Assembly: GCF_022846255.1 (NCBI RefSeq) | Contig: NZ_AP025682.1 | DNA: 64,000 bases | Origin: Escherichia coli | GTDB lineage: Bacteria > Pseudomonadota > Gammaproteobacteria > Enterobacterales > Enterobacteriaceae | Strand: one strand, 5' to 3' | Part shown: in pieces, positions 1-64,000 of the stretch | Layout: each line of letters begins with the position of its first letter | Numbering within the stretch: the first letter of the stretch is position 1 | Position numbers and translations under genes: made by a program | Notes under the pieces: generated by a model | What the model saw: the letters and a program-made list of their open reading frames with translations, nothing else | Database searches by the model: none | What the model was told of the DNA's origin: nothing

Positions 1-330
1 GGCTTTACCTACATTCCGCACCGTTTCGCGCTGGGCTTTGCCGAAGCGCCGCGCGGCGACGATATCCACTGGAGCATGACCGGCGACAACCAGAAGCTGT
101 ACCGCTGGCGCTGCCGTGCCGCGACCTACGCGAACTGGCCGACCCTGCGCTACATGCTGCGCGGCAACACCGTTTCTGATGCGCCGCTGATTATTGGTAG
201 CCTGGACCCTTGCTACTCCTGTACTGACCGCATGACCGTGGTCGATGTGCGTAAGAAGAAGAGCAAAGTGGTGCCGTACAAAGAACTTGAGCGCTACAGC
301 ATTGAGCGTAAAAACTCGCCGCTGAAATAA
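1..330 (+). CDS. hycE: Formate hydrogenlyase / hydrogenase-3 large subunit, C-terminal part (5' end lies outside the window)
   Basis: Frame-1 ORF open from base 1 to the stop at 330; C-terminal peptide with a CxxC motif; immediately followed by hycF, hycG, hycH and hycI in operon order. Confidence 0.85.
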   Translation, partial: GFTYIPHRFALGFAEAPRGDDIHWSMTGDNQKLYRWRCRAATYANWPTLRYMLRGNTVSDAPLIIGSLDPCYSCTDRMTVVDVRKKKSKVVPYKELERYSIERKNSPLK

Positions 331-339
331 GGAATCGCC

Positions 340-882
340 ATGTTTACCTTTATCAAAAAAGTCATTAAAACCGGCACGGCGACCTCGTCTTATCCGCTGG
401 AGCCGATTGCGGTTGATAAAAACTTCCGTGGTAAGCCAGAGCAGAACCCGCAGCAGTGCATCGGCTGCGCGGCCTGCGTCAATGCCTGCCCGTCAAACGC
501 CTTAACGGTTGAAACCGACCTCGCCACAGGAGAGCTGGCCTGGGAGTTTAATCTCGGGCGCTGCATCTTCTGTGGACGCTGCGAAGAAGTTTGCCCGACG
601 GCGGCAATCAAACTGTCGCAAGAGTACGAACTGGCGGTGTGGAAGAAAGAAGACTTCCTCCAACAGTCCCGCTTCGCGCTGTGCAACTGCCGCGTCTGCA
701 ATCGTCCTTTCGCCGTCCAGAAAGAGATCGACTACGCCATTGCGCTGCTTAAGCACAATGGTGACAGCCGCGCGGAAAACCACCGCGAAAGCTTTGAGAC
801 TTGCCCGGAATGTAAGCGCCAGAAATGCCTGGTGCCGTCCGACCGTATTGAACTGACTCGCCATATGAAAGAGGCCATCTGA
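340..882 (+). CDS. hycF: Formate hydrogenlyase 2x[4Fe-4S] ferredoxin-type subunit
   Basis: 180 aa with two CxxCxxCxxxCP ferredoxin motifs; RBS ggaa upstream; stop overlaps the hycG start. Confidence 0.93.
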
Positions 883-1649
883 TGAGCAATTTATTAGGCC
901 CCCGTGACGCCAACGGCATTCCGGTCCCGATGACGGTGGATGAATCCATCGCCAGCATGAAGGCGTCGTTACTGAAAAAAATCAAACGTTCTGCCTACGT
1001 TTACCGCGTGGACTGCGGTGGCTGCAACGGCTGCGAAATCGAAATTTTCGCCACGCTTTCGCCGCTGTTTGATGCAGAACGCTTCGGCATTAAAGTCGTT
1101 CCTTCACCGCGTCATGCGGATATTTTACTGTTTACCGGCGCGGTCACCCGTGCAATGCGATCCCCTGCGCTGCGTGCGTGGCAGTCCGCGCCGGACCCGA
1201 AAATCTGTATCTCCTACGGTGCCTGCGGTAACAGTGGCGGGATCTTCCACGATCTCTACTGCGTGTGGGGCGGTACGGATAAAATCGTCCCGGTAGATGT
1301 CTACATCCCTGGCTGCCCGCCAACGCCTGCCGCTACGCTATACGGCTTTGCAATGGCGCTCGGCCTGCTGGAGCAGAAAATTCACGCCCGTGGGCCGGGT
1401 GAGCAGGATGAACAACCGGCGGAGATCCTGCATGGCGATATGGTGCAGCCGCTGCGTGTGAAAGTGGATCGCGAAGCACGCCGCCTGGCGGGTTATCGTT
1501 ACGGTCGTCAGATTGCCGATGATTACCTTACACAGTTAGGGCAGGGCGAAGAACAGGTTGCACGCTGGCTGGAAGCGGAAAACGATCCGCGTCTGAACGA
1601 GATTGTCAGCCATCTGAATCATGTTGTTGAAGAGGCGCGTATCCGATGA
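882..1649 (+). CDS. hycG: Hydrogenase-3 small subunit (NuoB-like)
   Basis: 255 aa; NuoB/small-subunit cysteine pattern (CGGCNGC ... GCPP); translationally coupled to hycF and hycH. Confidence 0.93.
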
Positions 1650-2056
1650 GTGAAAAGGTGGTGTTCAGTCAACTGAGCCGTAAATTTATTGATGAGAACG
1701 ATGCTACGCCCGCCGAGGCGCAGCAGGTGGTCTATTACAGCCTGGCGATTGGTCACCACCTTGGGGTTATCGATTGCCTGGAAGCGGCGCTTACCTGCCC
1801 GTGGGATGACTATCTGGCATGGATTGCCACTCTGGAGGCGGGCAGCGAAGCCCGCCGCAAAATGGAAGGCGTGCCGAAATATGGTGAGATCGTCATCGAC
1901 ATTAACCATGTGCCGATGCTGGCCAACGCATTCGATAAAGCCCGGGCAGCGCAAACTTCGCAGCAGAAGGAATGGAGTACAATGCTGTTAAGTATGCTGC
2001 ATGATATTCATCAGGAAAACGCCATCTATTTGATGGTGAGGAGACTGCGTGACTGA
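1646..2056 (+). CDS. hycH: Formate hydrogenlyase maturation protein
   Basis: 136 aa ORF overlapping hycG by 4 nt; operon position. Confidence 0.9.
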
Positions 2057-2519
2057 CGTTTTACTCTGTGTTGGCAATAGCATGATGGGCGATGATGGCG
2101 CAGGCCCGCTACTGGCGGAAAAGTGCGCTGCCGCGCCGAAAGGTCACTGGGTAGTGATTGACGGCGGTAGCGCACCGGAAAACGACATTGTCGCTATCCG
2201 CGAACTGCGCCCGACACGGCTGCTGATTGTCGACGCCACGGATATGGGGCTAAACCCCGGCGAGATCCGCATCATCGATCCGGATGATATCGCCGAGATG
2301 TTTATGATGACTACCCATAACATGCCGTTGAACTACCTTATCGACCAGTTAAAAGAAGACATTGGCGAAGTGATTTTCCTCGGCATCCAGCCGGATATCG
2401 TCGGCTTTTACTACCCGATGACCCAGCCGATTAAAGATGCGGTAGAAACCGTTTATCAACGACTGGAAGGCTGGGAAGGGAATGGCGGCTTCGCGCAGTT
2501 AGCGGTGGAAGAAGAGTAG
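2049..2519 (+). CDS. hycI: Hydrogenase-3 maturation endopeptidase
   Basis: 156 aa; GNxxxGDDGxG motif typical of hydrogenase maturation proteases; overlaps the hycH stop. Confidence 0.93.
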   Translation: MTDVLLCVGNSMMGDDGAGPLLAEKCAAAPKGHWVVIDGGSAPENDIVAIRELRPTRLLIVDATDMGLNPGEIRIIDPDDIAEMFMMTTHNMPLNYLIDQLKEDIGEVIFLGIQPDIVGFYYPMTQPIKDAVETVYQRLEGWEGNGGFAQLAVEEE

Positions 2520-2589
2520 TTTTTCAGTAAGGAATCAGGACAGGGATGTTCTTGATGAGGGAATCAGAACTGATAGCAAACGCCAGATT

Positions 2590-2672
2590 GCCCGATGCGC
2601 TGCGCTTATCGGGCCTACCTGGTTCGTGCGACATGTAGGCCGGATAAGGCGTTCACGCCGCATCCGGCACTG
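2590..2672. repeat. REP/BIME-type palindromic units in the hycI-ascB gap
   Basis: Imperfect palindromes of the gcc(g/t)gatgcg...cgcttatc(a/g)ggcctac family, e.g. gtaggccggataaggcgttcacgccgcatccggcac. Confidence 0.7.
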
Positions 2673-2676
2673 TTAC

Positions 2677-5567
<2,891 letters not shown>

Positions 5568-5826
5568 CGGATTTTATCCTGTTATCAGTAGGGTAGATGT
5601 AGTTGTTATCAGTCGACGTGACGGAAAAATGCCGATGCTGAAACGGAATTAGGAAACCGGTTTCACAAAATCATGAATAGTTGTCACTAAATAAGCAAGA
5701 GAGTTAATTGTTCATTTTTTATATTTGTGAAACCGGTCACCTGAATATTTTTCCCACCGATTGCGCAAGGACAATCGGCAAACGGTGCAGTACACTGCGT
5801 TGATTGCGTGTAAAGGGATGAAAATG

Positions 5827-6837
5827 ATGACGACGATGCTGGAAGTGGCGAAGCGCGCCGGGGTTTCAAAAGCGACCGTTTCCCGCGTGCTTTCAGGTAA
5901 TGGCTACGTCAGCCAGGAGACTAAAGATCGCGTGTTTCTGGCGGTAGAAGAGAGCGGTTACCGCCCAAACTTGCTGGCGCGCAATCTGTCGGCGAAGAGT
6001 ACTCAGACGCTGGGGCTGGTCGTGACCAACACGCTTTACCACGGCATTTATTTTAGTGAATTACTCTTTCATGCCGCGCGAATGGCGGAAGAGAAAGGGC
6101 GACAGTTGCTATTGGCAGATGGTAAACACAGCGCCGAAGAAGAGCGCCAGGCGATTCAGTATCTGCTGGATCTGCGCTGCGACGCCATTATGATTTACCC
6201 GCGCTTTTTAAGCGTGGATGAGATTGATGACATCATTGACGCGCACAGTCAGCCGATAATGGTGCTCAATCGACGCCTGCGCAAAAACAGCAGCCATAGC
6301 GTCTGGTGCGATCATAAACAGACCAGCTTTAACGCCGTGGCAGAGTTGATAAACGCCGGGCATCAGGAGATTGCTTTCCTTACCGGCTCGATGGATTCCC
6401 CCACCAGCGTTGAACGTCTTGCCGGGTATAAAGACGCGCTGGCGCAGCATGGTATTGCGCTCAATGAAAAACTTATCGCTAACGGTAAATGGACGCCTGC
6501 CAGCGGGGCCGAAGGGGTAGAAACGTTGCTCGAACGTGGGGCTAAATTTAGCGCGTTAGTTGCCAGTAACGACGATATGGCGATAGGTGCGATCAAAGCG
6601 TTACACGAGCGCGGCGTAGCGGTGCCAGAGCAGGTGTCAGTTATCGGATTCGATGATATCGCTATTGCCCCCTACACCGTTCCGGCGCTCTCCAGCGTAA
6701 AAATTCCGGTAACTGAGATGATTCAGGAAATTATTGGACGGCTGATTTTTATGCTCGATGGCGGGGATTTCTCACCGCCGAAAACCTTCAGCGGAAAACT
6801 GATCCGCCGCGACTCACTCATTGCTCTTTCGCAATAA
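5827..6837 (+). CDS. ascG: LacI/GalR-family repressor of the asc operon
   Basis: N-terminal HTH (VAKRAGVSKATVSRVLSG) and periplasmic-binding-like core; divergent from ascFB; start chosen at MTTMLEV inside the longer ORF (5761..6837). Confidence 0.9.
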   Translation: MTTMLEVAKRAGVSKATVSRVLSGNGYVSQETKDRVFLAVEESGYRPNLLARNLSAKSTQTLGLVVTNTLYHGIYFSELLFHAARMAEEKGRQLLLADGKHSAEEERQAIQYLLDLRCDAIMIYPRFLSVDEIDDIIDAHSQPIMVLNRRLRKNSSHSVWCDHKQTSFNAVAELINAGHQEIAFLTGSMDSPTSVERLAGYKDALAQHGIALNEKLIANGKWTPASGAEGVETLLERGAKFSALVASNDDMAIGAIKALHERGVAVPEQVSVIGFDDIAIAPYTVPALSSVKIPVTEMIQEIIGRLIFMLDGGDFSPPKTFSGKLIRRDSLIALSQ

Positions 6838-6850
6838 ATACTGTCATCAC

Positions 6851-6885
6851 ATGTCATCGTCACTAGTGTCGATGACATCGTTTTT
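6851..6885 (+). terminator. Rho-independent terminator downstream of ascG
   Basis: 9-bp perfect inverted repeat atgtcatcg/cgatgacat followed by cgttttt. Confidence 0.7.
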
Positions 6886-6985
6886 CCTGCATTACAGAAT
6901 TTAATTTCCTTAAATAACAGTAAATTAAAAACTGGCATGATTTGTGAATGTATCGGCGCATTAACTGTTATTGCTGGAGAATTTG

Positions 6986-7513
6986 ATGAACCGTTTCATC
7001 ATTGCTGACGCGAGTAAATGTATTGGTTGCCGTACCTGTGAAGTGGCGTGCGTGGTTTCCCATCAGGAGAATCAGGACTGTGCATCGCTGACCCCGGAAA
7101 CTTTTTTACCGCGAATCCATGTCATTAAAGGTGTGAACATTTCCACGGCAACAGTCTGCCGTCAGTGTGAAGATGCACCGTGCGCTAACGTCTGCCCGAA
7201 TGGTGCTATCAGCCGTGATAAAGGGTTTGTTCATGTGATGCAGGAACGTTGCATTGGTTGCAAAACCTGCGTTGTGGCTTGCCCGTATGGCGCGATGGAA
7301 GTGGTGGTACGTCCGGTGATTCGCAACAGTGGCGCAGGGCTGAATGTACGGGCTGACAAAGCCGAAGCCAATAAATGCGACCTCTGTAACCATCGTGAAG
7401 ACGGCCCGGCGTGTATGGCGGCTTGCCCGACCCATGCGCTGATTTGTGTCGATCGTAATAAACTTGAACAACTGAGCGCAGAAAAACGTCGCCGTACGGC
7501 GCTGATGTTCTAA
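6986..7513 (+). CDS. hydN: Electron-transport ferredoxin-like protein with four Fe-S cluster motifs
   Basis: Multiple CxxCxxCxxxCP motifs; start at [15 protein letters not shown]. Confidence 0.92.
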
Positions 7514-7665
7514 AAATCTTACTGAACTGTTCTGGCATCAAAGGAATTCCCGGAAATATTCGTAGAATACGGAGCGGGCGGTATCGCCGACCTGTGATTG
7601 CCGGATACGACGCTGTCGTGTCCGGCAGGGCGGGTTACGCAATTCATGATGGCGGGAATAACTCA

Positions 7666-9906
7666 ATGGCAAAAAACACATCTTGCGGTGTCCAACTGCG
7701 TATTCGTGGCAAAGTGCAGGGCGTCGGTTTTCGTCCGTTTGTCTGGCAACTGGCACAGCAATTAAATCTTCACGGCGATGTCTGTAATGACGGCGATGGC
7801 GTAGAAGTCCGGCTGCTGGAAGATCCGGAAACGTTTCTTGTTCAATTGCATCAGCACTGCCCGCCACTGGCGCGTATTGATAGCGTCGAGCGTGAGCCGT
7901 TTATCTGGTCACAACTGCCCACTGAGTTCACCATCCGCCAGAGCGCGGGTGGCGTCATGAATACGCAAATTGTTCCCGATGCCGCGACTTGCCCTGCTTG
8001 TCTTGCCGAAATGAATACCCCGGGCGAACGACGCTGGCGTTATCCGTTTATCAACTGTACTCACTGTGGTCCGCGTTTCACCATTATTCGCGCCATGCCT
8101 TACGACCGCCCGTTTACCGTGATGGCGGCGTTTCCGCTGTGTCCGGCTTGTGACAAAGAGTACTGTGACCCGCTCGATCGTCGCTTCCACGCCCAGCCGG
8201 TGGCCTGCCCGGAGTGTGGCCCCCATCTTGAATGGGTAAGTCATGGTGAACATGCAGAACAAGAGGCGGCATTACAGGCAGCTATCGCACAGTTAAAAAT
8301 GGGCAACATTGTCGCCATCAAAGGGATTGGCGGATTTCATCTTGCCTGCGATGCACGTAACAGTAACGCGGTGGCGACACTTCGGGCGCGCAAACATCGC
8401 CCGGCGAAACCGCTGGCGGTCATGTTGCCAGTGGCTGACGGTTTACCAGACGCTGCGCGCCAGTTGCTTACCACGCCCGCCGCGCCGATTGTGCTGGTGG
8501 ATAAAAAATATGTACCTGAGCTTTGTGATGATATCGCCCCTGACCTTAACGAAGTCGGGGTAATGTTGCCTGCGAACCCGCTCCAGCATTTGCTGTTACA
8601 GGAACTGCAATGCCCGCTGGTGATGACCTCCGGCAACCTGAGCGGTAAACCACCGGCTATCAGCAACGAACAGGCGCTGGCGGATTTGCAGGGCATTGCC
8701 GACGGATTCTTGATACATAACCGCGACATCGTGCAGCGGATGGATGATTCGGTGGTGCGCGAAAGCGGCGAAATGCTGCGCCGTTCGCGGGGGTATGTGC
8801 CGGATGCGCTGGCTTTGCCTCCGGGCTTTAAAAATGTTCCGCCTGTGCTGTGTCTCGGCGCGGATCTGAAAAATACCTTCTGCCTGGTGCGCGGTGAACA
8901 AGCGGTGTTGAGTCAGCATCTGGGCGATTTAAGTGACGATGGCATCCAGATGCAGTGGCGCGAAGCGTTACGCCTGATGCAAAACATCTACGATTTTACC
9001 CCGCAATACGTTGTGTATGACGCGCATCCGGGCTATGTCTCCAGCCAGTGGGCGCGCGAAATGAATCTGCCGACGCAAACGGTGCTGCATCATCATGCTC
9101 ATGCGGCGGCGTGTCTGGCAGAACATCACTGGCCGCTGGATGGCGGTGATGTCATTGCGTTGACGCTCGACGGTATCGGTATGGGGGAGAACGGCGCTTT
9201 GTGGGGCGGCGAGTGTCTGCGGGTGAACTATCGCGAATGCCAGCACCTGGGCGGCTTGCCAGCGGTGGCGCTTGCTGGGGGCGATTTGGCTGCAAAGCAG
9301 CCGTGGCGTAACCTGCTGGCGCAGTGCCTGCGCTTTGTGCCGGAGTGGCAGAATTACCCTGAAACGGCAAGTGTGCAACAGCAAAACTGGAGCGTGCTGG
9401 CGCGGGCCATTGAGCGTGGAATTAACGCGCCGCTGGCGTCGTCGTGTGGGCGTTTGTTCGATGCTGTGGCGGCGGCACTGGGCTGTGCGCCAGCCACGTT
9501 AAGTTATGAAGGTGAAGCGGCTTGTGCTCTGGAGGCGCTCGCAGCCTCATGCGACGGAGTGACGCATCCGGTGACGATACCGCTGGTGGACAATCAACTG
9601 GATCTCGCCACTTTCTGGCAGCAGTGGCTGAACTGGCAGGCACCGGTTAATCAACGCGCGTGGGCGTTTCATGATGCGCTGGCGCAGGGGGTTGCCGCGT
9701 TGATGCGTGAGCAGGCCACGATGCGCGGTATCACTACGCTGGTATTTAGCGGTGGGGTTATTCATAACCGATTGCTGCGTACACGCCTGGCGCATTATCT
9801 CGCTGATTTCACATTACTCTTTCCGCAGAGTTTACCGGCGGGTGATGGCGGCTTGTCTCTGGGGCAGGGGGTTATTGCTGCGGCGCGCATCCTGCATGCT
9901 GCATAG
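7666..9906 (+). CDS. hypF: [NiFe]-hydrogenase maturation carbamoyltransferase
   Basis: Acylphosphatase-like N-terminus, two Zn-finger CxxC pairs, YrdC-like and Kae1-like C-terminal domains; start at [16 protein letters not shown] inside the longer ORF (7594..9906). Confidence 0.92.
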
Positions 9907-9983
9907 TGGCGGATGTGGCGTAACTAAGCGTAAAAAGAGCGCGGACAGTCCCCTCGCCCTTTGGGCGAGGGAGAAAACCATGC

Positions 9984-11117
9984 CTACACCGGCAACGTTT
10001 TCAACAATCCAAACGCCTCTTTCATCCGATCCTCACTGACCACAAAGGCGCGAAGCTGGTCGGCATCATCAACACCGCGCGCCACCATCCCCTGGCGTTC
10101 GGTATTAATCTGCCAGCGTAAATCCTGACGCTGGGTTTCGCCTGCCAGATGCAGCGGTAATTCTGGCGTTTTGATTTTCACCAGCATCGCCGGGAGTTTC
10201 AGCGGCGTGTTATTGCCGAGAAGATTTTTTGCCAGCACCATCGCGCTAAGTTGAATCGGCTGGAGGAACGGCAATACCTGACCGTTAATTTCCGCGCAAT
10301 CGCCCAGCGCATAAATATCGGCATTACTGGTTTGCAGATAACTATCGACGCAAACGCCGCGATTAATCGTCAGCCCGGCGCGTCGTGCCAGGGCGGTTTC
10401 CGGGCGCAGTCCGGTGGCGGCAATTCCCGCATCCACTTCGATGCAGCGCTGGCGGTCCAGCGTTGCCAGAATGCCAGAATCTGTTTTTTCTAGTCCCTGC
10501 AACTGAGATTTCAACAGCAGATGAACGCCCATCTCCGTCAACCGATGCTGCAAGCGGCTGCTGACTTCCGGTGGCATTAACGACGCCAGAATACTGGCAG
10601 CGTTGTCGATTAGCGTGACCGCTTTGCCTGCCCGACAAAAATCCATCGCCAGTTCACTACCAATCAAACCACCGCCGACAATCAACACGCGTCGGGCATC
10701 CCGCAGTTGCGTTTCACAGGCGCGATACTCTTGCTGACTATTTAACGTCAGCATTAACTCACGCCCGGGCACTGGCGGGACAAAGGCGCTGGCACCAGTT
10801 GCCAGCACTAACTTGTCGTATTGCCACTGATTATTCTGACTTTTCACCACATGGGCTTCGGCATCGATATCCGTCACCCAGGTGTGCGGAAACAGGTGCA
10901 GATTAAACTGCTCGGCAAATTCACCCGCCGTCTGGCGGGTAAGGTCATCGGCACGTTGCCCCTGGCTGATAACATGGCTGAGATCCGGTTTGTTGTACTC
11001 ATCCATGCTGTCGGCGGCAATCAGGGTTAATGGAATACTGGCGTCCTGTTTGCGAATATTTTTCACCAGTTGGCGGGCGGCGAAGCCCGAACCAATGATC
11101 ACAATGCCTTTGCTCAT
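9984..11117 (-). CDS. norW: NADH:flavorubredoxin reductase
   Basis: 377 aa; FAD/NAD-binding GxGxxG motifs ([12 protein letters not shown]; [12 protein letters not shown]). Confidence 0.93.
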
Positions 11118-12553
11118 TTTGCCTCCGATGCCAGTTCGTCAAAGACGTCTTTGCCGAGGGAGCACTCCGGGCACAGGAAGTTATCCGGGACTTCACTCCA
11201 CGGCGTTCCTGGCGCAACGTCCTGCATTGGCTCGCCTTTTGCCGGATCGTAAATCCACTGGCAGACGCTGCACTGCATCCGTGGGCCGAGGTCAGCCGTC
11301 GTGGTGGCAGAGGTTTCTTCTTTAACCACCGTATTCACCGTGCTCTGCGGCAGCGGCGCGAGCGCCCACTGACGGGCGATTTCGCGACCGTGTTCACGGC
11401 ATAACTCCAGCGCGTCCTGGTCCGGTCGCCATTTGGCTTTCAGGCTAAGCGACATTTCGAAACCCGCATCCTGCAGGCGCGTGGAAAGACGATCCACCGC
11501 ACCGCCGCTCCAGCCGTGAGAGCCGAAAGCGCTGGCGCGTTTGTTACGGAAGCGTAATCCGGTCATCTCCTCCACCAGCCCGGCGATTTTCGGCATCATC
11601 ACATTATTCATCGTAGAAGTGCCGACCAGCACGCCTTTTGAGCGGAAGACATTGGTCAGGATTTCGTTTTTATCGCTTCGGGCGACGTTGAAAATTTTCA
11701 CCGCCACGCGTGGGTCGGTTTCCGCAATCCCCTGGGCGATAGCGTCAGCCATCATGCGGGTGTTATTCGACATGGTGTCGTAGAAAATGGTGATTCTGTC
11801 TTCCTGATAATCCGCCGCCCATTTCAGGTACAGCTCGACAATTTGCGTCGGGTTATCGCGCCATACCACGCCGTGAGAGGTCGCTATCATATCGACTGGC
11901 AAGTTAAAGCCCAGGATCTCGGTAATTTTCGGCGTTACCAGGCGGCTGAACGGCGTCAGGATATTGGCGTAGTAACGCTGGCACTGCTCGAAAAGCTCAG
12001 TCTGATCCACTTCATCGTTGAACAGATGCTCGTCGCAGTAGTGCTGACCGAAAGCATCGTTACTGAACAGCACCGCGTCGCCTGTCAGGTAAGTCATCAT
12101 GCTGTCCGGCCAGTGCAACATTGGCGTTTCGACAAAAATGAGCTGTTTGCCGTTGCCGATATCCAGCGTGTCGCCTGTTTTCACCACATTAAAATTCCAC
12201 TCCGGATGATGGTGATGACCATTTATCGAGTCGATAGCGTTGGCAGTACAGTAGATCGGCGTATCGGGAATTTGTGCCATCAGTTCGGTCAGCGCCCCGG
12301 CGTGGTCCTCTTCAGCATGGTTAATTACGATGTAATCGATATCCGCCAGATCGATTTCATTACGCAGGTTCTGCACAAATTCGCGGCTGAATTTATGGTC
12401 GACGGTGTCGATCAGCACGTTTTTTTCTTCGCGGATGAGGTAGCTGTTGTAGCTGCTGCCGCGCAGCGTTTTATATTCTGTACCGTGAAAATCACGCACT
12501 TCCCAGTCACGTTGACCAACCCAATGAATGTTATTTTTCACCACAATAGACAT
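11114..12553 (-). CDS. norV: Anaerobic nitric oxide reductase flavorubredoxin
   Basis: 479 aa; metallo-beta-lactamase-like, flavodoxin-like and C-terminal rubredoxin (CxxC...CPxC) regions; overlaps norW. Confidence 0.94.
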
Positions 12554-12600
12554 AGCAACCTCAATTTATTCAGCGTGTTCTAAAAAGATGTCTTGCTAAT

Positions 12601-12617
12601 TGCAGATTGCGTGCCAG
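12601..12617 (-). promoter_or_regulatory. Sigma-54 (-24/-12) promoter for norVW
   Basis: Reverse complement reads cTGGCACgcaatcTGCAa, matching the TGGCAC-N5-TTGCA consensus, about 50 bp upstream of the norV start. Confidence 0.75.
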
Positions 12618-12671
12618 TTTTTTATCTAATTGTTTTTACTCTATAAATAAAATTGTGCTCATTAATGAGTA

Positions 12672-12727
12672 GTCAAAATGACTATCAATAAAATGGTCGA
12701 TATGACAATATCTATAGTCAAATTGAC
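12672..12727. promoter_or_regulatory. Three NorR enhancer sites (GT-N7-AC)
   Basis: gtcaaaatgac (12672-12682), gtcgatatgac (12696-12706) and gtcaaattgac (12717-12727), in the divergent norR-norV region. Confidence 0.8.
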
Positions 12728-12739
12728 AGTGAGGCAAAG

Positions 12740-14254
12740 ATGAGTTTTTCCGTTGATGTGCTGGCGAATATCGCCATCGAATTGCAGCGTGGGATTGGTC
12801 ATCAGGATCGTTTTCAGCGCCTGATCACCACGCTGCGTCAGGTGCTGGAGTGCGATGCGTCTGCGTTGCTACGTTACGACTCGCGGCAGTTTATTCCGCT
12901 TGCCATCGACGGGCTGGCGAAGGATGTACTCGGTAGACGCTTTGCGCTGGAAGGTCATCCACGGCTGGAAGCGATTGCCCGCGCCGGGGACGTGGTGCGC
13001 TTTCCCGCAGACAGCGAATTGCCCGATCCTTATGACGGTTTGATTCCAGGGCAGGAGAGTCTGAAGGTTCACGCCTGCGTTGGTTTGCCGTTGTTTGCCG
13101 GGCAAAACCTGATCGGTGCCTTGACGCTCGACGGGATGCAGCCCGATCAGTTCGATGTTTTCAGCGACGAAGAGTTACGCCTGATTGCTGCGCTGGCGGC
13201 GGGAGCGTTAAGCAATGCATTGCTGATTGAACAACTGGAAAGCCAGAATATGCTGCCAGGCGATGCCGCGCCGTTTGAAGCGGTGAAACAGACGCAGATG
13301 ATCGGTCTGTCGCCAGGCATGACGCAATTGAAAAAAGAGATTGAGATTGTGGCGGCATCCGATCTCAACGTTTTAATTAGCGGTGAGACGGGAACCGGTA
13401 AGGAGCTGGTGGCGAAAGCGATTCATGAAGCCTCGCCACGGGCGGTGAATCCGCTGGTCTATCTCAACTGTGCCGCACTGCCGGAAAGTGTGGCGGAAAG
13501 TGAGTTGTTCGGGCATGTGAAAGGGGCGTTTACTGGTGCTATCAGTAACCGCAGCGGGAAGTTTGAAATGGCGGATAACGGTACGCTGTTTCTCGATGAG
13601 ATCGGCGAGTTGTCGTTGGCATTGCAGGCCAAGCTGCTAAGGGTGTTGCAGTATGGCGATATTCAACGCGTTGGCGATGACCGCAGTTTGCGGGTCGATG
13701 TGCGCGTGCTGGCGGCGACTAACCGTGACTTACGCGAAGAGGTACTGGCAGGGCGATTTCGCGCTGACTTGTTCCACCGCCTGAGCGTGTTTCCACTTTC
13801 AGTGCCGCCGCTGCGTGAGCGGGGCGATGACGTCATTCTACTGGCGGGGTATTTCTGTGAGCAGTGTCGTTTGCGGCTGGGGCTCTCCCGCGTGGTATTA
13901 AGTGCCGGGGCGCGGAATTTATTGCAACACTATAGTTTTCCGGGGAACGTGCGCGAACTGGAACATGCTATTCATCGGGCGGTGGTGCTGGCGAGAGCGA
14001 CCCGCAGCGGCGATGAAGTGATTCTTGAAGCGCAACATTTTGCTTTTCCTGAGGTGACGTTGCCGCCGCCAGAAGCGGCGGCGGTGCCTATCGTTAAGCA
14101 AAACCTGCGTGAAGCGACAGAAGCGTTCCAGCGTGAAACCATTCGTCAGGCACTGGCGCAAAATCATCACAACTGGGCCGCCTGTGCGCGGATGCTGGAA
14201 ACCGACGTCGCCAACCTGCATCGGCTGGCGAAACGTCTGGGGCTGAAGGATTAA
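12740..14254 (+). CDS. norR: Sigma-54-dependent NO-responsive transcriptional activator
   Basis: 504 aa; GAF region, AAA+ sigma-54 activation domain ([14 protein letters not shown]) and C-terminal HTH. Confidence 0.94.
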
Positions 14255-15216
14255 ATAATCCCGGCCTGATAGAAATCCTGCAGGTTAATTGCGCCGGTGA
14301 GTTTGCCGTTTTCATCCACTACCGGTGCGGCGGTGATTTTGCGTTTCATCAGGATTTCTTTGGCGTCGATGGCACGGCTTTGCGATTGCAACGTGGTGCC
14401 GCCGACCGTCATCGCTTCATTGACTGGCGTGGTGAGTGCGCCGCCGCCAACCAGCCAGCGACGTAAATCACCGTCGGTAAAGACGCCTTTCACCAGTCGT
14501 TGATCATCGCACACTGCCACCAGACCTAAACCGGTGCGGCTAAGTTCCAGCATCGCGTCCATCACGCTGGCGGTTAACGCCACCTGCGGGATGGCATCGT
14601 CACGACGCATAAGATGATGCACTTTGTTCAGCAAGCGAGCGCCCAGTGCCCCGGCTGGGTGGGAGCGGGCAAAATCTTCTTCATTAAAACCACGCGCCTG
14701 CATGACTGCCATCGCCAGCGCGTCGCCCATCATCAGGGTATTCACGGTGCTGGAGGTCGGCGCAAGGTGCATCGGGCAGGCTTCGCGTTCTACGGAGATA
14801 TCCAGCACCGCTTTCGCCGCCAGGCCCAGCGGTGACGTCGGTTTTCCGGTCATTGCCAGCAGCGCGATAGATTTATCTTCCAGACGCGGAATAATCAGAT
14901 CCAGTTCCTTCGCGCCACCGGAATAAGAGATAAACAGCATCACATCGCGGCTTTCAATCATCCCCAGATCGCCGTGCAGTGCTTCTGCCGGATGGACAAA
15001 AAAAGCCGGTGTGCCGGTGCTGGCAAGCGTTGCGGCGATTTTCTTACCAATGTGGCCCGATTTGCCAATTCCCGAAACCACCACTTTGCCTTCGCAGTGC
15101 AGGATGATATTGGCGGCGCGAACGAAATCATCGCCCAGACGTTCCGGTAAATGGCTTGCTTCCTGCAACTCCAGCATTAACGTCTGACGTCCCGCGTTCA
15201 GTAGTGCTTCACTCAT
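14251..15216 (-). CDS. gutQ: D-arabinose-5-phosphate isomerase (SIS + CBS domains)
   Basis: 321 aa; SIS domain motif ([10 protein letters not shown]) and tandem CBS domains; convergent with norR, stops overlap. Confidence 0.92.
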
Positions 15217-15982
15217 TGCTCTCTCCGGTTATGATCACGTCGATCCCTTTTTCTTCCAGCGCCTGACGAAACGCTGGATCGATACCTGCGTCGGTAATCA
15301 GCTTATCGACGCTTTCAAGACTACAAACCACGTTGGGGCTTTTACGACCAAACTTCGATGAGTCAGCCATCAAAATCACTTCGCGCGCGGCATTACACAT
15401 CGCCTTACTGACGGTATAGACCTCGTTAAAGGTGGTTACGCCCGCATTGAGATCGATGCCGTCGGTGCCCATAAACAATTTATCGAAGGTGAAATGCTCG
15501 AAGGCATTCTCTGCCAGTTGCCCGTGAAATGAGGCCGATTTTTTGCGAAATGTTCCGCCTGGCATCAGGATAGTTTGTTCGTTATCCAGTTCGGATAGCG
15601 CATTGACGATGTGCAGGCTGTTGGTCATCACCGTGATGTTATTAAAGCGCGATAGCAGAGGCACCATCTGCAACACGGTACTGCCAGCATCAAGAATTAT
15701 TGAGTCGCCATCATGAATAAAACCAACGGCAGCTTCTGCAATCAGCTCTTTTTTGTGGGTGTTGATAAGCGTTTTATGATCGATAGGCGGATCGGATTCC
15801 TCTTTATTCAACACCACTCCGCCATAAGTACGAATGACGGTTCCGGCATGTTCCAGAATGACCAGATCTTTGCGAATGGTTGTGCCTGTGGTGTCAAAGT
15901 ATTGCGCCAATTCTTCAACCGAGCATTTACCCTGCTTTTGCAGATACTCCAGAATGGCGGCCTGACGCTGACGAGGTTTCAT
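15209..15982 (-). CDS. srlR: DeoR-family repressor of the sorbitol (glucitol) operon
   Basis: DeoR HTH N-terminus; start at [14 protein letters not shown], 18 codons inside the longest ORF (15209..16036). Confidence 0.9.
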
Positions 15983-16047
15983 GGCGTGATTACCTGATTT
16001 AGGTTTCAAAATGATAACTTCGCAAGCAAGTAACATTCACAACGAAA

Positions 16048-16407
16048 TTATCCACGTTTCAGTTTAAGCGCCAATGATAGAGCATTCTGTGATAGTGGAT
16101 CATGGGGAAAGATCACATCGGGCTGTAAATCACCCGCATGCATACCGGTAATTGCGGGAATTTTTTGCGGTCGGGCGAAGACGGTCAGTCCTTTCATAAA
16201 CAAGGTGTCGACGATGCGCTGCTGATCGTCCAGCGCAATAGCGACCACGACCCGCGGTTTAAAGCGCCCGCTGGAACGGCCCACGCCAACCCTCCCTTGC
16301 TGGCATAGCGTGTCGAAGGCACGGTTAAAACGAGAAATTTGCCAACCGCCTAAGGCCAGTTGCGCACACCAGGCGATAACGGCGACGGTGATGAGTGCGG
16401 ATACCAT
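16048..16407 (-). CDS. gutM: Glucitol operon activator
   Basis: 119 aa with N-terminal hydrophobic segment; lies between srlD and srlR. Confidence 0.88.
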   Translation of the reverse strand: MVSALITVAVIAWCAQLALGGWQISRFNRAFDTLCQQGRVGVGRSSGRFKPRVVVAIALDDQQRIVDTLFMKGLTVFARPQKIPAITGMHAGDLQPDVIFPHDPLSQNALSLALKLKRG

Positions 16408-16443
16408 AACTTCTCCGTAATGTAGTGGCGGAAGTCCTGTAGA

Positions 16444-16470
16444 CCTGATAAGCGTAGCGCATCAGGCATT
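16444..16470. repeat. REP-like palindromic unit
   Basis: gataagcgtagcgcatcaggc, a REP-family motif, in the gutM-srlD gap. Confidence 0.6.
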
Positions 16471-16512
16471 CTATTAGTCGCGCGGAGATCCTTAAAAGAT
16501 CTCCGCTGTTGA

Positions 16513-17667
<1,155 letters not shown>

Positions 17668-17677
17668 GTTTCAGCCT

Positions 17678-19215
<1,538 letters not shown>

Positions 19216-19452
19216 TTATTGTTTTATTACCAAACGGCAATCTAATCTAATCAGATTGAAAGATTTAAAAGTGTTATTTTGATCGCAAAATGAAAGATAA
19301 ATATTTTATTTTGAAAGTTGTATAAAGAAGGTAGTGAGGAGAATGAGTTGAGTTATGTAAAGTCCGTATCGGGCAGTGACTACCGCTTCCTTGTGCGGGG
19401 CGGGATGCTTTACCATACTTGCCCCTGGTTGAATCTGTTAAATGGACCCCTC

Positions 19453-20538
19453 ATGTTCAAGCGTCGTTATGTAACATTGCTTCCCCTTTTTGTGTTGCTT
19501 GCCGCCTGTAGCAGCAAGCCAAAACCTACTGAGACTGAAACGACCACCGGAACGCCGTCTGGCGGCTTCCTGCTTGAGCCGCAGCACAATGTGATGCAGA
19601 TGGGCGGTGACTTCGCCAATAACCCGAATGCCCAGCAGTTCATCGACAAAATGGTGAACAAACACGGTTTCGATCGTCAGCAGTTGCAGGAAATTCTCTC
19701 CCAGGCGAAACGTCTGGATTCGGTACTGCGGCTGATGGATAACCAGGCACCAACCACATCGGTGAAACCGCCATCAGGTCCGAACGGCGCATGGCTGCGT
19801 TATCGCAAAAAATTTATTACGCCGGACAACGTGCAGAACGGTGTGGTTTTCTGGAATCAGTATGAAGATGCGTTGAATCGCGCGTGGCAGGTGTATGGTG
19901 TACCGCCGGAAATTATCGTCGGGATTATAGGCGTTGAAACCCGCTGGGGGCGCGTGATGGGGAAAACTCGCATCCTCGATGCGCTGGCAACGCTGTCATT
20001 TAACTACCCACGCCGCGCGGAGTATTTTTCTGGCGAGCTGGAAACCTTCCTGCTGATGGCGCGCGACGAGCAGGACGATCCGCTCAATCTGAAAGGTTCC
20101 TTTGCCGGGGCGATGGGCTACGGACAGTTTATGCCGTCGTCTTACAAACAATATGCGGTAGATTTCAGCGGCGACGGGCATATCAACCTGTGGGATCCGG
20201 TTGATGCGATCGGTAGCGTGGCGAATTATTTCAAAGCGCACGGCTGGGTGAAAGGCGATCAGGTCGCGGTAATGGCAAACGGTCAGGCGCCAGGCTTGCC
20301 AAATGGCTTCAAAACCAGGTACAGCATTTCGCAGCTTGCCGCGGCAGGTTTAACGCCACAGCAGCCGCTGGGCAACCATCAACAAGCCAGCCTGCTGCGT
20401 CTGGATGTTGGCACCGGCTACCAGTACTGGTACGGTCTGCCGAACTTCTACACCATTACCCGTTATAACCACAGCACCCATTACGCAATGGCGGTCTGGC
20501 AGTTAGGACAAGCCGTGGCGCTGGCGCGCGTGCAGTAA
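19453..20538 (+). CDS. mltB: Membrane-bound lytic murein transglycosylase B (lipoprotein)
   Basis: Lipoprotein signal with lipobox LLAAC; start at MFKRRYVTLLPLF inside the longer ORF (19318..20538). Confidence 0.92.
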   Translation: MFKRRYVTLLPLFVLLAACSSKPKPTETETTTGTPSGGFLLEPQHNVMQMGGDFANNPNAQQFIDKMVNKHGFDRQQLQEILSQAKRLDSVLRLMDNQAPTTSVKPPSGPNGAWLRYRKKFITPDNVQNGVVFWNQYEDALNRAWQVYGVPPEIIVGIIGVETRWGRVMGKTRILDALATLSFNYPRRAEYFSGELETFLLMARDEQDDPLNLKGSFAGAMGYGQFMPSSYKQYAVDFSGDGHINLWDPVDAIGSVANYFKAHGWVKGDQVAVMANGQAPGLPNGFKTRYSISQLAAAGLTPQQPLGNHQQASLLRLDVGTGYQYWYGLPNFYTITRYNHSTHYAMAVWQLGQAVALARVQ

Positions 20539-20682
20539 CTATTTGCAAGAGGGGGGCGTGAGCTTCCCTCTGGCTAATCAGCTTTTTTCTGAATCCTCCT
20601 CGTAAAATTGCAACGCCAACACCATCTTCCTGACGAAAGTGTTATCTTGTCCGGCATAAATTTTTGACTGACAGAGGTTGTG

Positions 20683-21180
20683 ATGACTGACAGTGAACTG
20701 ATGCAGTTAAGCGAACAGGTTGGGCAGTCGCTGAAAGCCCGTGGCGCAACCGTAACAACTGCTGAGTCTTGTACCGGCGGTTGGGTAGCGAAAGTGATTA
20801 CCGATATTGCCGGCAGTTCCGCCTGGTTTGAACGCGGATTTGTCACCTACAGTAACGAAGCAAAAGCGCAAATGATCGGTGTACGCGAAGAGACGCTGGC
20901 GCAGCATGGCGCGGTGAGCGAACCTGTCGTGGTGGAAATGGCGATAGGCGCACTGAAAGCGGCTCGTGCTGATTACGCCGTGTCTATTAGTGGTATCGCC
21001 GGGCCGGATGGCGGCAGTGAAGAGAAGCCTGTAGGCACCGTCTGGTTTGCTTTTGCCACTGCCCGTGGTGAAGGCATTACCCGGCGGGAATGCTTCAGCG
21101 GTGACCGTGATGCGGTGCGTCGTCAGGCTACTGCGTATGCATTGCAGACCTTGTGGCAACAATTTCTACAAAACACTTGA
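20683..21180 (+). CDS. pncC: NMN amidohydrolase (CinA C-terminal domain family)
   Basis: 165 aa beginning MTDSELMQLSEQ; the longest ORF starts one GTG codon earlier at 20680; directly upstream of recA. Confidence 0.9.
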   Translation: MTDSELMQLSEQVGQSLKARGATVTTAESCTGGWVAKVITDIAGSSAWFERGFVTYSNEAKAQMIGVREETLAQHGAVSEPVVVEMAIGALKAARADYAVSISGIAGPDGGSEEKPVGTVWFAFATARGEGITRRECFSGDRDAVRRQATAYALQTLWQQFLQNT

Positions 21181-21182
21181 TA

Positions 21183-22321
<1,139 letters not shown>

Positions 22322-22340
22322 TCGTCTTGTTTGATACACA

Positions 22341-22371
22341 AGGGTCGCATCTGCGGCCCTTTTGCTTTTTT
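22341..22371 (+). terminator. Rho-independent terminator between recA and recX
   Basis: GC-rich hairpin agggtcgcatctgcggccct followed by tttgctttttt. Confidence 0.7.
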
Positions 22372-22389
22372 AAGTTGTAAGGATATGCC

Positions 22390-22890
22390 ATGACAGAATC
22401 AACATCCCGTCGCCCGGCATATGCTCGCCTGTTGGATCGTGCGGTACGCATTCTGGCGGTGCGCGATCACAGTGAGCAAGAACTGCGACGTAAACTCGCG
22501 GCACCGATTATGGGCAAAAATGGCCCGGAAGAGATTGATGCCACGGCAGAAGATTACGAGCGCGTTATTGCCTGGTGCCACGAACATGGCTATCTTGATG
22601 ACAGCCGATTTGTTGCGCGCTTTATCGCCAGCCGTAGCCGCAAAGGTTATGGACCTGCGCGTATTCGTCAGGAACTGAATCAGAAAGGTATTTCCCGCGA
22701 AGCGACAGAAAAAGCGATGCGTGAATGTGACATCGACTGGTGCGCACTGGCGCGCGATCAGGCGACGCGAAAATATGGCGAACCTTTGCCAACTGTCTTT
22801 TCAGAAAAAGTTAAGATTCAGCGTTTTCTGCTCTATCGTGGCTATCTGATGGAAGATATCCAGGATATTTGGCGAAATTTTGCCGACTGA
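22390..22890 (+). CDS. recX: RecA regulator RecX
   Basis: 166 aa immediately downstream of recA on the same strand. Confidence 0.93.
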
Positions 22891-23018
22891 ACGCATACGG
22901 GATTTTACTTCCCAGTCAAGAAAACTTATCTTATTCCCACTTTTCAGTTACCAGCCGGGCGGTTAACGACACGCAACGGCTGGTAGCGATATTTCGTTAG
23001 CTTGATTTCAGGATAATT

Positions 23019-25649
23019 ATGAGCAAGAGCACCGCTGAGATCCGTCAGGCGTTTCTCGACTTTTTCCATAGTAAGGGACATCAGGTAGTTGCCAGCAGCT
23101 CCCTGGTACCCCATAACGACCCAACTTTGTTGTTTACCAACGCCGGGATGAACCAGTTCAAGGATGTGTTCCTTGGGCTCGACAAGCGTAATTATTCCCG
23201 CGCTACCACTTCCCAACGCTGCGTGCGTGCGGGTGGTAAACACAACGACCTGGAAAACGTCGGTTACACCGCGCGTCACCATACCTTCTTCGAAATGCTG
23301 GGCAACTTCAGCTTCGGCGACTATTTCAAACACGATGCCATTCAGTTTGCATGGGAACTGCTGACCAGCGAAAAATGGTTTGCCCTGCCGAAAGAGCGTC
23401 TGTGGGTTACCGTCTATGAAAGCGACGACGAAGCCTACGAAATCTGGGAAAAAGAAGTAGGGATCCCGCGCGAACGTATTATTCGCATCGGCGATAACAA
23501 AGGTGCGCCATACGCATCTGACAACTTCTGGCAGATGGGTGACACTGGTCCGTGCGGCCCGTGCACCGAAATCTTCTACGATCACGGCGACCACATTTGG
23601 GGCGGCCCTCCGGGAAGTCCGGAAGAAGACGGCGACCGCTACATTGAGATCTGGAACATCGTCTTCATGCAGTTCAACCGCCAGGCCGATGGCACGATGG
23701 AACCGCTGCCGAAACCGTCTGTAGATACCGGTATGGGTCTGGAGCGTATTGCTGCGGTGCTGCAACACGTTAACTCTAACTATGACATCGACCTGTTCCG
23801 CACGTTGATCCAGGCGGTAGCGAAAGTCACTGGCGCGACCGATCTGAGCAATAAATCGCTGCGCGTAATCGCTGACCACATTCGTTCTTGTGCATTCCTG
23901 ATCGCGGATGGCGTAATGCCGTCCAATGAAAACCGTGGTTATGTACTGCGTCGTATCATTCGTCGCGCAGTGCGTCACGGTAATATGCTCGGCGCGAAAG
24001 AAACCTTCTTCTACAAACTGGTTGGTCCGCTGATCGACGTTATGGGCTCTGCAGGTGAAGACCTGAAACGCCAGCAGGCGCAGGTTGAGCAGGTGCTGAA
24101 GACTGAAGAAGAGCAGTTTGCCCGTACTCTGGAGCGCGGTCTGGCGCTGCTGGATGAAGAGCTGGCAAAACTTTCTGGTGATACGCTGGATGGTGAAACT
24201 GCTTTCCGCCTGTACGACACCTACGGCTTCCCGGTTGACCTGACGGCTGATGTTTGTCGTGAGCGCAACATCAAAGTTGACGAAGCTGGTTTTGACGCAG
24301 CAATGGAAGAGCAGCGTCGTCGTGCGCGCGAAGCCAGCGGCTTTGGTGCCGATTACAACGCAATGATCCGTGTTGACAGTGCATCTGAATTTAAAGGCTA
24401 TGACCATCTGGAACTGAACGGCAAAGTGACCGCGCTGTTTGTTGATGGTAAAGCGGTTGATGCCATCAATGCAGGCCAGGAAGCTGTGGTCGTGCTGGAT
24501 CAAACGCCATTCTATGCGGAATCCGGCGGTCAGGTTGGTGATAAAGGCGAACTGAAAGGCGCTAACTTCTCCTTCGCGGTGGAAGATACGCAGAAATACG
24601 GCCAGGCGATTGGTCACATCGGTAAACTTGCTGCGGGTTCTCTGAAAGTGGGCGACGCTGTGCAGGCTGATGTTGATGAGGCTCGTCGCGCCCGTATTCG
24701 TCTGAATCACTCCGCAACGCACCTGATGCACGCTGCGCTGCGCCAGGTTCTGGGTACTCATGTATCGCAGAAAGGTTCACTGGTTAACGACAAAGTGCTG
24801 CGCTTCGACTTCTCACACAACGAAGCGATGAAACCAGAAGAGATTCGTGCGGTCGAAGACCTGGTGAACGCACAGATTCGCCGTAACTTGCCGATCGAAA
24901 CCAACATCATGGATCTCGAAGCGGCAAAAGCGAAAGGTGCGATGGCACTGTTCGGCGAGAAGTATGATGAGCGCGTACGCGTGCTGAGCATGGGCGATTT
25001 CTCCACCGAGCTGTGTGGCGGTACTCACGCCAGCCGCACTGGTGATATTGGTCTGTTCCGCATCATCTCTGAATCGGGTACTGCTGCAGGCGTTCGTCGT
25101 ATCGAAGCGGTAACCGGAGAAGGCGCTATCGCCACCGTTCATGCAGACAGCGATCGCTTAAGCGAAGTCGCGCATCTGCTGAAAGGCGATAGCAATAATC
25201 TGGCTGATAAAGTGCGTTCAGTACTGGAACGTACGCGTCAGCTGGAAAAAGAGTTACAACAGCTTAAAGAACAAGCTGCCGCACAGGAGAGCGCAAATCT
25301 TTCCAGTAAGGCAATTGATGTTAATGGTGTTAAGCTGTTGGTTAGCGAGCTTAGCGGTGTTGAGCCGAAAATGTTGCGTACCATGGTTGACGATTTAAAA
25401 AATCAGCTGGGGTCGACAATTATCGTGCTGGCAACGGTAGCCGAAGGTAAGGTTTCTCTGATTGCAGGCGTATCTAAGGACGTCACAGATCGTGTGAAAG
25501 CAGGGGAACTGATTGGTATGGTCGCTCAGCAGGTGGGCGGCAAGGGTGGTGGACGTCCTGACATGGCGCAAGCCGGTGGTACGGATGCTGCGGCCTTACC
25601 TGCAGCGTTAGCCAGTGTGAAAGGCTGGGTCAGCGCGAAATTGCAATAA
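23019..25649 (+). CDS. alaS: Alanine--tRNA ligase
   Basis: 876 aa; class II aaRS catalytic core, editing-domain HxxxH motif, C-terminal DHHA1-like region. Confidence 0.97.
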
Positions 25650-25883
25650 TATAAGCGTCAGGCAATGCCGTGGACTCGCTTCACGGCATTCGCATTAACG
25701 CTATCGACAACGATAAAGTCAGGTTGAAGTTGTGTATATCGGCTAAACTTAGGTTTAACAGAATGTAATGCCATGACTGCTTAGATGTAATGTGTTTGTC
25801 ATTGCTTACTTTTTGGCGTTATATGATGGATAATGCCGGGATACAGAGAGACCCGACTCTTTTAATCTTTCAAGGAGCAAAGA

Positions 25884-26069
25884 ATGCTGATTCTGACTCG
25901 TCGAGTTGGTGAGACCCTCATGATTGGGGATGAGGTCACCGTGACAGTTTTAGGGGTAAAGGGCAACCAGGTACGTATTGGCGTAAATGCCCCGAAGGAA
26001 GTTTCTGTTCACCGTGAAGAGATCTACCAGCGTATCCAGGCTGAAAAATCCCAGCAGTCCAGTTACTAA
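25884..26069 (+). CDS. csrA: Carbon storage regulator (RNA-binding global regulator)
   Basis: 61 aa [48 protein letters not shown]; strong RBS aaggag upstream. Confidence 0.97.
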
Positions 26070-26383
26070 TCTTTCCGCGTCTCATCTTTATCGGTGAGAC
26101 GCACCCTCAAAATTTCTCTTTCACTCCATTGTCTTTTCACTTTACTCCCGTTCATTCAACTTAAGTCTCCATTTTTTGCATTACTGCTATCTGTCAGACC
26201 TCCGTTTTTCTGTTGATAAAACACTCTTTTTGACGTTTTTACAGACTAATTGAGCGTGAAGTGTGCAAACGATAAAAGTGTGGGAAAAATTGTTTGACTT
26301 ATAAGTCTCAGAAAGTAATATGTGCGCCACGCAGCGACGATGAGCGATAAACAAGTTCTTCGAAGCACTCGTAAGAGGCGTGT

Positions 26384-26476
26384 GGTGAGGTGGCCGAGAG
26401 GCTGAAGGCGCTCCCCTGCTAAGGGAGTATGCGGTCAAAAGCTGCATCCGGGGTTCGAATCCCCGCCTCACCGCCA
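26384..26476 (+). tRNA. serV: tRNA-Ser (anticodon GCU), long variable arm
   Basis: 93 nt cloverleaf ggtgaggtggccgagag...ccgcctcaccgcca with anticodon loop cugCUAag and encoded CCA. Confidence 0.93.
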
Positions 26477-26479
26477 TTT

Positions 26480-26556
26480 GCATCCGTAGCTCAGCTGGAT
26501 AGAGTACTCGGCTACGAACCGAGCGGTCGGAGGTTCGAATCCTCCCGGATGCACCA
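26480..26556 (+). tRNA. argV: tRNA-Arg (anticodon ACG), copy 1
   Basis: 77 nt gcatccgtagctcagctggatagagtactcggctACGaaccgag...ggatgcacca; 3 nt after serV. Gene names for the four copies assigned by order only. Confidence 0.9.
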
Positions 26557-26620
26557 TCTCTTACTTGATACGACTTTAGTGGCGGTATCAAAAAATCTGC
26601 AGTAAAGTAAGTTTCCCGAT

Positions 26621-26697
26621 GCATCCGTAGCTCAGCTGGATAGAGTACTCGGCTACGAACCGAGCGGTCGGAGGTTCGAATCCTCCCGGATGCACCA
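26621..26697 (+). tRNA. argY: tRNA-Arg (anticodon ACG), copy 2
   Basis: Identical 77-nt sequence to copy 1. Confidence 0.9.
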
Positions 26698-26759
26698 TCT
26701 CTTACTTGATATGGCTTTAGTAGCGATATCAATATCAGCAGTAAAATAAATTTCCCGAT

Positions 26760-26836
26760 GCATCCGTAGCTCAGCTGGATAGAGTACTCGGCTACGAACC
26801 GAGCGGTCGGAGGTTCGAATCCTCCCGGATGCACCA
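26760..26836 (+). tRNA. argZ: tRNA-Arg (anticodon ACG), copy 3
   Basis: Identical 77-nt sequence to copy 1. Confidence 0.9.
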
Positions 26837-26899
26837 TCTCTTACTTGATATGGCTTTAGTAGCGATATCAATATCAGCAGTAAAATAAATTTTTCCGAT

Positions 26900-26976
26900 G
26901 CATCCGTAGCTCAGCTGGATAGAGTACTCGGCTACGAACCGAGCGGTCGGAGGTTCGAATCCTCCCGGATGCACCA
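26900..26976 (+). tRNA. argQ: tRNA-Arg (anticodon ACG), copy 4
   Basis: Identical 77-nt sequence to copy 1. Confidence 0.9.
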
Positions 26977-27123
26977 TATTCTCCAAAAAATTTCCTTCAA
27001 AAATATCTCATTTCTAAATAACTACTTTATCCATTTCCTGAATTTTCTTCTCCTTCGCCATCAGCGACAAAATCAAGCAATTACGCTAAAGTAGCGTCAT
27101 ATTTTTCGACTTGCGAGAAGACC

Positions 27124-27690
27124 ATGTACGAGCGTTATGCTGGTTTAATTTTTGATATGGATGGCACCATCCTGGATACCGAGCCTACGCACCGTAAAGC
27201 GTGGCGCGAAGTATTAGGGCACTACGGTCTTCAGTACGATGTTCAGGCGATGATTGCGCTTAATGGTTCGCCCACCTGGCGTATTGCTCAGGCGATTATT
27301 GAGCTGAATCAGGCCGATCTCGACCCGCATGCGTTAGCGCGTGAAAAAACAGAAGCAGTAAGAAGTATGCTGCTGGATAGTGTCGAGCCGCTTCCTCTTG
27401 TTGAAGTGGTGAAAAGCTGGCATGGTCGTCGCCCAATGGCTGTAGGAACGGGGAGTGAAAGCGCCATCGCTGAGGCATTGCTGGCACACCTGGGATTACG
27501 CCGTTATTTTGACGCCGTCGTCGCTGCCGATCACGTCAAACACCATAAACCCGCGCCAGACACATTTTTGTTGTGCGCGCAGCGTATGGGCGTGCAACCG
27601 ACGCAGTGTGTGGTCTTTGAAGATGCCGATTTCGGTATTCAGGCGGCCCGTGCAGCAGGCATGGACGCCGTGGATGTTCGCTTGCTGTGA
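27124..27690 (+). CDS. yqaB: HAD-superfamily sugar-phosphate phosphatase
   Basis: 188 aa; HAD motif I (LIFDMDGT) near the N-terminus. Confidence 0.9.
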   Translation: MYERYAGLIFDMDGTILDTEPTHRKAWREVLGHYGLQYDVQAMIALNGSPTWRIAQAIIELNQADLDPHALAREKTEAVRSMLLDSVEPLPLVEVVKSWHGRRPMAVGTGSESAIAEALLAHLGLRRYFDAVVAADHVKHHKPAPDTFLLCAQRMGVQPTQCVVFEDADFGIQAARAAGMDAVDVRLL

Positions 27691-28115
27691 GTGAAGCGTT
27701 ATCGCTTTTCTCGTTGTTTGCCAGTAGTTTTCTCAGCGCTACACTATTACCCGGCAACTCCGAAGTCGTGCTGGTGGCAATGTTGCTTTCCGGGATCAGT
27801 CATCCCTGGGTTTTAGTTTTAACAGCAACAATGGGTAATAGCCTTGGAGGGTTAACTAACGTTATCCTTGGGCGTTTCTTTCCATTGCGTAAAACATCGC
27901 GCTGGCAAGAGAAAGCTACCGGCTGGCTGAAACGCTATGGTGCAGTCACACTATTATTAAGCTGGATGCCCGTGGTTGGCGATTTACTGTGTCTGTTCGC
28001 GGGATGGATGCGCATCTCCTGGGGGCCGGTAATCTTTTTTTTGTGCCTTGGTAAAGCGTTACGCTATGTTGCAGTTGCAGCAGCGACCGTTCAGGGCATG
28101 ATGTGGTGGCACTAA
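27687..28115 (+). CDS. yqaA: DedA/SNARE-associated family inner-membrane protein
   Basis: 142 aa hydrophobic protein overlapping the yqaB stop. Confidence 0.88.
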   Translation: MSEALSLFSLFASSFLSATLLPGNSEVVLVAMLLSGISHPWVLVLTATMGNSLGGLTNVILGRFFPLRKTSRWQEKATGWLKRYGAVTLLLSWMPVVGDLLCLFAGWMRISWGPVIFFLCLGKALRYVAVAAATVQGMMWWH

Positions 28116-28160
28116 TTGTAGGCCTGCACATATGGTCACCATTACAGTTATGCTAATTAA

Positions 28161-29744
<1,584 letters not shown>

Positions 29745-29753
29745 CAGAAAAGA

Positions 29754-29825
29754 AAAAGGCCACTCGTGAGTGGCCAAAATTTCATCTCTGAATTCAGGGA
29801 TGATGATAACAAATGCGCGTCTTTC
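29754..29825 (-). ncRNA. micA: Hfq-dependent small RNA MicA (SraD)
   Basis: Reverse complement reads GAAAGACGCGCATTTGTTATCATCATCCCTGAATTCAGAGATGAAATTTTGGCCACTCACGAGTGGCCTTTTT with an intrinsic terminator; in the gshA-luxS gap. Confidence 0.9.
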
Positions 29826-29893
29826 ATATACTCAGACTCGCCTGGGAACAAAGAGTTCAGAAAATTTTTAAAAAAATTACCGGAGGTGGCTAA

Positions 29894-30409
29894 ATGCCGT
29901 TGTTAGATAGCTTCACAGTCGATCATACCCGGATGGAAGCGCCTGCAGTTCGGGTGGCAAAAACAATGAACACCCCGCATGGCGACGCAATCACCGTGTT
30001 CGATCTGCGCTTCTGCGTGCCGAACAAAGAAGTGATGCCAGAAAGAGGGATCCATACCCTGGAGCACCTGTTTGCTGGTTTTATGCGTAACCATCTTAAC
30101 GGTAATGGCGTAGAGATTATCGATATCTCGCCAATGGGCTGCCGCACCGGTTTTTATATGAGTCTGATTGGTACGCCAGATGAGCAGCGTGTCGCTGATG
30201 CCTGGAAAGCGGCAATGGAAGACGTGCTGAAAGTGCAGGATCAGAATCAGATTCCGGAACTGAACGTCTACCAGTGTGGCACTTACCAGATGCACTCGTT
30301 GCAGGAAGCGCAGGATATTGCGCGTAACATTCTGGAACGTGACGTGCGCATCAACAGCAACGAAGAACTGGCGCTGCCGAAAGAGAAGTTGCAGGAACTG
30401 CACATTTAG
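29894..30409 (+). CDS. luxS: S-ribosylhomocysteine lyase (autoinducer-2 synthase)
   Basis: 171 aa; conserved HTLEHL metal-binding motif. Confidence 0.96.
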
Positions 30410-30435
30410 TCAGTAAACTATCTTCACAATTAATT

Positions 30436-30466
30436 GAAAAAAGCCAGTTCAAATGAACTGGCTTAG
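30436..30466. terminator. Hairpin terminator between convergent luxS and emrB
   Basis: Stem agccagttc/gaactggct with loop aaat; flanked by an A-run upstream, which is the T-run for minus-strand emrB. Confidence 0.65.
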
Positions 30467-30472
30467 TTGTAC

Positions 30473-32011
30473 TTAGTGCGCACCGCCTCCGCCGCCACCT
30501 GCGCCAAATGGCGGTTTAGCAAACCACACCAGCCCCAGCAAGACGAGGAATATCCCCGCCGACATCCAGAAGATCTCATTGGCAGAAATAATCAGCCCCT
30601 GATTGGTGATCTGCTGGGCAATCCAGCCAGAGGCCTGCTGTTGCGTCATCCCCAGTCCTTCCAGTTGACTGTACATCGCCTGGGCGTTCGGGTTATACGG
30701 GTTCACCGATTCGGTCAACTGTGCATGGTGCAGCGACTCGCGGTTGGTCCACATGGTCGTGGTTATCGACGTGCCGATAGACCCCGCCAGCGTTCGCGTA
30801 AAGTTGGAGAGGCTCGATGCCGCCGCCAGTCGTTCCGGTGGCAAACCGGACAGCGTAATGGTGGTCAGCGGCATAAAGAAGCAGGCCACCGCAAAACCCT
30901 GGATAAACTGTGGCCAGGCCGACGCGCCAAAATCCATACCCGGTTCAAAGGTATAGGCACGCCAGTAGAAGCAGACGGCATACATAATAAAGCTGAAGGT
31001 TACCAGTCGGCGCATATCCAGTTTATGCGCGAAGCGGCCGATAATCGGCGACAGGATCACCGGAATAATCCCTACCGGCGCAGAGGCCAGCCCTGCCCAC
31101 GTCGCCGTGTAACCGTAGACCTCCTGCAACAACTGCGGCAGCAGAACAATCGCGCCGAAGTAGAGCATATACGCGAGGCTGATACACAAGCAGCCGATGG
31201 TGAAGTTGCGCGACTTAAACAACGACAGATCGACTATCGGGTTATCGTCGGTCAGCTCCCAGACAATCAGGAAGCAGATAGCCACCACCGCCACCACGGT
31301 GAGGATGATAATTTCCTGTGATGAGAACCAGTCCAGCTCTTTACCGCGGTCGAGCATAATCTGCAGGCTGCCGATACCAATAACCAGCAGTGCCAGCCCC
31401 ACGGCATCAATCCGCCGCCGTTCGGTGCGGGTTTCACGTCCGCGCAGAGTTTGCAGTGTCATCAACACCACCGCCACGCCAATCGGCACGTTGATGAAGA
31501 ATATCCAGCCCCAGTGGTAATTATCACTGATATAACCGCCGAGGATCGGGCCGCAAATTGGCGCAACAATCACCGTCATCGACCACAACGCCAGCGCGAT
31601 CGAGCGTTTGGCTGGCGGGTAGTTATTCAGCAATAGACTTTGCGAAAGCGGGATCAGCGGCCCGGCGACAATCCCCTGAATCACGCGGAAGAAGATCAGC
31701 ATATTCAGGCTGCTGGAGACACCACACGCCCACGACGCAATAGCAAAGGCGATGGTTGACCAGAGGAACAATTTCACTTCCCCGATGCGCTTTGCCAGCC
31801 AGCCGGTAAGCGGGATCGAGATGGCATTCGCCACCCCGAAAGAAGTGATCACCCACGTTCCCTGGCTGAGCGATGAGCCCAGATTCCCGGCGATAGTGGG
31901 GATCGCCACGTTAGCAATGGTGGAGTCCAGCACCTGCATGAATGTCGCCAGTGACAGCGCAATCGTCATAATGACCAGTTGTGCGCCTTCCAGCGGTTTT
32001 TGCTGTTGCAT
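30473..32011 (-). CDS. emrB: Multidrug efflux MFS transporter, 14-TMS type
   Basis: Start at MQQQKPLEGAQL, 3 codons inside the longest ORF (30473..32020); glycine-rich C-terminus GAGGGGGGAH. Confidence 0.94.
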   Translation of the reverse strand: MQQQKPLEGAQLVIMTIALSLATFMQVLDSTIANVAIPTIAGNLGSSLSQGTWVITSFGVANAISIPLTGWLAKRIGEVKLFLWSTIAFAIASWACGVSSSLNMLIFFRVIQGIVAGPLIPLSQSLLLNNYPPAKRSIALALWSMTVIVAPICGPILGGYISDNYHWGWIFFINVPIGVAVVLMTLQTLRGRETRTERRRIDAVGLALLVIGIGSLQIMLDRGKELDWFSSQEIIILTVVAVVAICFLIVWELTDDNPIVDLSLFKSRNFTIGCLCISLAYMLYFGAIVLLPQLLQEVYGYTATWAGLASAPVGIIPVILSPIIGRFAHKLDMRRLVTFSFIMYAVCFYWRAYTFEPGMDFGASAWPQFIQGFAVACFFMPLTTITLSGLPPERLAAASSLSNFTRTLAGSIGTSITTTMWTNRESLHHAQLTESVNPYNPNAQAMYSQLEGLGMTQQQASGWIAQQITNQGLIISANEIFWMSAGIFLVLLGLVWFAKPPFGAGGGGGGAH

Positions 32012-32027
32012 CACACGCACCTCTGGA

Positions 32028-33200
32028 TTAGCCAGCGTTAGCTTTTACGATATCGTCGATCAGTTTATTGACAGGTGCCAGGCTGATTTCACGCGCGGTA
32101 CTTACCGCGACCGGTGTGGAACGTACTTTGTTTGCCAGTACCTGACCGTCACGGTTAGTGGTATTGACACTCACCAGCGTGGATAAACCGATACGCAGCG
32201 GGTATTGCTCCAGCTGTTTCTGGTCCAGTTCAATACGCACAGGCAGACGCTGAACGACTTTGATCCAGTTACCGGTGGCGTTTTGCGCCGGAAGCAGTGA
32301 GAACGCGCTACCTGTGCCCATATCCAGACCAACCACTTTACCGGTGTATTTCACATCATCGCCGTAAATATCGGTGGTGATGGTGACCGGTTGACCGATA
32401 CGCATATTGGCAATCTGCGTCTCTTTAAAGTTGGCATCCACCCACATATTGGTGGCTGGAACGACCGCCATCAGCGGCGTCGTTGGGCTAATTTGCGCCC
32501 CAGGCTGTACCGCGCGGCGGGAGACATAACCGGTCATCGGACTGACAATACGGGTACGCTCCAGCGCCAGCCAGGCGTTACGTACTTCGGTGGCAGCCTG
32601 TTGTACGGCAGGCTGATCTTCCAGTTTCGTCCCCAGAATCATCGCCTGATTGGCATTGTATTGTTGAATAGCGACGTCCAGTTGCGCCTGGGCACTGGTG
32701 ACGGCGTCGCGGGCGTGTTGCAGCTCTTCGCGACCAATCAGGTTGGCATTGCCCAGCGGCACACGGCGGTTGTAGTCGCTTTGTGCTTTCGCGAGGGCGA
32801 TTTTTTGCACCTCAATATTCGCCTGCAACTGTTTGCTGTTAATCATCAGCTGGTGGGTTTGGCGAACGCTGGAAGCCAGTGCAGTTTTTGCTTTTTCAAA
32901 CGCCTGGCGAGCATCTGTCGGGTCGAGAGTGACCAGCACGTCGCCTTCTTTTACAAAATCGGTGTTATCGGCCCAGACTTTCGTCACGCTGCCAGACACC
33001 TGAGACATAATTTGAATCTGATTCCCTGCCACGTATGCGTCATCGGTTTCTTCGAAATGACGCAGTACCAAAAACCAATAAATCCCTATCGCTACGGCAA
33101 TAATTATAAAGAGCAAGGTGAGAAGGAGGAGCAGACGCTTACGTTTGCCGCTCTTCTTTACCGGTTGCTGCGGGGTTTGAGTCTCCGCATTTGCGCTCAT
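32028..33200 (-). CDS. emrA: Multidrug efflux periplasmic adaptor (HlyD family)
   Basis: Start at MSANAETQTP inside the longer ORF (32028..33212); single N-terminal TM then coiled-coil. Confidence 0.94.
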   Translation of the reverse strand: MSANAETQTPQQPVKKSGKRKRLLLLLTLLFIIIAVAIGIYWFLVLRHFEETDDAYVAGNQIQIMSQVSGSVTKVWADNTDFVKEGDVLVTLDPTDARQAFEKAKTALASSVRQTHQLMINSKQLQANIEVQKIALAKAQSDYNRRVPLGNANLIGREELQHARDAVTSAQAQLDVAIQQYNANQAMILGTKLEDQPAVQQAATEVRNAWLALERTRIVSPMTGYVSRRAVQPGAQISPTTPLMAVVPATNMWVDANFKETQIANMRIGQPVTITTDIYGDDVKYTGKVVGLDMGTGSAFSLLPAQNATGNWIKVVQRLPVRIELDQKQLEQYPLRIGLSTLVSVNTTNRDGQVLANKVRSTPVAVSTAREISLAPVNKLIDDIVKANAG

Positions 33201-33326
33201 ATTGTTCTCCACGATCTTCTTAACTCATCGGCTGAGCCGACCTGCTTGCCAAAAAGGCCAGCATGTTACGATGCTGGCCGGTTATTTTTTCTTTTATAAA
33301 TCTGGATTTTTGAGCGAGATGACGCG

Positions 33327-33857
33327 TTAGCTCATCGCTTCGAGAACCACACCGTCCTGTTCCATCTGGTCGAGGCGGGAGAGCAATTTGCGGGTGATTT
33401 GCTCGAGCTGGTCTTTTTCTGTTGTGCTGAGCGCGGACCAGAGTTGATGCAGGCAGTTATGCTGCGGCGGTAAAACCTCGCGCAAAAACTCGTGACCTTT
33501 TTCCGTTAATTGCAGATGCAGGCAGCGGCGATCGTTATCGCTTTCACGACGTTCGATCCAACCGCGTTTTTCCAGTTCATCGGCAATACGCGTCGCGTTG
33601 GTACGGGATGATCCAAGTGCACAACTCAATTCAGAAGGCTGAATACTGTGGTTTTCCTGAGACTCCAGCGTAATCAACGCCATAAACAACGTCTCGTTAA
33701 TCCCCTGAGCCTTCAGCATTTTATTGCGGTTTTCCAGCAGCTTGCTTTGCATATGCATGCAAAGACGGGTCAGAAGGATCTCCTGATAAGGAAAATCTTC
33801 GTGGCGGCTGGCGCGAAATTTTAGCATTTGTTCAATGGGCGTAAACGAACTATCCAT
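33327..33857 (-). CDS. mprA: MarR-family repressor of emrAB
   Basis: 176 aa; winged-helix MarR fold; first gene of the emrRAB operon (also called emrR). Confidence 0.93.
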
Positions 33858-33947
33858 TTGGGTATGACCTCATTAATTTCAGCCGATATAGTAACGACAG
33901 TGACAAATAAAGTAAATGTATTGTTTTAGAAAAATGATTCTTGTGGG

Positions 33948-34283
33948 TTATATAATCGCCATCACTTTCCAGGCGAGCCCATAGGCCAGCGCACTAAGCA
34001 GTGTTGGGATGATAATGCTGCGTGTTTTATAGAAACTGGCACCCAGTACCGCGAAGCCGACCAGTGTGGGCACGAAACGGCGTGTATCGTGCATCACTTC
34101 TGGTGCGGTAGAGACAACCAGCAGAGCGCATATCGAGGCGATGCCAATGGTGTCGAGCAAAATACCTACCGCGCCACGTTTGGTTGGGCGGGCATTACCC
34201 ACACGCAGGCGCAGCGGCAGATAGCGGAAGCAATAATTCGCCGCGCCAACCAGTAACCCAAGCAGCAGAACCTCATAGCTCAT
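33948..34283 (-). CDS. ygaH: L-valine exporter small subunit (AzlD-like)
   Basis: 111 aa hydrophobic; overlaps the ygaZ stop. Confidence 0.9.
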
Positions 34284-35010
34284 CGGGCGCTCCTTGCCAG
34301 AATGCCTGGATTAACGCAGTGAGGCAGCCACAGACAATGCCTGCCAGAATGGCGACGGGAATAGAAAATAGCGTTACGCCTGCAAGGGCACCAACTAACG
34401 CTGCGGTAACGCAAAGAGATTGTTTGCGCTGGAAAGAGGCGAGCAGGAAACTCATAAAGAGTGCCGGAAGCATAAAACCTAATGCTGCTTCAACGGCGGG
34501 ATAACCTTGCAGCAAGCCGCTGCCGGAGAATGCCCCTATTACCGTACCAAATACCCACGATGACCATGAACTGAAGGCAATGCCGATCATCCAGTTTTCG
34601 CTCCAGCGGCGATTATTGCGTACCAGTTTTGCGGTTGCGGCGGCAAAAACCTCATCCGTCAGGCCAAACGCCCACAGGGCGGTTTTCGATTTTTGCAGAC
34701 GCTGAATAATACGGCTACGCAGTGACGGGCCATACAAAACATGGCGAACATCCATTGCCATGACGGTCAGTGCAGCAACCCACAAACTACTCCCGGCTGC
34801 CAGCATCGCGGTAATGACGAACTGGCTCGCGCCTGCATAAATGATGCAGGAGAAAAAAACGCTTTCGAGAGGAGAGAATCCCAGACGGGTCGCATTCAGA
34901 CCGAACGCAAAGGCCACCGGAATATAACTAATAACAATCGGTAAACTGTCTTTGCATCCTTCCATGAAGGTCGCCGAACCAGGAGCAGGCTGTGGAGTAG
35001 GGCTTTCCAT
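34273..35010 (-). CDS. ygaZ: L-valine exporter large subunit (AzlC-like)
   Basis: 245 aa polytopic membrane protein upstream of ygaH. Confidence 0.9.
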
Positions 35011-35133
35011 AGAGTGTACGCTTAACGATTGTTAATATTATAAATAGACTGAATGAATATCTTAACCTTATCAGACTGATGGGCTTCTTAACACCCTTAT
35101 AAGTGTAAAGCCACGAAAACGGTTGCTGATTGC

Positions 35134-36318
35134 TTAATTTGCGGCTTCCTGACGATGAAAACCTCGCCACCAGACCAGTAAGTTAACCAGGGCAATCGTC
35201 GCGCCAGCCAGACACACGCCAGCCCAACCGCCATGTTGCCAGGCTGAGGCTGAAATTAGCGAACCAGCGGCACCGCCAATAAAGTAGCTGGTCATGTAAC
35301 CTGCGGTCAGGCGATTACGCGCATCAGGGTGTATTCGATAAATTACCGTCTGGTTAGTGATATGCACGCCCTGCACGGTGAGGTCCAGCACCAGGATGCC
35401 GATAATCAGCGCCAGTACGGAAGTGTGACCAAACCAGATTGCCAGCCATGAAAGTAACAGCAGCAGCAGACCGAAAGTTGTGGTGTGGTGCGATTTGCCC
35501 TTATCGGCAAAACCGCCCGCCGGACGAGCGCCCAACGCTCCGGCAGCTCCCGCAAGCCCAAACAGACCAATTACACCATCGCTGTAGTTAAAAGGTGGAG
35601 CGGCAAGCAAAAAGGCCATTGAGGTCCAGAGAATGCTGAAGTTGGCAAAGGTCAGGCAGCCCAGCAACGCGCGGGTGCGCAGGATTTTATCGCTGATAAA
35701 CATGCTGAAAACAGAACCTAGCAACTGTGGGTAGTTGAGGTGGGTTTCTGATTTCATTTGTGGCAGACCACGCCATAACGCCAGCGCCATCAGTGCCATT
35801 AATACCGAAGCGACCCAAAAGACAGTTCGCCAGCCACCGAGACTCGCCAGCAATCCGGCAACGGTCCGTGCCAGCAAGATCCCCAACAGCAGCCCGCTCA
35901 TAATGGTGCCGACCACTTTGCCGCGTTTGTCCGGTGAAGCCAGCGTCGCTGCCAGCGGAACCAGAATTTGTGCCACGACTGAGAATAAACCGGTTAATGC
36001 CGTACCGAGGAGCATCATCGCCAGCGACTGACTGCTGGCAGTGATTAACATGCCGCCTGCTGCCAGTAAGGTCATCGAGACAATCAGGCGGCGGCGTTCA
36101 AACATATCACCGAGGGGAACAAGAAACAGCAGACCTGCGGCATAGCCCAACTGCGCGGCGGTAACAATAAAGCCTGCCGAACTGGCGGAAAGGGAAAAGT
36201 TACGCGCGATGGTGTCGAGCAATGGCTGGGCGTAATAGTTACTGGCTACCGCCAGACCGGTGGCGATAGACATCAGCACGATCAGCGCCGGGCTAATCTC
36301 ATGATTAGGTTTAGTCAT
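35134..36318 (-). CDS. ygaY: MFS transporter, apparently intact
   Basis: Uninterrupted 394-aa ORF with about 12 predicted hydrophobic segments. Confidence 0.85.
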   Translation of the reverse strand: MTKPNHEISPALIVLMSIATGLAVASNYYAQPLLDTIARNFSLSASSAGFIVTAAQLGYAAGLLFLVPLGDMFERRRLIVSMTLLAAGGMLITASSQSLAMMLLGTALTGLFSVVAQILVPLAATLASPDKRGKVVGTIMSGLLLGILLARTVAGLLASLGGWRTVFWVASVLMALMALALWRGLPQMKSETHLNYPQLLGSVFSMFISDKILRTRALLGCLTFANFSILWTSMAFLLAAPPFNYSDGVIGLFGLAGAAGALGARPAGGFADKGKSHHTTTFGLLLLLLSWLAIWFGHTSVLALIIGILVLDLTVQGVHITNQTVIYRIHPDARNRLTAGYMTSYFIGGAAGSLISASAWQHGGWAGVCLAGATIALVNLLVWWRGFHRQEAAN

Positions 36319-36419
36319 TATTTTTGTTCATCAGGTGATGATTAAGCTGGAAATCAATAATAGCGGATGTTGATGAATATGGGATGAAAGATAGATTGTT
36401 GAAATGTGCGGTGTGGTTT

Positions 36420-36500
36420 GTAGGTATGATAAGACGCGCCAGCGTCGCATCAGGCATTGTGTACAGAGCGGCGGATGAGGCAAAAACGCCTTATCCGCCC
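36420..36500. repeat. REP/BIME palindromic units in the ygaY-proX gap
   Basis: gataagacgcgccagcgtcgcatcaggc and ggcggatgaggcaaaaacgccttatccgcc palindromes. Confidence 0.7.
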
Positions 36501-36509
36501 GAATAAAAA

Positions 36510-37502
36510 TTACTTCTGCGCTGCCAGCGCCTCATTCACCCAGCCATCGAACTGCTGCTGGTGGGCTTTGATCCAGCCATCAACGTGGCCCTGAATATCG
36601 CCTTCTGAGGCTTTGCCGTCATGCATAATGGCGTTCTGGGCGTTAATATCTGCCACTGGTAACTGCATAATGGCAAACAGTTTCGCTGCTGCCGGGTTTT
36701 TCTCGGCCCAGGCTTTGTTGGCAACGATATGCATGGTACTGACCGGGAAGCCGTAATTCGCGCCATTCGGCAGTTTGGTATCGGCATTTTTATCGCCCGG
36801 CAGTGCGGAGAACGGCACCTGCAACCAGACCACATCTTTCCCCGGTTTCAGTTCGTTACTCACCCAGTACGGCGTCCAGGTGTAGTAAAACACCGGCTTA
36901 CCCTCTTTGTAACGACTGATGGTGTCAGCCATCATCGCTGCGTAGTTCCCCTGATTATGCGTCACGGTATTGGTCAGTCCATACGCGGCAAGCTGGTGGT
37001 TGATCGCACCTTCGCAGCCCCAGCCTGGGTTACAGCCGGTTAAATCCGCTTTACCGTCGCCGTTGGTATCGAACAGTTTGGCGATCTTCGGATCTTTAAG
37101 TTGCGCGATGTTGGTAATTTTATACTGGTCGGCGGTTTTCTTATCGATCAGGTAACCCTGTGCCGCGCCGTTAACAAATACTCCTTCACGATAAAATTTC
37201 TTATCGCCACCGGCAGCTTCGTACATGTTGTCATGCAGTGGCGTCCAGTTCACTGCGGTGAAGGTTGCATCGCCGGAAGCAAGTGAGGTGTAGCCAACGT
37301 TGTAATCCACTTCGCTGGGTTTATTGACGGTATAACCTAATTTCTCCAGCGCACGACTGACCAGCAGTGTCTGGAAGGTTTCTTCGGTGATGGTGCTTTG
37401 AACTGGATTAACAGTAATGCCTTTGCCCGGCAGGTCGGCAGCAAAAGTTTGTGTAGAGATAAGCGTGGCAAACGCTGTCGCAAAAAGTACGCTATGTCGC
37501 AT
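36510..37502 (-). CDS. proX: Glycine betaine/proline ABC transporter periplasmic binding protein
   Basis: Start at [16 protein letters not shown] (signal peptide) inside the longer ORF (36510..37550). Confidence 0.94.
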
Positions 37503-37558
37503 TGTTATTCCTTTTTTTGGCAGGGTGATATGCCCGGCGTCACCGGGCAAGTGCAGAG

Positions 37559-38623
37559 TTACTTAATGAATGGGCGGGTCAGCAGACCGACAGGGCCAGT
37601 GGTGTACCAGCGACGATTGCCGCGACTGCGTGAGTCGCGCCCAACGGCCTGCGTCAGGCGGTCGAGGATAATGGCGAGGATCACAATCCCGACGCCGCCA
37701 ACGGTGGCAAGCCCCATATCCAGACGACCGATACCGCGAAGTACCATCTGACCCAGCCCGCCGACGGCAATCATCGAGGCGATGACCACCATAGAAAGGG
37801 CCAGCATCAGCGTCTGGTTAACGCCCGCCATAATGGTTGGCATCGCCAGCGGTAACTGAACTTTGAACAGCATCTGGCGCGGGCTGGCACCGAATGAGCG
37901 CGAGGCTTCAATCAGATCCGCCGGAACCTGGTTAATTCCCAGAATCGTCAGACGGATAATCGGCGGCAGCGCAAAGATGATCGTCACCACCACGCCCGGC
38001 ACGTTGCCGATACCAAACAGCATGACGATTGGCACCAGATAAACAAACGCGGGCGTGGTCTGCATGGCATCAAGCAGTGGACGAATAATTTTCGCCGCTC
38101 GCGGACTTCTCGCCAGCCAGATCCCCAACGGCAAACCTATGACGATACAGAACAGCAGGGCTGTTAACACCAGCGCCAGGGTAACCATTGCCTGTGACCA
38201 GGCACCGATTGCGCCGATGGCAATCAGCGAAACCAGCGTCGCCACGCCCATTCCGACCCCGGAAATCTGCCAGGCGATGAGAGCGAAAACGATAATCGCC
38301 ACCGGCGCGGGCATACCCAGCAGCAATTGCTGGAAACCGTTGAGGATGTAATCAACCGGAACGCGCACGCCCTGAAAGACGGGACGAAAATGGGTAACGA
38401 CCCAGTCGATCCCTTCTGTGACCCAACTGTCGAGCGGGATCAGCGTTTTATGGAACGGATCGAGAATATTAAAATGCTCGACGTTTGGCGCAGGCGTACT
38501 GGTCAGCCAGTCAGCACCACCGCCGTCAGTCGGTGCAGCAGCCGGTGTACCCCAGGCGTCTGCGGACTGTGCGGCACTGTCCGCCGCTGGCGTGGTATCC
38601 CACGGATTATTTTGATCAGCCAT
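37559..38623 (-). CDS. proW: Glycine betaine/proline ABC transporter permease
   Basis: 354 aa; hydrophilic N-terminus followed by TM segments. Confidence 0.94.
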
Positions 38624-39818
38624 TATTTACCCCCTCACGATCTAAAGCGCGCAGCAGCATTCCTTTCGAAATGATGCCGACATACTGTTGGTCCTCGTCG
38701 ACCACGGGCACCGCACAGGGGGCCTGTCCGACATGAGAGAGCAACTCGCTAAGAGGCGTTTGTGCATCGACCGCTAACGGCGCATCAATCAGCGCCGCAT
38801 CAAGACCTTGCTGCTGCGTTAACGCGGTTTTAAGCGAATCGATAGACACTGCGCCGACAAACTTATTACCGCGTTCGATGACGTAGCCATATTCGCGATC
38901 TTCATCCTGCAATAATTTCAATGCCGAACGCGGGCCGAAGCCGGGGGTTTTACGGATTAAGCCGTTCGGTGTCCGGCGAGCAATATCTTTCGCACTGAAT
39001 ACCTGACTAATATCGACGCCACGGAAGAAGGTACGGACATAATCATTCGCCGGATTATTGAGAATTTCATCCGGTGTGCCGACCTGTACCACTTCACCAT
39101 TTTGCATAATGGCAATTCGGTCGCCAATACGCATAGCTTCATCGAGATCGTGGGAAATAAAGACAATTGTGCGCTGATGTTTCGCCTGTAATTTTACCAG
39201 CTCATCCTGCATCTCGGTGCGAATTAATGGATCGAGTGCTGAGAAGGCTTCGTCCATTAATAATATATCCGGATTAATCGCTAACGCGCGGGCTAATCCC
39301 ACACGTTGACGCATCCCGCCAGAGAGTTCATCCGGGTAGCTGTGGGCATAATTTTCCAGCCCGACCTGACGCAGTGCATCAAGGGCTTTTTCCCGGCGTT
39401 CTTCGGCATTAATTCCGGCCAATTCCATACCGAATGCAGTATTGTCCAGCACGGTCATATGCGGCATTAAGGCAAAGGACTGGAAGACCATCGCAATCTT
39501 TTTTCTGCGCACCTCACGGAGTTCGGCGTCGGATATTTTGGCAATATCCACACCATCAATCAGCACTTGCCCGCGGGTGGGTTCAATCAGGCGATTGAGA
39601 AGGCGTACCATTGTGGATTTACCCGAACCGGATAATCCCATGATGACAAATATCTCGCCTTCTTCAATGGCCAGACTGGCGTCTTTTACGCCAAGCGATA
39701 GCCCAGTTTTTTCCAGAATTTGTTCTTTTGAAAGTCCTTGTTCGATATATTTGAAAGCTCGCTGTGGATGCTCACCAAATATTTTATAAAGATTTTTAAT
39801 TTCTAATTTAATTGCCAT
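38616..39818 (-). CDS. proV: Glycine betaine/proline ABC transporter ATPase with tandem CBS domains
   Basis: 400 aa; Walker [13 protein letters not shown] signature LSGGMRQR, Walker B LLMDEA. Confidence 0.95.
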
Positions 39819-40174
39819 GCAATAGAAAGATTCCTGTTATTTGTTTATGTCGATACATTACCCAATGGAAATAGTCACTTTTTTCTACCCTAACATACTG
39901 AGAATCTGAGGCAACCCCTGATGGCAAATGTGGCATGAATATTGATGTGAGCAAATCGCCGGAATTTCCCATGATATAAGGGCTGAGAGCAAATCGAGAA
40001 AAGTTGATATTTTTTGTCAAAGATAGCGAAAAAACGCCTGAATATTGTGGTTTCAGGCGAATAATGCAACAGAGTGTCAGTGTAGATCACCACAAAATAT
40101 TTGCGTGATAAAAAGCTATTTGGTGGGAATTATTTCCCTGCTGCGGGTAGTGATATTTTTGAAAAATAACACCC

Positions 40175-41143
<969 letters not shown>

Positions 41144-43288
41144 TTAAAGTGCACAGGAGACGCAGCCTTCAATTTCAGTGCCTTCCAGCGCCATCTGACG
41201 CAGGCGAATGTAATAGAGCGTTTTGATACCCTTGCGCCAGGCGTAAATCTGCGCTTTGTTGATATCGCGAGTGGTGGCGGTATCGGGGAAAAACAGCGTC
41301 AGCGACAGCCCCTGATCGACATGGCGAGTCGCTTCCGCGTAGGTGTCGATGATCTTTTCTGCGCCGATTTCGTAAGCGTCCTGATACAGCGCCAGATTTT
41401 CGTTAGTCATAAACGGGGCAGGGTAGTAAACGCGTCCTGTTTTGCCCTCTTTGCGTATCTCTACTTTCGCCACAATCGGATGAATACTCGACGTGGCATG
41501 GTTGATATAAGAGATAGAACCGGTTGGCGGCACCGCCTGGAGATTCTGGTTGTATATGCCATAGCGCATCACGTCGTCGCGCAGCTGCGCCCACATCTCA
41601 TGGGTAGGTAACGTAATACCACTACGGGCAAACAGTTCGCCAACTTTCGCCGTTTTCGGCTGCCAGTTCCCTTGCAGATATTGGCTAAAATATTCACCAC
41701 TGGCATAGCGTGACTGTTTGAACCCGGCGAAGGTTTCACCGCGTTCGCGCGCCAGCAACATCGAGGTACGCAGTGCGTGCCAGGTGATGGTATAGAAATA
41801 GAGATTGGTGAAATCGAGTGCTTCCGGCGATCCATAAGCGATGCCTTCTCGCGCCAGATAACCGTGTAAATTCATCTGCCCCAGTCCGATGGCGTGCGAG
41901 GCGGCATTTCCGGCTTCGATGGACGGCACGCTGCGGATATGACTCATATCTGATACTGCCGTTAAACCGCGCACGGCAGTCTCTACCGTGCGGGCAAAGT
42001 CGGGGGAATCCATGGTGTGGGCAATATTCAACGAACCTAAATTGCAGGAAATATCATGGCCTGTACGGGCATAGTCGAGATTCTCGTCATACTCTGAGGC
42101 GCTGTTAACCTGCAAAATTTCTGAGCAGAGATTGCTCATATTTATGCGCCCGGCGATAGGGTTAGCACGGTTAACCGTGTCTTCATACATGATGTACGGA
42201 TAGCCAGACTCAAACTGGATTTCTGCCAGTCGCTGGAAGAAATCACGGGCGTTGAGGTATTTTTTGCGGATGCGTTCATCGGCAACCAGTTCGTCATAGT
42301 GTTCACTGATGGCGACATCGGCAAACGGCTTGCCATAAACTCGCTCTACGTCATAGGGCGAAAACAGCGCCATCTGCGCATTCTCTTTTGCCAGATGGAA
42401 AGTGATATCCGGGATCACCACGCCCAGCGACAGTGTTTTAATGCGGATTTTTTCGTCGGCATTTTCCCGTTTTGTATCGAGAAAACGCAGAATATCGGGA
42501 TGATGAGCATGTAAATAGACTGCCCCAGCCCCCTGACGCGCGCCGAGTTGGTTGGCATAGGAAAATGCGTCTTCCAGCATTTTCATCACCGGAATCACGC
42601 CAGAAGATTGATTTTCAATACGTTTAATTGGCGCGCCCGCTTCCCGCAGATTCGACAGCAAAAATGCTACGCCGCCGCCGCGTTTCGACAGTTGTAGTGC
42701 GGAATTCACTGCCCGGCCAATCGACTCCATATTGTCTTCAATACGCAGCAGAAAACAGGAAACCAGTTCGCCGCGCTGCTGCTTACCGCAGTTGAGGAAT
42801 GTTGGCGTGGCTGGCTGAAAGCGTCCTGACAGCATCTCATCAGTGAGCTGCGTCGCCAGTGTTTCATCGCCTTGTGCCAGCGTCAGCGCCACCATCGTGA
42901 CGCGATCGGCAAAATCTTCCAGATAACGCTTACCGTCGAATGTCTTCAACGTATAGCTGGTGTAAAACTTCCATGCTCCGAGGAATGTCTGGAAACGAAA
43001 ACCGCTGGCGTGCGCGTGGGCAAACAGCGTAATGACAAAATCGCGAGAGTAGCGATTAAGGACGCTTTCATCATAGTAACCTTCGTTAACCAGCCAGTTC
43101 AGGCGCTGCTGCTGGCTACTGAAGGCCACACTGTTCGGACGCACATGCGTCGTCATAAAGGCGTCTACTGCCTGGCGATCTTTATCGAACTGAATGCGAC
43201 CTGCGCTATCGTAAAGGTTAAGCATCGCATTCAGAGCGTGATAATCCATCGTTTCCTGCGTCAGGCGTTCTGCGGTTGTCGTTGCCAA
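41144..43288 (-). CDS. nrdE: Class Ib ribonucleotide reductase alpha subunit
   Basis: 714 aa; C-terminal redox-active cysteine pair ([10 protein letters not shown]). Confidence 0.95.
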
Positions 43289-43671
43289 AATTCGGTTACT
43301 CCTTTACGAACGTTTTCGATATCGCTTTGCGTACCCATGAGTTCAAAGCGGTACAGCCACGGCACGCCGCATTTCCGGGCAATCACATCTCCGGCGCGGC
43401 CATATGCCTCACCAAAGTTGCGATTACCCGAAGCAATAACGCCGCGCAGCAACGCCCGGTTATGCTCGTCGTTTAAAAAGCGAATGACCTGTCGTGGCAC
43501 CGCGCCAGCCGTACCGCCGCCGCCGTAAGAGGGCACGATCAGGATGTAAGGCTCGTCTACCTGAATCCGTTCCCGCTCATTGAGCGGGATGCGCACCGCG
43601 GGCAGCCCTAAACGTTCGATAAAACGCTGCGTATTTTCGGAGCTGCTGGAAAAGTAGACGAGCTGGCTCAT
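43261..43671 (-). CDS. nrdI: Flavodoxin-like NrdI
   Basis: 136 aa; overlaps nrdE by 28 nt and the nrdH stop by 4 nt. Confidence 0.93.
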
Positions 43672-43913
43672 GCACTGGCCGCGTGTGGCGCTGGATGCAG
43701 ACGATTGATCATGTCCGGGCGGAAACCAGACCAGCTAAGATCGCCTGCAATCACAACCGGCAACTGACGAAAGCCCTGAGCACGCAGCGCTTCTGCCGCT
43801 TCAGGAACGCGATCGACATTAATCATTTCAAAATCAAAGCCCCGGTTTTCCATCGCCCGTTTAGTGGCGTGGCACTGAACGCAATCGTTACGAGTGTAAA
43901 TAGTAATGCGCAT
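43668..43913 (-). CDS. nrdH: Glutaredoxin-like protein NrdH
   Basis: 81 aa with CVQC redox motif. Confidence 0.93.
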
Positions 43914-43986
43914 GATTCGTATTTCCGTTTAAAATGAAGATACGGCGCGATGATACGCGTCGGGTTGTCTCTCTGTTGATACAGAG

Positions 43987-44041
43987 ATACTAGATGTAGT
44001 TGAAAAAAGATTCAACCACACAATATATAGCAAATAGTGGT
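43987..44041 (-). promoter_or_regulatory. nrdHIEF promoter region with NrdR-box-like palindromic half-sites
   Basis: acacaatatatagcaa (44026-44041) and atactagatgtagttg (43987-44002) resemble the ACACwATATATwGTGT NrdR consensus; 70-130 bp upstream of nrdH. Confidence 0.5.
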
Positions 44042-44096
44042 CGAAATTACCCTGGGTATGAGCGTGACGGGGTAGGGGGATTTTTGTGATTCACCA

Positions 44097-44128
44097 GGCA
44101 AAAAGAAACCCCGAAGCCAGGCTTCGGG
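44097..44128 (-). terminator. Rho-independent terminator of ygaM
   Basis: Stem ccccgaagc/gcttcgggg with an A-run on the plus strand, giving a T-run on the minus strand. Confidence 0.75.
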
Positions 44129-44160
44129 GTCAAAGACGCGTATTTATTATCATTATTGCA

Positions 44161-44490
44161 CTACGATTTGCGCATGCTTAACAGTGCGCCGATAAAAATA
44201 CCAACCGCAGCTGCTGTACCCACGCTACACCAGGGTCTTTCACGAACAAAAGAATCCGCGCAGCCAACGGCATCACGCGCGGCTTGCTGGACGCGAGTAC
44301 GACCATGCATTCGCGCCCTGGTTTCTTTCAGTAGAGCCTGCGCTTTACTACGAGCGGCTTCGGCTTCCCCTTTGGCGTCGCTGCCCCAGGACTTCAATAC
44401 AGATTCGAGACTGTCAGCTAATTGATTGACATCATTCTGGATATCCTGCACGCCATCATCAACGTCGTTGCGGTTCGGTCGGTTAAACAT
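44161..44490 (-). CDS. ygaM: ElaB/YqjD-family ribosome-associated membrane-anchored protein
   Basis: Start at MFNRPNRNDVDD inside the longer ORF (44161..44502); C-terminal TM anchor. Confidence 0.88.
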   Translation of the reverse strand: MFNRPNRNDVDDGVQDIQNDVNQLADSLESVLKSWGSDAKGEAEAARSKAQALLKETRARMHGRTRVQQAARDAVGCADSFVRERPWCSVGTAAAVGIFIGALLSMRKS

Positions 44491-44641
44491 ATGATCCCCC
44501 ATTAGAATTCGATGTAATTTTCAGTGTAGACCATAATTTTCTTAACTGAGGTTCATCGCGGCTTTATGGACTTTTCTGAAAGCGTTGTGAATGCGCAATC
44601 AGGTAAGGTAGGCCCGCGGTTGATAATAACGAGGATCAAAT

Positions 44642-44986
44642 ATGTATTTACGACCAGACGAGGTGGCGCGCGTACTTGAAAAAGTCGGTTTTACTGTCGA
44701 TGTGGTAACCCAGAAAGCGTATGGTTACCGCCGTGGGGAAAATTATGTCTATGTTAATCGCGAAGCGCGAATGGGACGTACCGCCCTGGTGATTCATCCA
44801 ACATTAAAAGAACGTAGTTCAACACTGGCTGAACCCGCTTCCGATATTAAAACTTGCGATCATTACCAGCAATTTCCGCTCTATTTAGCGGGTGAACGTC
44901 ATGAGCATTACGGTATCCCGCATGGCTTTAGTTCGCGTGTTGCGCTTGAACGTTATTTGAATGGTTTATTTGGCGAAGCCAGTTAA
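44642..44986 (+). CDS. ygaC: Conserved protein of unknown function (DUF2002)
   Basis: 114-aa ORF recognised as the conserved enterobacterial YgaC. Confidence 0.85.
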
Positions 44987-45022
44987 AGACGCGACTGGCG
45001 ATGCCAGTCGCGAAAAGAAGGG

Positions 45023-45472
45023 TCAGGCTTTTACCTGCTGGTAACGGCTGACTTTAAACAGTCGGCGGCAATAATCGAGGAAGTAGCCATAAACCGCCCC
45101 CATCAACATCGAAACAACGATGTTTGAACTGACCGCCGCCATAATCTGATGCCAGTCTGCGCCCACCACTAACAAGATCGCCACATACACCGGTGACTGG
45201 AACGTCACATAAGCCAGGATATCCGCCAGATTTTTTATCCAGCCCGACGGGCTAACTTTGCGTGCCGCGCGCATAAACAGATCGCGGTACATACCGTATG
45301 GCCATGCAATTAAGATGTTCACCGGAATCGCTACCAATCTGGAATAAAAAGACTGTTCGAAGCTCATTCCGGAGAGGAAAACTTCAATACACATGTTCAC
45401 GACAGAACAGTAAACAACCATCGCGAACGTATCTGCAACTGCATGACGCAAGCGTGACTGCGGTGAGAACAT
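45023..45472 (-). CDS. alaE: L-alanine exporter
   Basis: 149 aa small membrane protein (formerly ygaW). Confidence 0.9.
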
Positions 45473-46139
45473 GCTAATGCTCCTTAATAAAAGCGTAATG
45501 GGATGTTAATGGAGATGAAAGCAGTGGATCTCATTGCCATCTGCATTTTCGCATAGCGTATATCGCTGGCTATGACTAATCAATTAGTGAAAAATTTTTA
45601 TTTAATCTGTTTTTGTAGATAAAATATTCCGTAACGGCGCGTTTTTTGTACATTGTGGATTTTTACATGCCGGTATGATTTATTTTTAATTAAATCAATT
45701 GGATATGTGTTTACCTTTATTTTCACTCATGAAGGTTTGGGGGGGAGGTAACGCTATAAGCGTAGAGAATTCGGTGTATGTAGTGATCGGGTCATTTTCA
45801 GCATTTTTTATGCCAGATAATGTACATTGACAGCAGAAAGCACCAGTGAGTGATGTTTTCTTTTATTCTGTTGAGTTGCATTTTTATTCACTTTGGTTTT
45901 GTCAGGCTTGCGGAATTAGCGAGCAGAGAGCGCCGCTCTGTTCACCAATAACCTAAATTACTCATCAAAATGGCTAATATATAATCTTGAAATTATTCTG
46001 AGAGTTTCAGAAAATAACAGCTGAAATAATCTCGTGCAGGACTGTAAATAGATTAAATTTTGTGGAAATATAATAAGTGATCGCTTACACTACGCGACGA
46101 AATACTTTTTTGTTTTGGCGTTAAAAGGTTTTCTTTATT

Positions 46140-46544
46140 ATGTCCGTAATGTTACAAAGTTTAAATAACATTCGCACCCTCCGTGCGATGGCTCGCGAAT
46201 TCTCCATTGACGTTCTTGAAGAAATGCTCGAAAAATTCAGGGTTGTCACTAAAGAAAGACGTGAAGAAGAAGAACAACAGCAGCGTGAACTGGCAGAGCG
46301 CCAGGAAAAAATTAGCACCTGGCTGGAGCTGATGAAAGCTGACGGAATTAACCCGGAAGAGTTATTGGGTGATAGCTCTGCTGCGGCACCACGCGCTGGT
46401 AAAAAACGCCAGCCGCGTCCGGCGAAATATAAATTCATCGATGTTAACGGTGAAACTAAAACCTGGACCGGTCAGGGCCGTACACCGAAGCCAATCGCTC
46501 AGGCGCTGGCAGAAGGTAAATCTCTCGACGATTTCCTGATCTAA
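46140..46544 (+). CDS. stpA: H-NS paralogue nucleoid protein / RNA chaperone
   Basis: 134 aa [32 protein letters not shown] with C-terminal DNA-binding region; preceded by a 667-bp AT-rich leader. Confidence 0.95.
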
Positions 46545-46590
46545 TTACTGAGGCCGGATGCCGCTGCTATGGCGCGTCCGGCGTCGCTTC

Positions 46591-47115
46591 TCAAGCTCGT
46601 TGGTTCCACGGCATCTTATCTAACAATCTTGCCATTCCACAAAAACCACTAATTCCTGCAAACAGTAACCCAGCACCAACAAAGCCGCTTAATAAGAAGA
46701 AAACGCTATTTACGGTATAACCCAGTACAACGCCGATTAATATTAAACCACCCGCGGCGATCTGCACCTGGCGCATTAACGGCAAGGGTTGGGATTTATT
46801 TACCGCTACTGGCAATCCTGCTTTTTTCCAGCCATCAATCCCATCTTCGAGTAAAAAGATTTCTGCGGGGGCGGCAATCGCTGCTAATTTATCGGCGTTA
46901 TTACTGGTGCGTTTACCTGCCTGGCAGTGGAATATAATTTGCTCGCGACGTAATTTAGGCGGAAGACCTGACTGTTCCAGTACGGATAATGGAGCCAGAT
47001 CTGCTTCAGGAATATGTTCACGAAGATATTCATCAGCATCACGAATATCGATTAACTTTGCGCCGCGTGCGATTAATTCTTGTGCATCATGCGGCGAAAT
47101 GGTTGTCAAAGCCAT
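46591..47115 (-). CDS. ygaP: Membrane-anchored rhodanese (thiosulfate sulfurtransferase)
   Basis: 174 aa; rhodanese active-site Cys loop (FHCQAGKRT) and C-terminal TM segments. Confidence 0.9.
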
Positions 47116-47124
47116 AGTGACTCC

Positions 47125-47424
47125 TTACGGACAATAGACATTTTTCAGGGTGGCGATAATGGCATTTACCGCCTCATTTTTAATGGAATATAGAATGCGT
47201 TGGGCATCCCGTTGGCTGTCGATAAGCCCTTCGCCCCGCATACGAGCGAGATGCTGTGATGTCGCAGAGGCACTCAGTCCGGTAATGCGCGTCAGCTCTC
47301 CCGCGCTGGTGCCGGGGGAACCGCTAAGCATACACAGAATCAGCAATCGTTTAGGGTGGCTCATTGATTTCAATAAGGCCGCTGCCTGTTCGGCACTGGC
47401 CTGTAATTGTGCGAGTTCAGTCAT
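47125..47424 (-). CDS. ygaV: ArsR/SmtB-family transcriptional repressor
   Basis: 99 aa winged HTH; immediately upstream of ygaP on the same strand (operon). Confidence 0.9.
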   Translation of the reverse strand: MTELAQLQASAEQAAALLKSMSHPKRLLILCMLSGSPGTSAGELTRITGLSASATSQHLARMRGEGLIDSQRDAQRILYSIKNEAVNAIIATLKNVYCP

Positions 47425-47606
47425 AGTTATTTAAGTAATTTCTAAATTAAGTAAACTCTAAACTAAGAGTGCAACATATACCAGCATCAGCAGCGTAAAT
47501 GAGAGTAAAAGCGTAAGCTGAAACTGGCAGGCTCCGATAAAATTACTACGCTTAAGAGATAAAATCTCTTTTTAAACAATGAGTAATTTTCTTATAGGGA
47601 GTACAT

Positions 47607-47765
47607 ATGGGTTTCTGGAGAATCGTCATCACCATCATTCTGCCGCCGCTCGGCGTGCTGCTCGGTAAAGGGTTCGGTTGGGCGTTCATTATTAATATTC
47701 TGCTGACACTGCTTGGCTATATCCCCGGTTTGATTCACGCGTTCTGGGTGCAAACCCGCGATTAA
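47607..47765 (+). CDS. yqaE: Pmp3/UPF0057-family small membrane proteolipid (52 aa)
   Basis: ATG at 47607 preceded by RBS gggag; translates MGFWRIVITIILPPLGVLLGKGFGWAFIINILLTLLGYIPGLIHAFWVQTRD; absent from the supplied ORF track, presumably for being under 60 aa. Confidence 0.88.
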   Translation: MGFWRIVITIILPPLGVLLGKGFGWAFIINILLTLLGYIPGLIHAFWVQTRD

Positions 47766-47848
47766 ACCTGTGCTCACCCCCGCGGCGTTAACGCGCCGCG
47801 TTCCTCTGCTACACTTTCTGAGTGTTTCCGTTAACGAATGAGGTAGCT

Positions 47849-48298
47849 ATGGGTCTGTTCAATTTTGTGAAAGATGCCGGAGAAAAACTCTGGGACGCGG
47901 TTACAGGTCAGCACGATAAAGACGATCAGGCGAAGAAGGTGCAGGAGCATCTGAACAAAACCGGTATACCTGATGCCGATAAAGTGAACATTCAAATTGC
48001 CGACGGCAAAGCGACGGTCACTGGTGACGGCTTAAGTCAGGAGGCGAAGGAGAAAATCCTTGTTGCGGTGGGGAATATTTCCGGTATTGCCAGTGTCGAT
48101 GATCAGGTGAAAACGGCGACACCAGCCACTGCCAGCCAGTTTTATGCCGTTAAGTCTGGCGACACTCTGAGTGCCATTTCCAAACAGGTCTACGGTAACG
48201 CTAATCTGTACAATAAAATCTTCGAAGCGAATAAACCGATGCTAAAAAGCCCGGATAAAATTTACCCGGGGCAAGTGTTGCGTATTCCTGAAGAGTAG
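47849..48298 (+). CDS. kbp: Potassium-binding protein with BON and LysM domains
   Basis: Start at [15 protein letters not shown] inside the longer ORF (47822..48298); C-terminal LysM (also called ygaU). Confidence 0.92.
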
Positions 48299-48961
48299 TT
48301 AATTGCCAGCCATCGCCTGCTGGATAATGGGAATCGGCGTCAGCAAATGCTGGCGCATTAACTCACTGGCGCGCGCGGCATCCCGCGCCAGCACAGCTTC
48401 GGTTAAAATTTGATGTTGGTTGTGTTTATCTTCCAGCATTTCCACGGAAAGTACCGTTCGCCGCAGCCAGATGAAGCGATAGCGCGCCGCCAGATCAAAC
48501 AACCGTTCACGCATTTGCAGCAAATAGTGAGAACCACAGCCTGTCACAATTGCAGTATGAAACGCCTGATGACGCAGATCCCACTCATCAAGCATTTTCT
48601 CACTGGCGTCACAGGCCTCAAGCTTACTGAGCAGATGCGCCTTCGCAAGAACGTCTGCCTCCCACTCATCACTACCGCGGGCAATCGCCAGGCTTACCAG
48701 CATCGCTTCCATATTGGCACGGGCATCGAAAATATCGAGCAGCTCCTGCTCTGACATAGACGCCACCCGATACCCTTTTTGATTCACCACCGTGACCAGT
48801 CGTTCTGCCACCAGTTGCGAAAGCGCTTCCCGCAACGGCCCAACGCCAAGTGCATAACGCGATGTCAGCAAACTCATCCGTAATTTTTCATCCGGCTGAA
48901 AATTGCCGCGAATAATATCGTTCTTCAGCCAGCGATAGCCATCCAGAGAGGTAATGGTCAT
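48299..48961 (-). CDS. csiR: GntR/FadR-family repressor of the csiD-lhgO-gabDTP operon
   Basis: Start at MTITSLDGYRWL inside the longer ORF (48299..48979). Confidence 0.9.
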   Translation of the reverse strand: MTITSLDGYRWLKNDIIRGNFQPDEKLRMSLLTSRYALGVGPLREALSQLVAERLVTVVNQKGYRVASMSEQELLDIFDARANMEAMLVSLAIARGSDEWEADVLAKAHLLSKLEACDASEKMLDEWDLRHQAFHTAIVTGCGSHYLLQMRERLFDLAARYRFIWLRRTVLSVEMLEDKHNQHQILTEAVLARDAARASELMRQHLLTPIPIIQQAMAGN

Positions 48962-48981
48962 GGTGTGACTCCTGATCATTA

Positions 48982-50382
48982 TCAGCGCGTATTATGAATG
49001 GGTGTTTTTTGCCACATTATCAGCTTTTTCCAGCGAGCCATAATTGGCACGGTACAGATAATCCCAATCGCTAATAAGCCGGTGGAGAGCACTTCTAACT
49101 GTTGCGCCGGGCGGAATAGCATCACTACCAACACAAAGGTAATAAAACCGATTACCAGCCAGGTGAGCCACGGATAAAGCCACATCCGCAGGCGAATTTC
49201 GCTTCCTTCTGCTCGCAGAATTTTGCGCATCCGCAATTGTGAAACGGCGATGACTAAATAAACCAGCAGGGCGATAGCGCCGGAGCTGTCGATCAGAAAT
49301 TTAAACACCTTCGCAGGCGCGTAATAGTTCACCACCACCGTTAAGAATGCCGCGCCGGTGGAGAGTAACACCGCCACGTACGGGGTTTTACTGCGGTTGA
49401 TTTTACCCATTACCGCGGGAGCATCACCGCGACGGCTTAAGGAGTAGAGCATCCTGGAAGCGGTATACAGCGCCGAGTTCAGGCAACTGGTTACGGAAAG
49501 TAATATCACGCAGTCCATGATTAATTTCGCATGAGGAATATTGAGCAATTCCAGAACCGAGCGATAAGAACCAACGGCTTTCAGCCCCGGCATATTCCAC
49601 GGGATTAATGCCACAACGACAAAAATAGAACACAAATAGAAAATAGAGATACGCCAGATAACCGAGTTGGTGGCGCGGACAATATGTTTTTCCGGCGTGT
49701 CGGATTCCGCGGCGGCAATGGTGACAATTTCTGCGCCCATAAACGAGAACATGGTGATCAACATCGCGCTTAATACCGCACCGAAGCCGTTGGGCATAAA
49801 GCCGCCGCTATCCCACAATCTTGAAATACCGCTCACGTCGGCATACGGGTAAAAACCGCTAATTGCGACTGCACCAAGGAAAATAAAGGCCAGGATAGCG
49901 ATGACTTTACACAGCGCCAGCCAGAACTCAAATTCGCCGTAGTTTTTAACGCTTAATAAATTACTGCCGGTTAAGGCGAGGGTAATGACGAGGGAAAATA
50001 ACCAGATGGGAATGCCTGGAACCCACGAGTGCAGGATCATGGCGGCGATGTTGGCTTCAAGTGGGATAACCAGTACCCAAAACCACCAGTACAACCAGCC
50101 GATGGTATAGCCCGCCCAGCGGCCAATGGCTTTATCGGCATAGGTGGAAAACGAACCGGTATCAGGCGTGGCAACTGCCATTTCCGCCAACATCCGCATA
50201 ATCATAACCACCAGTAATCCGGCGAACAGATAGGCCAGTAATACCGCCGGGCCCGCTTCGGCGATGGCGACGCTGGAACCGACAAACAGACTTGCGCCGA
50301 TAACACCGGCAATAGACAACATGGTGACGTGGCGTGACTTCAGCCCGCCGCCTAACTCATGTGGTTGCGATGATTGCCCCAT
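48982..50382 (-). CDS. gabP: Gamma-aminobutyrate permease (APC family)
   Basis: Start at MGQSSQPHELGGGLKSRHV, 21 codons inside the longest ORF (48982..50445). Confidence 0.93.
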   Translation of the reverse strand: MGQSSQPHELGGGLKSRHVTMLSIAGVIGASLFVGSSVAIAEAGPAVLLAYLFAGLLVVMIMRMLAEMAVATPDTGSFSTYADKAIGRWAGYTIGWLYWWFWVLVIPLEANIAAMILHSWVPGIPIWLFSLVITLALTGSNLLSVKNYGEFEFWLALCKVIAILAFIFLGAVAISGFYPYADVSGISRLWDSGGFMPNGFGAVLSAMLITMFSFMGAEIVTIAAAESDTPEKHIVRATNSVIWRISIFYLCSIFVVVALIPWNMPGLKAVGSYRSVLELLNIPHAKLIMDCVILLSVTSCLNSALYTASRMLYSLSRRGDAPAVMGKINRSKTPYVAVLLSTGAAFLTVVVNYYAPAKVFKFLIDSSGAIALLVYLVIAVSQLRMRKILRAEGSEIRLRMWLYPWLTWLVIGFITFVLVVMLFRPAQQLEVLSTGLLAIGIICTVPIMARWKKLIMWQKTPIHNTR

Positions 50383-50479
50383 CCTGAATCCTCTCGAAAG
50401 TGTGTCACTTGGGAGAGCGCCCCGACATTTCCCGCGTCGGGTCACGCGTGTAATTGTTATTGATTCTTTTTACCGGAGA

Positions 50480-50612
50480 GCGGCTCCGCCTTATCCGGCC
50501 GACATAGATTTATTCCTGTTCACATACAGATTGTCGGATGCAGCGTAAACGCTTTATCCGACCTGGATTCGCGTAGGCCGGACAAGACGCGCAGCGTCGC
50601 CTCCGGCATGGG
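50480..50612. repeat. Cluster of REP/BIME palindromic units in the gabT-gabP gap
   Basis: cgccttatccggccgacat, gtcggatgcagcgtaaacgctttatccgacctg and gtaggccggacaagacgcgcagcgtcgcctccggcatg. Confidence 0.75.
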
Positions 50613-50619
50613 TACGGAT

Positions 50620-51900
50620 CTACTGCTTCGCCTCAGCAAAACACTGGCTGATGATCTCCAGACCCTGACGGATCTGAGCGTCTTCAATGGTGAGCGGTAC
50701 AAGGATGCGCAGCACGTTGTTATACGGGCCGCAGGAGAGAAGAATCAGGCCTTTATCGCGGGCACGCGCCACGATCTCGGCGGTGAGTTTGGCGTCCGGT
50801 TTGCTGTGATCGCCATCTTCAAACAGCTCGATGGCAATCATCGCTCCCAGCCCGCGTATATCGCCGATCTCCGGGTGTTTTTCGGCTATCGCCAGCAATC
50901 CGTCTTTCAGCTTATGCCCCAGGTCGTTGGCTTTTTGCAGCAGATTTTCCTGCTCGAATACCTTTAACACTTCCAGCGCTGCCACGCAGGCAATCGGGTT
51001 ACCGGCATAGGTGCCGCCCAGACCGCCTGGAGCGACGGCATCCATCACTTCCGCGCGCCCGGTGACGCCCGCCAGCGGGAAGCCGCCCGCGATCGATTTC
51101 GCAAAGGTGGTAAGATCCGGCGCAACGCCCATTTGCTCCATCGCAAACAGCGTGCCGGTACGCCCTGCGCCGCTCTGCACTTCATCGGCAATCAGCATGA
51201 TCCCGTGCTCGTCACACAGCGCGCGTAAACGCTGCATAAAGGCTGGCGTCGCGGCGTAGAAACCGCCTTCGCCCTGAACCGGCTCAATCACGATGGCGGC
51301 GATATCTTCCGGCGCAGCATCATTTTTAAAAATTCGGTGAATGCTGGCGATAGCGTCATCTTCACTGATGCCGTGCAGCGGGCAAGGATAAAGCGCGCGA
51401 TAAACGTGCCCAGGCATCAGCCCCATGCCCGCAGAGTACGGATTCACCTTGCCGGTCAGCGCCAGCGTGTAATGCGTGCGCCCGTGGTACGCGCCGCTAA
51501 AGGCGATGGTCCCGCTGCGTTTGGTGGCGGCGCGGGCGATTTTCACTGCGTTTTCCACCGCTTCAGAACCCGTGGTGACCAGCAGCGTTTTCTTGGCAAA
51601 ATCGCCCGGCACCTTCTGATTCATAATCTCGCACAGCTCCAGATACGGCTCGTAAGCCAGCACCTGGAAGCAGGTGTGCGACAGTTTTTTCAACTGCGCT
51701 TCCACTGCCGCCACCACTTTCGGATGCAGGTGCCCGGTATTGAGCACCGCAATCCCGCCCGCGAAATCAAGATACTCACGGCCTTCAACGTCCCACACCC
51801 GGCAGTTTTCCGCGCGGTCAGCGAAAATCGGGTGAATTTGCCCAACGCCACGGGGAATCGCCTGACTGCGGCGCTGCATTAACTCTTTATTGCTGCTCAT
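50620..51900 (-). CDS. gabT: 4-aminobutyrate aminotransferase (PLP-dependent)
   Basis: Class-III aminotransferase; start taken at the second Met (MSSNKELMQ); the longest ORF starts at 51906. Confidence 0.94.
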   Translation of the reverse strand: MSSNKELMQRRSQAIPRGVGQIHPIFADRAENCRVWDVEGREYLDFAGGIAVLNTGHLHPKVVAAVEAQLKKLSHTCFQVLAYEPYLELCEIMNQKVPGDFAKKTLLVTTGSEAVENAVKIARAATKRSGTIAFSGAYHGRTHYTLALTGKVNPYSAGMGLMPGHVYRALYPCPLHGISEDDAIASIHRIFKNDAAPEDIAAIVIEPVQGEGGFYAATPAFMQRLRALCDEHGIMLIADEVQSGAGRTGTLFAMEQMGVAPDLTTFAKSIAGGFPLAGVTGRAEVMDAVAPGGLGGTYAGNPIACVAALEVLKVFEQENLLQKANDLGHKLKDGLLAIAEKHPEIGDIRGLGAMIAIELFEDGDHSKPDAKLTAEIVARARDKGLILLSCGPYNNVLRILVPLTIEDAQIRQGLEIISQCFAEAKQ

Positions 51901-51913
51901 TCGCATTCTCCAG

Positions 51914-53362
51914 TTAAAGACCGATGCACATATATTTGATTTCTAAGTAATCTTCGATGCCATACTTCGAACCTTCACGACCCAGACCCGAGGCTTTAAT
52001 GCCGCCAAACGGGGCCACTTCATTGGAAATAATGCCGGTGTTGATGCCGATGATGCCGTACTCCAGTGCTTCGCCCACGCGGAAGACGCGGCTTAAATCA
52101 CGGGCGTAGAAATAGGCTGCAAGGCCAAATTCGGTGTCATTGGCTTGCGCAATCACATCGGCTTCATCTTTAAAACGGAACAGCGGGGCGAGGGGGCCAA
52201 ACGTCTCTTCTTTCGACACTTTGGCGTTAGCCGGAACGTCCACCAGAATGGTCGGCTGGAAGAAGTTACCGCCGCGTTCATGTGCTTTACCGCCGCAAAC
52301 CACGCGCGCGCCTTTCTCCAGCGCATCGGCAATATGCTCTTCCACTTTTGCTACCGCTTTTTCATCGATCAGCGGCCCGATGGTGACGCCTTTCTCCAGC
52401 CCGTTGCCGATGTGCAGTTTGCTCACCGCCTGCTGCAATTTTTCGGCAAAGCGGTCATACACGCCGTTCTGCACATACAGGCGGTTGGCGCAGACGCAGG
52501 TTTGCCCGGCGTTACGGAATTTCGAGGCCAGCGCGCCTTCCACGGCTTTATCGAGATCGGCATCGTCAAAGACAATAAACGGTGCGTTGCCGCCCAGCTC
52601 CAGCGACACTTTTTTGATGTCTTTCGCGCACTGTTCCATTAACTGACGGCCAATTTCGGTCGAGCCGGTAAACGACAGCTTGCGCACCAGCGGGTTGCTG
52701 GTCAGTTCGTTACCGACCGCGCCCGCCGAACCGGTGACTACGTTAAACACGCCAGCCGGAACGCCCGCGCGAATCGCCAGTTCTGCCAGCGCCAGCGCAG
52801 AGAACGGCGTCTGACTGGCGGGCTTCAGCACCATCGTGCAGCCTGCCGCCAGCGCCGGACCGGCTTTACGGGTAATCATCGCCGCCGGGAAGTTCCACGG
52901 CGTGATAGCCGCGGTGACGCCAATCGGCTGCTTGATAACAATCAGGCGTTTATCGGCCTGATGACCGGGAATGGTGTCGCCATAAATACGTTTGCCTTCT
53001 TCAGCAAACCACTCAATAAAGGAAGCGGCGTAGCTGATTTCGCCTTTCGCTTCAGTCAATGGTTTGCCCTGTTCGAGGGTCATCAGGCGCGCTAAATCGT
53101 CCTGATGCTCCATCATTAAATTGAACCAGTTGCGCAGAATGTTGGCGCGTTCTTTGGCAGTGAGCGCACGCCAGGCGGGCAGGGCGCGGTTGGCGGCGTC
53201 GATAGCGGCGCGGGTTTCATCAGCGCCCATTTTCGGCACGCTACCCAGCTTGTCGCCGTTCGCCGGATTGGTGACGTCGATGACCTCGCCATTGTTGGCG
53301 TCCAGCCATTCCCCGTTAATCAACGCCTGCTGGCGGAATAAGTTACTGTCGTTAAGTTTCAT
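51914..53362 (-). CDS. gabD: Succinate-semialdehyde dehydrogenase (NADP+)
   Basis: 482 aa aldehyde dehydrogenase with catalytic Cys/Glu motifs (ELGGNAP; FRNAGQTCVCANR). Confidence 0.95.
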   Translation of the reverse strand: MKLNDSNLFRQQALINGEWLDANNGEVIDVTNPANGDKLGSVPKMGADETRAAIDAANRALPAWRALTAKERANILRNWFNLMMEHQDDLARLMTLEQGKPLTEAKGEISYAASFIEWFAEEGKRIYGDTIPGHQADKRLIVIKQPIGVTAAITPWNFPAAMITRKAGPALAAGCTMVLKPASQTPFSALALAELAIRAGVPAGVFNVVTGSAGAVGNELTSNPLVRKLSFTGSTEIGRQLMEQCAKDIKKVSLELGGNAPFIVFDDADLDKAVEGALASKFRNAGQTCVCANRLYVQNGVYDRFAEKLQQAVSKLHIGNGLEKGVTIGPLIDEKAVAKVEEHIADALEKGARVVCGGKAHERGGNFFQPTILVDVPANAKVSKEETFGPLAPLFRFKDEADVIAQANDTEFGLAAYFYARDLSRVFRVGEALEYGIIGINTGIISNEVAPFGGIKASGLGREGSKYGIEDYLEIKYMCIGL

Positions 53363-53384
53363 CGCTACATCCTGTTTTCAAAGG

Positions 53385-54653
53385 TTATTGATTAAATGCG
53401 GCGTGTAAGGCATCCACACTACGTGCCGCTCGCAGCGTGCGTCCGGGGTTACTCTGGCTTGCCAACAGCGTTTGTACCTTGCTGACAATATGCGCACCAA
53501 TAGGAATTGCTGATGTCGCTGCCGGGGAGGGCGCATTACAGGTGTGGATCGTGCGCGGGGTGGTGACAAACAGAAAATCGTCAATCAGCTTGCCGTCCGG
53601 CGATACTGCCTGCGCCCGCACACCGGGGGGCCTGGGCTGGAGATCGCTTAACGAAAGCCGGGGACAATACTTTTGCACCAGCCGCAGATAGCCGCTTTTG
53701 CACAGCGAGTTTTTCATCTCGCCCAGTCCTGAGCGTAGATGGTTTTGCAGCACCCGGCGAATCCCCGACGAGCCTAAAATCTCCAGCGTGTCACTAAATG
53801 AGAAGTCGCGCTTGCGATAGCCTTCGCGTTTGAAAGCCAGCACCGCGTTTGGCCCGACGGTCACGCTGCCGTCGATCATGCGGGTGAGATGCACGCCCAA
53901 AAACGGCATTGCCGGGTCGGGAATGGGGTAAATCAGGTGGTTAACAATCTGGTTATGCTCCGGCGCAAGGCGGAAATACTCGCCACGGAACGGGCAGATA
54001 ATAAAGCCCGGTTCGAGGCCGAGCATTTTCACCAGCCGGTCAGCCATCAGCCCGGAACAGCTAATCAGCGTCGATGCTTCATATTCACCGCCCTGACGGG
54101 TACGTATCACCACGCCGTTTTTATGCTCACTAAGGGCGCTGACTTCGGCGTTATAAATAATCTCGCCGCCTCTGGCCTGGAAGATTTTTGCCATCGCCGC
54201 CGTCACTTCGCGATAGCTGACAATGCCGCTGGACGGCACAAAAATGCCGCCAAGCCCGGTGATATTCGGTTCGCGCTCGCGCAGTTCCTCGGCGTTTAAC
54301 CACTCGCGCTCGATACCGTTCGCCGCCGTGCGTTCCCACAACGCGCGCATCCGTTCCATTTCGAGTTCAGAGGTGGCGACCAGCATCTTGCCGCAGTTGT
54401 CATAGCGAATGCCGTTTTGATCGCAAAAGGCTTTGGTGGCGCGGTTTCCCGCCAGGCAAAACTGCGCCTTCAGGCTGCCGGGCGTGTAATAGACCCCAGC
54501 ATGGATCACGCCGCTGTTGTGGCCCGTCTGGTGACAGGCCGGGCCGGACTCTTTTTCCAGCAACGCAATGCGGGCATCCGGATAAACATCAATCAGTTGC
54601 ATGGCGGTCGACATGCCGATGATGCCGCCGCCAATAATCACAAAATCATACAT
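53385..54653 (-). CDS. lhgO: L-2-hydroxyglutarate oxidase/dehydrogenase (FAD)
   Basis: Start at MYDFVIIGGGIIG (FAD-binding GxGxxG) inside the longer ORF (53385..54719). Confidence 0.93.
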   Translation of the reverse strand: MYDFVIIGGGIIGMSTAMQLIDVYPDARIALLEKESGPACHQTGHNSGVIHAGVYYTPGSLKAQFCLAGNRATKAFCDQNGIRYDNCGKMLVATSELEMERMRALWERTAANGIEREWLNAEELREREPNITGLGGIFVPSSGIVSYREVTAAMAKIFQARGGEIIYNAEVSALSEHKNGVVIRTRQGGEYEASTLISCSGLMADRLVKMLGLEPGFIICPFRGEYFRLAPEHNQIVNHLIYPIPDPAMPFLGVHLTRMIDGSVTVGPNAVLAFKREGYRKRDFSFSDTLEILGSSGIRRVLQNHLRSGLGEMKNSLCKSGYLRLVQKYCPRLSLSDLQPRPPGVRAQAVSPDGKLIDDFLFVTTPRTIHTCNAPSPAATSAIPIGAHIVSKVQTLLASQSNPGRTLRAARSVDALHAAFNQ

Positions 54654-54672
54654 CCGCTCAATTCCTTTGCGC

Positions 54673-55749
<1,077 letters not shown>

Positions 55750-56179
55750 TTACATATTGTTTTCTTATTGTGATCAAAAACAACAAATTAATAACAAATA
55801 ATGTGAGGGATAAGAATTGGGTTGAAAGGAAATGAATAATTAAAACAATATATTAAGTGTGCTTATACTCTTTTTCGAACTGGTGGCATTTGTTTAAATG
55901 CTATTTAAACTGCTTTTCCAGAGTTCAACTTACTGAGTTCCGTGTCGACTAATGTGAGTAAGATCAATCGCATCCAACCTATGTTACTTGATGGAATCGA
56001 TAACAATATTAATGAATATACAGATTCCGGGAAGGCTGGCTATGGGGGCAAATTATTCTCTTTCTGGCAACAGGTAAATAACAGTGACCATTTGTCGAGA
56101 AGCTGATACTAAGCTGAGGGATACTGTATATGTCTGGACTGTAATTGGATGAATTCTATTCAGGGCGGGTCAGGACCAA

Positions 56180-56205
56180 TAAAAAAGCCCGCATCAGCGG
56201 GCTTT
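56180..56205 (-). terminator. Rho-independent terminator downstream of ssrA
   Basis: Plus strand aaaaaagcccgcatcagcgggcttt, i.e. hairpin plus T-run on the minus strand; about 128 nt beyond the mature tmRNA 3' end. Confidence 0.7.
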
Positions 56206-56332
56206 AATGTCATAGGGAGTCGCGACTCCGTTGCGTATCCTTTTTTGTCTCCTCACCGTCTGGTCGGTGTCCTGCTGAGACTTATAACTTCCTGTTTTTG
56301 TTGGTGTAGTCCTTACACCGTCCAATCATGAT

Positions 56333-56695
56333 TGGTGGAGCTGGCGGGAGTTGAACCCGCGTCCGAAATTCCTACATCCTCGGTACTACATGCTTAGTCA
56401 GTCTTTACATTCGCTTGCCAGCTGCGGACGGACACGCCACTAACAAACTAGCCTGATTAAGTTTTAACGCTTCAACCCCAGGCAGGGCTTCCACGCGATC
56501 TCTTTTGGGTTTGACCTCTCTTGATCCCCGTCCTAAGAGCGGAGGCTAGGGAGAGAGGGCTCTAAGCAGGTTATTAAGCTGCTAAAGCGTAGTTTTCGTC
56601 GTTTGCGACTATTTTTTGCGGCTTTTTACGAGGCCAACCGCCCCTCGGCATGCACCTTGGGTTTCGCAAATCCCGTCGAATCCAGAATCAGCCCC
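56333..56695 (-). ncRNA. ssrA: tmRNA (transfer-messenger RNA, SsrA)
   Basis: Reverse complement begins GGGGCTGATTCTGGATTCGACGGGATTTGCGAAACCCAAGGTGCATGCCGAGGGGCGG and ends ...GGTTCAACTCCCGCCAGCTCCACCA; 363 nt; tag-coding region present. Confidence 0.97.
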
Positions 56696-56908
56696 AATGT
56701 GTAACGGTAAGTATACCAGATTTATGAGCAGCATGACTAGCCCAAAACGCGTTATCATCCTGGAATTAGCGCCTGCATAGTATGATTTTTTTCGATTAAG
56801 CAATGGGATGGCTACATCTGTGTCAGATTTGACAGTCGATAAGATGTTCATTCGCGCCACCGGATAGGGAGGCGCGGTGAGGATTTGATTAGTATCGCTT
56901 ATATAGGT

Positions 56909-57391
56909 TTAACGATGGGCGTTTTTCATGATACGCGCTTTATCCACCTGCCATTCGCGTTCTTTGATATCTGAACGTTTATCGTGCTGTTTTTTACCTT
57001 TGGCGACGCCGATTTTCACTTTGCACCAGGCATTTTTCCAGTACAGGGAGAGCGCCACTACGGTATAGCCTTCTCGATTGACGCGACCGTACAATGAGTC
57101 CAGTTCGCGCTGGTTGAGAAGTAACTTGCGGGTACGGGTAGGATCGCACACCACATGCGTGGAGGCCACAGCCATTGGCGTGATGTTAGCGCCAAACAGA
57201 AATGCCTCTCCGTCACGCAGAAGGACGTAGCTGTCGCTGATATTGGCTTTTCCTGCACGCAGGGATTTAACCTCCCAGCCTTGCAGGGCAAGTCCCGCCT
57301 CGAACTCTTCTTCGATAAAGTATTCGTGCCGGGCGCGCTTGTTAAGCGCGATGGTCGCTGAACCAGGTTTATGTGCTTTTTTCTTCGTCAT
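56909..57391 (-). CDS. smpB: SsrA-binding protein
   Basis: 160 aa [33 protein letters not shown]; adjacent to ssrA. Confidence 0.96.
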
Positions 57392-57522
57392 AAGCGTCGT
57401 GAATCATCGGTAATCTGAAATCGAAAACACCCCATATCAATCCTGCGGGGGACAAGGCTCTATCTTAGCATGAACCCGATGTTACCCAGCGCCGGGATAG
57501 CGTTTTTTTTACAGCAGGATAA

Positions 57523-57999
57523 ATGATATTATTTGTTGGATTTTTGTTGATGGAAATTGTTATGCCTCAGATTAGCCGGACCGCACTGGTACCCTACAGC
57601 GCGGAGCAAATGTATCAGTTAGTGAATGACGTTCAGTCTTATCCTCAGTTTTTGCCGGGATGTACCGGAAGTCGGATTCTGGAGTCCACTCCTGGGCAGA
57701 TGACTGCGGCGGTAGATGTCTCTAAGGCTGGGATCAGCAAAACGTTTACTACCCGCAACCAGTTGACGAGTAACCAAAGTATTCTTATGAATCTGGTGGA
57801 TGGGCCGTTCAAGAAATTGATCGGTGGATGGAAGTTTACGCCGCTGAGCCAGGAGGCGTGTCGTATCGAGTTTCATCTCGACTTTGAGTTTACCAATAAG
57901 TTGATTGAACTCGCCTTTGGTCGCGTGTTTAAAGAGCTGGCGGCTAATATGGTCCAGGCTTTTACGGTTCGTGCGAAAGAGGTTTACAGTGCCAGGTAA
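57523..57999 (+). CDS. ratA: Ribosome association toxin / SRPBCC-family protein (PasT)
   Basis: 158-aa ORF; an internal Met ([12 protein letters not shown]) at 57565 is an alternative start. Confidence 0.85.
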
Positions 58000-58279
58000 A
58001 ATTGCCGTTGAGGTGGCTTATGCGCTACCTGAGAAGCAGTACCTGCAGCGCGTGACGCTGCAGGAGGGTGCGACGGTTGAAGAAGCTATTCGCGCCAGTG
58101 GCTTGCTGGAATTGCGTACCGATATCGATTTAACTAAAAACAAAGTCGGCATTTATAGCCGTCCGGCAAAACTGAGCGATAGTGTGCATGATGGCGATCG
58201 GGTGGAGATTTATCGCCCTCTCATTGCCGATCCGAAAGAGCTGCGCAGGCAACGAGCAGAAAAATCAGCGAATAAATAA
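57989..58279 (+). CDS. ratB: RatB (UPF0125 family) protein
   Basis: Probable GTG start at 57989 giving (M)[19 protein letters not shown], 96 aa; overlaps the ratA stop. Confidence 0.8.
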
Positions 58280-58285
58280 CAGACA

Positions 58286-58317
58286 GAAAAAAGGTGCTCA
58301 TTGAGCACCTTTTTTAA
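58286..58317. terminator. Bidirectional hairpin terminator between ratB and bamE
   Basis: Stem aaggtgctca/tgagcacctt flanked by an A-run upstream and a T-run downstream. Confidence 0.75.
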
Positions 58318-58340
58318 CGTCTTTGAGAGCAACTTTATGA

Positions 58341-58682
58341 TTAGTTACCACTCAGCGCAGGTTTATTATCAATATTGGTCAACACCCCGCTACTATTAAA
58401 GGTCAGCGTCAGCGTTTGCTGCGTTACACCTTCATGACCTGGTTGCTGGCGGAAGACATAGAACCAGGTATTCGTACCAAATGGATCGGACATCAGCGGT
58501 GTACCCAATGCGTACGCAACTTGTTGTTGCGTCATGCCAACACGTATTTTGGATACGTCGTTAGCGGTCAGATAATTCCCCTGGTTGATGTCAGGACGGT
58601 AAACCACTCGCTCCAGAGTGGAACAGCCTGCGGTCAACATCAATAGTACTGCTGCTGCAGCAGTCAGCGTTTTACAGCGCAT
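58341..58682 (-). CDS. bamE: Outer membrane protein assembly factor BamE (lipoprotein)
   Basis: 113 aa; lipobox LTAGCS. Confidence 0.94.
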
Positions 58683-58830
58683 AGTGATTTGATTCCTTTT
58701 CGGGCCCGAGCAGTACGTGGCTCATCTGTAATATGCCGATGATAATAGACCTTTCATCACTTTAAAACCTTTTGCTTTCCGGTCTTACGGCGTTTTGCTG
58801 TTTACTCTGACCGTGAAGCAGGAAAAAAGT

Positions 58831-60492
58831 TTACGCCGCAAGCAGTTCTTTCGCATTCGCCAGTGTGTTACGTGTGACTTCACTGCCACCAAGCAGGCGC
58901 GCCAACTCTTGTAACCGCGCTTTTTTATCCAGGGATTGCATATGCGTTTCTGTCATCGCACCATCGGTTTCTTTGCTGACAAAATAGTGTTGATGACCAC
59001 ATCCCGCGACTTGTGGCAGGTGGGTAACACACATCACCTGAGTTGATTCGCCAAGTTGACGTAGCAGTTTGCCGACAACTGCCGCTGTTGGGCCGCTAAT
59101 CCCTACATCCACTTCATCAAAAATCAGTGCCGGGGTTTCCATTTTACGCGCGGTAATGACCTGGATTGCCAATGCGATGCGGGACAACTCACCACCGGAT
59201 GCGACTTTGGCAATAGGCTGCATTGGCTGACCTGGGTTGGTGGTTACCCGAAACTCAATACGATCAGCGCCGTCAGCGCCCAGGTGATGCTCGTCAAATT
59301 TAACATCGATCGTAAACTGCCCATGTGGCATAGAGAGTGCATGCATACTATCGGTGATCAGCTGTGCCAACTCATTTGCATAATGCTGGCGTTGCTGGTG
59401 TAACGCGCGCGCCGTTTCCAGTGCCTGCTGATGATGTTTCGTTACCGCCAGCGCGAGCGTTTCTTGTGAGTCGGCCTGATCGTCCAGTTGCTGCTGTTCT
59501 TCCAGTAGCGACTGGTAATACTGTGGCAATGCCTCAGGGCTGACGTGATGTTTACGTGCCAGCGAAATCTGTTTTGAGATGCGCTGTTCAAGTTCAAACA
59601 GTCGGTTGGGATCGAGATCCAGACGATCGCAGTAGTGGCGCAGTTCATCACTGGCTTCAGCAATCTGGATGGTAGCCTCTTCCAGCATATCAAGTACGCC
59701 GGACAGTTTGCTGTCCATGCCAATCAATTCGCTCACCAGTTGTTTAGCCGTGTAAAGTTGACTTTGCAGGTTTGCGTCTTCACCGTCAGCCATTAATGCC
59801 AATGCATTCTGGCTGGTGGTCAGCAATTGACCGCTGTTCGCCAGACGTTTGTACTCTTCGTCGATTTGCTCAAACTCTCCAGGCTGCGGATTAAATTCGT
59901 TAAGTTCTTTTAATTGGTATTGCAGCAGCTCCGCACGAGCGGCGCGTTCCTGACTTAACTGTTGATGATGCGCGAGGTCACGGCAGCTTTGATGCCACAA
60001 ATGATAACGTGCGGTCATTTCCTGGAGCTGAGAGGTTTCATTGGCATAGCCATCAAGCAGGAATTTTTGGTGCTCGGGTTTGGTGAGTAACTGATGAGCG
60101 TGCTGACCATGGATCTGAATCAGCAACTGACCCAGTTCGCGCAGTTGTGACAGAGGAACAGCTGTACCGTTGATGAAACCACGGGAGCGACCATCGCTGC
60201 TGATTACGCGACGAAGCAAACATTCATGCCCGTCTTCAAGCTGGTTTTCTTCCAGCCAACGCAGGGCCGCTGGCGTATCTTTCAGAGAAAAACGGGCGCA
60301 CAGGTCGGCACGAGCAGCGCCGGTACGCACCATGTCGGCTTCAGCGCGACCACCGAGACAAAGGCCGAGGGCATCTATTGCAATAGATTTACCCGCGCCG
60401 GTCTCGCCAGTTATTACGGTCATGCCGCTATGAAAATCAATCTCAAGCTCACGAACGATAGCAAAGTTGCTGATGGTCAGTTGTGCCAACAT
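58831..60492 (-). CDS. recN: DNA repair protein RecN (SMC-like ATPase)
   Basis: 553 aa; Walker A GETGAGKS at the N-terminus and coiled-coil middle. Confidence 0.96.
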
Positions 60493-60520
60493 AGTTGTTT
60501 TCCTGTATGAAAAACCATTA

Positions 60521-60558
60521 CTGTTATTGTGTACAGTATAAACTGGTTTTATATACAG
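60521..60558 (-). promoter_or_regulatory. Two LexA (SOS) boxes of the recN promoter
   Basis: CTGttattgtgtaCAG (60521-60536) and CTGgttttatataCAG (60543-60558), both CTG-N10-CAG; a weaker third candidate lies at about 60503. Confidence 0.85.
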
Positions 60559-60577
60559 TAAAGAGGCTGGCGTAAAA

Positions 60578-61456
60578 TTAGAATAATTTTTTTGACCAGC
60601 CGAGCTTGGTGCTTAATGTATTGAAATAACTGTAATCTTTCGGATGAATCAGATTCAGATGGTAATCACAGCGACGAATCAGGACATCTTCACCTTCCTG
60701 AATCGGAAGTGCTATCTGGCTGTCGCAACTGATTTCCAGGTCGTTACGGCGATGCGAAAAACGTAGACGGATCGTGCTGCTGCTGTTTATGACCAGTGGT
60801 CGTGCTGACAACGTATGCGGGAACATGGGCACCAGGGTAATCGCATCCAGAGAGGGTGTCAGAATAGGACCGCCCGCAGAGAGGGAATATGCGGTGGAGC
60901 CTGTTGGCGTCGAAATAATCAGTCCATCGGAACGCTGCGAAAACGCAAAGATCTCGTCGATATACACTTCGAACTCAATCATATGCGCCACTTTGCCAGG
61001 ATGAAGTACCACTTCGTTAATCGCCGTGCTGATGCGTTTCTGGCAATCTTGCTGACAGACTTGCGCTTCCAGCAAAAAACGTTTCTCGCTGATGTAGTGG
61101 CCTTCCAGCACATCGGCTAATTGTTGCTGGGCGTTATCGGGATCAAGGTCAGTCAGGAAACCCAGGTTGCCACGGTTGATTCCAATAACTTTAATATCGT
61201 AGCGGGCGAGCGTGCGCGCCGCGCCCAGCATATTACCGTCGCCGCCAACGACAACCGCGAGATCAGCCTGTTGCCCAATCTCCGCGAGCGTGCCAGTTTT
61301 CACATTCTTCAGTTGCAGTTCGTGAGCGATTTGTTGCTCAACGATGACCTCGTAACCTTTTGTGCACAGCCAGCGGTAGAGCATTTCATGTGTTGTCAGT
61401 GCAGTGGGGTGCCGTGGGTGTCCCACAATGCCAATACACTTGAAATGATTATTCAT
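60578..61456 (-). CDS. nadK: NAD kinase
   Basis: 292 aa; GGDG motif ([11 protein letters not shown]). Confidence 0.95.
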
Positions 61457-61503
61457 TTTTCCGAGGTCCTTGTTGCGAAGATTGATGACAATGTGAGTGC
61501 TTC

Positions 61504-61531
61504 CCTTGAAACCCTGAAACTGATCCCCATA
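61504..61531 (+). promoter_or_regulatory. Sigma-32 heat-shock promoter of grpE
   Basis: CTTGAAA (61504-61510), 13-nt spacer, CCCCATAA (61524-61531), matching the CTTGAAA-N13-15-CCCCATnT consensus. Confidence 0.85.
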
Positions 61532-61545
61532 ATAAGCGAAGTTAG

Positions 61546-62172
<627 letters not shown>

Positions 62173-62193
62173 TTTCTGCTTTCGTAATAAATC

Positions 62194-62226
62194 ACGGCCC
62201 AGCATGCGAATGCCGGGCCGTTTTCG
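62194..62226. terminator. Hairpin terminator between convergent grpE and yfjD
   Basis: Stem cggccc...gggccg followed by ttttcg. Confidence 0.7.
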
Positions 62227-63489
62227 TTACTCCGCCACACTCTCGCGCAGCGGTTTTACAGGAAAAACTTTTACCTGCTTAATCATATTGTCCTGTACGT
62301 CGAGAATATCGATATCGTACTCGCCTATACGCACGCGGGTGCCTGCTACCGGGATCTCCTCCAGCGCTTCCAGAATGACGCCGTTAACAGTACGAGCATC
62401 ATCTTCCGGTAGATGCCAGTTAAAGGCTTTGTTAATTTCTCGCACGTTGGCAGTGCCATCAATAATCACCGAACCGTCGTTTTGCGGCGTGACCTCTTCG
62501 GCAAGTGTTGGCGACATCGACGTGGTGAAATCGCCGACAATCTCTTCGAGAATATCTTCGACCGTCACCAGTCCCTGAATGTCTCCATACTCGTTGACGA
62601 CCAGGCCGACTTTCTTTTTGTTGCGCTGAAACTTCACCAACTGTGTGCTGAGCGGCGTACCCTCCGGGACAAAATAGATCTCGTCCGCGGCGCGTAGCAT
62701 GGTTTCTTTGGTGAACTCTTTTTTCTCCGACATGAGTCGCCAGGCTTCACGCACACGCAGCATACTGATGGCGTCGTCCAGCGAATCACGGTAGAGCACG
62801 ATGCGCCCGTGAGGTGAGTGGGAGAGTTGGCGCAGAATCGATTTCCAGTCATCGTTGATATCAATACCGATAATTTCACTGCGCGGCACCATGATGTCAT
62901 CGACGGTCATCTTTTCCAGATCGAGCACCGACAGCAGCATATCCTGATTGCGACGGGAAATTTGTGAGCGTGATTCGTGCACGATGGTACGCAACTCTTC
63001 TTTGCTTAAAGAGCCGCTAACCACGATATCGGTTTTGATGCCCATCATGCGCATTAACATGCGGGTAATAGCATTCAGCAACCAGACCAGCGGCATCATC
63101 AAAATTTGCAGCGGAGCCAGTAGAAAACTACTCGGATAAGCGACTTTTTCCGGGTACAGCGCGGCAATGGTTTTCGGCAATACCTCAGCAAAAACCAGTA
63201 CGACAAAAGTCAGCACACCAGTTGCAATTGCCACGCCCGCATCGCCGTACAAACGCATCCCAACAATAGTGCCGAGCGCGGAGGCAAGAATATTGACCAG
63301 GTTATTGCCGATTAACACCAGGCTTATCAGGCGGTCTGGCTTACGCAGCAATTTTTCGACGCGTTTGGCCGAGCGATTACCCTGTTTCGCCATATGTCGA
63401 AGACGATAGCGGTTGAGAGTCATCATTCCGGTTTCGGACCCGGAAAAATAGGCTGAAATGACCACCATGATGATCAGAATAATGATCAA
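62227..63489 (-). CDS. yfjD: CorC/HlyC-family membrane protein (DUF21 + tandem CBS + CorC-HlyC domains)
   Basis: 420-aa ORF from the first ATG; an upstream in-frame non-ATG start after the aggag RBS is possible (the reference protein may be slightly longer). Confidence 0.85.
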   Translation of the reverse strand: MIIILIIMVVISAYFSGSETGMMTLNRYRLRHMAKQGNRSAKRVEKLLRKPDRLISLVLIGNNLVNILASALGTIVGMRLYGDAGVAIATGVLTFVVLVFAEVLPKTIAALYPEKVAYPSSFLLAPLQILMMPLVWLLNAITRMLMRMMGIKTDIVVSGSLSKEELRTIVHESRSQISRRNQDMLLSVLDLEKMTVDDIMVPRSEIIGIDINDDWKSILRQLSHSPHGRIVLYRDSLDDAISMLRVREAWRLMSEKKEFTKETMLRAADEIYFVPEGTPLSTQLVKFQRNKKKVGLVVNEYGDIQGLVTVEDILEEIVGDFTTSMSPTLAEEVTPQNDGSVIIDGTANVREINKAFNWHLPEDDARTVNGVILEALEEIPVAGTRVRIGEYDIDILDVQDNMIKQVKVFPVKPLRESVAE

Positions 63490-63533
63490 CGTAGTAGTAG
63501 AAATGTGTTCCAGGGGAAACTCCTTTTCTGGGG

Positions 63534-64000
63534 TTAGCTGATTAACTGCTGGACAATTCGGCTGCCGAAGTAGGCCAGTGTCAGAATGACTGCACCCGCA
63601 ACGTTAAACCAGACGACGCGGCGTCCACGCCATCCTTCATGATAATGTCCCCACAGCAGCACAATATAGACAAACCACGCCACGATAGAGAGCACGGCCT
63701 TGTCGATATTTTCCATGCTAAATAAGTTGTGCATGTAGAACAGGCCAGTGCAAAGAGTGAGCGTTAGCAGCACCACGCCAATCTGCGTGATATGGAACAT
63801 TTTACGCTCGATACTCATCAATGGAGGCATTTCCTGGTTAAACGCCAGCTTCTTGTTCTTCAGTTGGTAATCAATCCACGCCAGTTGCAGCGCGTACAGG
63901 GCAGCGATAATTAGCGTGGCATAGGAAAAAAGCGATAAGCCAATGTGCACCAGCATCCCCGGCGTTGCTTCCAGATGGGTGATGTATTCATTGGGCATAA
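63534..64000 (-). CDS. ypjD: Inner-membrane protein, cytochrome c assembly-like, partial (N-terminus beyond the window end)
   Basis: Hydrophobic ORF running to the window edge; I recall the full-length protein as longer, starting upstream of the internal Met at 63998. Confidence 0.75.
   Translation of the reverse strand, partial: MPNEYITHLEATPGMLVHIGLSLFSYATLIIAALYALQLAWIDYQLKNKKLAFNQEMPPLMSIERKMFHITQIGVVLLTLTLCTGLFYMHNLFSMENIDKAVLSIVAWFVYIVLLWGHYHEGWRGRRVVWFNVAGAVILTLAYFGSRIVQQLIS

Follow-up and report, generated by a model that had tools for sequence, protein, structure and literature searches.

The stretch of DNA analysed here, 64 kb long and hereafter called the window, is a segment of the Escherichia coli chromosome that carries hyc, norWV, norR, srl, recA, csrA, proVWX and gab and reaches to ssrA. 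Around norRVW it shares about 99% identity with E. coli ATCC 11775, a different strain whose accessory content differs elsewhere. The norV and norR genes diverge from a common spacer which, according to both the list of open reading frames and the sequence, fills exactly the interval between them (Table 1) and measures 186 bp. This spacer contains 31% G+C, against 52% for the window as a whole. In a related E. coli genome that is about 99% identical here, the RefSeq annotation likewise places norV and norR on either side of it.

The flanking genes were identified with NCBIfam equivalog models, whose scores were compared with the cut-off of each model. All three products are full length: the NorV model (NF003954) covers residues 1-479 of 479, NorW is covered in full by NF003437, and the NorR model (NF003451) spans residues 2-503. 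NorR displays the domains of a sigma-54 activator, with a GAF domain at residues 22-154, a sigma-54 interaction AAA+ domain (Sigma54_activat) at residues 187-353 and AAA_lid_14 (Pfam), and its translation contains the GAFTGA loop and the Walker A motif GETGTGKE. The C-terminal helix-turn-helix gave no Pfam match at E<=0.001, although NF003451 still extends across that part of the protein.

Table 1. Coordinates of the genes and control elements of the norR-norVW locus in the window
Feature	Position	Strand	Remarks
norW, NADH:flavorubredoxin reductase	9984..11117	-	NCBIfam NF003437, 680 bits vs cut-off 392
norV, flavorubredoxin NO reductase	11114..12553	-	479 aa; NCBIfam NF003954, 1047 bits vs cut-off 711
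norV-norR divergent intergenic control region	12554..12739	.	ORF list, sequence, RefSeq annotation of a relative
norV transcription start (probable)	12590	-	37 nt before the norV ATG (12553)
Sigma-54 promoter of norVW, CTGGCACGCAATCTGCA	12601..12617	-	GG 12615/12614 = -25/-24; GC 12603/12602 = -13/-12
-12 element TTGAT in other loci (L024, L030, L035-L087)	aligned to 12601-12605		
Putative IHF-like element, AAACAATTAGATA	12623..12635	-	-33 to -45; 2 mismatches to WATCAANNNNTTR; placed via alignment
NorR site 1, GTCAAAATGAC	12672..12682	.	nearest the promoter, centre about -87; Site1 primers and 21-bp NorR1 oligonucleotide (Tucker 2010)
NorR site 2, GTCGATATGAC	12696..12706	.	Site2 primers (Tucker 2010)
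NorR site 3, GTCAAATTGAC	12717..12727	.	perfect palindrome; Site3 primers (Tucker 2010)
norR, NO-sensing sigma-54 activator	12740..14254	+	NCBIfam NF003451, 826 bits vs cut-off 476

Promoter and NorR sites in the norR-norV spacer

The initial annotation, made from the sequence, had placed a near-consensus sigma-54 -24/-12 element on the norV strand, and this reading holds. The element TGGCACGCAATCTGCA at 12601-12616 (minus strand) departs from TGGCAC-N5-TTGCW at one position, its -12 element being CTGCA and not TTGCA, and it is the sole match in the window when up to one mismatch is allowed. Scanning with a sigma-54 weight matrix gave the same answer. The matrix was built from the 41 intergenic sense ChIP-seq sites of Bonocora et al. 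2015, with norV omitted, and under it the norV site scores 18.1 bits, compared with a training median of 15.7, and ranks first among all positions of the window on both strands. The K-12 ChIP-seq site OS25 carries the motif CTGGCACGCAATCTGCA, is assigned to norV with the start predicted to lie 37 nt ahead of the gene, and is flagged as experimentally confirmed in EcoCyc (Bonocora et al. 2015); positions 12601-12617 of the window, read on the minus strand, are identical to this motif letter for letter.

The start rule used in that study, which counts 19 nt downstream of the motif centre, leads from the centre at 12609 to position 12590, where we infer the norV transcript to begin, to within 2 nt. 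A start at 12588 would account for the published footprint just as well had the other strand been labelled.

Upstream of the promoter, the spacer harbors three inverted repeats of the GT-N7-AC type. They had been described as three evenly spaced 11-bp palindromes, and the three 11-mers do lie where they had been placed; the even spacing and the uniform palindromy required correction. Centre-to-centre distances are 24 bp between sites 1 and 2 and 21 bp between sites 2 and 3, and site 3, which ends 12 nt before the norR ATG, is alone in being perfectly palindromic over 11 bp. Site 1 consists of complementary arms of 4+4 bases, and in site 2 the mismatch is confined to pair 4/8 (G/T), the three outer pairs and the innermost one being complementary.

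The bare GT-N7-AC pattern is a loose one, with 207 matches in the window. The longer form GTC-N5-GAC occurs 13 times in the whole window, three of them inside these 56 bp, and among 10^6 Markov sequences simulated per model, three such matches within 186 nt turned up in none when the model was trained on the spacer and in 4 when it was trained on the window. The more specific pattern GTCRAWWTGAC has no match in the 64 kb outside the three NorR sites, with 0.28 expected, and the observed count was reached in none of 100 shuffles. Genomic SELEX in K-12 recovered NorR binding to this spacer only (PMC8249747), in line with the sites being unique in the window.

Published reagents and footprints allowed the sites to be compared base by base with those dissected in K-12. 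The mutagenic primers Site1-3 of Tucker et al. 2010 contain exactly the three 11-mers, GT being replaced by GG and AC by CC (PMC2831303). From the same study, the 21-bp NorR1 oligonucleotide is the exact reverse complement of 12666-12686, and the 66-bp NorR123 oligonucleotide is the reverse complement of 12668-12733 except for a strain difference at 12690. Methylation protection and enhancement were reported from -137 to -84 (PMC2831303); with the start at 12590, -84 falls on 12674 and -137 on 12727, the G residues that lie farthest out in sites 1 and 3, respectively, on the norV strand. Because the promoter coincides with the ChIP-seq motif and the footprint limits coincide with the sites, the two comparisons on which the initial annotation could have failed, namely the location of the RpoN site and the published positions of NorR, both come out in its favour.

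The functional claim attached to the sites, that all three are required for NorR oligomerisation and activation, can be retained with one qualification. Activation of norV-lacZ, the ATPase activity of NorR and formation of the open complex all depend on each of the three (Tucker et al. 2010, PMC2831303). Oligomerisation demands more than the sites, for a 66-bp fragment containing all three did not support a stable higher oligomer and flanking DNA was also required (PMC2831303).

Conservation across Enterobacterales and within E. coli

A scan with NorR yielded 80 loci with 78-100% protein identity, 78 of which include the divergent norV start. These 78 loci formed the comparison set, to which the window was added (n=79 sequences). 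They represent about 77 Enterobacterales species and not 78, since one contig probably comes from E. coli. That contig, L008 (DXKH01000030.1), belongs to the 'Citrobacter' metagenome-assembled genome HRGM_Genome_0066, is 7.7 kb long, encodes a NorR 100% identical to that of the window and carries an E. coli-type spacer; a second contig of Citrobacter sp. HRGM_Genome_0066, L017 (DXKH01000052.1), bears a Citrobacter-like norR with 90% identity. The short contig L008 is therefore probably a mis-binned E. coli contig.

The spacer measures 179-192 bp in the 78 loci, and within it the enhancer is nearly constant. Three strict GTC-N5-GAC sites are present in 77 of the 79 sequences, the third site of the remaining two having a single mismatch, and the sites usually lie at -68, -44 and -23 from the norR ATG. 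The distance of 24 bp between sites 1 and 2 is found in every one of the 77 sequences with three strict sites, and the full 24 + 21 arrangement in 76 of them. The 18 GTC/GAC core positions are 99.9% conserved, compared with 90-91% for the whole 11-mers and 48-63% for the spacers between elements. The centre of site 1 lies 60-63 bp from the -24 G in 78/79 sequences, and the -24 G lies 56-67 nt from the norV ATG. With the distance from site 1 to -24 thus fixed, the variation in length sits in the 5' leader and not between enhancer and promoter.

The promoter combines an essentially invariant half with a divided one. TGGCAC at -24 is retained across the comparison loci, while the -12 element takes two main forms: CTGCA, as in the window, occurs in Escherichia, Citrobacter, Salmonella and Kluyvera (n=32/79), and TTGAT, in which GA replaces the canonical GC with TGGCAC kept at -24, occurs in Enterobacter, Klebsiella, Kosakonia, Raoultella and relatives (n=40/79).

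Alignment of the Enterobacterales spacers also revealed a conserved block, AAA-ATCAAnnnnTTAAAAA, between -24 and a variable A+T-rich stretch. The IHF core WATCAANNNNTTR, with 0-1 mismatch, is found 17-21 nt upstream of TGGCAY in 63 of the 79 sequences, whereas a control offset gave 3 of 79. No exact IHF core occurs in the 186-bp spacer of the window, where the aligned position holds the diverged copy listed in Table 1. Passages of PMC2831303 that cite Tucker 2004 place the binding of IHF between the transcription start and the NorR sites, and conservation suggests 12623-12635 as its putative position in the window. The spacer had been called a complete NO-sensing switch; the sites and the promoter are indeed there, but the description left out the IHF-like element, and since a switch also needs the NorR protein and sigma-54, the spacer alone does not make it complete.

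One further match to the enhancer pattern was considered and rejected. A perfect GTCA-N3-TGAC, GTCACGTTGAC, lies at 12506-12516 inside norV, over codons 13-16 (G-Q-R-D), where it might pass for a fourth NorR site. The G-Q-R-D peptide is invariant across species, but the T of GT is the third base of the Gly13 codon, which reads GGC in 35 sequences, GGT in 27, GGA in 10 and GGG in 7; because this wobble base varies freely, the match is regarded as a coding coincidence.

Within E. coli, a 501-bp query around the spacer is present in 5425 of 5426 complete genomes, and 5424 of the 5426 carry the 76-bp enhancer segment with an identity of at least 95%. The spacer of the window and that of K-12 are both 186 bp long and agree at 182/186 positions (97.8% identity). 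The four substitutions, at 12628, 12655, 12659 and 12690, leave the NorR sites and the promoter untouched, and one of them falls on an unconstrained position of the IHF-like element.

A natural variant of the enhancer was encountered in E. coli isolate AF3 (NZ_OZ547117.1; L005:3001-3141, aligned to 12672-12727), the sole record, among about 5425 genomes, in which the spacer was covered to less than 80%. Through a deletion of 45 bp (24 + 21 bp), NorR sites 1 and 3 are merged and one GTCAAAATGAC remains; the annotation shows norR, norV and norW as intact genes. From the rule that three sites are needed it follows that AF3 should not induce norVW, and the isolate thus offers a natural allele with a collapsed enhancer on which this expectation is testable.

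Control of norVW by NorR

Of what distinguishes a norVp-type control region, the following is found at this locus: a sigma-54 element with GG at -24 and GC at -12 facing norV, three inverted GT-N7-AC repeats upstream of the promoter, a divergent norR whose product combines GAF, AAA+ (GAFTGA) and a C-terminal DNA-binding region, and a downstream operon encoding the NO-detoxifying norVW. The region is most readily understood as the native E. coli norR-norVW control region, working as described for K-12, and we put the probability of this reading at about 0.97. Sequence identity with the K-12 elements, statistical significance, conservation with fixed geometry and the integrity of norR, norV and norW come from the present analysis; the literature supplies NorR binding, the requirement for all three sites, assembly of the hexamer and the sensing of NO. 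For K-12, induction of norV that depends on NO, NorR and RpoN is known.

According to this scheme, sigma-54 RNA polymerase would rest on the -24/-12 element at 12601-12617 as a closed complex oriented toward norV. Three NorR dimers would occupy the GT-N7-AC sites, from about -84 to -137, and assemble a DNA-bound hexamer that is pre-formed, inactive and dependent on flanking DNA for its stability. An IHF-induced bend in the A+T-rich stretch would bring enhancer and promoter together. Binding of NO to the ferrous iron of the NorR GAF domain would lift the repression of the AAA+ domain, and ATP hydrolysis would then remodel sigma-54, so that the promoter opens and norVW is transcribed. NorR bound at the same sites very probably also limits norR transcription, a step that draws on the geometry of the spacer and on a secondary statement in PMC8249747. 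There, NorR is said to regulate norR as well as norVW. As for the geometry, site 3 ends so close to norR, in a spacer of 186 bp, that any norR promoter overlaps or lies upstream of bound NorR; a simple scan of 12450-12850 detected no sigma-70-like norR promoter on the plus strand.

The same proximity to norR, together with the statement on NorR regulation of norR and norVW (PMC8249747), could be taken to mean that the sites are mainly operators through which NorR represses its own gene, their enhancer role being secondary. This is very unlikely, as each site is essential for norV activation and the nearly constant distance of 60-63 bp between site 1 and -24 in 78/79 sequences reflects a constraint that concerns the norV promoter. 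Autoregulation fits best as a further task of this NorR complex, alongside and not instead of its function as an enhancer-bound activator.

We consider it extremely improbable that the three 11-mers are chance inverted repeats without function. An A+T-rich spacer and a pattern as loose as GT-N7-AC do invite such repeats, but the simulations returned the observed arrangement at most four times in 10^6, the cores have remained 99.9% conserved while neighbouring spacers drift, and published mutagenesis and footprints fall on exactly these bases. Hardly any weight can be given, either, to the idea that another sigma-54 promoter is used or that norV is driven by a sigma-70 promoter. The sole sigma-70-like match in 12450-12850 does lie on the norV strand (12708..12681, 9/12), in a scan whose hits were no more numerous than those in shuffled sequences. 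Against this idea, the next sigma-54 score within the spacer is 8.2 bits, on the wrong strand, compared with 18.1 for the site facing norV; the ChIP-seq motif coincides with that site, and permanganate reactivity of NorR-dependent open complexes has been reported at -11 to +1 of the norV promoter. The enhancer-activated sigma-54 promoter at 12601-12617 is accordingly retained.

This is the same locus as the known NorR switch, in another E. coli strain, and as such it is already known and adds nothing new. Earlier studies of NorR and norVW have employed footprinting, mutagenesis, ATPase assays, electron microscopy, ChIP-seq and genomic SELEX, and the switch has found application as a NO biosensor. 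The sequence-only reading had placed the sigma-54 promoter and the three activator sites correctly to the base, and the locus therefore serves as a positive control for such readings. The comparison contributes a modest quantitative result, in that the GTC/GAC cores, the 24+21 spacing and the distance from enhancer to promoter are almost absolutely conserved.

Since this geometry has been held almost without exception across the 78 loci, the 24 + 21 spacing and the approximately 62 bp to -24 may be a functional requirement for hexamer closure or for facing the polymerase, and not a historical accident; we regard the odds as about even. If it is such a requirement, one-site alleles such as that of AF3 would be non-inducible for norVW, and the known mechanism would be refined without a new system being implied.

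Comparison with related systems places the region among its relatives. The norVp locus of E. coli K-12 (Tucker et al. 2004, 2010; Justino et al. 2005) is the same locus, with a promoter and three sites identical to those of the window. The norR-norV spacers of Salmonella, Citrobacter, Klebsiella, Enterobacter and other Enterobacterales share the three sites, the 24+21 spacing, the distance of about 62 bp from site 1 to -24 and TGGCAC, whereas Enterobacter, Klebsiella, Kosakonia and relatives differ from E. coli in the TTGAT -12 element and in an IHF core closer to consensus. At a greater distance, the NorR boxes upstream of norA/norB in Ralstonia eutropha (Busch et al. 2004) are of the GT-N7-AC type conserved among proteobacteria, and deletions in the R. 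eutropha norB promoter likewise pointed to a need for three sites, as related in passages of PMC2831303. According to the same passages (PMC2831303), the R. eutropha system differs in that its target is a haem b3-iron NO reductase and its NorR has about 40% sequence homology with E. coli NorR. The NtrC enhancers at glnAp2 and the TyrR boxes likewise consist of several dimer sites at which a hexameric AAA+ regulator is nucleated upstream of its target. Two sites suffice for NtrC, with control exerted at oligomerisation, whereas NorR requires all three and is controlled after assembly.

Other sigma-54-like motifs and features of the window

The second-best sigma-54 score in the window, 17.4 bits, belongs to CTGGCATAAAAAATGCT at 45800-45816 (minus strand), which lies in the 667-bp spacer between alaE and stpA, some 330 nt upstream of alaE. 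To our knowledge, there is no known activator for this sigma-54-like motif of alaE. The motif corresponds to a ChIP-seq site assigned to alaE with a fold-above-threshold score of 6, which appears in the supplementary material and not in the main table (Bonocora 2015).

Two further motifs are identical to K-12 sigma-54 ChIP-seq sites: the hydN promoter CTGGCATGATTTGTGAA at 6932-6948 (plus strand), which is OS26, and the intergenic site GTGGCATGAATATTGAT antisense to ygaC at 39930-39946 (plus strand), which is OA04. Inside norV, TTGGCTCGCCTTTTGCCG at 11227-11244 (plus strand) is antisense to the gene and points to norR; it matches an intragenic antisense sigma-54 ChIP-seq site with a fold-above-threshold score of 3 in the supplementary table (Bonocora 2015).

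Several RNA genes were also recognized. A tRNA cluster at 26384-26973 (plus strand), downstream of csrA, consists of one Ser and four Arg tRNAs, the sRNA MicA is encoded at 29754-29825 (minus strand), and the nucleoid-associated RNA naRNA4 at 36423-36500 (minus strand) scores barely above its Rfam threshold. Between luxS and emrB, at 30414-30472, the window is without a 2.1-kb, two-gene insert of ATCC 11775 that encodes an ATP-binding protein and an RNA ligase family protein and is possibly a small accessory or defence module. The tmRNA gene ssrA was found at 56333-56695 (minus strand) with 296 bits. Its 3' end is a classic site of island integration. Similarity to ATCC 11775 ends within it, at 56369, where ATCC 11775 has an integrase-bearing island.

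Follow-up and report, generated by a model that had tools for sequence, protein, structure and literature searches.

A rare element-free form of the Escherichia coli serV-argVYZQ tRNA operon and a covarying hairpin in its spacers

Gene content and boundaries of the locus

Five tRNA genes lie head to tail on the plus strand between csrA and yqaB in the 64,000-nt stretch of E. coli DNA analysed here (the window). ARAGORN called a tRNA-Ser gene with the anticodon GCT at 26384-26476 and four tRNA-Arg genes with the anticodon ACG at 26480-26556, 26621-26697, 26760-26836 and 26900-26976, which are exactly the positions at which an earlier note on this DNA had placed serV and four identical tRNA-Arg(ACG) genes. 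In the Rfam search (RF00005), each of the four Arg genes scored 67.1 bits and the Ser gene 56.8 bits, above the gathering score of 29. The same calls bear out the view that the array is made of tRNA genes and is not a repeat array of another kind. The Ser gene, serV, is 93 nt long including CCA, the four Arg genes share a single 77-nt sequence, and the CCA end is encoded in all five genes. The Arg copies occupy, in order, the argV, argY, argZ and argQ positions. Copy 1 follows serV after three nucleotides (TTT), and the three Arg-Arg spacers measure 64, 62 and 63 nt. A repeat finder likewise reported a repeat family of four members, whose periods are 141, 139 and 140. The regular direct repeats and short intervening sequences resemble a CRISPR array. 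This candidate was rejected, as each repeat is a tRNA gene of 77 nt, and the spacers, instead of being unique, are homologous (82-97% identity) and conserved between genera.

Among the open reading frames of the window, alaS (23019-25649) and csrA (25884-26069) are the upstream neighbours of the array, while yqaB (27124-27690), yqaA and gshA follow downstream. A matching gene order is found in the RefSeq annotation of the K-12, Combat2C1 and Nissle loci. All five tRNAs are identical to their K-12 counterparts (tRNA-Ser3 and four of tRNA-Arg2), serV included, and the promoter and leader stretch agrees with K-12 at 103 of 104 positions. The features by which the operon is recognised, i.e. a Ser(GCU) gene followed by TTT and tandem Arg(ACG) genes, the chromosomal context and sequence identity to K-12, are thus all present. 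Because synteny and the identity of the tRNA and promoter-leader sequences to K-12 point the same way, the locus is very probably a structurally rare version of the chromosomal serV-argVYZQ tRNA operon of E. coli. The name serV-argVYZQ is in use in the literature (PMC10100675, PMC13170351). The operon is already known, a textbook case and ordinary, and its current understanding is not overturned by our analysis.

A consensus scan detected a sigma-70 promoter-like sequence on the plus strand at 26294-26321, consisting of TTGACT and TAATAT separated by 16 nt and followed by the GC-rich discriminator GTGCGCCACGC. The discriminator suggests growth-rate and stringent control of the operon. In K-12, the serV leader has been mapped to 52-56 nt (Mohanty et al., PMC7049720). 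A transcription start 7-11 nt past the -10 hexamer would produce a leader of the same length, and we therefore place the precursor 5′ leader at about 26328-26383, its start being approximate. On the other side of the array, a 3′ trailer of 147 nt (26977-27123) extends to the start codon of yqaB. It contains a weak terminator-like hairpin, ACGCTAAAGTAGCGT, at 27083-27097 followed by the T-run CATATTTTTC, as judged by consensus scan and folding. This hairpin is only a candidate, since the region contains a single terminator-like site where chance would give 1.9. Since matches to the promoter and terminator consensus are no commoner than chance in the region, both elements fit the operon and remain unproven. 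Co-transcription of the five genes from the serV promoter is predicted. The promoter scan called no promoter-like site in the spacers. Their TTGATA and TAAAAT motifs resemble -35 and -10 hexamers, yet they are 29 nt apart, and an internal spacer promoter was rejected. A lambda boxA/nut-like antitermination site was discarded as well: the spacer start TCTCTTA matches at six of eight positions by eye and is not conserved between genera.

Three open reading frames on the minus strand (26187-26837, 26653-26871 and 26792-26986, together spanning 26187-26986) had been dismissed in the earlier note as artefacts of the repetition. We came to the same conclusion. All three were recovered at precisely these coordinates, run antisense to the tRNA genes and gave no Pfam family at E <= 0.1. 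None passes as protein-coding, as they lack Pfam homology, overlap tRNA genes and encode internally repeated peptides. The 216-residue product of the longest contains an identical 25-residue peptide twice, which results from reading through two tRNA copies. For annotation purposes, the three antisense reading frames are to be discarded.

Copy number, RtT-like elements and array length

Copy-number variation of the tRNA between strains had been attributed to the recombination-prone, direct-repeat architecture of the array. Our survey of public genomes agrees with both parts of this statement. The 77-nt Arg gene matched 21,500 times in 5,425 of 5,426 complete E. coli genomes; the median was four per genome and the range one to nine. 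Among 60 evenly sampled genomes, 52 contained four matches, four contained three, two contained two, and one genome each had five and six, so that eight of the 60 departed from four. The length of the locus is variable, too. When the two unique flanks were joined as a query against 59 evenly sampled genomes, the interval from serV to yqaB fell into at least nine length classes between 728 and 1,553 nt. The main classes were the K-12 type at about 1,143 nt (24 of 59), one of about 874 nt (12 genomes) and one of about 913 nt (7 genomes), and the 740-nt interval of the window occurred in none of the 59. By its identical repeats, homologous spacers and copy polymorphism, the locus qualifies as a tandem gene array, for which we infer a recombination mechanism. 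Unequal homologous recombination between the identical 77-nt genes, or slippage between them, would add and remove Arg copies.

Direct inspection of annotated loci with two, four and five Arg genes revealed a second source of variation. Strain C4 has two Arg genes accompanied by two RtT-like elements. Of the loci with four Arg genes, that of O157 AR-0430 contains one element, that of K-12 three, and the window none. Five Arg genes are combined with one element in ATCC 25922 and with five in Z1323HEC0108. Array length is specific to the strain, and most length differences are due to RtT-like elements and not to tRNA genes. The comparison with K-12 illustrates this. Position, gene order and tRNA sequences are alike and the spacers are orthologous, whereas the Arg-Arg spacers of K-12 measure 198, 62 and 198 nt and its trailer 280 nt, against 64, 62, 63 and 147 nt in the window. 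As a result, the serV-to-yqaB interval amounts to 1,142 nt in K-12 and to 740 nt here.

The elements of K-12 are 133-135 nt long, follow directly past the CCA of argV, argZ and argQ, and each close with a second copy of the 3′ terminus of the tRNA, ATCCTCCCGGATGCACCA. Against the Rfam RtT family (RF00391), they scored 32.9, 31 and 22.8 bits (E = 2.6e-4 to 0.08; gathering score 45), and at the gathering threshold the K-12 arg-linked elements were not called RtT. One weak BLAST match also coincides with an annotated RtT sRNA. As their scores stay below the threshold, we only call them RtT-like, i.e. probable relatives, and claim no family membership. In the literature on RtT-like elements, rttR is mentioned in a preprint. 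A related arrangement is known from the tyrTV-rtT (tpr) operon, which shares tandem identical tRNA genes with the window. The tyrT locus reportedly carries repeated units of about 130-180 nt, the final part of which copies the 3′ terminus of the tRNA. With regard to such units, the likeness is to the arg locus of other strains, the window being without one.

Elements of this kind are the rule in E. coli. At least 5,353 of the 5,426 complete genomes hold one or more full-length elements of about 133 nt after an Arg gene, and elements were also found in Citrobacter, Klebsiella, Enterobacter and Pluralibacter. In the window, a BLAST search with the three K-12 elements matched nothing beyond tRNA ends of 18-19 nt, and Rfam RtT gave no match at E <= 1. 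The strain Nissle 1917 proved informative in this respect. It has the same three short spacers and, in addition, a single element of 133 nt past the last Arg gene, with a perfect direct repeat of 26 nt, ATCCTCCCGGATGCACCATATTCTCC, on its two sides. The window corresponds exactly to the Nissle sequence minus the element and minus one copy of the repeat. The remaining copy, which comprises the 3′ terminus of the tRNA and 8 further nucleotides and marks the empty element site, is located at 26959-26984 on the plus strand, as seen by comparison of the window with Nissle and K-12.

Identical 77-mers at a period of about 140 nt are prone to mis-assembly from short reads, and the nearest complete genome is 99.2% identical over 18 kb. 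An element-free array of four copies could hence be suspected to be a collapsed or otherwise mis-resolved repeat. Such an artefact is extremely improbable, given that at least 31 independent complete genomes, among them 536, F11, Combat2C1, MS 200-1 and ECONIH2, have exactly this architecture and match the 1,061-nt locus of the window in one ungapped piece at 99.5-99.7% identity. Moreover, the order of the copies is anchored by differences among the spacers, and at the junction past the last gene the 26-nt repeat is present as one clean copy. The form with four copies and no element is real but rare, accounting for roughly 0.6-1.3% of genomes. In our unrooted comparison, a deletion between the 26-nt direct repeats appears most likely to have produced it, and the route would have been recombination or slippage between these repeats. 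Loss is the more economical assumption because nearly all E. coli and four other genera carry elements. Alternatively, an element may never have been inserted at this site; the choice between the two histories turns on phylogeny.

A covarying hairpin in the spacers

With the elements absent, the three Arg-Arg spacers of the window are short and similar to each other. Spacer 1 (26557-26620, 64 nt) contains the hairpin TTGATAC...GTATCAA at 26565-26591, followed by AAAAAATCTGCAGTAAAGTAAGTTTCCCGAT. In spacer 2 (26698-26759, 62 nt), the hairpin TTGATAT-G-GC-TTTAGTA-GC-G-ATATCAA at 26706-26732 is embedded in AU-rich single-stranded flanks, and spacer 3 (26837-26899, 63 nt) forms its hairpin at 26845-26871; all lie on the plus strand. 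The earlier note had described the spacers as near-identical and 62-64 bp long. While the lengths are correct and spacers 2 and 3 share 97% identity, spacer 1 agrees with the other two at only 82-84%. A similar reservation applies to the spacer consensus proposed there. Its ggctttagt portion misses one further G-to-A exchange in spacer 1 (...gataCgActttagtGgcgGtatcaa; gAc in place of gGc), and its end, tttcccgat, does not hold for spacer 3, which ends in tttttccgat.

Folded individually, the spacers are unremarkable. The z-scores of spacers 1 to 3 are -0.6, -2.0 and -1.8, the centroid fold of spacer 2 has a free energy of -11.3 kcal/mol (z = -1.98), and the inner stem of spacer 1 contains an A·C mismatch in both the window and Nissle. 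Given the weak single-sequence thermodynamics, we base the argument for the hairpin on covariation. When one genome per species was scanned for the pattern, 89 loci were recovered in which Arg(ACG) genes stand in tandem. The arrangement serV-(Arg)n with three to five Arg genes occurs in Escherichia, Salmonella, Citrobacter, Klebsiella, Enterobacter, Atlantibacter, Leclercia and Kosakonia. One type of first spacer (...AAAATCTGCAGTAAAGTAAGTTTCCCGAT) is common to Escherichia, Salmonella, Citrobacter and Klebsiella grimontii, indicating that the array predates these genera and is not the product of recent amplification. Most spacers of 57-68 nt have a hairpin about 8 nt past the CCA, the sequence of which differs between genera.

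When 95 distinct Enterobacteriaceae spacers were aligned with MAFFT by sequence alone, RNAalifold detected a helix of seven pairs with compensatory changes at all seven. Pairing was preserved in 93.7% of the stem cells against 79.9 ± 0.8 after shuffling, double changes affected 122 cells (44 ± 6.6 in shuffles), and the count of extra pair types was 19 (14.1 ± 1.1 in shuffles). Each of these values was reached by none of 500 shuffles, though the many close relatives in the alignment inflate the shuffle statistics. More reliance can be placed on the control with a slid partner and on the counts of pair types. When the 3′ partner was slid by 1-3 columns, pairing fell to 10-59%. The stem cells, which form 21 stem clusters, comprise 554 Watson-Crick pairs, 68 G·U pairs and 11 A·C combinations. 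The large excess of G·U over A·C indicates that pairing takes place in the sense-strand RNA and not in DNA. Two outer pairs of the E. coli hairpin (TT/AA) are outside the consensus helix, as MAFFT placed gaps differently between groups. In summary, the hairpin of each spacer is maintained by compensatory substitutions across the Enterobacteriaceae. Between the hairpin and the next tRNA, the alignment contains a conserved motif, AGTA..A...CCCGAT.

Rather than serving a purpose, the spacers might be neutral filler and the hairpin a decaying, duplicated terminator without present function. From this neutral standpoint, RNase P together with RNase E cutting anywhere in AU-rich RNA would suffice to separate the tRNAs. 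The top of the spacer hairpin, GCTTTAGTAGC, does resemble the terminator-like hairpin of the trailer at 27083-27097, GCTAAAGTAGC, the weak folding z-scores would suit a remnant, and some Enterobacteriaceae have Arg-Arg spacers of 29-36 nt without a hairpin, which argues that it is dispensable. Pairing has, however, been kept through sequence turnover, as documented by the pairing rate, the compensatory changes at every pair, the number of stem clusters and the G·U excess reported above. In addition, position-specific spacer types in several genera mark the spacers as old and not as recent copies. We thus regard a functionless remnant as rather unlikely. Even less convincing is a role of the inverted repeat at the DNA level, for instance as the site of a dimeric protein, a recombination site or a cruciform site. 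The arms TTGATAT/ATATCAA form a near-perfect palindrome, and the locus is a recombination hot spot. Nevertheless, the arms are wholly different between genera while their complementarity is retained, which is unlike a conserved protein site, the asymmetry of 68 G·U to 11 A·C is expected only in a sense-strand transcript, and the spacers lack promoter-like sites. We consider a DNA-level function very improbable.

The Rfam search over positions 24000-29000 (E <= 1) assigned no family to the spacers. Matches to Plastid-ycf2, psbI-rps4 and HPnc0260 were far below the gathering scores and were rejected; those to the plastid families are antisense on the tRNA genes, and that to HPnc0260 is mostly on the AT-rich trailer. 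In the literature searched, neither the spacers nor a covarying hairpin were found described. We tentatively propose, with somewhat less than even confidence, that the hairpin and the motif on its 3′ side, (A)GCAGTAAAG..CCCGAT, constitute an undescribed cis-acting RNA module of the Enterobacteriaceae. Such an RNA module may guide cleavage by RNase E or RNase P, insulate the folding of the adjacent identical tRNAs, or give rise to a stable spacer-derived RNA with its own function. In the last case, 3′ETS-leuZ, reportedly a spacer-derived regulatory RNA, might offer a possible analogy for the arg spacers. If the proposed module is real, the element-free array with its short spacers in the window is the minimal natural form of the operon.

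Precursor processing and tRNA dosage

Identical tandem tRNAs, short AU-rich spacers and a polycistronic precursor are also characteristic of glyVXY, metZWV, leuQPV and valVW, in which respects these operons are like the window. Such precursors are separated by RNase E through direct entry (PMC3985628, PMC4191395) or by RNase P (PMC2190699, PMC7049720). A point of difference is the covarying spacer hairpin of serV-arg, of which the papers searched make no mention and which is matched by no Rfam family. Extending this scheme to the present locus, the five genes would give rise to one precursor with a leader of 52-56 nt. RNase E would cut in the AU-rich single-stranded stretches that flank each spacer hairpin, and minimal RN|WUU matches are present at spacer positions 51-54. 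RNase P would cleave every tRNA at its 5′ end, position -1 being U, and exonucleases would trim the 3′ ends to the encoded CCA. Finally, TadA would deaminate A34 of tRNA-Arg to inosine.

Direct entry of RNase E into tRNA precursors requires two adjacent unpaired regions (PMC3985628, PMC4191395). The spacer hairpin would arrange the spacer into two unpaired handholds for RNase E, and it would allow adjacent identical tRNAs to fold independently of each other without mispairing. We give slightly less than even weight to this putative dual role in setting up unpaired segments and preventing tRNA mispairing; more generally, the hairpin is putatively an aid to precursor processing. The supplements of the Salmonella TIER-seq study, an RNase E map, contain no serV or argVYZQ entries, and the literature searched yielded no processing data on the serV-arg spacers.

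The operon provides the whole cellular supply of tRNA-Arg(ICG), the decoder of the most-used Arg codons CGU, CGC and CGA. In addition, tRNA-Arg(ICG) serves the essential deaminase TadA as its tRNA substrate. The dosage of these genes has measurable consequences: deletion of argYZQ lowered tRNA-Arg2 16-fold, duplication of the operon raised it 2.4-fold, and both interventions altered TadA editing, mRNA editing included (PMC13170351). In view of these dosage effects on tRNA-Arg2 and editing, the natural variation between two and five copies could affect translation and editing. What our study adds to the known operon is a rare allele without elements and a spacer hairpin that covaries, both of them modest contributions. 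The conserved spacer hairpin provides a small clue to the processing of identical tRNAs that are arranged in arrays.

Relatedness of the window and its other RNA genes

Among complete E. coli genomes, the best match to positions 18000-36000 of the window showed only 99.2% identity over 18 kb; the collection has no close complete genome for the source lineage. The closest matches were to strains of B2 type by phylogroup, namely LF82, 536 and Nissle. Elsewhere in the window, Rfam matches taken at gathering level revealed three further RNAs on the minus strand, namely the sRNA MicA (29754-29825), the REP-derived naRNA4 (CssrE; 36423-36500) and the tmRNA ssrA with the tag ANDENYALAA (56333-56695).

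RtT-like elements and spacers of unusual length

At least 5,353 of the 5,426 E. coli genomes carry RtT-like elements, which also occur in several other genera. The elements lie directly 3′ of tRNA-Arg genes at positions 1989-2122, 2403-2537 and 2678-2810 of the K-12 locus (L001) and at about 1209-1341 of the Nissle locus (L092). At these loci, the elements are 133-135 nt long and each ends in a duplication of the tRNA 3′ end; in Nissle, a perfect 26-nt direct repeat lies on both sides of the element. Compared with Rfam RtT, they scored below threshold, and RefSeq carries no annotation for them (annotation under the matches: 'none').

The third Arg-Arg spacer of O157 (L095) and Escherichia sp. 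E1V33 (L054) measures 101-102 nt and belongs to neither the short (62-64 nt) nor the long (about 198 nt) type. It may contain a partial RtT-like element, and its length accounts for the serV-to-yqaB interval class of approx. 913 nt. In various Enterobacteriaceae (L003, L005, L016, L021, L022, L027 and L043), some Arg-Arg spacers of only 29-36 nt lack the hairpin. Thus, although the spacer hairpin is common, not every spacer of an array has one.

Hairpins bordering the operon and a possible origin of the spacers

Just 3′ of the csrA stop codon, an 8-bp hairpin (GCGTCTCA...TGAGACGC; 26077-26102) lacks a downstream T-run and may represent the csrA 3′ end structure. Upstream of yqaB, a terminator-like hairpin (ACGCTAAAGTAGCGT) is followed by a T-run, the two together spanning 27083-27107. 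The top of this trailer hairpin is nearly the same as that of the spacer hairpin (GCTTTAGTAGC), a sequence similarity suggesting that the spacers originated as duplicated copies of the trailer.

Follow-up and report, generated by a model that had tools for sequence, protein, structure and literature searches.

The minus strand of the 64,000-nt stretch of Escherichia coli DNA analysed here (NZ_AP025682.1; hereafter the window) almost certainly carries, between gshA and luxS, the micA gene in its canonical context, as judged from the match of its sequence to a known RNA family and to the K-12 gene. What the present analysis establishes are the identity and coordinates of the locus, the sequence features of its promoter and terminator, its potential for pairing, and its synteny and conservation. 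Nothing was found in the sequence that speaks against the assignment to MicA. Discovered in 2001, this small RNA has since then been the subject of detailed study; the gene described here is thus a thoroughly characterised and already known one, and no novelty attaches to it.

Identity and genomic position of micA

The whole window was searched against Rfam 15 with cmscan at gathering thresholds. RF00078 (MicA) matched 29754..29825 on the minus strand over model positions 1-75 of 75; the match scored 83.9 bits (E = 1.4e-11), the gathering score of the family being 41. An earlier reading of the same DNA, made from the letters and their open reading frames (the sequence-only reading), had placed the MicA sRNA on this strand at 29754-29825 and had tied its claim to a significant Rfam match over this interval; the family model returned the same coordinates and strand at a score above threshold. 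The coordinates of the gene, of its elements and of its neighbours are compiled in Table 1.

Table 1 Features of the micA locus in the window
Feature	Position	Strand	Basis
gshA (glutamate-cysteine ligase, TTG start)	28188..29744	+	ORF; RefSeq annotation of identical DNA
Long luxS 5' leader from P1	29562..29893	+	Coordinates transferred from K-12 experiments (PMC2956633)
Rho-independent terminator, hairpin 29775..29758 plus U-tail TTTTTCTTTT (29757..29748)	29748..29775	-	Terminator scan
micA (MicA/SraD sRNA, 72 nt)	29754..29825	-	RF00078 match and identity to K-12 micA b4442
Stem-loop 1 (CAUC-C-CUG / CAG-A-GAUG)	29783..29802	-	Rfam structure, MFE fold
Single-stranded 5' target-pairing region (MicA nt 8-24)	29802..29818	-	Unpaired in Rfam consensus; unpaired in the fold except for a discounted end helix
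micA -10 element TCTGA	29836..29832	-	Sequence; 16 nt past the -35 element, 6 nt ahead of +1
micA -35 element GAACTC	29858..29853	-	Sequence
A/T-rich tract AATTTTTTTAAAAATTTT	29861..29878	-	Sequence; upstream of the micA -35 element
luxS (S-ribosylhomocysteine lyase)	29894..30409	+	ORF; RefSeq annotation

Read out on the minus strand, micA is GAAAGACGCGCAUUUGUUAUCAUCAUCCCUGAAUUCAGAGAUGAAAUUUUGGCCACUCACGAGUGGCCUUUU, with a G at 29825 as +1. The equivalent in E. coli K-12 MG1655 (NC_000913) is the ncRNA micA (b4442, 2814802..2814874), which is flanked by luxS (b2687) and gshA (b2688), both encoded on the opposite strand. Over the approximately 180 nt compared, window and K-12 differ at 2 bases, one in the promoter spacer (29849) and one in a synonymous region at the 3' end of gshA, and the MicA RNA itself shows no differences. 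The K-12 gene is annotated with 73 nt, for which the equivalent end in the window would be 29753. The RNA, the flanking genes with their orientation, the promoter boxes and the terminator are all the same in the window and for MicA (SraD, psrA10; b4442) of K-12. No functional difference would be expected from the two base changes.

In the window, too, micA lies between gshA and luxS on the strand opposite to both. Only 9 nt separate the gshA stop codon from the 3' end of micA, the two genes being convergent, while the micA +1 and the A of the luxS ATG (29894) stand 69 nt apart on opposite strands in divergent orientation, close to the distance of about 70 bp that the sequence-only reading had estimated. 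Its description of gshA and luxS as convergent has to be corrected, since both genes lie on the plus strand in a co-directional (tandem) arrangement.

Promoter architecture

Upstream of 29825 on the minus strand, where the sequence-only reading had suggested looking for sigma-E -35 and -10 boxes, both elements were found. The order GAACTC, 16 nt, TCTGA, 6 nt and +1 G is of the sigma-E type, with a -35 element resembling GGAACTT and a -10 element of the TCTGA/TCTAA kind, spaced by about 16 nt and placed at the correct distance ahead of the +1. The pattern GAACT-N16-18-TCTRA occurs 2 times on both strands of the window (128 kb), compared to 0.32 matches expected. The other occurrence, at 28530..28555 (+), lies inside the gshA coding region and was taken as probably due to chance, because 5 of 100 shuffles yielded two or more matches.

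The A/T-rich tract that precedes the -35 element reaches to within 4 nt of the luxS Shine-Dalgarno sequence GGAGG (29882..29886, +), and an AT-rich element is mentioned in PMC1851643. For K-12, micA was described with a consensus sigma-E signature and a strictly rpoE-dependent transcription (PMC1851643).

Conservation within E. coli and across Enterobacterales

A 401-nt stretch around micA matched 5423 of 5426 complete E. coli genomes, many of them at 100% identity, and the locus in these genomes is always chromosomal and essentially single-copy. Such a distribution, with the gene single-copy and syntenic in nearly every genome, argues against the reading of the locus as a match arisen by chance or as a decayed copy without function, as do the E-value of 1.4e-11, a score of twice the gathering threshold and an RNA 100% identical to the functional K-12 gene. 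We consider that reading extremely improbable, and it is already excluded as far as sequence analysis allows.

For the comparison between species, one genome per species was used and loci were collected with an exact 22-nt word taken from the 5' region of MicA. This gave at least 120 loci from Enterobacteriaceae, Erwiniaceae, Yersiniaceae and Hafniaceae, plus Edwardsiella and others, a taxonomic range that represents a lower bound. Conservation of MicA nt 6-27 in this set is there by construction, because the set was chosen by the 22-nt word located in that region. Gene order was assessed by tblastn with the GshA and LuxS proteins of the window. Among the matches listed, with micA read forward, luxS lies upstream in divergent orientation and gshA follows downstream in convergent orientation in all 111 loci that offer room on both sides, and the remaining 9 loci are consistent on their single testable side. 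The distance from the MicA +1 to the luxS start codon ranges from 68 to 180 nt among the loci listed, with a median of 73 nt.

An alignment from -60 to +90 was built from 113 distinct Enterobacterales sequences among the matches listed, covering many genera. Invariant in these sequences are AAC in the -35 element, TCT.A in the -10 element and TG at -1/+1, and the upstream T-run is conserved to more than 90%. None of the promoter AAC, TCT.A, the +1 G or the T-run was constrained by the 22-nt search word. The promoter spacer and both hairpin loops vary freely among the same 113 sequences. At position -24 in the spacer (29849) the window has G and K-12 has C; since this column varies freely between species, the difference is probably neutral.

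Taken by themselves, the promoter features found here support micA as a gene predicted to belong to the sigma-E regulon, with RpoE dependence carried over from K-12. The sigma-E dependence ascribed to MicA by the sequence-only reading agrees with promoter architecture and conservation, the dependence proper being a result of the K-12 experiments (PMC1851643).

Predicted fold and terminator

The predicted fold of MicA has a free energy of -21.2 kcal/mol (z = -3.06 against dinucleotide shuffles) and contains two hairpins. An unpaired 5' region is followed by a stem-loop at nt 23/24-44, an A/U-rich linker and a GC-rich hairpin at nt 51-68. The minimum free energy (MFE) fold additionally joins the extreme 5' and 3' ends of the RNA; this helix was discounted, because it is absent from the Rfam consensus structure. 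The second of the two stem-loops is a Rho-independent terminator with U-tail, in which the stem GGCCACT/AGTGGCC at 29775..29758 encloses a 4-nt loop and is followed by TTTTTCTTTT. Detection of this hairpin and its tail on the minus strand bears out the intrinsic terminator that MicA had been assigned from sequence. A U-rich AAAUUUU precedes the terminator hairpin and would form, together with the hairpin and the U-tail, the usual Hfq-binding module.

The hairpin at 29758..29775 begins 14 nt past the gshA stop codon, and could therefore be viewed as merely the terminator of gshA, with no separate RNA gene at this place. We hold this to be hardly credible. The terminator scan called the hairpin in the minus orientation alone, and on the plus strand the stem is followed by AAAATTT without a T-run. 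On the minus strand, a full sigma-E-type promoter and 50 more conserved nucleotides lie upstream of it, and a minus-strand transcript of about 72 nt has already been published for K-12. Long luxS transcripts moreover read through the hairpin on the plus strand (PMC2956633). A bidirectional role, with the hairpin also terminating gshA, was sought in the same scan and no terminator was called on the plus strand.

In the alignment of 113 sequences among the matches listed, the Rfam base pairs, 14 in all, are standard pairs in 99.1% of cases, and shifting the partners by 1-3 columns lowers this share to 31-56%. The two helices of stem-loop 1 are paired to 99.6% and 97.3% across species, with a variable loop. 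The terminator stem is paired to 99.6%, and its top pair is swapped from A-U to U-A in 16 sequences. Compensatory changes were seen in 2 of the 14 pairs, most clearly in the swapped top pair of the terminator stem, and were absent from the other 12, of which 8 never vary. Covariation, sought in the 113 sequences as support for the fold independent of Rfam, is thus thin at only 2 compensatory pairs, because the stems hardly vary. Support for the fold comes from conservation and from the variability of the loops, not from covariation, so that the structure is consistent with the alignment without being independently proven by it.

Pairing with ompA and regulation of envelope proteins

The unpaired 24-nt 5' region of MicA was used to compute pairing with the K-12 ompA leader, ompA itself lying outside the window. 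MicA nt 8-24 pair with ompA -21..-6, the Shine-Dalgarno region, at -21.7 kcal/mol, an energy equalled by 3 of 1000 shuffles. In MicA of the window, the 5' region is thus conserved and unpaired, and its sequence is complementary to the translation initiation region of ompA. A calculation with RNAduplex, in which full-length MicA was set against the ompA leader, was rejected; the method ignores intramolecular structure and returned a meaningless 65-nt 'duplex'.

According to the proposed mechanism, envelope stress would activate sigma-E and thereby micA, and MicA together with the chaperone Hfq would act on mRNAs of envelope proteins. The unpaired 5' end of the RNA (approximately nt 8-24) would base-pair with the mRNAs of ompA and other envelope proteins over their ribosome-binding sites, and this pairing would block translation and speed mRNA decay, leading to a lower load of outer-membrane proteins during envelope stress. 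Published work describes that MicA with Hfq blocks ompA translation and promotes decay of the mRNA, with ompX, lamB, phoPQ and other envelope-related mRNAs as further targets (PMC4618604). Direct trans targets were validated by compensatory mutations (reviewed in PMC4618604), and in Salmonella MicA and RybB mediate the sigma-E-dependent decay of omp mRNAs (PMC1804206). As to Hfq binding, which the sequence-only reading had attributed to MicA, the hallmarks are present in the form of the U-rich stretch 5' of the terminator hairpin and the 3' U-tail; the Hfq dependence is a published one (PMC4618604). For the window, sigma-E dependence, Hfq dependence, target repression and luxS leader processing would follow by analogy from the experiments in K-12 and Salmonella, which were carried out on identical or near-identical sequence.

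The sigma-E-dependent, Hfq-binding sRNA RybB of enterobacteria belongs to the same regulon and resembles MicA in its sigma-E promoter, its seed at the 5' end and its repression of outer-membrane protein mRNAs (PMC1804206; PMC4618604). In contrast to MicA, it is described with an unrelated sequence, at another locus and without a cis-antisense partner, which sets the two apart. VrrA of Vibrio cholerae, with 140 nt, is not homologous to MicA and does not strictly require Hfq; it represents a functional analogue outside the family.

Antisense overlap with the luxS leader

In K-12, the sigma-S-dependent luxS promoter P1 was mapped by Udekwu (2010) to a G at -332 from the AUG, inside gshA (PMC2956633). 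The corresponding start in the window is G 29562, the 55-nt context of which is identical to K-12; it likewise sits inside gshA, 191 nt past the 3' end of micA. With a start at -332, the long luxS leader crosses all of micA in antisense, and MicA, being encoded inside this leader, can therefore form a perfect duplex with it. Such a duplex would be cut by RNase III. The sequence-only reading had described micA as antisense to both promoter and leader of luxS. The leader part of this statement holds (PMC2956633), whereas the mapped promoter lies 191 nt beyond the micA 3' end and is not overlapped.

MicA overexpression and RNase III were reported to turn long forms of the luxS mRNA into the shorter R3 form, the 5' end of which overlaps MicA by only 14-15 nt (~29811-29812 in the window), and the 70 bp adjoining luxS were found to be without promoter activity (PMC2956633). 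A scan for sigma-70 sites gave 1 site compared to 0.6 expected. This weak sigma-70-like site at 29803..29832 (+), ATGATA, 18 nt and TATACT, has 9 of 12 matches and overlaps the 5' end of micA. It was rejected as a luxS promoter, as it coincides with none of the published luxS 5' ends.

MicA shares with cis-encoded antisense RNAs processed by RNase III the perfect complementarity to an overlapping transcript, here the luxS leader, and appearance of the shorter luxS mRNA depends on MicA and RNase III (PMC2956633). Unlike these RNAs, it has its established output on trans-encoded targets. The complementarity nevertheless allows the reading that cis-antisense control of luxS, by RNase III cleavage of the MicA:leader duplex and/or by transcriptional interference, is the main job of MicA and that the trans targets are secondary. 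For such a role it can be stated that micA and its entire promoter lie within the luxS leader, with the A/T tract 4 nt from the luxS Shine-Dalgarno sequence, that the head-to-head layout is present in 116 of 116 testable loci among the matches listed, at a tight spacing (median 73 nt), and that steric interference was suggested as a possibility in PMC4618604. However, LuxS protein remained unchanged upon MicA overexpression (PMC2956633), the trans targets were validated with compensatory mutations (PMC4618604), and MicA is most conserved and accessible in the 5' region used for pairing with trans targets, a region whose conservation at nt 6-27 is in this set a matter of construction. We therefore regard cis control of luxS as an improbable main function. 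The cis role at luxS and the role on trans targets are not mutually exclusive.

Annotation of the locus

In the best 10 records for the 401-nt query, only gshA and luxS are listed and micA is missing. For a 135-nt query comprising promoter and gene (window 29748-29882), 12 records were drawn from across the ranking, and all 12 list no feature at the matched interval. Among the records inspected, micA is annotated only in the curated K-12 MG1655 record. The sequence-only reading had called micA easy to miss, and indeed all PGAP-annotated RefSeq E. coli records inspected leave the gap between gshA and luxS blank, so that tracks based on open reading frames miss a functional regulator.

Other features of the window

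A tRNA cluster at 26384-26976 (+), upstream of yqaB/yqaA/gshA, begins with one tRNA-Ser(GCT) gene, after which come four identical copies of tRNA-Arg(ACG). On the other side of micA, the gene after luxS is annotated as 'ATP-binding protein' in E. coli strain D8 (L001 2361-3401), whereas the window (30473-32020) and K-12 have emrB; the junction downstream of luxS therefore varies between strains.

The tmRNA gene ssrA was found at 56333-56695 (-) with 295.8 bits and the tag peptide ANDENYALAA. In the best-matching genome, glaH lies approximately 680 bp past the ssrA 3' end, and there is therefore no integrated island at this common integration site. An Rfam match to naRNA4 (CssrE, a nucleoid-associated ncRNA) at 36423-36500 (-) is barely above threshold, with 61.6 against a gathering score of 59.5; this family presumably derives from REP-type repeats. 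For window positions 40000-64000 (24 kb), no complete E. coli genome reached 99% identity. The best matches, at 98.9%, fall into 2 pieces spanning 25,869 bases, which means that those genomes carry about 1.9 kb absent from the window. The micA region, unlike this part, is 100% identical to many E. coli genomes.

Implications

The practical import of the finding lies in annotation, and as a discovery it carries little weight. Experimentally, the arrangement of the two genes has consequences, since deletions or insertions at the luxS 5' end can disturb micA, a confounding effect documented for luxS biofilm phenotypes in Salmonella (reviewed in PMC4618604).

Whether micA transcription affects luxS output in cis is a question already posed in the literature (PMC4618604). 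A tentative idea, which we think unlikely to be correct, is that sigma-E-driven firing of micA directly throttles read-through transcription of luxS or processing of its leader, in which case the strict head-to-head conservation would reflect more than shared ancestry. Raised in the literature but not demonstrated, such an effect would, if true, couple the output of AI-2 and of the activated methyl cycle to envelope stress.

Follow-up and report, generated by a model that had tools for sequence, protein, structure and literature searches.

Nearly all knowledge of the ygaY region of Escherichia coli rests on the physiology of K-12. In strain MG1655 the gene (b2681) is an annotated pseudogene of 1178 bp, at 2808316-2809493 of NC_000913.3, and in PGAP annotation a copy of the K-12 type is described as 'MFS transporter, frameshifted'. 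The literature calls K-12 ygaY cryptic, and the locus is routinely used for neutral integration and as a 'pseudogene control'. It is reported to contact the downstream regulatory element of proU through an H-NS bridge, and its transcription to be weak but to increase upon osmotic shock, the more so when StpA is lacking (Rashid et al.). According to Hassan et al. (2017, PMC5417439), TCDB files YgaY (P76628) as 2.A.1.36.3, within the YnfM ('acriflavin-sensitivity') family. YnfM itself is a glutarate exporter in E. coli BL21, where efflux is CCCP-sensitive, and a glutarate/dicarboxylate exporter in Corynebacterium (PMC12622518). For the intact YgaY protein, no characterisation and no expression or transport evidence from any strain was found in the searchable literature, where biological mentions concern the K-12 pseudogene or integration locus.

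The DNA analysed here is a stretch of 64,000 nucleotides from E. coli, referred to as the window, in which ygaY is an ordinary wild-type gene, part of the chromosomal core of Escherichia and Citrobacter, and situated between proU and ygaZH. Both intact ygaY, annotated as 'MFS transporter' in thousands of RefSeq genomes, and the K-12 pseudogene are already on record, and the observation of an intact copy is correct but unremarkable. The present study adds the exact K-12 lesion together with the microhomology that flanks it, the frequency of the deletion in the population, an estimate of selection, and a confident structural model with family placement.

The ygaY locus and its neighbours

The gene lies on the minus strand at 35134..36318, where the six-frame ORF listing holds exactly one ORF, of 394 codons, that starts with ATG and ends with TAA; its product is an MFS transporter with 12 TM helices and belongs to the YnfM family. 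The first-pass annotation had claimed an intact, 394-aa ygaY at these coordinates, and this holds, with the strand now added; the stop or frameshift that it might have overlooked was searched for in the ORF listing and in the raw sequence across 35134-36318, and neither of these, nor any ambiguous base, is present. A chance ORF is excluded by the Pfam match of the product, by the occurrence of ygaY in 5,418 of 5,426 complete E. coli genomes (megablast), by 394-aa orthologues in other genera, and by the purifying selection described below.

The proU and ygaZH genes adjoin ygaY on its two sides, as had been claimed, and all are on the minus strand. Upstream are the genes of the proU glycine betaine ABC transporter, proX (36510-37502), proW (37559-38623) and proV (38616-39818), and downstream are those for the two subunits of the L-valine exporter, ygaZ (34273-35010, a 245-aa ORF) and ygaH (33948-34283, a 111-aa ORF), with emrR/mprA (33327-33857) and emrA (32028-33212) beyond them in the same orientation. 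The order is that of K-12, proVWX-ygaY-ygaZH-mprA-emrAB, read in reverse, and the order and lengths of ygaZ and ygaH match K-12 b2682/b2683 and strain SCU-204. The proXWV-ygaY synteny is common to the window, K-12, E2348/69 and SCU-204, and the longer arrangement nrdEF-proVWX-ygaY-ygaZH-emrR-emrAB is also found in E. fergusonii and Citrobacter.

A simple scan detected no terminator-like site around ygaY, including the interval between ygaY and ygaZ. The 123-bp spacer that separates these two genes does contain a promoter-like site (35037..35065, minus strand; TTAAGA-17-TATAAT, 10/12), which is a consensus match only, from a scan whose matches do not exceed in number the shuffled expectation; it suggests that ygaZH may have its own promoter, independent of ygaY. 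These features bear on whether YgaY is functionally coupled to its neighbours (ygaZH, emrRAB or proU) in a cluster for efflux or osmoadaptation, where it might, for example, export a branched-chain amino-acid-related or osmolyte-related compound. The genes are all co-oriented, with no terminator-like site between ygaY and ygaZ, and the order proVWX-ygaY-ygaZH-emrR-emrAB has been kept from E. coli to Citrobacter, but synteny inside a single enterobacterial clade may be simple inheritance, and the promoter-like site ahead of ygaZ speaks against coupling, as do the distant family members (47-57% identity) that sit in unrelated neighbourhoods. The functions of ygaZH, emrRAB and proU were, moreover, worked out in K-12 without YgaY, and coupling of this kind is quite improbable. 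Reading a substrate from gene neighbourhood was also attempted and given up, the genes next to the 47-57% relatives being unrelated, with no regulator or enzyme that recurs among their contigs.

On its other side, ygaY is separated from proX by a 191-bp spacer (36319-36509) which carries, just downstream of proX, a REP-type repeat (36423..36500, minus strand; Rfam naRNA4/CssrE, RF02564, 61.6 bits against a gathering score of 59.5). By alignment, this REP-bearing spacer type is common to the window, K-12 and E. fergusonii, whereas in E2348/69 it is replaced by an unrelated proX-ygaY spacer of 448 bp. The window thus has an E2348/69-like ygaY allele beside a spacer of the K-12/E. fergusonii type, which suggests that the sequence is locally mosaic, or that a boundary of recombination runs between ygaY and proX.

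Several observations were made on the window at large. Among complete RefSeq E. coli genomes, the closest to positions 24001-46000 reach 99.1% at best and come from B2-type human and dog isolates, the best for 44001-64000 lie at 98.5-98.9%, and a ygaY allele of at least 99% identity occurs in only 4 complete genomes; it seems that the lineage of the window is under-represented among complete genomes, or that the region is recombinant. In the best-matching strains (e.g., SCU-204), 22,000 bases of the window correspond to 24,128 bp, a difference of ~2.1 kb, and the extra length includes an IS200C transposase gene, located between luxS and emrB (L014, 6681-7139), that is apparently missing from the luxS-emrB interval of the window at ~29.8-30.5 kb. 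The MicA sRNA (29754-29825, minus strand; 83.9 bits), which adjoins luxS, and the five tRNA genes downstream of csrA (26384-26973, plus strand), one for Ser and four for Arg by comparison with SCU-204, are ordinary for the region. The 20-kb segment gabDTP ... ssrA-smpB ... recN (44001-64000) is collinear in only 1,491 of the 5,426 complete genomes. Within it, the tmRNA gene ssrA (56333-56695, minus strand) has no prophage or island adjoining it; in K-12 the ssrA site is occupied by the CP4-57 prophage, and by this comparison the attachment site in the window is unoccupied.

The K-12 lesion and the frequency of damaged alleles

The first-pass annotation had described ygaY as a disrupted pseudogene in K-12, in agreement with the annotation of NC_000913.3, and the pairwise alignment it proposed has now located the lesion, a 7-bp deletion at ORF nt 255-261; the K-12 gene is not intact over this span. 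Compared with K-12 2808316-2809493, the window ORF shows 38 substitutions and one gap, at 96.2% nucleotide identity. The seven bases concerned, GGCAGCA, are present in the window at 36058..36064 (minus strand), within codons 85-87, and are deleted in K-12. The local sequence is CT-GGCAGCA-GGC-GGC, so that a GGC direct repeat borders the deleted block, and because of this microhomology the deletion can be placed anywhere in 36055-36064; it probably arose by replication slippage between the GGC repeats. After the deletion, the K-12 frame continues as ...LLAAC to a stop at codon 89, the remainder being open in another frame. In the AlphaFold model the lesion falls within predicted TM3 (helix 75-94), and since the frame is shifted there, the K-12 product would have two and a half helices.

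The K-12-type junction, CCTTACT joined directly to GGCGGCATG, is absent from the window, which has the undeleted CTGGCAGCAGGCGGC instead and so carries the intact allele rather than the K-12-type pseudogene allele. The two copies share the same locus and neighbours and, outside the lesion, differ by only 3 amino-acid substitutions, whereas the K-12 copy lacks GGCAGCA and loses its frame in TM3 while that of the window is full length. That few non-synonymous changes have so far accumulated in the K-12 copy fits a recent, lineage-specific inactivation. Taken jointly, the identity of the gene, the wild-type status of the window allele and the nature of the K-12 lesion are close to certain.

The frequency of the deletion was estimated with a probe of 80 bases centred on the K-12 junction, a match of at least 99% identity being read as carriage of the deletion. 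Such matches occur in 354 of the 5,405 complete E. coli genomes, and the remaining 5,051 align to the probe at 80-95% only, which means that they have a 7-bp gap relative to it and are without the K-12 deletion (~93% of the genomes). The 40 carriers listed of the 354, MG1655, C600, J53, DH5alpha, NEB 5-alpha and HST04 among them, all seem to be laboratory derivatives of K-12 or to be of K-12 size, and judged on these 40, the 354 as a whole look like K-12 laboratory derivatives. Intact ygaY is the rule and K-12 is the exception. The first-pass annotation had proposed that this strain retains a functional transporter, and while the intact allele is real, it is no peculiarity of the strain but the near-universal wild type.

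Full-length orthologues of 394 aa extend beyond E. coli: those of Shigella are 98-99% identical, those of E. fergusonii and E. marmotae 97%, that of E. albertii 95% and those of Citrobacter 92-93%. Together with WP_000165669.1, the 'MFS transporter' of EPEC strain E2348/69, these Escherichia, Shigella and Citrobacter proteins share length and synteny with the window copy, at 92-99.8% identity. Damaged alleles other than that of K-12 do occur. In strain DX6 the loss of a single base pair at nt 347 leads to a stop at codon 140, AST81 has a 5-bp CACCA tandem duplication after nt 828 with a stop at codon 306, and the seawater isolate PCP06021 has lost the 3' part of ygaY, all of ygaZ and the 5' end of ygaH, so that the first 158 bp of ygaY are joined to ygaH. 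Not all of these need be real mutations, as errors of assembly could account for some. Sporadic, independent lesions of this kind in natural isolates indicate that ygaY is dispensable, yet it is usually kept.

Selection and expression of the intact allele

Estimates of dN/dS by the Nei-Gojobori method, comparing window ygaY with one other copy at a time, were 0.028 against K-12 (35 synonymous and 3 non-synonymous differences), 0.050 against E. fergusonii and 0.044 against Citrobacter (dS 1.08). Values of ~0.03-0.05 indicate strong purifying selection on ygaY.

Set against 101 representative orthologues of 394 aa, the window protein departs from the majority residue at just three positions, I8 (majority L), L103 (majority I) and S159 (majority N); all three changes are conservative and fall in columns that vary freely in an alignment of 80 family members. 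The closest genome copy, from E2348/69 (99.8% DNA identity), differs by A124V and G364S, and at both of these positions the window has the majority residue. The residues that are near-invariant in the 80-sequence alignment are all present, namely Q31-P32-L33, Q56, Y59, P68-L-G-D71, G137, G142, G146, R151, G155, W163, R336 and G348. A hidden defect in the window allele was considered and ruled out, there being no deviations besides the three given above. That the ORF merely looks intact, whether through a sequencing or assembly artefact or because of some concealed inactivating change, is hardly conceivable, given that its length and frame agree with those of thousands of independent genomes, that its differences from the majority sequence are so few and so placed, and that it keeps the near-invariant residues of the family. 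Low dN/dS and the lack of unusual substitutions thus lend indirect support to a functional window YgaY.

Whether the protein is made in appreciable amounts is a separate matter. The presumed promoter and 5'UTR of ygaY is a tract of ~95 bp (36319..36413, minus strand) conserved among Escherichia, the window, K-12, E2348/69 and E. fergusonii being identical in alignment from CGCACATTTCAAC to the ATG. A simple promoter scan found no consensus sigma-70 promoter upstream of ygaY, and no Shine-Dalgarno sequence is evident in the raw sequence before the ATG. As the K-12 locus is reportedly associated with H-NS, ygaY may be poorly expressed under laboratory conditions. It could then be supposed that the intact ORF is effectively silent, or cryptic, being repressed by H-NS/StpA and poorly translated, and that it contributes little. 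The lack of a recognisable promoter and Shine-Dalgarno sequence would agree with this, as would the tolerance of independent frameshifts and a deletion in natural isolates. Such silence is nevertheless unlikely, because a dN/dS of 0.03-0.05 across Escherichia and Citrobacter (dS up to 1.08) requires that the protein be made and selected in nature, and conservation of the 95 bp upstream of the gene argues in the same direction.

Family placement and proposed transport function

The first-pass annotation had called the hydropathy of the protein MFS-like, and this is well borne out. YgaY matches Pfam PF07690 (MFS_1) with 142.3 bits against a cut-off of 33.4 (E 2.4e-41), which places it within the MFS, and an AlphaFold model built on 80 diverse family members (pLDDT 95.5, pTM 0.93) has 12 TM helices in the canonical 6+6 MFS fold; the peaks of hydropathy agree with the TM prediction. 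In the model, the N-half helices span residues 10-40, 45-65, 75-94, 99-126, 132-161 and 163-184, a short linker helix (196-209) joins the two six-helix bundles, and the C-half helices span 211-239, 247-272, 276-298, 301-329 and 331-393, where DSSP has merged two helices into the last of these segments.

In MFS proteins, motif A (G-x-L-x-D-R-x-G-R-[RK]) lies in the TM2-TM3 loop, and YgaY has it in the variant form V67-P-L-G-D71-M-F-E-R75-R-R-L-I. Among the 80 aligned family sequences D71 hardly varies, and their consensus has ERRR. The antiporter motif C of DHA transporters, G-x3-G-P-x2-G-G in TM5, is absent from YgaY, whose TM5 reads G137-TIMS-G142-LLL-G146-ILLA-R151-TVA-G155 (GTIMSGLLLGILLARTVAG), glycine-rich but without Gly-Pro; the consensus of the family here is VVGxVMSGLLxGILLARTxSG. 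As motif C is missing, the direction of transport cannot be read from the sequence.

A HMMER search of 1.84 billion cluster representatives returned 1,143 clusters at E <= 1e-30, most of them full-length (~400 aa) and 35-57% identical, and on this similarity YgaY is a member of a large and widespread MFS subfamily. A 596-aa protein from an ENA metagenome scored 1092 bits at 73% identity, which exceeds what a single copy can give; a misassembly, tandem or fused, could explain this, as could a partial duplication. Neither YgaY nor the 80 family members scored above the cut-off of any curated NCBIfam family, although there were sub-threshold matches to many MFS families, including TIGR00710 (Bcr/CflA; 49.7 against a cut-off of 200.9), NF002921 (sugar efflux; 63.2 against 401), and the Cmx/CmrA (52.5 against 400) and EmrD (36.5 against 479) models. 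Neither the curated HMM scores nor motif C, therefore, place YgaY in DHA1 (TCDB 2.A.1.2), Bcr-CflA or SET (SotB).

The best structural and profile matches are nonetheless to DHA1-type exporters. Foldseek against the PDB ranked SotB first (6KKK, TM-score 0.84), with MdfA (6EUQ/4ZP0, 0.83-0.84) and NorA (8TTE, 0.80) after it, followed by VMAT, YajR, FLVCR and SPNS2, and a profile search of PDB sequences gave SotB (8e-16), EmrD (2e-14) and YajR (2e-11). A single-sequence search of the PDB produced weak matches only (SotB, 22 bits), while the profile and fold searches put SotB, EmrD, MdfA and NorA foremost. SotB (6KKI/6KKK), MdfA (4ZP0), NorA (8TTE) and EmrD (2GFP) resemble YgaY in being compact 12-TM proteins of ~390 residues (TM-scores 0.79-0.85), but their sequence identity to it is 15-18%, and YgaY does not have the Gly-Pro of motif C. 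The sequence match to YnfM is far stronger than that to SotB. By BLASTP, residues 1-390 of YgaY align with 20-414 of K-12 YnfM (b1596) at 26% identity (80 bits, E 7e-21, compared with 22 bits for SotB), in accord with placement in the YnfM family. The two proteins align end to end, both have the MFS architecture of 12 TM helices, and an Arg in TM5 is conserved between them (R151 in YgaY), yet YnfM is only a distant paralogue. YgaY-type proteins have their own QPLL signature in TM1 and the variant motif A VPLGDxxERRRLI, as against GPLSDAIGRKPVM.

By analogy with YnfM, a proton-dependent exporter of glutarate and dicarboxylates, and with the closest structural relatives, SotB, MdfA and NorA, it is proposed that YgaY would act as a secondary, proton-coupled exporter driven by the proton-motive force. 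It would work by alternating access of the rocker-switch kind, as MFS proteins typically do, and would carry a small organic metabolite, perhaps an organic acid. This analogy tips the balance a little towards export rather than import. An importer, that is, a proton symporter for a nutrient or osmoprotectant, is a possible but less favoured reading. MFS folds are compatible with both directions, the antiporter motif C is missing, and ygaY adjoins the proU uptake system; in addition, the best partial NCBIfam match is to the aromatic acid/H+ symporter subfamily TIGR00895 (78.7 bits against 418.6, N-terminal half only), and the glucose symporter GlcP is also matched by the N-terminal half of YgaY. 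However, these symporter matches cover the generic N-terminal half of MFS proteins and, as in the case of TIGR00895, fall far under the family cut-offs, whereas the full-length matches in sequence or structure (YnfM, SotB, EmrD, YajR, MdfA and NorA) are all to exporters. As to the substrate, 26% identity makes transfer from YnfM unsafe, and any particular class that might be named would be an improbable guess. Taken as a whole, the locus is very probably best explained as a wild-type ygaY allele that encodes a putative proton-coupled exporter of the YnfM family.

A bolder proposal may be put forward, although it is highly improbable, that YgaY is a dedicated exporter acting together with the valine exporter YgaZH, with EmrRAB and with the proU importer, and that it might release an organic acid or an amino-acid-derived metabolite in osmotic or metabolic overflow stress. 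If this were true, the physiology of K-12 would be that of a cell without a component present in nearly every natural E. coli. Independently of that proposal, YgaY is a well-conserved and selectively maintained orphan transporter that is invisible to K-12 genetics, and finding out what it transports will call for a strain other than K-12 or for repair of the allele.

Follow-up and report, generated by a model that had tools for sequence, protein, structure and literature searches.

The nrdHIEF operon and the ygaM-nrdH spacer

The interval 43914-44096 lies directly upstream of nrdH in the window, by which we mean the whole stretch of 64,000 nucleotides that was analysed, and the window is part of the E. 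coli chromosome. The genes ygaM, nrdH, nrdI, nrdE, nrdF and proV follow one another in the same order as in K-12, on the minus strand of the window. The nrdH gene (43668..43913, minus strand) encodes a glutaredoxin-like protein of 81 aa with the Pfam domain Glutaredoxin and overlaps by 4 nt the nrdI gene (43261..43671, minus strand), whose flavodoxin-like product of 136 aa carries the domain Flavodoxin_NdrI. The latter gene overlaps by 28 nt nrdE (41144..43288, minus strand), which begins with a TTG start codon and encodes a protein of 714 aa with the domains RNR_N and Ribonuc_red_lgN/lgC, and after a gap of 9 nt nrdE is followed by nrdF (40175..41134, minus strand; 319 aa, Ribonuc_red_sm). 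All four genes are intact and present in the order and with the Pfam domains expected of a class Ib RNR operon, and the K-12 annotation has the same protein lengths (81/136/714/319 aa), the same overlaps and the same TTG start for nrdE. The initial annotation had described an intact nrdH-I-E-F operon with overlaps of 4 nt and 28 nt, a description borne out by the ORF coordinates, the K-12 comparison and the Pfam assignments. In the RefSeq annotation of E. coli strain 7/2, the spacer of which is 100% identical to that of the window, nrdI (L002 1990-2391) is 402 nt long and overlaps nrdE by 19 nt, compared with 411 nt and 28 nt in the window, and this difference in length points to either an allele at the nrdI 3' end or an annotation difference within E. 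coli. The nrdR gene, which E. coli encodes, is located outside the window. Elsewhere in the window, matches at the Rfam gathering level were obtained to tmRNA (ssrA), the MicA sRNA, a cluster of five tRNAs and naRNA4 (REP-derived nucleoid-associated RNA), in that order at 56333-56695 (minus strand), 29754-29825 (minus strand), 26384-26973 (plus strand) and 36423-36500 (minus strand).

The 247-bp spacer between ygaM and nrdH has matches in 5,421 of 5,426 complete E. coli genomes, the top match being 100% identical. It is 99% identical to that of K-12 MG1655, with three SNPs (44155, 44117 and 44056), none of which falls within the NrdR boxes, the promoter or the leader described below. The nrdH control region is bounded upstream by an intrinsic terminator of ygaM (44107..44131, minus strand), an 11-bp stem with a T run after it.

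Two haplotypes of this spacer occur within E. coli. The short 247-bp form, shared by K-12 and the window, is found in approximately 74% of complete genomes, and in approximately 26% (e.g. CFT073 and EC100) an extra 1.3-1.8 kb is present between ygaM and nrdH, containing an aminotransferase-like gene, which is a pseudogene in EC100, and a gene of the carboxymuconolactone-decarboxylase (CMD) family. A CMD gene is located upstream in 41 of 80 Enterobacteriaceae species, and positions 44066-44090 of the window, which has the K-12-type haplotype, are what remains of this gene's last codons. We therefore rejected as a regulatory site the CCCCTACCCCG island (44067-44078), which in E. coli is part of that remnant.

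The NrdR box pair and the promoter

The control region contains two 16-bp, A/T-rich and partly palindromic NrdR boxes. The distal (upstream) box, TTGCTATATATTGTGT (44018..44033, minus strand), extends from -105 to -120 relative to the nrdH ATG, or from about -38 to -53 relative to the putative transcription start site (TSS), and the proximal box, CAACTACATCTAGTAT (43987..44002, minus strand), from -74 to -89 relative to the ATG. They are separated by the 15-bp linker GGTTGAATCTTTTTT (44003..44017, minus strand), so that their centres are 31 bp apart, within the range of an NrdR operator (a linker of 15-16 bp, i.e. 31-32 bp). Both boxes carry all six of the positions C4, A6, A8, T9, T11 and G13 that are highly conserved in NrdR boxes (bioRxiv 10.64898/2026.05.11.724285). 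Where the initial annotation had placed two A/T-rich palindromic half-sites resembling NrdR boxes 70-130 bp upstream of nrdH, both the position and the resemblance stand, but the elements are full 16-bp boxes rather than half-sites.

We identify the two elements as NrdR boxes because a position weight matrix (PWM) supports them, because they form part of a DNA fragment to which NrdR binds and because they are conserved in every species considered. The PWM was trained on four boxes only, those of nrdAB and nrdDG, with the nrdHIEF boxes left out. The NrdR PWM scan proposed in the initial annotation as the test on which its boxes should stand or fall came out in their favour: the distal box ranked first and the proximal box fourth among 63,985 positions of the window, and at a spacing of 31-32 bp the nrdHIEF pair scored 23.5 bits, compared with 9.9 bits for the next-best pair in the window and with a mean of 8.5, a standard deviation of 2.6 and a maximum of 15.9 bits in 200 first-order Markov sequences. 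There are four occurrences of the core CWANATNTWG in the window (3.9 expected by chance), two of which are the nrdHIEF boxes. A search of the whole window with the idealised palindrome ACACTATATATAGTGT at up to three mismatches missed both nrdHIEF boxes, which differ from it at four and five positions; its sole match was an unrelated site. No second box lies 31-32 bp from this NrdR-box-like 16-mer, ACAATATATTAAGTGT (55845-55860, plus strand; three mismatches to the ideal palindrome, PWM rank 8), which is probably a chance match.

The 57-mer used in published microscale thermophoresis of NrdR binding matches the window exactly, at 43982-44038 on the minus strand, and occurs there once. On this fragment E. 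coli NrdR binds with a KD of 138 nM in the presence of ATP and dATP and of 187 nM with ADP and dATP, and does not bind with ATP alone (Rozman Grinberg et al., FEBS J 2025, PMC12176259). Isolated nrdEF boxes have also been examined, and neither binds NrdR alone (bioRxiv 10.64898/2026.05.11.724285). Furthermore, a published genome-wide FIMO search combined with nrdR-mutant transcriptomics found the nrdHIEF box pair and derepression of the operon.

The phylogenetic footprint comprised 80 Enterobacteriaceae loci, obtained from one NrdH scan of species-representative genomes, from genera including Escherichia, Citrobacter, Salmonella, Kosakonia, Enterobacter, Klebsiella and Raoultella. In all 80 species the two boxes of the top-scoring pair are separated by a 15-bp linker, and the pair starts 118-122 bp upstream of the ATG of nrdH. 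Column conservation was at least 95% at the critical box positions, in GGTTGAA at the start of the linker and in ACTACATCTAGTAT within the proximal box, the linker beyond GGTTGAA being variable. The maxima of the conservation profile correspond to the NrdR boxes and the putative -35 and -10 elements. E. coli genomes of the long haplotype are diverged in the segment from -115 to -152 and have the distal box TTCCCATATCTTGTGT; all six critical positions are present in this box, and it is the commoner type in other genera.

A candidate sigma-70 promoter was read directly from the sequence, with the -35 element TTGAAT (44010..44015, minus strand), which is strongly conserved and lies in the 5' part of the linker, and the -10 element TAGTAT (43987..43992, minus strand), which is invariant across genera. 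The two hexamers match the consensus at 8 of 12 positions across a 17-bp spacer and fall under the promoter-scan threshold. Transcription would then start near 43980, giving a leader of approximately 67 nt, and the proximal box would contain the -10 element while the distal box would adjoin the -35. That the boxes overlap the polymerase site is therefore suggested both by our own reading of the sequence and by a published statement to that effect (PMC12176259). The putative promoter agrees with this overlap, and also with the literature on IscR, according to which a type II site at PnrdH overlaps a suboptimal -35. The IscR type II pattern is approximately 25 bp long with CCxYA half-sites, the -35 being embedded in the right half-site; fitted by hand over the distal box, it gives CCACA on the complementary strand at 44016-44020 and a partial left half-site. 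The only call of the promoter scan itself, TCAACA/TATCAT (43979-43950), is located downstream of the putative promoter and was dismissed as being at chance level. In the same region a 10-bp inverted repeat (9/10), TGTGGTTGAA-N6-TTCAACTACA (43995-44020), has its centre in the NrdR linker, connects the facing edges of both boxes and includes the -35; it may be linked to the IscR site or to the bending of DNA that NrdR binding requires.

Fur binding and the nrdH leader

Fur sites were sought with the classical 19-bp consensus GATAATGATAATCATTATC. No match was found in the window at up to three mismatches, and within 43914-44096 the best 19-mer reached 11/19, short of a good match to a Fur box. 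This low score agrees with the published nrdHIEF Fur site, which is itself weak (10.1 bits). The initial annotation had called the operon Fur-repressed and iron-independent, and support for this comes from the literature, in which Fur repression of nrdHIEF and the Mn enzyme have been described (PMC4676285) and expression of nrdHIEF is increased 49-147-fold in fur mutants of CFT073 (PMC7157518); the Fur scan of the interval, with at most 11/19, gave no good Fur box. Fur repression of the operon is thus well documented yet visible only weakly by consensus scanning.

The position of Fur on this DNA is known from ChIP-exo. Published peaks (PMC10164565 supplement) comprise P87 (2798593-2798627), P88 (2798743-2798772) and P89 (2798753-2798761) in MG1655 and P109 (2799386-2799398) in W3110, and they were mapped to the window via the W3110 nrdH start at 2799379, the coordinate offset being validated with W3110. 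Two Fur-associated regions result. The upstream one (44031..44065), corresponding to MG1655 P87, is located just upstream of the distal NrdR box; its best match to the Fur consensus is only 11/19, and in the cross-species scan this segment was poorly conserved across genera and scored like shuffled sequence. The downstream one (43886..43915), to which P88, P89 and W3110 P109 map, covers the nrdH start codon and first codons, and in CFT073 the centre of the Fur ChIP-seq peak is at +19 of nrdH. Fur occupancy is therefore known here from ChIP-exo and is not predictable from the classical consensus.

The block 43893-43933, which spans the start of nrdH from -20 to +21, is at least 90-95% conserved in the 80 species and coincides with the downstream Fur ChIP-exo and ChIP-seq centres. 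Its conservation includes the third positions of codons 2-7, later third positions falling to 50-80%, and its match to the Fur consensus is 11-14/19 across all species and 11/19 in the window. Between this block and the promoter, the nrdH leader contains a GC-rich imperfect palindrome, CGACGCG-TATCAT-CGCGCCG (43943..43962, minus strand), with arms at least 90% conserved and a variable loop in the Enterobacteriaceae. We considered an RNA hairpin or attenuator in the leader and set it aside as weakly supported: covariation was slight, with 82% of cells paired and a few compensatory changes (an A.C mismatch was kept in 56 of 67 sequences), RNAalifold gave only -4 kcal/mol, and the E. coli leader folded no better than shuffled sequences (z = 0.01), its MFE fold being one without the 43943-43962 hairpin. 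An Rfam search of the leader and promoter identified no family, with sub-threshold matches only, over the ygaM terminator. It is conceivable, though we regard it as rather unlikely, that the undescribed features of this region, i.e. the conserved leader palindrome, the start block conserved at synonymous sites and the two-haplotype polymorphism with its TTCCCATATCTTGTGT/TAT distal box and different upstream Fur segment, reflect an extra regulator or leader-level control together with strain-specific tuning of nrdHIEF.

The window's top match to the Fur consensus (tied), AATAATGATAATAAATACG (44139-44157, minus strand), lies outside 43914-44096, between the ygaM stop codon and the terminator; at one position of this site, 44155, the window has T and K-12 has A. 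Fur control could in principle be exerted mainly through this site, by analogy with Salmonella, in which a functional Fur box is located 309 bp upstream of the TSS (PMC2892513), and at 14/19 it ties for the best score in the window. However, approximately 0.9 matches of this quality are expected per window by chance, the MG1655 ChIP-exo data list no peak at the corresponding coordinates (~2798501-2798519), and the long haplotype puts the site 1.3-1.8 kb further away from nrdH in 26% of genomes, although in CFT073, which has the insertion, nrdH is still strongly bound and regulated by Fur. We consider a principal role for this site improbable.

The palindromes upstream of nrdH might alternatively be operators for Fur, or for IscR, instead of NrdR boxes, so that iron control would be exerted through them. 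Fur boxes are likewise A/T-rich palindromes and the operon is Fur-repressed, the upstream ChIP-exo peak (44031-44065) overlaps the distal box by 3 bp, and the IscR type II site placed over the -35 in the literature may overlap the distal box. Against this, both boxes score below 11/19 with the Fur 19-mer, the main Fur signal in three strains is at +9 to +20 of nrdH, approximately 80-120 bp from the boxes, and the IscR pattern, tentatively fitted by hand over the distal box, gives only partial matches. A replacement of NrdR by either regulator at these palindromes is accordingly very hard to sustain.

Regulation of nrdHIEF

The notion that the palindromes are only sigma-70 elements, consisting of a -10-like TAGTAT and an upstream tract rich in A and T, with a coincidental likeness to NrdR boxes, draws on the putative -10 within the proximal box and on the chance rate of single core matches, but it is scarcely credible and effectively already refuted, as none of the 200 null sequences reaches the score of the 31-bp-spaced pair, each box has the full set of six NrdR-critical positions, DNA of identical sequence is bound by NrdR in vitro, and C4, A6, A8-T9 and G13, which are outside the hexamers, are at least 95% conserved in the 80 species. 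The locus is almost certainly the canonical E. coli nrdHIEF promoter-operator.

Our working model of this promoter-operator draws on the present analysis for the identity of the boxes, for the support they have from statistics and phylogeny, and for the intact state of the operon. Two 16-bp NrdR boxes with a 15-bp linker, 31 bp or three helical turns from centre to centre, would bracket the sigma-70 promoter, the positions of the -35, the -10 and the TSS being our own assignments. When dATP is plentiful relative to demand, an NrdR tetramer carrying ATP plus dATP (or ADP plus dATP) would bind both boxes jointly, in keeping with the published NrdR binding and its nucleotide dependence. The bound protein may then occupy the RNA polymerase site, and we infer that this occlusion would repress the operon of the class Ib (Mn-dependent) reductase, the back-up enzyme of E. 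coli. Given the Fur occupancy reported in the literature, Fur-Fe2+ would add iron-dependent repression via weak non-consensus sites, one just upstream of the distal box and one covering the ribosome-binding site and start codon of nrdH, and apo-IscR, the activating role of which is also taken from the literature, would act from the type II site overlapping the -35.

The 57-bp operator of the window is identical to the NrdR operator of E. coli K-12 nrdHIEF, with the same box sequences, 15-bp linker and gene order, and there is no substantive difference between the two, only the SNPs of the spacer. The E. coli nrdDG and nrdAB (box 1 and box 2) operators likewise pair two 16-bp boxes across a 15-bp linker, and NrdR binds them with a KD of 160 nM and 113 nM, respectively, compared with 138 nM for nrdHIEF (PMC12176259). 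They differ from the nrdHIEF operator in their box sequences and in their co-regulators, which are FNR, and DnaA and H-NS, in those operators and Fur and IscR here. The nrdHIEF operon of Salmonella Typhimurium also has two NrdR boxes, mutation of which causes derepression, and is repressed and directly bound by Fur (Panosa et al. 2010, PMC2892513). Its distal box is of the TTCCCATATCTTGTAT type (L016, L029), and the Salmonella Fur box is at -309 from the TSS, whereas the E. coli ChIP-exo peaks adjoin the distal box and cover the start codon.

The nrdHIEF NrdR operator is already known and is textbook-level biology. Control of nrdHIEF by NrdR was predicted in 2005, was demonstrated genetically in 2007-2010 and received biochemical and structural confirmation in 2022-2025. 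The E. coli operator reportedly features in the work of Rodionov & Gelfand in 2005 and of Torrents et al. in 2007. The initial annotation nevertheless shows that a real operator was recognisable from the raw sequence. What the present study adds is modest, namely a footprint across genera that outlines the probable architecture of the nrdHIEF promoter, and the observation that Fur binding at this locus is unpredictable from the classical consensus.

Follow-up and report, generated by a model that had tools for sequence, protein, structure and literature searches.

The window, the whole 64-kb stretch of Escherichia coli chromosome that was analysed, ran from hyc through srl, recA, csrA, emrAB, proVWX and nrdHIEF to ygaM, ygaC, alaE, stpA, ygaP and ygaV, and then through gab to csiD, ssrA and smpB. 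The coding sequence of alaE, which encodes the L-alanine exporter, was annotated at 45023-45472 on the minus strand and that of stpA, which encodes the H-NS paralogue, at 46140-46544 on the plus strand. The gene coordinates placed the intergenic region between them at 45473-46139, exactly 667 bp and strand-neutral. The GC content of this gap was 0.348 compared to 0.521 for the whole window, and 200-bp windows inside it gave 0.325 to 0.375 with flanks of approximately 0.5. It was the lowest-GC 667-bp stretch of the window, since just 0.085% of 667-bp windows had a GC content ≤0.348. A/T tracts of four or more were found at 34.5 per kb in the gap compared to 9.9 per kb overall (3.5-fold). A preliminary description of a 667-bp AT-rich gap between alaE and stpA was therefore accurate in size and composition, and the AT tracts that it had placed at 45600-45720 and 45960-46130 were present. 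It had also called the gap ORF-free, which applies in the loose sense that the longest ORF fully within 45473-46139 had just 43 aa and a TTG start.

The same description had named the gap as the longest non-coding stretch in the window, which was not correct. A longer one, with 682 bp compared to 667 bp, was located at 55651-56332 between csiD/glaH (start 55650) and the tmRNA gene ssrA (56333-56695, minus strand), and the distance from csiD to smpB was 1258 bp without protein genes. With a GC content of 0.382, the csiD/glaH-ssrA gap also ranked second in the window for AT richness. The tmRNA gene adjoined csiD directly with no island, while strain AR_0017 has a P2-like prophage there and K-12 carries CP4-57 at ssrA. 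Other parts of the window were also variable between strains. The region 2540-6833 (approximately 4.3 kb, hyc genes to hydN) did not align with AR_0017, which at this position has a higB-like toxin, an HTH protein and hypothetical genes. At the ygaM-nrdH junction (~44028-44135), AR_0017 has two extra genes of the PLP-dependent aminotransferase and carboxymuconolactone decarboxylase families while the window was K-12-like. Two K-12 Term-seq "orphan" 3' ends, 2800533 on the plus strand and 2800553 on the minus strand, are located at this junction, and their opposite orientation suggests a bidirectional terminator hairpin.

The 667-bp gap sequence was found as a single-copy, chromosomal sequence in 5419 of 5426 complete E. 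coli genomes. The gap and its flanks in the window were approximately 97% identical to MG1655 2798496-2799163, and the central spacer of the window was a few percent divergent from most E. coli genomes. No RefSeq feature was annotated within the gap in E. coli genomes, including MG1655 (NC_000913.3 2798496-2799163). A repetitive extragenic or mobile element was considered for the gap and rejected, as it occupied a single place per genome in the 5419 genomes and its internal repeats were short and at chance level. For the comparison with relatives, 80 Enterobacteriaceae species loci were fetched by AlaE protein scan. The divergent stpA-alaE arrangement was present in 58 of the 80 species, and in all 58 the gap measured 475-789 bp with a GC content of 0.31-0.43. 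Multiple alignment divided the E. coli gap in three: a conserved alaE side, a variable centre and a conserved stpA side. Many columns of the alaE side (~45553-45712 and the Shine-Dalgarno sequence) were identical in at least 90% of the non-Escherichia species, and the alaE-side block was still located upstream of alaE in 19 species without an adjacent stpA. Species of this kind had just ~200-260 bp upstream of alaE, after which several showed a GC-rich hairpin-like sequence, possibly the terminator of the neighbouring gene.

On the alaE side, a start site was mapped by dRNA-seq in E. coli BW25113 at FWD 2797108 (U00096.2), 79 nt upstream of the alaE ATG (PMC4681348). This position is 45551 in the window, and K-12 and the window were identical over this UTR stretch. 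The offset of 1977 between U00096.2 and U00096.3 was obtained from the genome-length difference and was independently backed by the Shigella stpA coordinate. The alaE 5' UTR was thus 79 nt long (45473..45551, minus strand) and contained the Shine-Dalgarno sequence AAGGAG (45485..45480, minus strand), of which AGGAG was invariant in 19 genera. In Citrobacter amalonaticus (locus L014, ~2850-2990), a GC-rich insertion of approximately 140 bp was located between the alaE Shine-Dalgarno sequence and the promoter; it was missing from every other aligned species and resembles a repetitive extragenic or miniature mobile element. Conserved hexamers placed the alaE core promoter at 45555..45583 on the minus strand. 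Its -35 element TTGATT (45583..45578) had a TTG conserved across genera, including those without stpA. The -10 element could be TACGCT (45560..45555), with a 17-bp spacer, or the overlapping TATACG (45562..45557), and its register was ambiguous: the mapped start 45551 was 4-6 nt beyond the candidate hexamers, and the best-spaced hexamer pair predicted a start 2-4 nt away from it. The -10 region reads TATAAT or TACTCT in other genera, with TA..CT / TATA(A/C)T conserved also in those without stpA.

Directly upstream of this promoter was a strongly conserved AT-rich block (45584..45712), approximately -35 to -160 from the alaE start. Conservation reached 8-9 of 10 over AAATTTTTATTTA and TTTTTGT.GATAAAAT in this alaE-proximal block. 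Curvature prediction, which the preliminary description had proposed as a check, gave a strong peak at ~45617 within the block, the fourth in the 64 kb and in the top 0.13% of positions by an approximate wedge-model calculation. Weaker maxima were predicted at 45822 and 46034 with the same model. The proV upstream region, which is known to be curved, also ranked high in this model (~40015) and served as a positive control. The curved block (~45585-45712, peak 45617) was approximately 480 bp from the stpA start. Because the block was kept in genera without an adjacent stpA, the deep conservation is attributed to alaE. As judged from the sequences, the most conserved and most curved part of the gap (~45585-45712) is primarily the control region of alaE and not an extended upstream element of stpA. 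Given its location and conservation and the published ChIP peaks, the block 45584-45712 probably serves as the cluster of Lrp operators for control of alaE.

On the stpA side, the conserved section was limited to the core promoter and UTR (46060-46139, plus strand). The core promoter (46061..46090, plus strand) consisted of conserved elements at fixed spacing: a -35-like (G/C)TGGAA at 46061-46066, with TGGA.A (46061-46067) conserved in all aligned genera, and a -10 element TACACT at 46085-46090, with TA...T conserved in all aligned genera. A better-looking TATAAT at 46069-46074 was rejected as the stpA -10 element as it was not conserved. In the multi-genus alignment, AAAAGGTTTT was conserved at the stpA 5' UTR, which also contained the Shine-Dalgarno sequence AAAGG (46124-46128, plus strand). 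The stpA start was mapped in E. coli BW25113 at RVS 2796560 (U00096.2), 42 nt upstream of the ATG (PMC4681348). In Shigella flexneri M90T it was mapped at 313081, likewise 42 nt upstream of the ATG, together with three weaker "secondary" starts nearer the stpA ATG (PMC7132871). The stpA UTR of the window was one T shorter than that of K-12, which gave a 5' UTR of approximately 41 nt (46098..46139, plus strand) with the start at 46098/46099. The M90T table also lists a "primary" start at 312985, 54 nt inside the stpA ORF (window ~46194), and a K-12 Term-seq 3' end is located inside the stpA ORF at 2798243, 252 nt past the ATG (window ~46392). Both promoters were therefore inside the gap with hexamers that matched the published start sites, as expected for the divergent stpA/alaE regulatory region with an alaE promoter that had been proposed. 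The term "leader" for the whole gap was not appropriate, since the mapped start sites assign only ~41 nt (stpA) and 79 nt (alaE) to 5' UTRs.

Between the two conserved sides was a poorly conserved, length-variable AT-rich spacer (45713..46059). Its identity to other genera was 0-0.49 and most genera were gapped here. Even to E. albertii and E. whittamii, the identity over 45713-45953 was just 0.40-0.59. The alignment also showed a less AT-rich segment of approximately 60 bp within the spacer (45894-45953) that was found in Escherichia only. Most of the variation in gap length (475-789 bp) resided in the spacer. The repeat search showed a 13-nt inverted pair (ATTTAATCT / AGATTAAAT) with arms at 45600-45612 and 46046-46058, which correspond to approximately -49 to -61 relative to the alaE start and -41 to -53 relative to the stpA start. 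It also showed a direct pair of 23 nt, T-rich and 83% identical, at 45594-45616 and 45880-45902, and 1.9 copies of an 11-bp tandem repeat inside the gap. These repeats were rejected as meaningful elements, as they are probably at chance level for AT-rich DNA and the stpA-side arm of the inverted pair was not conserved outside Escherichia.

Binding of Lrp to this locus is documented as a double ChIP peak at stpA-alaE (PMC10127797, Ziegler and Freddolino 2023). In the same study, which included a PalaE-lacZ fusion, alaE was under slight repression by Lrp in minimal medium and under strong activation by Lrp when leucine, isoleucine and valine were supplied, while removal of the partner Lrp peak in ygaP decreased the Lrp activation of stpA by more than 5-fold, so that a distal Lrp site acts on stpA from more than 1 kb away. 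In atomic force microscopy, purified Lrp formed bridges on the stpA-alaE fragment, and added leucine prevented this (PMC10127797). L-alanine and L-leucine induce alaE via Lrp (Ihara et al. 2017, as cited in PMC6801825). H-NS silences stpA, and stpA transcription is Lrp-dependent in minimal medium (PMC4668568). In addition, a genomic SELEX study lists the stpA-alaE interval as bound by RpoD holoenzyme, with a flag for H-NS (PMC3946193).

The sequence scans were less discriminating. An Lrp consensus scan allowing up to 3 mismatches gave 2 matches in the gap, approximately the window-wide density, and was non-discriminating either way. The high-affinity H-NS motif (TCGATAAATT-like, up to 2 mismatches) had one match in the gap, with 2 mismatches at 45616-45625, and showed no enrichment; other genera have TCGATAAAAT at this position. 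Two 1-mismatch matches at the proV start (39742-39751 and 39850-39859) served as a positive control for the scan, and we take them to be consistent with the known downstream regulatory element of proU. Elsewhere in the window, exact TCGATAAATT matches were found at 15477-15486 and 35335-35344, and 1-mismatch matches were found inside stpA at 46228 (plus strand) and 46432 (minus strand). Neither scan was taken as evidence for or against binding. Since the Lrp and H-NS consensus scans do not single out the gap, protein binding there rests on the literature and not on the sequence tests. The proposal of an H-NS/StpA-bound, curved region upstream of stpA was thus upheld in part: the published H-NS flag and silencing and the predicted curvature agree with it, but the curved conserved part is that of alaE.

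Overall, stpA and alaE in all likelihood share the gap as a region of divergent transcription control. Its boundaries, composition, conservation anatomy and promoter hexamers were obtained here, and its start sites, Lrp occupancy and bridging, and H-NS silencing were taken from the literature. On the alaE side, approximately 240 bp would comprise a weak sigma-70 promoter (start ~45551, 79-nt UTR) preceded by the curved conserved block 45584-45712. This block most likely holds an array of Lrp sites through which alaE would be mildly repressed in minimal medium and activated with alanine or leucine. On the stpA side, approximately 80 bp would form a compact conserved promoter with the -10 element TACACT, a start at ~46099 and a 41-nt UTR. 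The fast-evolving spacer of approximately 350 bp would have no sequence-specific content, and its AT composition may provide the substrate for the H-NS/StpA filaments that silence stpA. The spacer would also be located in the path of Lrp-mediated bridging to the second Lrp site inside ygaP. We infer that it acts through composition alone.

A different origin for the spacer is possible though rather unlikely, namely that stpA came beside alaE together with AT-rich flanking DNA and that the spacer is a residue, merely tolerated and coated with H-NS. The short upstream region of alaE in species without an adjacent stpA, ending in several of them in the GC-rich hairpin-like sequence, agrees with such an arrival, as do the fast evolution and variable length of the spacer and its lack of enrichment in Lrp or H-NS motifs. 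However, the gap was never shorter than 475 bp and was AT-rich in 58 of 58 species, a hint that its composition or length is constrained. In addition, the geometry of the spacer may matter because the distal Lrp site affects stpA from more than 1 kb away. A residue would in any case be compatible with a shared control region and does not exclude it.

The preliminary description had also suggested the gap as a reasonable place to look for unannotated transcripts, to be checked by start-site mapping on both strands. The starts of stpA and alaE directly followed one another in the dRNA-seq table of E. coli BW25113, with no other entry inside the gap (PMC4681348), and the Shigella M90T start-site table had nothing between the stpA-proximal sites and 314682 (PMC7132871). 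The Term-seq 3' ends were located at the stpA terminator and inside stpA and then next beyond alaE, with none in the gap at 27985xx-27990xx in the supplementary tables (Adams et al., bioRxiv 10.1101/2020.07.18.207399). Under the sampled conditions, these maps thus showed only the stpA and alaE starts, the very outcome that had been named as speaking against the suggestion. The accompanying statement that no sRNA is annotated here was right, with no RefSeq feature and no Rfam match better than E = 3.3, a noise-level best hit at permissive thresholds. The literature search likewise showed no paper on an sRNA between ygaW and stpA.

With these maps, an unannotated small RNA gene or another independent non-coding transcript in the central AT-rich spacer is highly improbable. 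The gap is unusually long, and H-NS-bound AT-rich DNA often conceals cryptic promoters. One sigma-70-like match (TTGAAA-17-GAAAAT) was also present in the spacer at 45987-46015 on the plus strand, but the promoter-like matches in the gap were not above shuffles (5 observed compared to 3.4 ± 2.0 expected). A terminator scan of both strands of the gap showed no terminator-like site. Fold z-scores against shuffles were not significant for the two UTRs or for the Escherichia-only insert on either strand (-0.2 to -1.45), with -1.45 for the alaE UTR and -0.41 and -1.38 for the insert. The candidate segment was moreover the least conserved part of the gap, with an identity of 0.40-0.59 over 45713-45953 even within Escherichia. 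The transcript maps covered exponential growth or few standard conditions, all with hns and lrp intact, and this limited sampling is the further point in favour of a hidden RNA. It is quite improbable, though conceivable, that the spacer 45713-46059, including 45894-45953, holds H-NS-silenced cryptic promoters that produce lineage-specific non-coding transcripts. They would be active only under conditions beyond those of the maps, for example in hns/stpA mutants, after an upshift in osmolarity or temperature, or under an overload of alanine. If true, cryptic spacer transcription could interfere with stpA or alaE.

For the alaE leader, a leader peptide or attenuator was considered, in which a 20-codon upstream ORF (ATG 45546..45544, minus strand) would couple or occlude alaE translation. 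The ORF stops 11 nt before the alaE ATG, its stop codon TAA overlaps the alaE Shine-Dalgarno sequence, and an ORF of the same length was found in E. albertii and one other Escherichia species. However, it was confined to three Escherichia loci, being missing in 3 other Escherichia loci and in essentially all other genera, and its ATG was 5 nt from the mapped 5' end with no Shine-Dalgarno sequence. RNAalifold of the alaE leader from 19 genera showed no conserved structure, with 5 invariant pairs and no covariation, and the Term-seq tables had no premature 3' end in the alaE UTR. The induction of alaE is already explained by Lrp-dependent transcriptional control, and such a translational mechanism is extremely unlikely. 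A small protein encoded in the conserved block next to alaE is hardly credible: the candidates, a 25-aa ORF (45653..45576, minus strand) and a 16-aa ORF (45572..45622, plus strand), gave stop-free tblastn matches with at least 80% coverage in 28/53 and 20/53 non-Escherichia gaps, respectively, but the matches of small ORFs of at least 12 aa to other genera merely track conserved DNA, start codons were not conserved (scores of 1-7 at 45649-45653 for the 25-aa ORF), the ORFs either precede or span the alaE promoter, in a stretch with no mapped start site, and the conservation was without three-base periodicity and in A/T tracts typical of protein-binding DNA.

The shared divergent control region of stpA and alaE is an already known locus and an established model for Lrp double peaks, DNA bridging and the control by H-NS of its own paralogue. 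What is added here is that the deeply conserved curved block is assigned to alaE and not to stpA, that the TATAAT upstream of stpA, despite its textbook appearance, is not the -10 element that has been conserved, and that the bulk of the gap length is an unconstrained AT-rich spacer. These three points could aid the design of reporter constructs or footprinting and raise no new question.

Compared to the K-12 stpA-alaE region (PMC10127797; Ihara et al. 2017, cited in PMC6801825), the window carries the same locus, and its genes, promoters and start sites are those of K-12. The differences were only allelic, such as the one T fewer in the stpA UTR of the window. The multi-site Lrp promoters such as those of dadAX and ilvIH resemble the gap in that an AT-rich array precedes a weak promoter, amino acids modulate the effect of Lrp, and secondary peaks occur with bridging. 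The consensus scan resolved no individual Lrp sites in the stpA-alaE block. In the proU (proV) region, which is located in the same window, the curved DNA upstream is silenced by H-NS and high-affinity sites for H-NS are found downstream. Like proU, the gap is AT-rich with high predicted curvature and is silenced by H-NS/StpA according to the literature. However, proV has two 1-mismatch H-NS motif matches compared to the one 2-mismatch match of the gap, and at the gap Lrp is the documented specific regulator.

Follow-up and report, generated by a model that had tools for sequence, protein, structure and literature searches.

The locus examined here raises the question of what a small repressor gene and the membrane rhodanese gene directly behind it do together, and of which signals and DNA sites control them. 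The two genes lie in a window of 64,000 nucleotides of Escherichia coli DNA, the whole stretch that was analysed, and their RefSeq names in E. coli, ygaV and ygaP, are those given in the original prediction. The genes and their junction are arranged as follows:

47125-47424, minus strand: ygaV, an open reading frame of 99 aa
47116-47124, minus strand: intercistronic gap GGAGTCACT, exactly 9 nt
46591-47115, minus strand: ygaP, an open reading frame of 174 aa
47126-47121, minus strand: ygaP Shine-Dalgarno sequence AAGGAG, overlapping the ygaV stop codon, 5 nt before the ygaP ATG
47607-47765, plus strand: yqaE, divergent from ygaV

Read on the minus strand, the junction is CCG TAA GGAGTCACT ATG. 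Position 47125 closes the ygaV stop codon and position 47115 opens the ygaP start codon; the pair marks the junction only, not the extent of the feature. The predicted 9-bp gap is therefore exact, and the ORF coordinates likewise support the predicted limits of the ygaV-yqaE divergent region (47425-47606), which is 182 bp long with 32% G+C. Neighbouring genes in the window are stpA, yqaE, kbp (ygaU), csiR, and gabP.

The locus is almost certainly the E. coli core-genome ygaVP operon, a sulfide-inducible sulfur-transfer module under negative feedback. E. coli K-12 ygaVP (YgaV P77295, YgaP P55734) has the same genes, gene order, 9-nt junction, and promoter as the window. By megablast of 46400-47800, the locus is present on the chromosome of 5417 of the 5426 complete E. 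coli genomes, with top identity (99.6%) to B2-phylogroup strains such as LF82 and with stpA, ygaP, ygaV, and yqaE annotated there. The two genes are adjacent on the same strand with conserved synteny, and their co-transcription and repression are known from the literature (PMC9774250, and Gueune 2008 cited therein). Publications already cover the genes of ygaVP, the structures, the promoter, the inducer, and the sensing chemistry, and the window copy is not unusual. Describing the operon as relatively little studied was an overstatement, given a YgaV crystal structure, several YgaP structures by NMR, X-ray, and EPR, and no fewer than four recent studies of the YgaV mechanism. What is added here is a cross-genus operator footprint and a CpxR box of yqaE that is equally well placed for ygaV, both of which are refinements and not new biology.

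Conservation extends beyond the species. Nine relatives, one representative per species, were retrieved with a degenerate pattern for the YgaV segment HPKRLLILCML: E. albertii, E. whittamii, three other Escherichia lineages, Salmonella enterica subsp. arizonae and diarizonae, and two Citrobacter. The divergent order yqaE<>ygaV-ygaP is kept in all nine, with stpA also downstream in eight, and identity to the window proteins is 86-95% for YgaV and 73-95% for YgaP. In all 10 species (the window and its nine relatives) the gap is 9 nt long, and TAAGGAG is kept except in one Citrobacter, which has TAAGGAA.

Published work supplies the regulatory logic. YgaV represses ygaVP, and ygaP reads are increased in a ygaV mutant (PMC9774250). 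Treatment of YgaV with Na2S yields a C31-C98 tetrasulfide form that binds DNA about five-fold more weakly, and a ygaV-lacZ fusion responds to 0.2 mM Na2S with three-fold induction and is expressed constitutively when ygaV is mutated (PMC9774250). Apo-YgaV responds to polysulfide and not to H2S, and YgaV-bound haem allows oxidation of the cysteines by H2S plus O2 (PMC12344995). Tributyltin induction and co-transcription of ygaV and ygaP are credited to Gueune 2008 in PMC9774250, and the same paper documents the sulfide and organotin link that had been proposed for the operon. The operon is also induced by FimH-mediated adhesion (PMC2865769).

YgaP is an inner-membrane thiosulfate sulfurtransferase. 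It scores 49.2 bits against the Pfam family Rhodanese (PF00581; cut-off 22.2) and 32.8 bits against YgaP-like_TM (PF11127; cut-off 25.3), which confirms the prediction of a rhodanese with transmembrane anchors. It matches the PDB structures of the YgaP rhodanese domain (2MOI and 5HBL) and transmembrane domain (2MPN) with E values from 1e-65 to 1e-37; residues 107-174 alone match 2MPN at 8e-37. The rhodanese domain comprises residues 1-107 and carries an active-site loop of the six-residue rhodanese type, C64-QAGKR-T70, while the hydropathy profile shows hydrophobic stretches at about residues 117-141 and 137-160, a two-helix anchor (about 117-160) that contains C159. In the published description YgaP dimerises, residues 1-107 form a cytoplasmic rhodanese domain and residues 117-174 a two-helix membrane domain, the cysteines of the protein are C64 and C159, and binding of SCN- tightens transmembrane helix 2 (PMC4730233). 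Across the 10 species the loop is kept as CQ(A/S)GKRT, the membrane motif GFCGMARLL with C159 is invariant, and the linker and membrane domain form the best-conserved part of the protein. The window YgaP differs from that of LF82 at one residue (A79 versus V79).

A rival reading concerns the main role of YgaP. YgaP has thiosulfate:cyanide sulfurtransferase activity (PMC4730233), and together with the SCN--induced tightening of helix 2 and the conservation of the membrane domain and C159, this activity would fit a protein that mainly detoxifies cyanide and exports thiocyanate through its membrane domain, as opposed to one that handles persulfide or sulfane sulfur in sulfide stress. However, it is sulfide or polysulfide that induces the operon, through a persulfide sensor (PMC9774250), and a primary role in cyanide detoxification is thus a real but doubtful possibility. 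YgaP by itself failed to increase the level of sulfane sulfur from thiosulfate in cells (PMC10215317), and that study, like PMC9774250, describes the in vivo substrate of YgaP as unknown.

Several RNA-level features surround the two genes. The ygaV leader (47425-47449, minus strand), which reads TAATTTAGAAATTACTTAAATAACT-ATG, has no recognisable Shine-Dalgarno sequence, whereas ygaP has the consensus AAGGAG; this contrast suggests, from sequence, that ygaV and ygaP are translated at unequal rates. At the other end of the operon, a REP-like GC-rich hairpin (GCCGGATGCCGC...GCGCGTCCGGC, 46550-46585) is found within the 46 bp that separate stpA from the convergent ygaP gene. When both strands were folded, the result was significant on the stpA-sense strand only, at -26.9 kcal/mol and z = -2.6. 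The hairpin was rejected as a ygaP terminator, since the ygaP strand lacks a U-tract and has z = -0.7. A scan of 46500-47900 for terminators returned two matches, both inside ygaP and at chance level, and a search of 45000-49000 against Rfam (E<=1) returned a chance mir-190 match alone, and thus no RNA element.

Control of the operon begins at a mapped promoter. By primer extension, transcription of ygaVP was mapped to begin 28 nt before the ygaV ATG (PMC9774250). The window has exact matches to all four of the published K-12 primers, and the promoter data from that work therefore carry over directly to the window copy. In DNase I footprints, apo-YgaV covers the start site and the sigma-70 recognition elements, and the protected area holds a sequence resembling the SqrR site ATTC-N8-GAAT (PMC9774250). 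The promoter and candidate operator elements of the window are:

47452, minus strand: published ygaVP transcription start, mapped onto the window from PMC9774250
47465-47460, minus strand: candidate -10 hexamer TAGTTT, proposed from the alignment, TAnTTT in all species
47447-47462, minus strand: candidate operator dyad 1, TTTAGAGTTTACTTAA, of the form TTTAG-N6-CTWAA, spanning -10 to +6
47431-47446, minus strand: candidate operator dyad 2, TTTAGAAATTACTTAA, abutting dyad 1, +7 to +22 of the leader
47455-47470, minus strand: ACTC-N8-GAGT palindrome, an alternative or extra operator candidate, overlapping dyad 1 by 8 bp

Its position and its conservation in the alignment make the TAnTTT hexamer at 47465-47460 a plausible -10 element for the start mapped by primer extension. 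A sigma-70 consensus scan of 46500-47900 returned no promoter, and the pair TTGCAC (-35) and TAATTT (-10) may be an alternative ygaVP promoter, from which transcription would begin near 47438.

The divergent region had been suggested as the place to look for an ArsR-type operator palindrome, and operator-like dyads are indeed present at 47431-47462. A repeat search identified this segment as a tandem direct repeat of 16 nt with 14 of 16 positions identical, a degree of repetition reached in none of 5000 dinucleotide shuffles of the 182-bp region. A 12-nt inverted repeat that overlaps the tandem repeat (83% complementary) was not significant alone, being matched by 6.5% of shuffles; the operator proposal therefore builds on the tandem repeat and its conservation between species. 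Among the 10 species, no block near the start site is better conserved than the doubled TTTAG-N6-CTWAA motif: its half-sites hardly change, its 6-nt spacers vary, and in several species the dyad units are perfect palindromes, such as TTTAGAATTTTCTAAA in E. albertii. The motif occurs at these two places only in 64 kb, against 0.11 expected, a comparison that is partly circular in that the motif was derived here. This pattern suggests that the core of the ygaVP operator consists of two abutting 16-bp TTTAG-N6-CTWAA dyads, with one dimer likely bound to each. The published lacZ fusion ends at 47442, so that dyad 1 is complete in it while dyad 2 is cut off after its first half-site. As this truncated fusion remains repressed by YgaV (PMC9774250), dyad 1 appears to be sufficient for repression.

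An alternative operator would consist of a single SqrR-like 16-bp palindrome, ACTC-N8-GAGT, placed over the -10 element in place of the tandem dyads. This palindrome is a perfect 4-8-4 repeat with the geometry of the SqrR site, it may be the similar sequence that PMC9774250 marked in the protected area, and in other Escherichia it reads ATTT-N8-GAAT, a form with one change in which the dyad is preserved. Its ACTC and GAGT arms, however, are not conserved in Salmonella and Citrobacter, where TTTAG and CTWAA hardly vary, and a lone palindrome is accordingly considered unlikely. The two models share 8 bp and are not mutually exclusive.

The tandem dyads share the divergent region with a site for a second regulator. 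A perfect CpxR consensus, GTAAA-N5-GTAAA (GTAAATGAGAGTAAA, 47495-47509, plus strand), is the sole match in 64 kb, against 0.08 expected, and lies within a block that is strongly conserved across Escherichia, Salmonella, and Citrobacter. This box precedes the published ygaV start by about 50 bp and also lies upstream of yqaE. The CpxR targets given in PMC7657598 include both yqaE and ygaU, and yqaE has an annotated CpxR site at which a CpxR footprint has been recovered (2026 bioRxiv, 10.1101/2025.05.13.653802). A literature search for a link between ygaV or ygaVP and Cpx found none. The divergent region could be shared, such that the envelope-stress regulator CpxR would co-activate ygaVP while YgaV at the two abutting dyads acts as a gate, although we regard this arrangement as a long shot. 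If true, shared CpxR control would offer an explanation for the induction of ygaVP by membrane-active tributyltin and by surface adhesion.

The yqaE side of the region has features of its own. The sequence GATAAAAT occurs twice upstream of yqaE, 22 bp apart (47536-47565, plus strand), as possible -10 elements. A perfect 9-nt inverted repeat, AAAATTACT/AGTAATTTT, with a 34-nt loop, lies in the likely yqaE leader (47539-47590, plus strand), and the upstream segment 47536-47590 is highly conserved across genera. yqaE is also a reported target of the CyaR sRNA.

By sequence, YgaV is an ArsR/SmtB winged-helix repressor of the SqrR/BigR/HlyU persulfide-sensing type. It scores 49.6 bits against HTH_5 (PF01022; Pfam cut-off 22) and 73.3 bits against the ArsR/SmtB subfamily model NF033788 (cut-off 55), its best NCBIfam match. 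Both scores exceed curated cut-offs, and the description of YgaV as a small ArsR/SmtB repressor stands; failure of the ArsR or rhodanese assignment in domain searches had been named as the test that could refute the pairing, and both assignments passed. YgaV reaches 57.1 bits against the BigR equivalog NF040642, far under its cut-off of 155, and is thus a homologue or relative of BigR but not its orthologue; it likewise falls far below the cut-offs of the NCBIfam equivalog models PagR and CmtR. In a PDB search, 97 of 99 residues are identical to 3CUO, the E. coli YgaV crystal structure, and the next-best relatives are HlyU, NolR, SqrR, and BigR.

The residues available for sensing are few. The only cysteines of YgaV are C31 and C98, both of which are invariant in the 10 species and align with the persulfide-reactive cysteines of HlyU, and its only histidines are H23 and H58. 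The persulfide-sensor cysteine pair of the SqrR/BigR/HlyU type (ArsR cluster 4), with one member in helix alpha-2 and one at the C-terminus, is present. A check for metal sites found no CXC motif in alpha-3, and helix alpha-5 (NEAVNAIIATLKNVYCP) has no His and no His/Asp/Glu set. A classical ArsR/SmtB metal or organotin sensor, in which direct ligand binding would free the DNA and the sulfide response would be secondary, is highly improbable: the top NCBIfam match is a generic 'metalloregulator ArsR/SmtB' model and ygaVP was first described as tributyltin-inducible (Gueune 2008, cited in PMC9774250), but YgaV lacks both of these metal sites, its closest solved relatives are persulfide sensors and not SmtB or ArsR, the C31-C98 tetrasulfide and the specificity for polysulfide have been shown experimentally (PMC9774250, PMC12344995), and organotins react with dithiols, so that tributyltin probably acts via the C31/C98 pair.

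The preferred reading of the locus is a feedback cycle that is driven by sulfane sulfur. Reduced, dimeric YgaV would occupy the AT-rich dyads over the -10 element, start site, and leader and thereby block RNA polymerase, a step that combines published footprinting with the dyads proposed here. Sulfane sulfur, in the form of polysulfide or of H2S plus O2 acting via haem, would convert C31 and C98 to the tetrasulfide described for the K-12 protein. The affinity for DNA would then drop about five-fold and ygaV and ygaP would be co-transcribed, again as published for K-12. With its strong AAGGAG, YgaP may be made in excess over the repressor, and its cytoplasmic rhodanese Cys64 takes up sulfane sulfur, with transfer to cyanide as the reaction seen in vitro. 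In E. coli, H2S and persulfide signals that pass through YgaV influence the genes of anaerobic respiration, the level of reactive oxygen, and tolerance to antibiotics.

Comparable sensors are found in other bacteria. SqrR of Rhodobacter capsulatus and BigR of Xylella and Agrobacterium have the fold of YgaV and its cysteine pair in alpha-2 and at the C-terminus, and like YgaV they control sulfurtransferase genes from a 16-bp AT-rich dyad operator (PMC9774250). They are only distant homologues (E values of 3e-12 and 6e-11), and their half-sites also differ, with TTTAG/CTWAA for YgaV versus ATTC/GAAT for SqrR. A further difference is that the DNA binding of YgaV is little affected by haem (PMC9774250). 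The closest solved relative besides YgaV itself is Vibrio HlyU (E value of 4e-18), which also forms a tetrasulfide upon persulfide treatment and whose hlyA operator has a TAATTTAG core in common with the YgaV site (PMC10054925). HlyU differs in that it is an anti-silencing activator of toxin genes and has no membrane rhodanese partner.

The window YgaV is a B2-phylogroup allele, identical to that of LF82 (WP_000137290.1), and differs from the K-12 protein by A20S and D64G. Residue 64, just past the recognition helix, is D or E in K-12 and the nine other species and G in the window and LF82, while residue 20 is A in K-12 and the nine other species and S in the window and LF82. The contig NZ_JAATUR010000021.1, labelled Escherichia coli SCPM-O-B-8794, encodes a YgaV that is 90% identical to that of the window, versus 94% for the YgaV of E. 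albertii; this genome is probably mislabelled or belongs to a divergent Escherichia lineage.

Follow-up and report, generated by a model that had tools for sequence, protein, structure and literature searches.

The open reading frame at positions 47607..47765 on the plus strand of the analysed Escherichia coli DNA is yqaE, an already known, annotated and published gene, and nothing about it is novel. Its product is a small membrane protein of the Pmp3/UPF0057 family. Throughout this text, the window refers to the whole 64-kb stretch of DNA that was analysed. Taken as a whole, we consider it highly probable that the locus is best explained by the yqaE identity together with a Pmp3-type membrane hairpin, regulation by CpxR and CyaR, and a role in membrane potential and cation handling.

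Reading frame and gene identity

The coding sequence (CDS) of yqaE starts with ATG, comprises 52 codons followed by a TAA stop, and was recovered by listing all open reading frames (ORFs) down to a minimum length of 20 aa, with the translated product MGFWRIVITIILPPLGVLLGKGFGWAFIINILLTLLGYIPGLIHAFWVQTRD. A Shine-Dalgarno sequence, GGGAG at 47597..47601 (plus strand), was read from the sequence 5 nt upstream of the ATG, and an in-frame TAG is located four codons upstream of the start (47595-47597). Since this stop codon leaves no alternative start further upstream, the start of yqaE is unambiguous. The initial annotation had described a 52-codon ORF with a good ribosome-binding site, which was borne out by these positions. 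It had also stated that the gene is missing from the ORF track, with an antisense ORF shown instead, and this is literally true at the default listing threshold of 60 aa. With this setting, a 61-aa antisense ORF is the only one displayed over the yqaE DNA; the absence of yqaE is a threshold artefact, because the track omits ORFs of fewer than 60 codons. Judged from the Pfam match (E=2.7e-19) and the strong purifying selection in relatives, both described below, the yqaE ORF is no chance ORF. No specific Ribo-seq or proteomic data on YqaE came up in a literature search.

The proposed membership of the product in the Pmp3/UPF0057 family was upheld by an HMM search of the translation. PF01679 (Pmp3) was matched by the sense product with 69.3 bits (E=2.7e-19, gathering cutoff of 22.9), and the alignment covered yqaE residues 3-48 and profile positions 2-47 of 49. 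Homologous proteins fell into 906 clusters, and PF01679 was present in 120 of 120 among the clusters listed. No specific NCBIfam model was matched by the yqaE product. A sub-threshold similarity to MscL (12.5 bits vs a cutoff of 225), which reappeared weakly in the PDB sequence search, was rejected, as it reflects hydrophobic composition.

Translated from the window, yqaE shows 100% identity to WP_000508177.1 of RefSeq (“YqaE/Pmp3 family membrane protein”), and the corresponding CDS has an equal length and position in E. coli D8 and K-12 DH1, where it lies between the divergent ygaV and kbp. The gene order at the locus, stpA, ygaP, ygaV, yqaE, kbp, csiR, and gabP, is common to the window and annotated E. 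coli. Shared gene order and an identical protein together mean that the window is an E. coli-type chromosome segment in which yqaE is already annotated. Compared to K-12 yqaE (b2666), the protein, the gene order, the region from −40 to +44, and the CpxR box are all shared; within the CDS, K-12 DH1 and the window differ by two synonymous changes (L33, TTG/CTG, and G37, GGG/GGC), and a few single-nucleotide polymorphisms are found in the upstream intergenic region. There is no functional difference between the two.

A 551-bp stretch around yqaE was matched in 5417 of 5426 complete E. coli genomes with identities of 95-99.5%, always on the chromosome, and the features annotated under the match were yqaE (YqaE/Pmp3 family membrane protein), kbp, and ygaV. 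The yqaE region had no match in 9 of the 5426 genomes. A separate case is E. coli OkiPb01684 (NZ_AP042519.1), where the region is split over two places, the best of which covers 59% of the query; the match pattern suggests that the yqaE locus of this strain is interrupted by an insertion or rearrangement. Relative to the complete E. coli genome that is closest to it (99.5% over 551 bp), the window differs at three positions, 47438, 47516, and 47537, all of them in the intergenic region between ygaV and yqaE and none in yqaE.

Conservation and selection on the reading frame

A search of one genome per species yielded 80 yqaE-like loci. The reading frame had been expected to be conserved in related genomes, and this view was upheld by the loci from related Enterobacterales, where the ORF has exactly 52 codons in 45 of 47 cases and 53 codons in the other two, both from Klebsiella. 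The ATG and a GGAG-type Shine-Dalgarno sequence 5-8 nt upstream are retained in nearly all of these 47 loci. Variation among the 45 distinct nucleotide sequences is distributed unevenly over the codon, with 26, 6, and 49 variable columns out of 52 at the first, second, and third positions, and mean pairwise differences per site of 0.17, 0.02, and 0.53, respectively. The median pN was 0.069 vs a pS of 0.695, and the resulting pN/pS of ~0.10 indicates purifying selection on the YqaE protein. An equivalent 52-codon ORF was also present in most of the recovered loci from Pseudomonas, Stutzerimonas, Rhodobacteraceae, Rubrobacter, and cyanobacteria; in those of Pseudomonas, Rhodobacteraceae, and cyanobacteria, it comes with an ATG start and a Shine-Dalgarno sequence of the GGAG type.

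With regard to the neighborhood, kbp separates yqaE from csiR in E. coli, Salmonella, and other Citrobacter, and is missing from this place in E. albertii (locus L002, 2660-2742), Citrobacter youngae, and Citrobacter sp. R56. In Enterobacter, Klebsiella, and Serratia, yqaE is found in unrelated neighborhoods. The occurrence of yqaE without an adjacent kbp or within these other neighborhoods means that it is not functionally tied to kbp.

Several start codons in and around the locus deserve attention. The longest ORF for kbp starts with GTG at 47822 and encodes 158 aa (47822-48298), and the RefSeq protein of 149 aa corresponds to the ATG at 47849 with GAGG at 47840-47843. The longest ORF for gabP likewise starts with GTG and encodes 487 aa (48982..50445, minus strand) vs a RefSeq CDS of 466 aa (1401 nt). 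Longest-ORF starts over-extend both genes. For Enterobacter yqaE, many public calls are ~79 aa long, being extended N-terminally to upstream in-frame starts (P0030, P0032, P0037, P0080, and others; L016, L020, L045, and L046). What is conserved within these extended calls is the 52-codon ORF, which is preceded by a GGAG Shine-Dalgarno sequence of its own, and from this arrangement the ~79-aa starts are probably mis-annotated.

Protein architecture

YqaE has the architecture of a Pmp3-type protein, with 52 aa (the family ranges around 50-60 aa), two hydrophobic helical segments, and a short loop. With hydropathies of 1.6 and 1.75, the two segments are strongly hydrophobic; charge is confined, with histidine counted, to R5, K21, H44, R51, and D52. 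An alignment of 51 sequences, taking in Proteobacteria, cyanobacteria, and others and thus several phyla, has the invariant residues M1, R5, P13, P14, G16, V17, G22, F27, N30, L33, T34, L36, G37, Y38, P40, G41, and H44. Both motifs of the Pmp3 family are found in YqaE, namely PP..G in the first segment and GY(I/F)PG..H in the second. An AlphaFold2 model based on this alignment predicts a helical hairpin with helices at residues 3-21 and 25-51 (mean pLDDT of 87.3, pTM of 0.54). The modelled helices are unbroken and, at 19 and 27 residues, long enough to cross the bilayer.

Regulatory sites and transcript structure

Upstream of yqaE, a CpxR-type tandem box of the form GTAAA-N5-GTAAA (GTAAATGAGAGTAAA) is located at 47495..47509 (plus strand), starting 112 nt 5′ of the ATG. 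The 64-kb window contains this exact motif only once, against a chance expectation of 0.08. In 33 of 48 sequences (the window and the 47 related loci), a perfect box lies on the same strand and begins 90-118 nt 5′ of the ATG. Among the carriers are Salmonella, Citrobacter, Enterobacter, Kosakonia, Phytobacter, and Pluralibacter, also in cases in which the neighbor genes are different. In published work, yqaE is listed as CpxR-dependent with an annotated, footprinted CpxR site; an activator footprint of CpxR at yqaEp was described under gentamicin and copper, and the inhibition of LolCDE was reported to induce yqaE along with cpxP and spy.

A consensus scan returned no sigma-70 promoter above threshold, which is compatible with an activator-dependent promoter. 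The hexamer TAAAAT at 47538-47543, approximately 30 nt 3′ of the CpxR box, could be a −10 element. Directly 5′ of this hexamer, the window carries an A at 47537, where D8 and K-12 have a C.

A second regulatory site covers the start of the gene. Pairing of the small RNA (sRNA) CyaR is predicted for 47594..47619 (plus strand), which spans the Shine-Dalgarno sequence, the start codon, and codons 2-5. The CyaR sequence was taken from K-12 (NC_000913.3), and its nt 34-52, a single-stranded region, gave a predicted duplex with 47594-47619 of −20.6 kcal/mol, a value equalled by none of 1000 shuffled targets. A duplex prediction with full-length CyaR was discarded in favor of this single-stranded seed region, as it opened the terminator of CyaR itself. 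The −40 to +44 region of yqaE is identical between the window and K-12, where yqaE is an established CyaR target with a 70-fold enrichment in MS2-CyaR pull-downs and where a yqaE ribosome-binding site fragment, Hfq-bound and degraded by PNPase, has been published. As read from the DNA, the window thus contains both a CpxR box and a CyaR site, matching the published regulation. An Rfam scan of 46000-49500 with E up to 1 found no riboswitch, leader, or antisense RNA family; a match to mir-190 (E=0.39, 23 bits vs a gathering score of 48) was dismissed as chance.

Downstream of the gene, RNA folding gave a GC-rich hairpin of 8 bp at 47781..47800 (plus strand), which lies 16 nt 3′ of the yqaE stop codon, between yqaE and kbp. 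It consists of CGCGGCGU-UAAC-GCGCCGCG and is followed by UUCCUCUGCU rather than by a U-run. The hairpin was not called a terminator by the consensus scan, and no canonical terminator was found after yqaE. The sole terminator-like site of the scan falls within kbp, on the minus strand, and has no relevance for yqaE. The hairpin may be a weak or partial terminator or attenuator before kbp, or a 3′ structure that stabilizes the mRNA; yqaE may also be co-transcribed with kbp.

In the scheme that results from these motifs and from published experiments, phosphorylated CpxR would bind the tandem GTAAA box during envelope or inner-membrane stress and activate the transcription of yqaE. CyaR, which is cAMP-CRP-dependent and Hfq-bound, would pair across the Shine-Dalgarno sequence and the first codons and thereby repress the translation and the mRNA stability of yqaE.

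Alternative explanations

The roles of the two strands could in principle be reversed, with the antisense ORF at 47592..47777 (minus strand, 61 aa, GTG start) as the real gene and the sense ORF as incidental. This antisense ORF is the sole one of at least 60 aa over the yqaE DNA and remains uninterrupted in both the window and E. coli D8; however, it is intact in only these 2 of 46 sequences, contains internal stops in 31 of 48 (the window and the 47 loci), and has lost its GTG start in another E. coli (GTA) as well as in E. albertii (GCG). Its product matches nothing in Pfam or NCBIfam, there is no RefSeq annotation on the minus strand at this place, and substitutions concentrate on the third positions of the sense frame. 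The product has a GRAVY of −1.28, being hydrophilic because it mirrors a hydrophobic sense gene. In agreement with its earlier description as implausible, the antisense ORF is no gene of its own; it is a by-product of the sense gene and due to chance, and we give the reversed reading practically no weight. Hardly more credit is due to the idea that the 52-codon ORF acts mainly as a regulatory leader for kbp and not as a functional protein itself. In favor of such a leader, yqaE precedes kbp by 83 nt in the same orientation, with only a hairpin lacking a U-run in between, but it is the amino acid sequence of YqaE that is under selection, the protein family spans phyla, and yqaE is kept without the adjacent kbp in the E. 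albertii and the two Citrobacter genomes named above and in quite different neighborhoods in Enterobacter, Klebsiella, and Serratia. A toxin of the type I kind, i.e., a small hydrophobic membrane toxin restrained by an sRNA, would agree with the size and hydrophobicity of YqaE, with repression at the ribosome-binding site by an Hfq-dependent sRNA, and with the fact that yqaE was studied alongside TisB-induced genes. This reading is very unlikely as well: CyaR is a trans-encoded sRNA with multiple targets rather than a dedicated cis antitoxin, the Rfam scan gave no antisense RNA family around the gene, yqaE is a single-copy core chromosomal gene (5417 of 5426 E. coli genomes), and the family, which confers stress-protective phenotypes, is conserved in bacteria as well as in plants and fungi.

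A more serious alternative leaves the gene as it is and concerns the topology of its product. YqaE might be monotopic or re-entrant, with its helices kinked at the invariant PP and GY(I/F)PG so that they dip into one leaflet, and belong to a larger membrane complex as an accessory subunit, in the manner of PscF/Ric1 in the green-sulfur-bacterial reaction center. By sequence, the sole solved relative of YqaE found in the PDB is indeed the PscF/Ric1 protein (7ueb_F / 8gwa, E=0.0013), with which it shares the motifs ilPP and G(Y/W)iPG. A 2025 paper (PMC12136403) reports the Pmp3 protein in green-sulfur-bacterial reaction-center structures to be monotopic in both, and gives an AlphaFold2 prediction of a monotopic fold for C. 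elegans PMPL-1. Invariant proline and glycine residues in the middle of both hydrophobic segments point in the same direction. On the other side, the AlphaFold2 helices of YqaE are unbroken and of bilayer-spanning length (19 and 27 residues, pLDDT of 87.3), and the classical description of the Pmp3 family holds two transmembrane segments. A Foldseek search of the YqaE model against the PDB, a method that is unreliable at 52 residues, gave no match with E<1 and did not return 7ueb_F; its best geometric likeness, the two-helix V-ATPase subunit e (TM of 0.67, E=6), was set aside as no evidence of homology. All in all, we regard the monotopic arrangement as possible, though rather unlikely. Of the earlier description as a two-helix membrane protein, the two helices stand, supported by the model (3-21 and 25-51), while two bilayer-spanning passes are contested for the family.

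Likeness to known relatives and function

The preferred reading remains that of a very hydrophobic, 52-residue helical-hairpin proteolipid, which would insert into the cytoplasmic membrane and, as inferred from the literature, would adjust the membrane potential and the tolerance to Na+/K+, as Pmp3 does in yeast and RCI2 (LTI6) in plants. These two belong to PF01679 as well, and have ~52-57 aa with two hydrophobic helices and a short loop as in YqaE; all three are regulated by stress and have been connected with membrane potential and the tolerance of Na+. Unlike its yeast and plant relatives, YqaE is bacterial, resides in the inner membrane, and is under the control of CpxR and CyaR.

Physiological data on YqaE were reported by Kwok et al. 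(2020). As summarized in PMC7835403 and PMC9006882, this work found a NaCl-sensitive phenotype of the yqaE deletion and linked YqaE to membrane potential. In the review PMC7835403, the deletion is described as rendering E. coli sensitive to low and high NaCl. This review adds that a dinoflagellate homologue complements the low-NaCl sensitivity of E. coli without YqaE, and that yqaE expression drops in 200 mM KCl, a response opposite to that of the yeast and dinoflagellate homologues, which rise. The expression of the Pmp3 family is said to increase as the membrane potential falls, according to PMC9006882. In a TisB study, the survival of a yqaE deletion in terms of CFU was not significantly different from the wild type.

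For a hairpin of 52 residues, the possible modes of action are an oligomeric leak, an organization of lipids, and a docking onto a larger complex. Most likely, YqaE would oligomerize in the membrane or dock on larger membrane proteins and so alter cation leak or transport under envelope stress; such an effect on cation flux, exerted through a partner or an oligomer, is our favored reading at moderate confidence. Two further family members serve as points of comparison. PscF/Ric1, part of the Chlorobaculum reaction center-FMO supercomplex (7ueb chain F, 8gwa), is a distant relative of YqaE and a stable, reportedly monotopic subunit of a photosynthetic complex (PMC12136403), whereas no partner complex is known for YqaE. 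PMPL-1 of C. elegans, a Pmp3-like protein of the family to which YqaE belongs, forms a cation channel together with PEEL-1 and thereby shows that cation-conducting assemblies can draw on a Pmp3 protein; however, its activity needs the nematode-specific toxin PEEL-1, and yeast Pmp3 is no substitute (PMC12136403). It has no direct bearing on E. coli. By analogy with PscF and with PMPL-1 and its partner, YqaE might be, rather than a two-pass modulator of membrane potential that acts on its own, a Cpx-induced monotopic or re-entrant accessory subunit that docks on a specific inner-membrane transporter or respiratory complex and alters its cation conductance, a proposal that we consider improbable.

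Significance

The locus illustrates how a minimum ORF length of 60 aa conceals a genuine, well-conserved gene, while an antisense ORF without meaning is displayed in its place. The reverse error exists in public data, where longest-ORF rules over-extend starts, as in Enterobacter yqaE with its ~79 aa. These lessons are methodological and bring no new biology. The gene itself was already known to belong to the Cpx envelope-stress regulon and to the CyaR targetome. If the docking of YqaE as an accessory subunit were true, it would provide a concrete mechanism for the long-uncharacterized Pmp3 family in a tractable organism.

Follow-up and report, generated by a model that had tools for sequence, protein, structure and literature searches.

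In Escherichia coli K-12, tmRNA is cut from a longer precursor (pre-tmRNA), in which a 3' trailer extends from the CCA end to an intrinsic terminator. The 457-nt length of this precursor and its exonucleolytic trimming by RNase T and RNase PH reportedly go back to Li et al. 1998 and Komine et al. 1994. A precedent for a functional RNA from such a region is E. coli 3'ETS-leuZ, which derives from the 3' external transcribed spacer of a tRNA: it, too, separates the mature 3' end of a stable RNA from a terminator, is released by RNase E and has a U-tail suited to Hfq, but shows no sequence similarity to the trailer described here. Processing of K-12 pre-tmRNA by RNase E is stated in a passage of PMC11347164 that cites Lin-Chao 1999. 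On the side of mobile elements, the P2-like phages PhiKPN and PhiESP, which use tRNA-Met, carry the 3' end of the target gene together with sequence beyond it, and their integration restores the gene; the blocks of attP/attB identity are 50–110 nt long and reach beyond the gene (PMC3448106). The arm sites of lambda (P and P') and of P2 (consensus tgTGGaCa; PMC3448106) are short direct repeats that flank the core about one helical turn apart, and the integrases have an N-terminal arm-binding domain.

The DNA analyzed here (the window) is a 64,000-nt stretch of a B2-type E. coli, in which 801 bases around the site of interest are 100% identical to strain SCU-125 and 99.5% identical to Nissle 1917. 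The mature tmRNA (363 nt, tag ANDENYALAA) lies on the minus strand at 56333–56695, and ARAGORN and Rfam RF00023 (295.8 bits) agree on its CCA end at 56333. A putative sigma-70-like promoter of ssrA (TAGTCA, 18 nt, TG-TATACT) was assigned to 56710–56739 on the same strand by consensus match alone. The consensus scan returned a single minus-strand terminator-like site between 55000 and 57500, a G+C-rich hairpin followed by a U-run at 56205–56181 (9-bp stem including A-U pairs, loop UGAU, U6), and no second one between the CCA end and 56205. Its stem-loop, AAAGCCCGC-TGAT-GCGGGCTTT, occupies 56205–56184, the U-run continues to 56181, and the stem is compensated between alleles (for example, GCCCGC/GCGGGC versus GCCCAC/GUGGGC). 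The 127 nt at 56206–56332, which run on the ssrA strand from the mature 3' end to this first terminator, are hereafter called the type A trailer, a candidate 3' external transcribed spacer of ssrA. The initial annotation had drawn the same trailer and the same sole terminator, with the hairpin at 56180–56205, and its coordinates hold to within 1–2 bases. A core pattern of the trailer with 18 specified bases matches the window once, against 0.00 matches expected.

The tmRNA 3' end occurs only once in the window, so the ssrA site is unoccupied. The terminator is separated from the next genes, glaH (csiD) and lhgO, by about 525 bp of non-coding sequence. These two genes thus adjoin ssrA (54673–56180 and 53385–54719), and the CP4-57 and ypjA region that intervenes in K-12 is absent. 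Elsewhere in the window (26384–26976), a tRNA cluster of one tRNA-Ser (GCT) and four tRNA-Arg (ACG) genes represents the usual serV-argV array.

The K-12 trailer resembles this one in position, from CCA to an intrinsic terminator, in the involvement of a mobile element that crosses over in the 3' end of ssrA, and in its plan of an A/U-rich start, a hairpin and a terminator; its maturation by RNase E is again taken from the cited passage of PMC11347164. However, its sequence is unrelated: it is derived from CP4-57, measures about 80 nt and contains one hairpin, whereas the trailer of the window has 127 nt, four hairpins and internal GGAC motifs. Other endings are also in use after ssrA. A single hairpin plus terminator (about 80 nt) comes from P4-like islands, and 8 nt plus terminator from P2-like elements. 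These trailers all follow one plan, in which a short A/U-rich start precedes at least one hairpin and then a terminator. This exchangeability of several endings implies that the type A trailer is not essential for tmRNA function. In P4-like islands at ssrA (L225–L230 and L238), TTGGTACACG-type repeats are found between the island terminator and int. They lie 3' of the terminator and not within the trailer, unlike the GGAC motifs of the window, so that the likely arm sites of this family are outside the transcribed part.

Four hairpins, H0 to H3, were recognized in the trailer on the minus strand. For the analysis of their conservation, 50 distinct trailer copies were aligned, and the structure was set by hand, since RNAalifold alone missed H1, and then counted. 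With this structure, 95.2% of the cells pair, compared with 40–47% when the partner columns are slid, and the observed covariation score was reached by none of 500 shuffles; many of the aligned sequences are closely related, which inflates the covariation counts. H1 (56303–56319) is a 6-bp hairpin with an AGGAC loop, in which pair 14-30 is AU in 25 copies and GC in 16, pair 18-26 is AU in 20, CG in 19 and UA in 7, and pair 19-25 is UA in 24, CG in 3 and AU in 2. H2 (56247–56281) is a two-part hairpin with an outer stem GUCUC/GAGAC, an inner stem CACCG/CGGUG and the loop ACCAGA. Its outer pair 55-83 is UA in 26 copies, UG in 16 and CG in 6, and the invariance of its inner stem is partly due to ascertainment, since the copies were gathered with an exact pattern inside H2. 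Two variants retrieved with a different pattern (L206 and L214) have CACUG/CAGUA as the inner and GUCAC/GUGAC as the outer stem. The compensatory base changes thus support the predicted H1 and H2 hairpins. H3 (56216–56229; GGAGU-CGCG-ACUCC, with GGAGCCGCGGCUCC in most other copies) is nearly invariant, the window having U-A where 48 other copies carry C-G, and covariation support for it is consequently weak. On the plus strand, a weak terminator-like site at 56221–56235 is made up of the H3 complement and a T-rich run after it.

H0 (56322–56335), which belongs to the predicted fold of the precursor, includes the CCA end in the hairpin CCAAU-CAUG-AUUGG and is a 14-bp perfect palindrome, CCAATCATGATTGG, at the DNA level. 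Of 125 type A copies, 124 have an intact stem, and the four central bases in the loop differ between species (CATG, AATG, CGTG, TTTA); H0 is absent from phage phiNP and from the divergent type B trailers described below. Judged by its sequence, this palindrome could be an RNA hairpin or a dimer-binding DNA site. Without its terminator, the trailer folds modestly better than shuffled sequences (z = -1.7 to -2.3). Conservation averages 1.75 bits in unpaired columns and 1.69 bits in paired columns, and falls to 1.06 bits in the linker before the terminator. An attempt to assign the strand from G-U versus A-C mismatches gave too weak a signal (47 versus 29). The proposal of the initial annotation that the trailer may carry a precursor-processing element finds an echo in these hairpins, whose compensatory changes would be expected of such an element.

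BLAST detected the trailer in three phages (LLS, phiNP and Ayreon) and in small circular E. coli 'plasmids', and Klebsiella plasmids gave fragmentary matches; the core pattern is present in at least 120 IMG/VR contigs. The LLS genome has xis and int followed by gene 31, a tmRNA 3' end of 39 nt, the trailer and finally the terminator, and phiNP has the same layout. In the virion-derived genomes of LLS, phiNP and LMessi, the trailer lies directly beside the core and away from int, which is the position of a P' arm. A divergent relative, type B, is present 3' of ssrA in Klebsiella prophages, in phages LMessi, phiES15, PhiR12 and CP-1639, and in 36 sequence variants among the IMG/VR contigs. A covariance model built from type A copies (R1) scores 183.6 bits on the window trailer. 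It recognizes type B at E from 5e-8 to 1e-10, and its full-length matches to type B and to a Dickeya copy have E from 5e-8 to 3e-4. This carriage of trailer and terminator by temperate phages beside the attP core goes beyond what the initial annotation had proposed.

The papers on phiNP and LLS report 25 and 29 bp of identity with ssrA, respectively (PMC6456863, PMC12315714). These values are short because the comparison was made with K-12, whose matching flank is displaced: the block common to phage attP and host site is about 200 bp, including the structured spacer and the terminator, and prophages of this kind are flanked by direct repeats of 160–200 bp. PhiKPN and PhiESP are similar in that the phage brings the end of the target gene and the sequence beyond it. 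They differ from the present case, in which the block of about 200 nt contains a structured spacer and a terminator, occurs in many genera and exists in at least two divergent types.

Lambda sib, as it is generally described, also lies just beyond attP and 3' of int, and in the circular phage, int transcripts would run into the trailer. This analogy was nevertheless rejected, as the trailer contains no long RNase III-type duplex. Furthermore, a near-identical trailer follows attR in many hosts, so that integration would not uncouple it from int, unlike sib.

Some copies are found outside this arrangement. Ayreon and an identical prophage lie beside the 5' end of prfC (L007 1497–1648 and L009 2997–3148) with a truncated trailer that has neither a tmRNA end nor a terminator, and a promoter predicted by the depositor overlaps the trailer start. 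A trailer fragment in the Klebsiella pneumoniae IncF plasmid p90CM2-172k (L181 2494–2585), with counterparts in five similar plasmids, joins a few bases of the tmRNA end on one side to the middle of a DUF4236-like gene on the other. This gene sits 3' of the trailer in Enterobacter hormaechei (L032), and part of the fragment is annotated as 'TonB family protein'. The trailer of a 43-kb R-M element (L183) is a mosaic relative to another copy (L008).

Of 5426 complete E. coli genomes, 4205 contain the trailer with its terminator; the copies form three classes, with about 100%, 92% and 89% identity, and a junction-spanning query found ssrA joined directly to the type A trailer in 2638 of the E. 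coli genomes. In K-12, it is found 22 kb from ssrA, at the distal end of prophage CP4-57, directly after an imperfect copy of the core (attR) that is devoid of T357, which agrees with the published description (PMC10107115). In O157 and other strains, it likewise stands at attR behind other islands. The displaced trailer of K-12 (L001 2501–2662) has lost the third of the GGAC repeats described below (GGAC to AAAC). It lies 10 bases from the 3' end of ypjA, a convergent gene for which its terminator also serves as the end. The plus-strand H3 site and the main terminator, which works in both directions, might serve as a stop for transcription from the far side, for example that of K-12 ypjA. The description of the trailer in the initial annotation as native flank at the position of att sites is thus correct for the unoccupied site and for the place after the attR core in K-12 and O157; in an evolutionary sense, 'native' is doubtful because the E. 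coli alleles differ by about 10%.

The comparison across enteric bacteria that the initial annotation had proposed as a check showed conservation in Enterobacterales. A scan with an exact pattern, in one genome per species, detected the trailer in 20 other species of this order, always directly 3' of a tmRNA end, which was a full-length gene in 12 species and an att-core fragment in 8. The carriers include Escherichia albertii, E. whittamii, Citrobacter, Klebsiella, Enterobacter, Lelliottia, Leclercia, Pluralibacter, Trabulsiella, Pseudenterobacter, Mixta, Tatumella and Erwinia. Two of these copies are decayed: that of E. albertii has an internal deletion and no terminator, and that of Trabulsiella has likewise lost its terminator. 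In Salmonella and some Citrobacter (L170, L171 and L240–L245), the giant bapA starts about 600 bp after smpB, and ssrA is not adjacent to smpB there because the bapA operon lies in between. A contig labelled Chryseobacterium sp. 18061 (L049 6320–6845) carries a tmRNA of the enterobacterial type (ANDENYALAA) followed by a type A trailer, which is likely due to contamination or mislabelling.

The hits in searches against the curated RNA families (Rfam 15, E up to 10) were weak, fell well short of the gathering scores and were almost all due to the terminator hairpin. A full-text search with fragments of the trailer sequence and a survey of the literature on pre-tmRNA and its trailer found no published description. 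The FMN-responsive tmRNA precursor of Bacillus subtilis was considered as a relative and discarded, since it is unrelated and concerns the 5' side. The trailer is a real, conserved and apparently undescribed element, although the kinds to which it belongs, the 3' transcribed spacer and the arm of an att site, are known.

At the DNA level, the trailer contains three GGAC repeats on the minus strand, counted from the CCA end: repeat 1 at +10 (56320–56323) and repeat 2 at +21, in the H1 loop (56309–56312), are each GGAC in 48 of the 50 copies, and repeat 3 at +61, on the 5' side of the inner H2 stem (56269–56272), is GGAC in 43 of the 50 and is kept in type B. A related G(G/A)GAC occurs at +82 to +86. 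Repeats 1 and 2 are spaced by 11 bp in type A and type B alike, and both are retained in chromosomal copies without a prophage. Direct repeats about one helical turn apart recur on the opposite, P arm of the phages, a correspondence that the initial annotation did not contain. In LMessi, whose int gene abuts attP, P-arm GGAC motifs at 3365, 3376 and 3387 show exact 11-bp phasing in direct orientation, and homologous P arms in other prophages of the LMessi family keep two of the three. The pattern is weaker in LLS and phiNP, whose P arms have one or two GGAC motifs with unclear phasing. The LMessi P arm and the type B trailer also have the repeat ATATGCAC...AAATGCAC in common. Sharing of k-mers between P and P' arms exceeded that of shuffled sequences in some elements and not in others, partly because the downstream trailer of a prophage belongs to the host. 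The P2 arm motif, when searched as a bare 7–8-mer, yielded noise.

The integrases of LLS, phiNP and LMessi are 67–85% identical, and all three have an Arm-DNA-bind_2 domain. Repeats 1 and 2 are lost in Ayreon, which has a P4-like integrase and lies at prfC, and in the 43-kb R-M element, whose integrase has no arm domain. Given their phasing and their recurrence in the P arm, the GGAC repeats are probably arm-type integrase sites. They resemble the arm sites of lambda and P2 in being short direct repeats around a core, about one helical turn apart, in elements whose integrase has an N-terminal arm-binding domain; they differ in that the GGAC motif is deduced from sequence and in that the P' arm here also lies within the precursor of a highly transcribed stable RNA of the host. 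That arm sites of one integrase account for every copy was rejected as the sole cause, since Ayreon and the 43-kb R-M element also carry the trailer.

On balance, we consider it somewhat probable that the trailer combines two roles, as the 3' transcribed spacer of pre-tmRNA at an unoccupied site and as the P' arm of the attP of one integrase family, in a portable cassette shared with phages. RNA polymerase starting at the ssrA promoter would run to 56205–56181, and as no terminator precedes this site, the precursor would carry about 150 extra nt. These would fold into H0, which pairs the CCA end, then H1 to H3 and the terminator. RNase E would cut near the CCA end, exonucleases would trim to CCA and the trailer would be released, as extrapolated from K-12, whose own trailer is the different, CP4-57-derived one. 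The lambdoid phages of one integrase family (LLS, phiNP and LMessi, with the Arm-DNA-bind_2 N-domain) would cross over inside the tmRNA 3' region and for that reason carry the tmRNA end, the trailer and the terminator as their P' arm, and their integration would rebuild a complete ssrA unit. The chromosomal trailer is probably either the footprint of a phage arm or the template that phages have copied. The similarity between host and phage copies is likely maintained by repeated integration, followed by loss of the prophage through recombination between the flanking trailers. The host trailer has thus probably been exchanged with phage copies: allele divergence of about 10%, mosaic trailers and flanking repeats of 160–200 bp fit repeated exchange better than simple vertical descent.

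The same 127 nt seem to be under two constraints. Protein sites in direct repeat cannot account for compensatory changes in stems, nor can RNA folding account for the phasing of GGAC in the P arm, an arm that the ssrA transcript never includes. The trailer would be transcribed at a high level from the ssrA promoter and, in the phage, as the 3' end of int transcripts, and this double transcription would require that it folds harmlessly, allows cleavage near CCA and terminates.

A possible but rather doubtful alternative is that the trailer is a functional RNA native to the host, either a scaffold for the processing or stability of pre-tmRNA or a stable sRNA by-product of about 155 nt that is set free by RNase E, binds CsrA or Hfq and would correspond to the small 3'-derived RNA suggested in the initial annotation, and that phages copy it and their lysogens thereby keep a working ssrA. 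The compensatory changes in the hairpins are compatible with this, as are the unpaired columns, which are as conserved as the paired ones while the linker is loose, and the intact trailers in chromosomes without an adjacent prophage, including the window. Moreover, A(N)GGA motifs in type A number 8 against 3.0 expected (p ~0.008), one of them in the H1 pentaloop and one as CAGGAAG, and an (ARN)5 run (AAC AAA AAC AGG AAG) together with the U-tailed terminator would suit Hfq. However, GGA is not enriched in type B (3 versus 2.0), where GGAC and GAC are kept instead, and GAC is enriched in both types; the Rfam CsrB/Rsm models match the terminator alone (RsmY at positions 99–120, 14.5 bits against a gathering score of 57). 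The entirely different trailers of K-12 and about half of E. coli, down to the 8 nt of the P2-like kind, make type A dispensable for tmRNA function, and the phased GGAC motifs common to the P arms are better explained at the DNA level.

Less probable still is that the trailer is an inert spacer, the decaying fossil of a phage arm or island end in which the terminator is the sole working part and conservation reflects recent spread and gene conversion. The decayed copies in E. albertii and Trabulsiella, the truncated relics on Klebsiella IncF plasmids and beside prfC, the displaced K-12 copy without GGAC 3 and the many other kinds of trailer that work equally well after ssrA are all in line with such decay. 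On the other hand, pairing in H1 and H2 is maintained by compensatory double changes in several sequence types, the loop of H0 drifts but its stem does not, and conservation occurs in blocks, the linker being variable; pairing would be lost under neutral decay. We regard as an outside chance the further proposal that trailer and terminator, once cleaved from pre-tmRNA, persist as an abundant structured RNA of about 155 nt that binds CsrA, Hfq or SmpB (the last through GAC/GGAC) and is swapped by ssrA phages. Such an RNA would have escaped notice because a prophage displaced it from the ssrA promoter in K-12 and model strains, and its replacement by phages would be lysogenic conversion at the RNA level. 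A small protein is scarcely credible: a 43-codon TTG ORF (56194–56325, minus strand) and a 60-codon ORF (56149–56331, plus strand) exist mechanically, but neither has a start codon with a properly spaced ribosome-binding site, single-base indels at columns 18, 34, 87 and 93 of several homologous copies break any frame, and substitutions track base pairs rather than codons.

The combined reading as transcribed spacer and phage arm bears on both the maturation of tmRNA and the way in which phages rebuild their target gene. The textbook pre-tmRNA is that of K-12, with a trailer of prophage DNA, while about half of E. coli genomes and many enteric bacteria use the 127-nt trailer. The identity of about 200 bp between attP and host site provides a RecA substrate through which prophages could be lost and alleles could pass between phage and host, and makes attR resemble a full attP. 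The trailer can also help to locate the true outer boundary of the island arrays at ssrA. In addition, it offers a compact test case of a single DNA stretch in which RNA hairpins and protein-binding repeats may both impose constraints.
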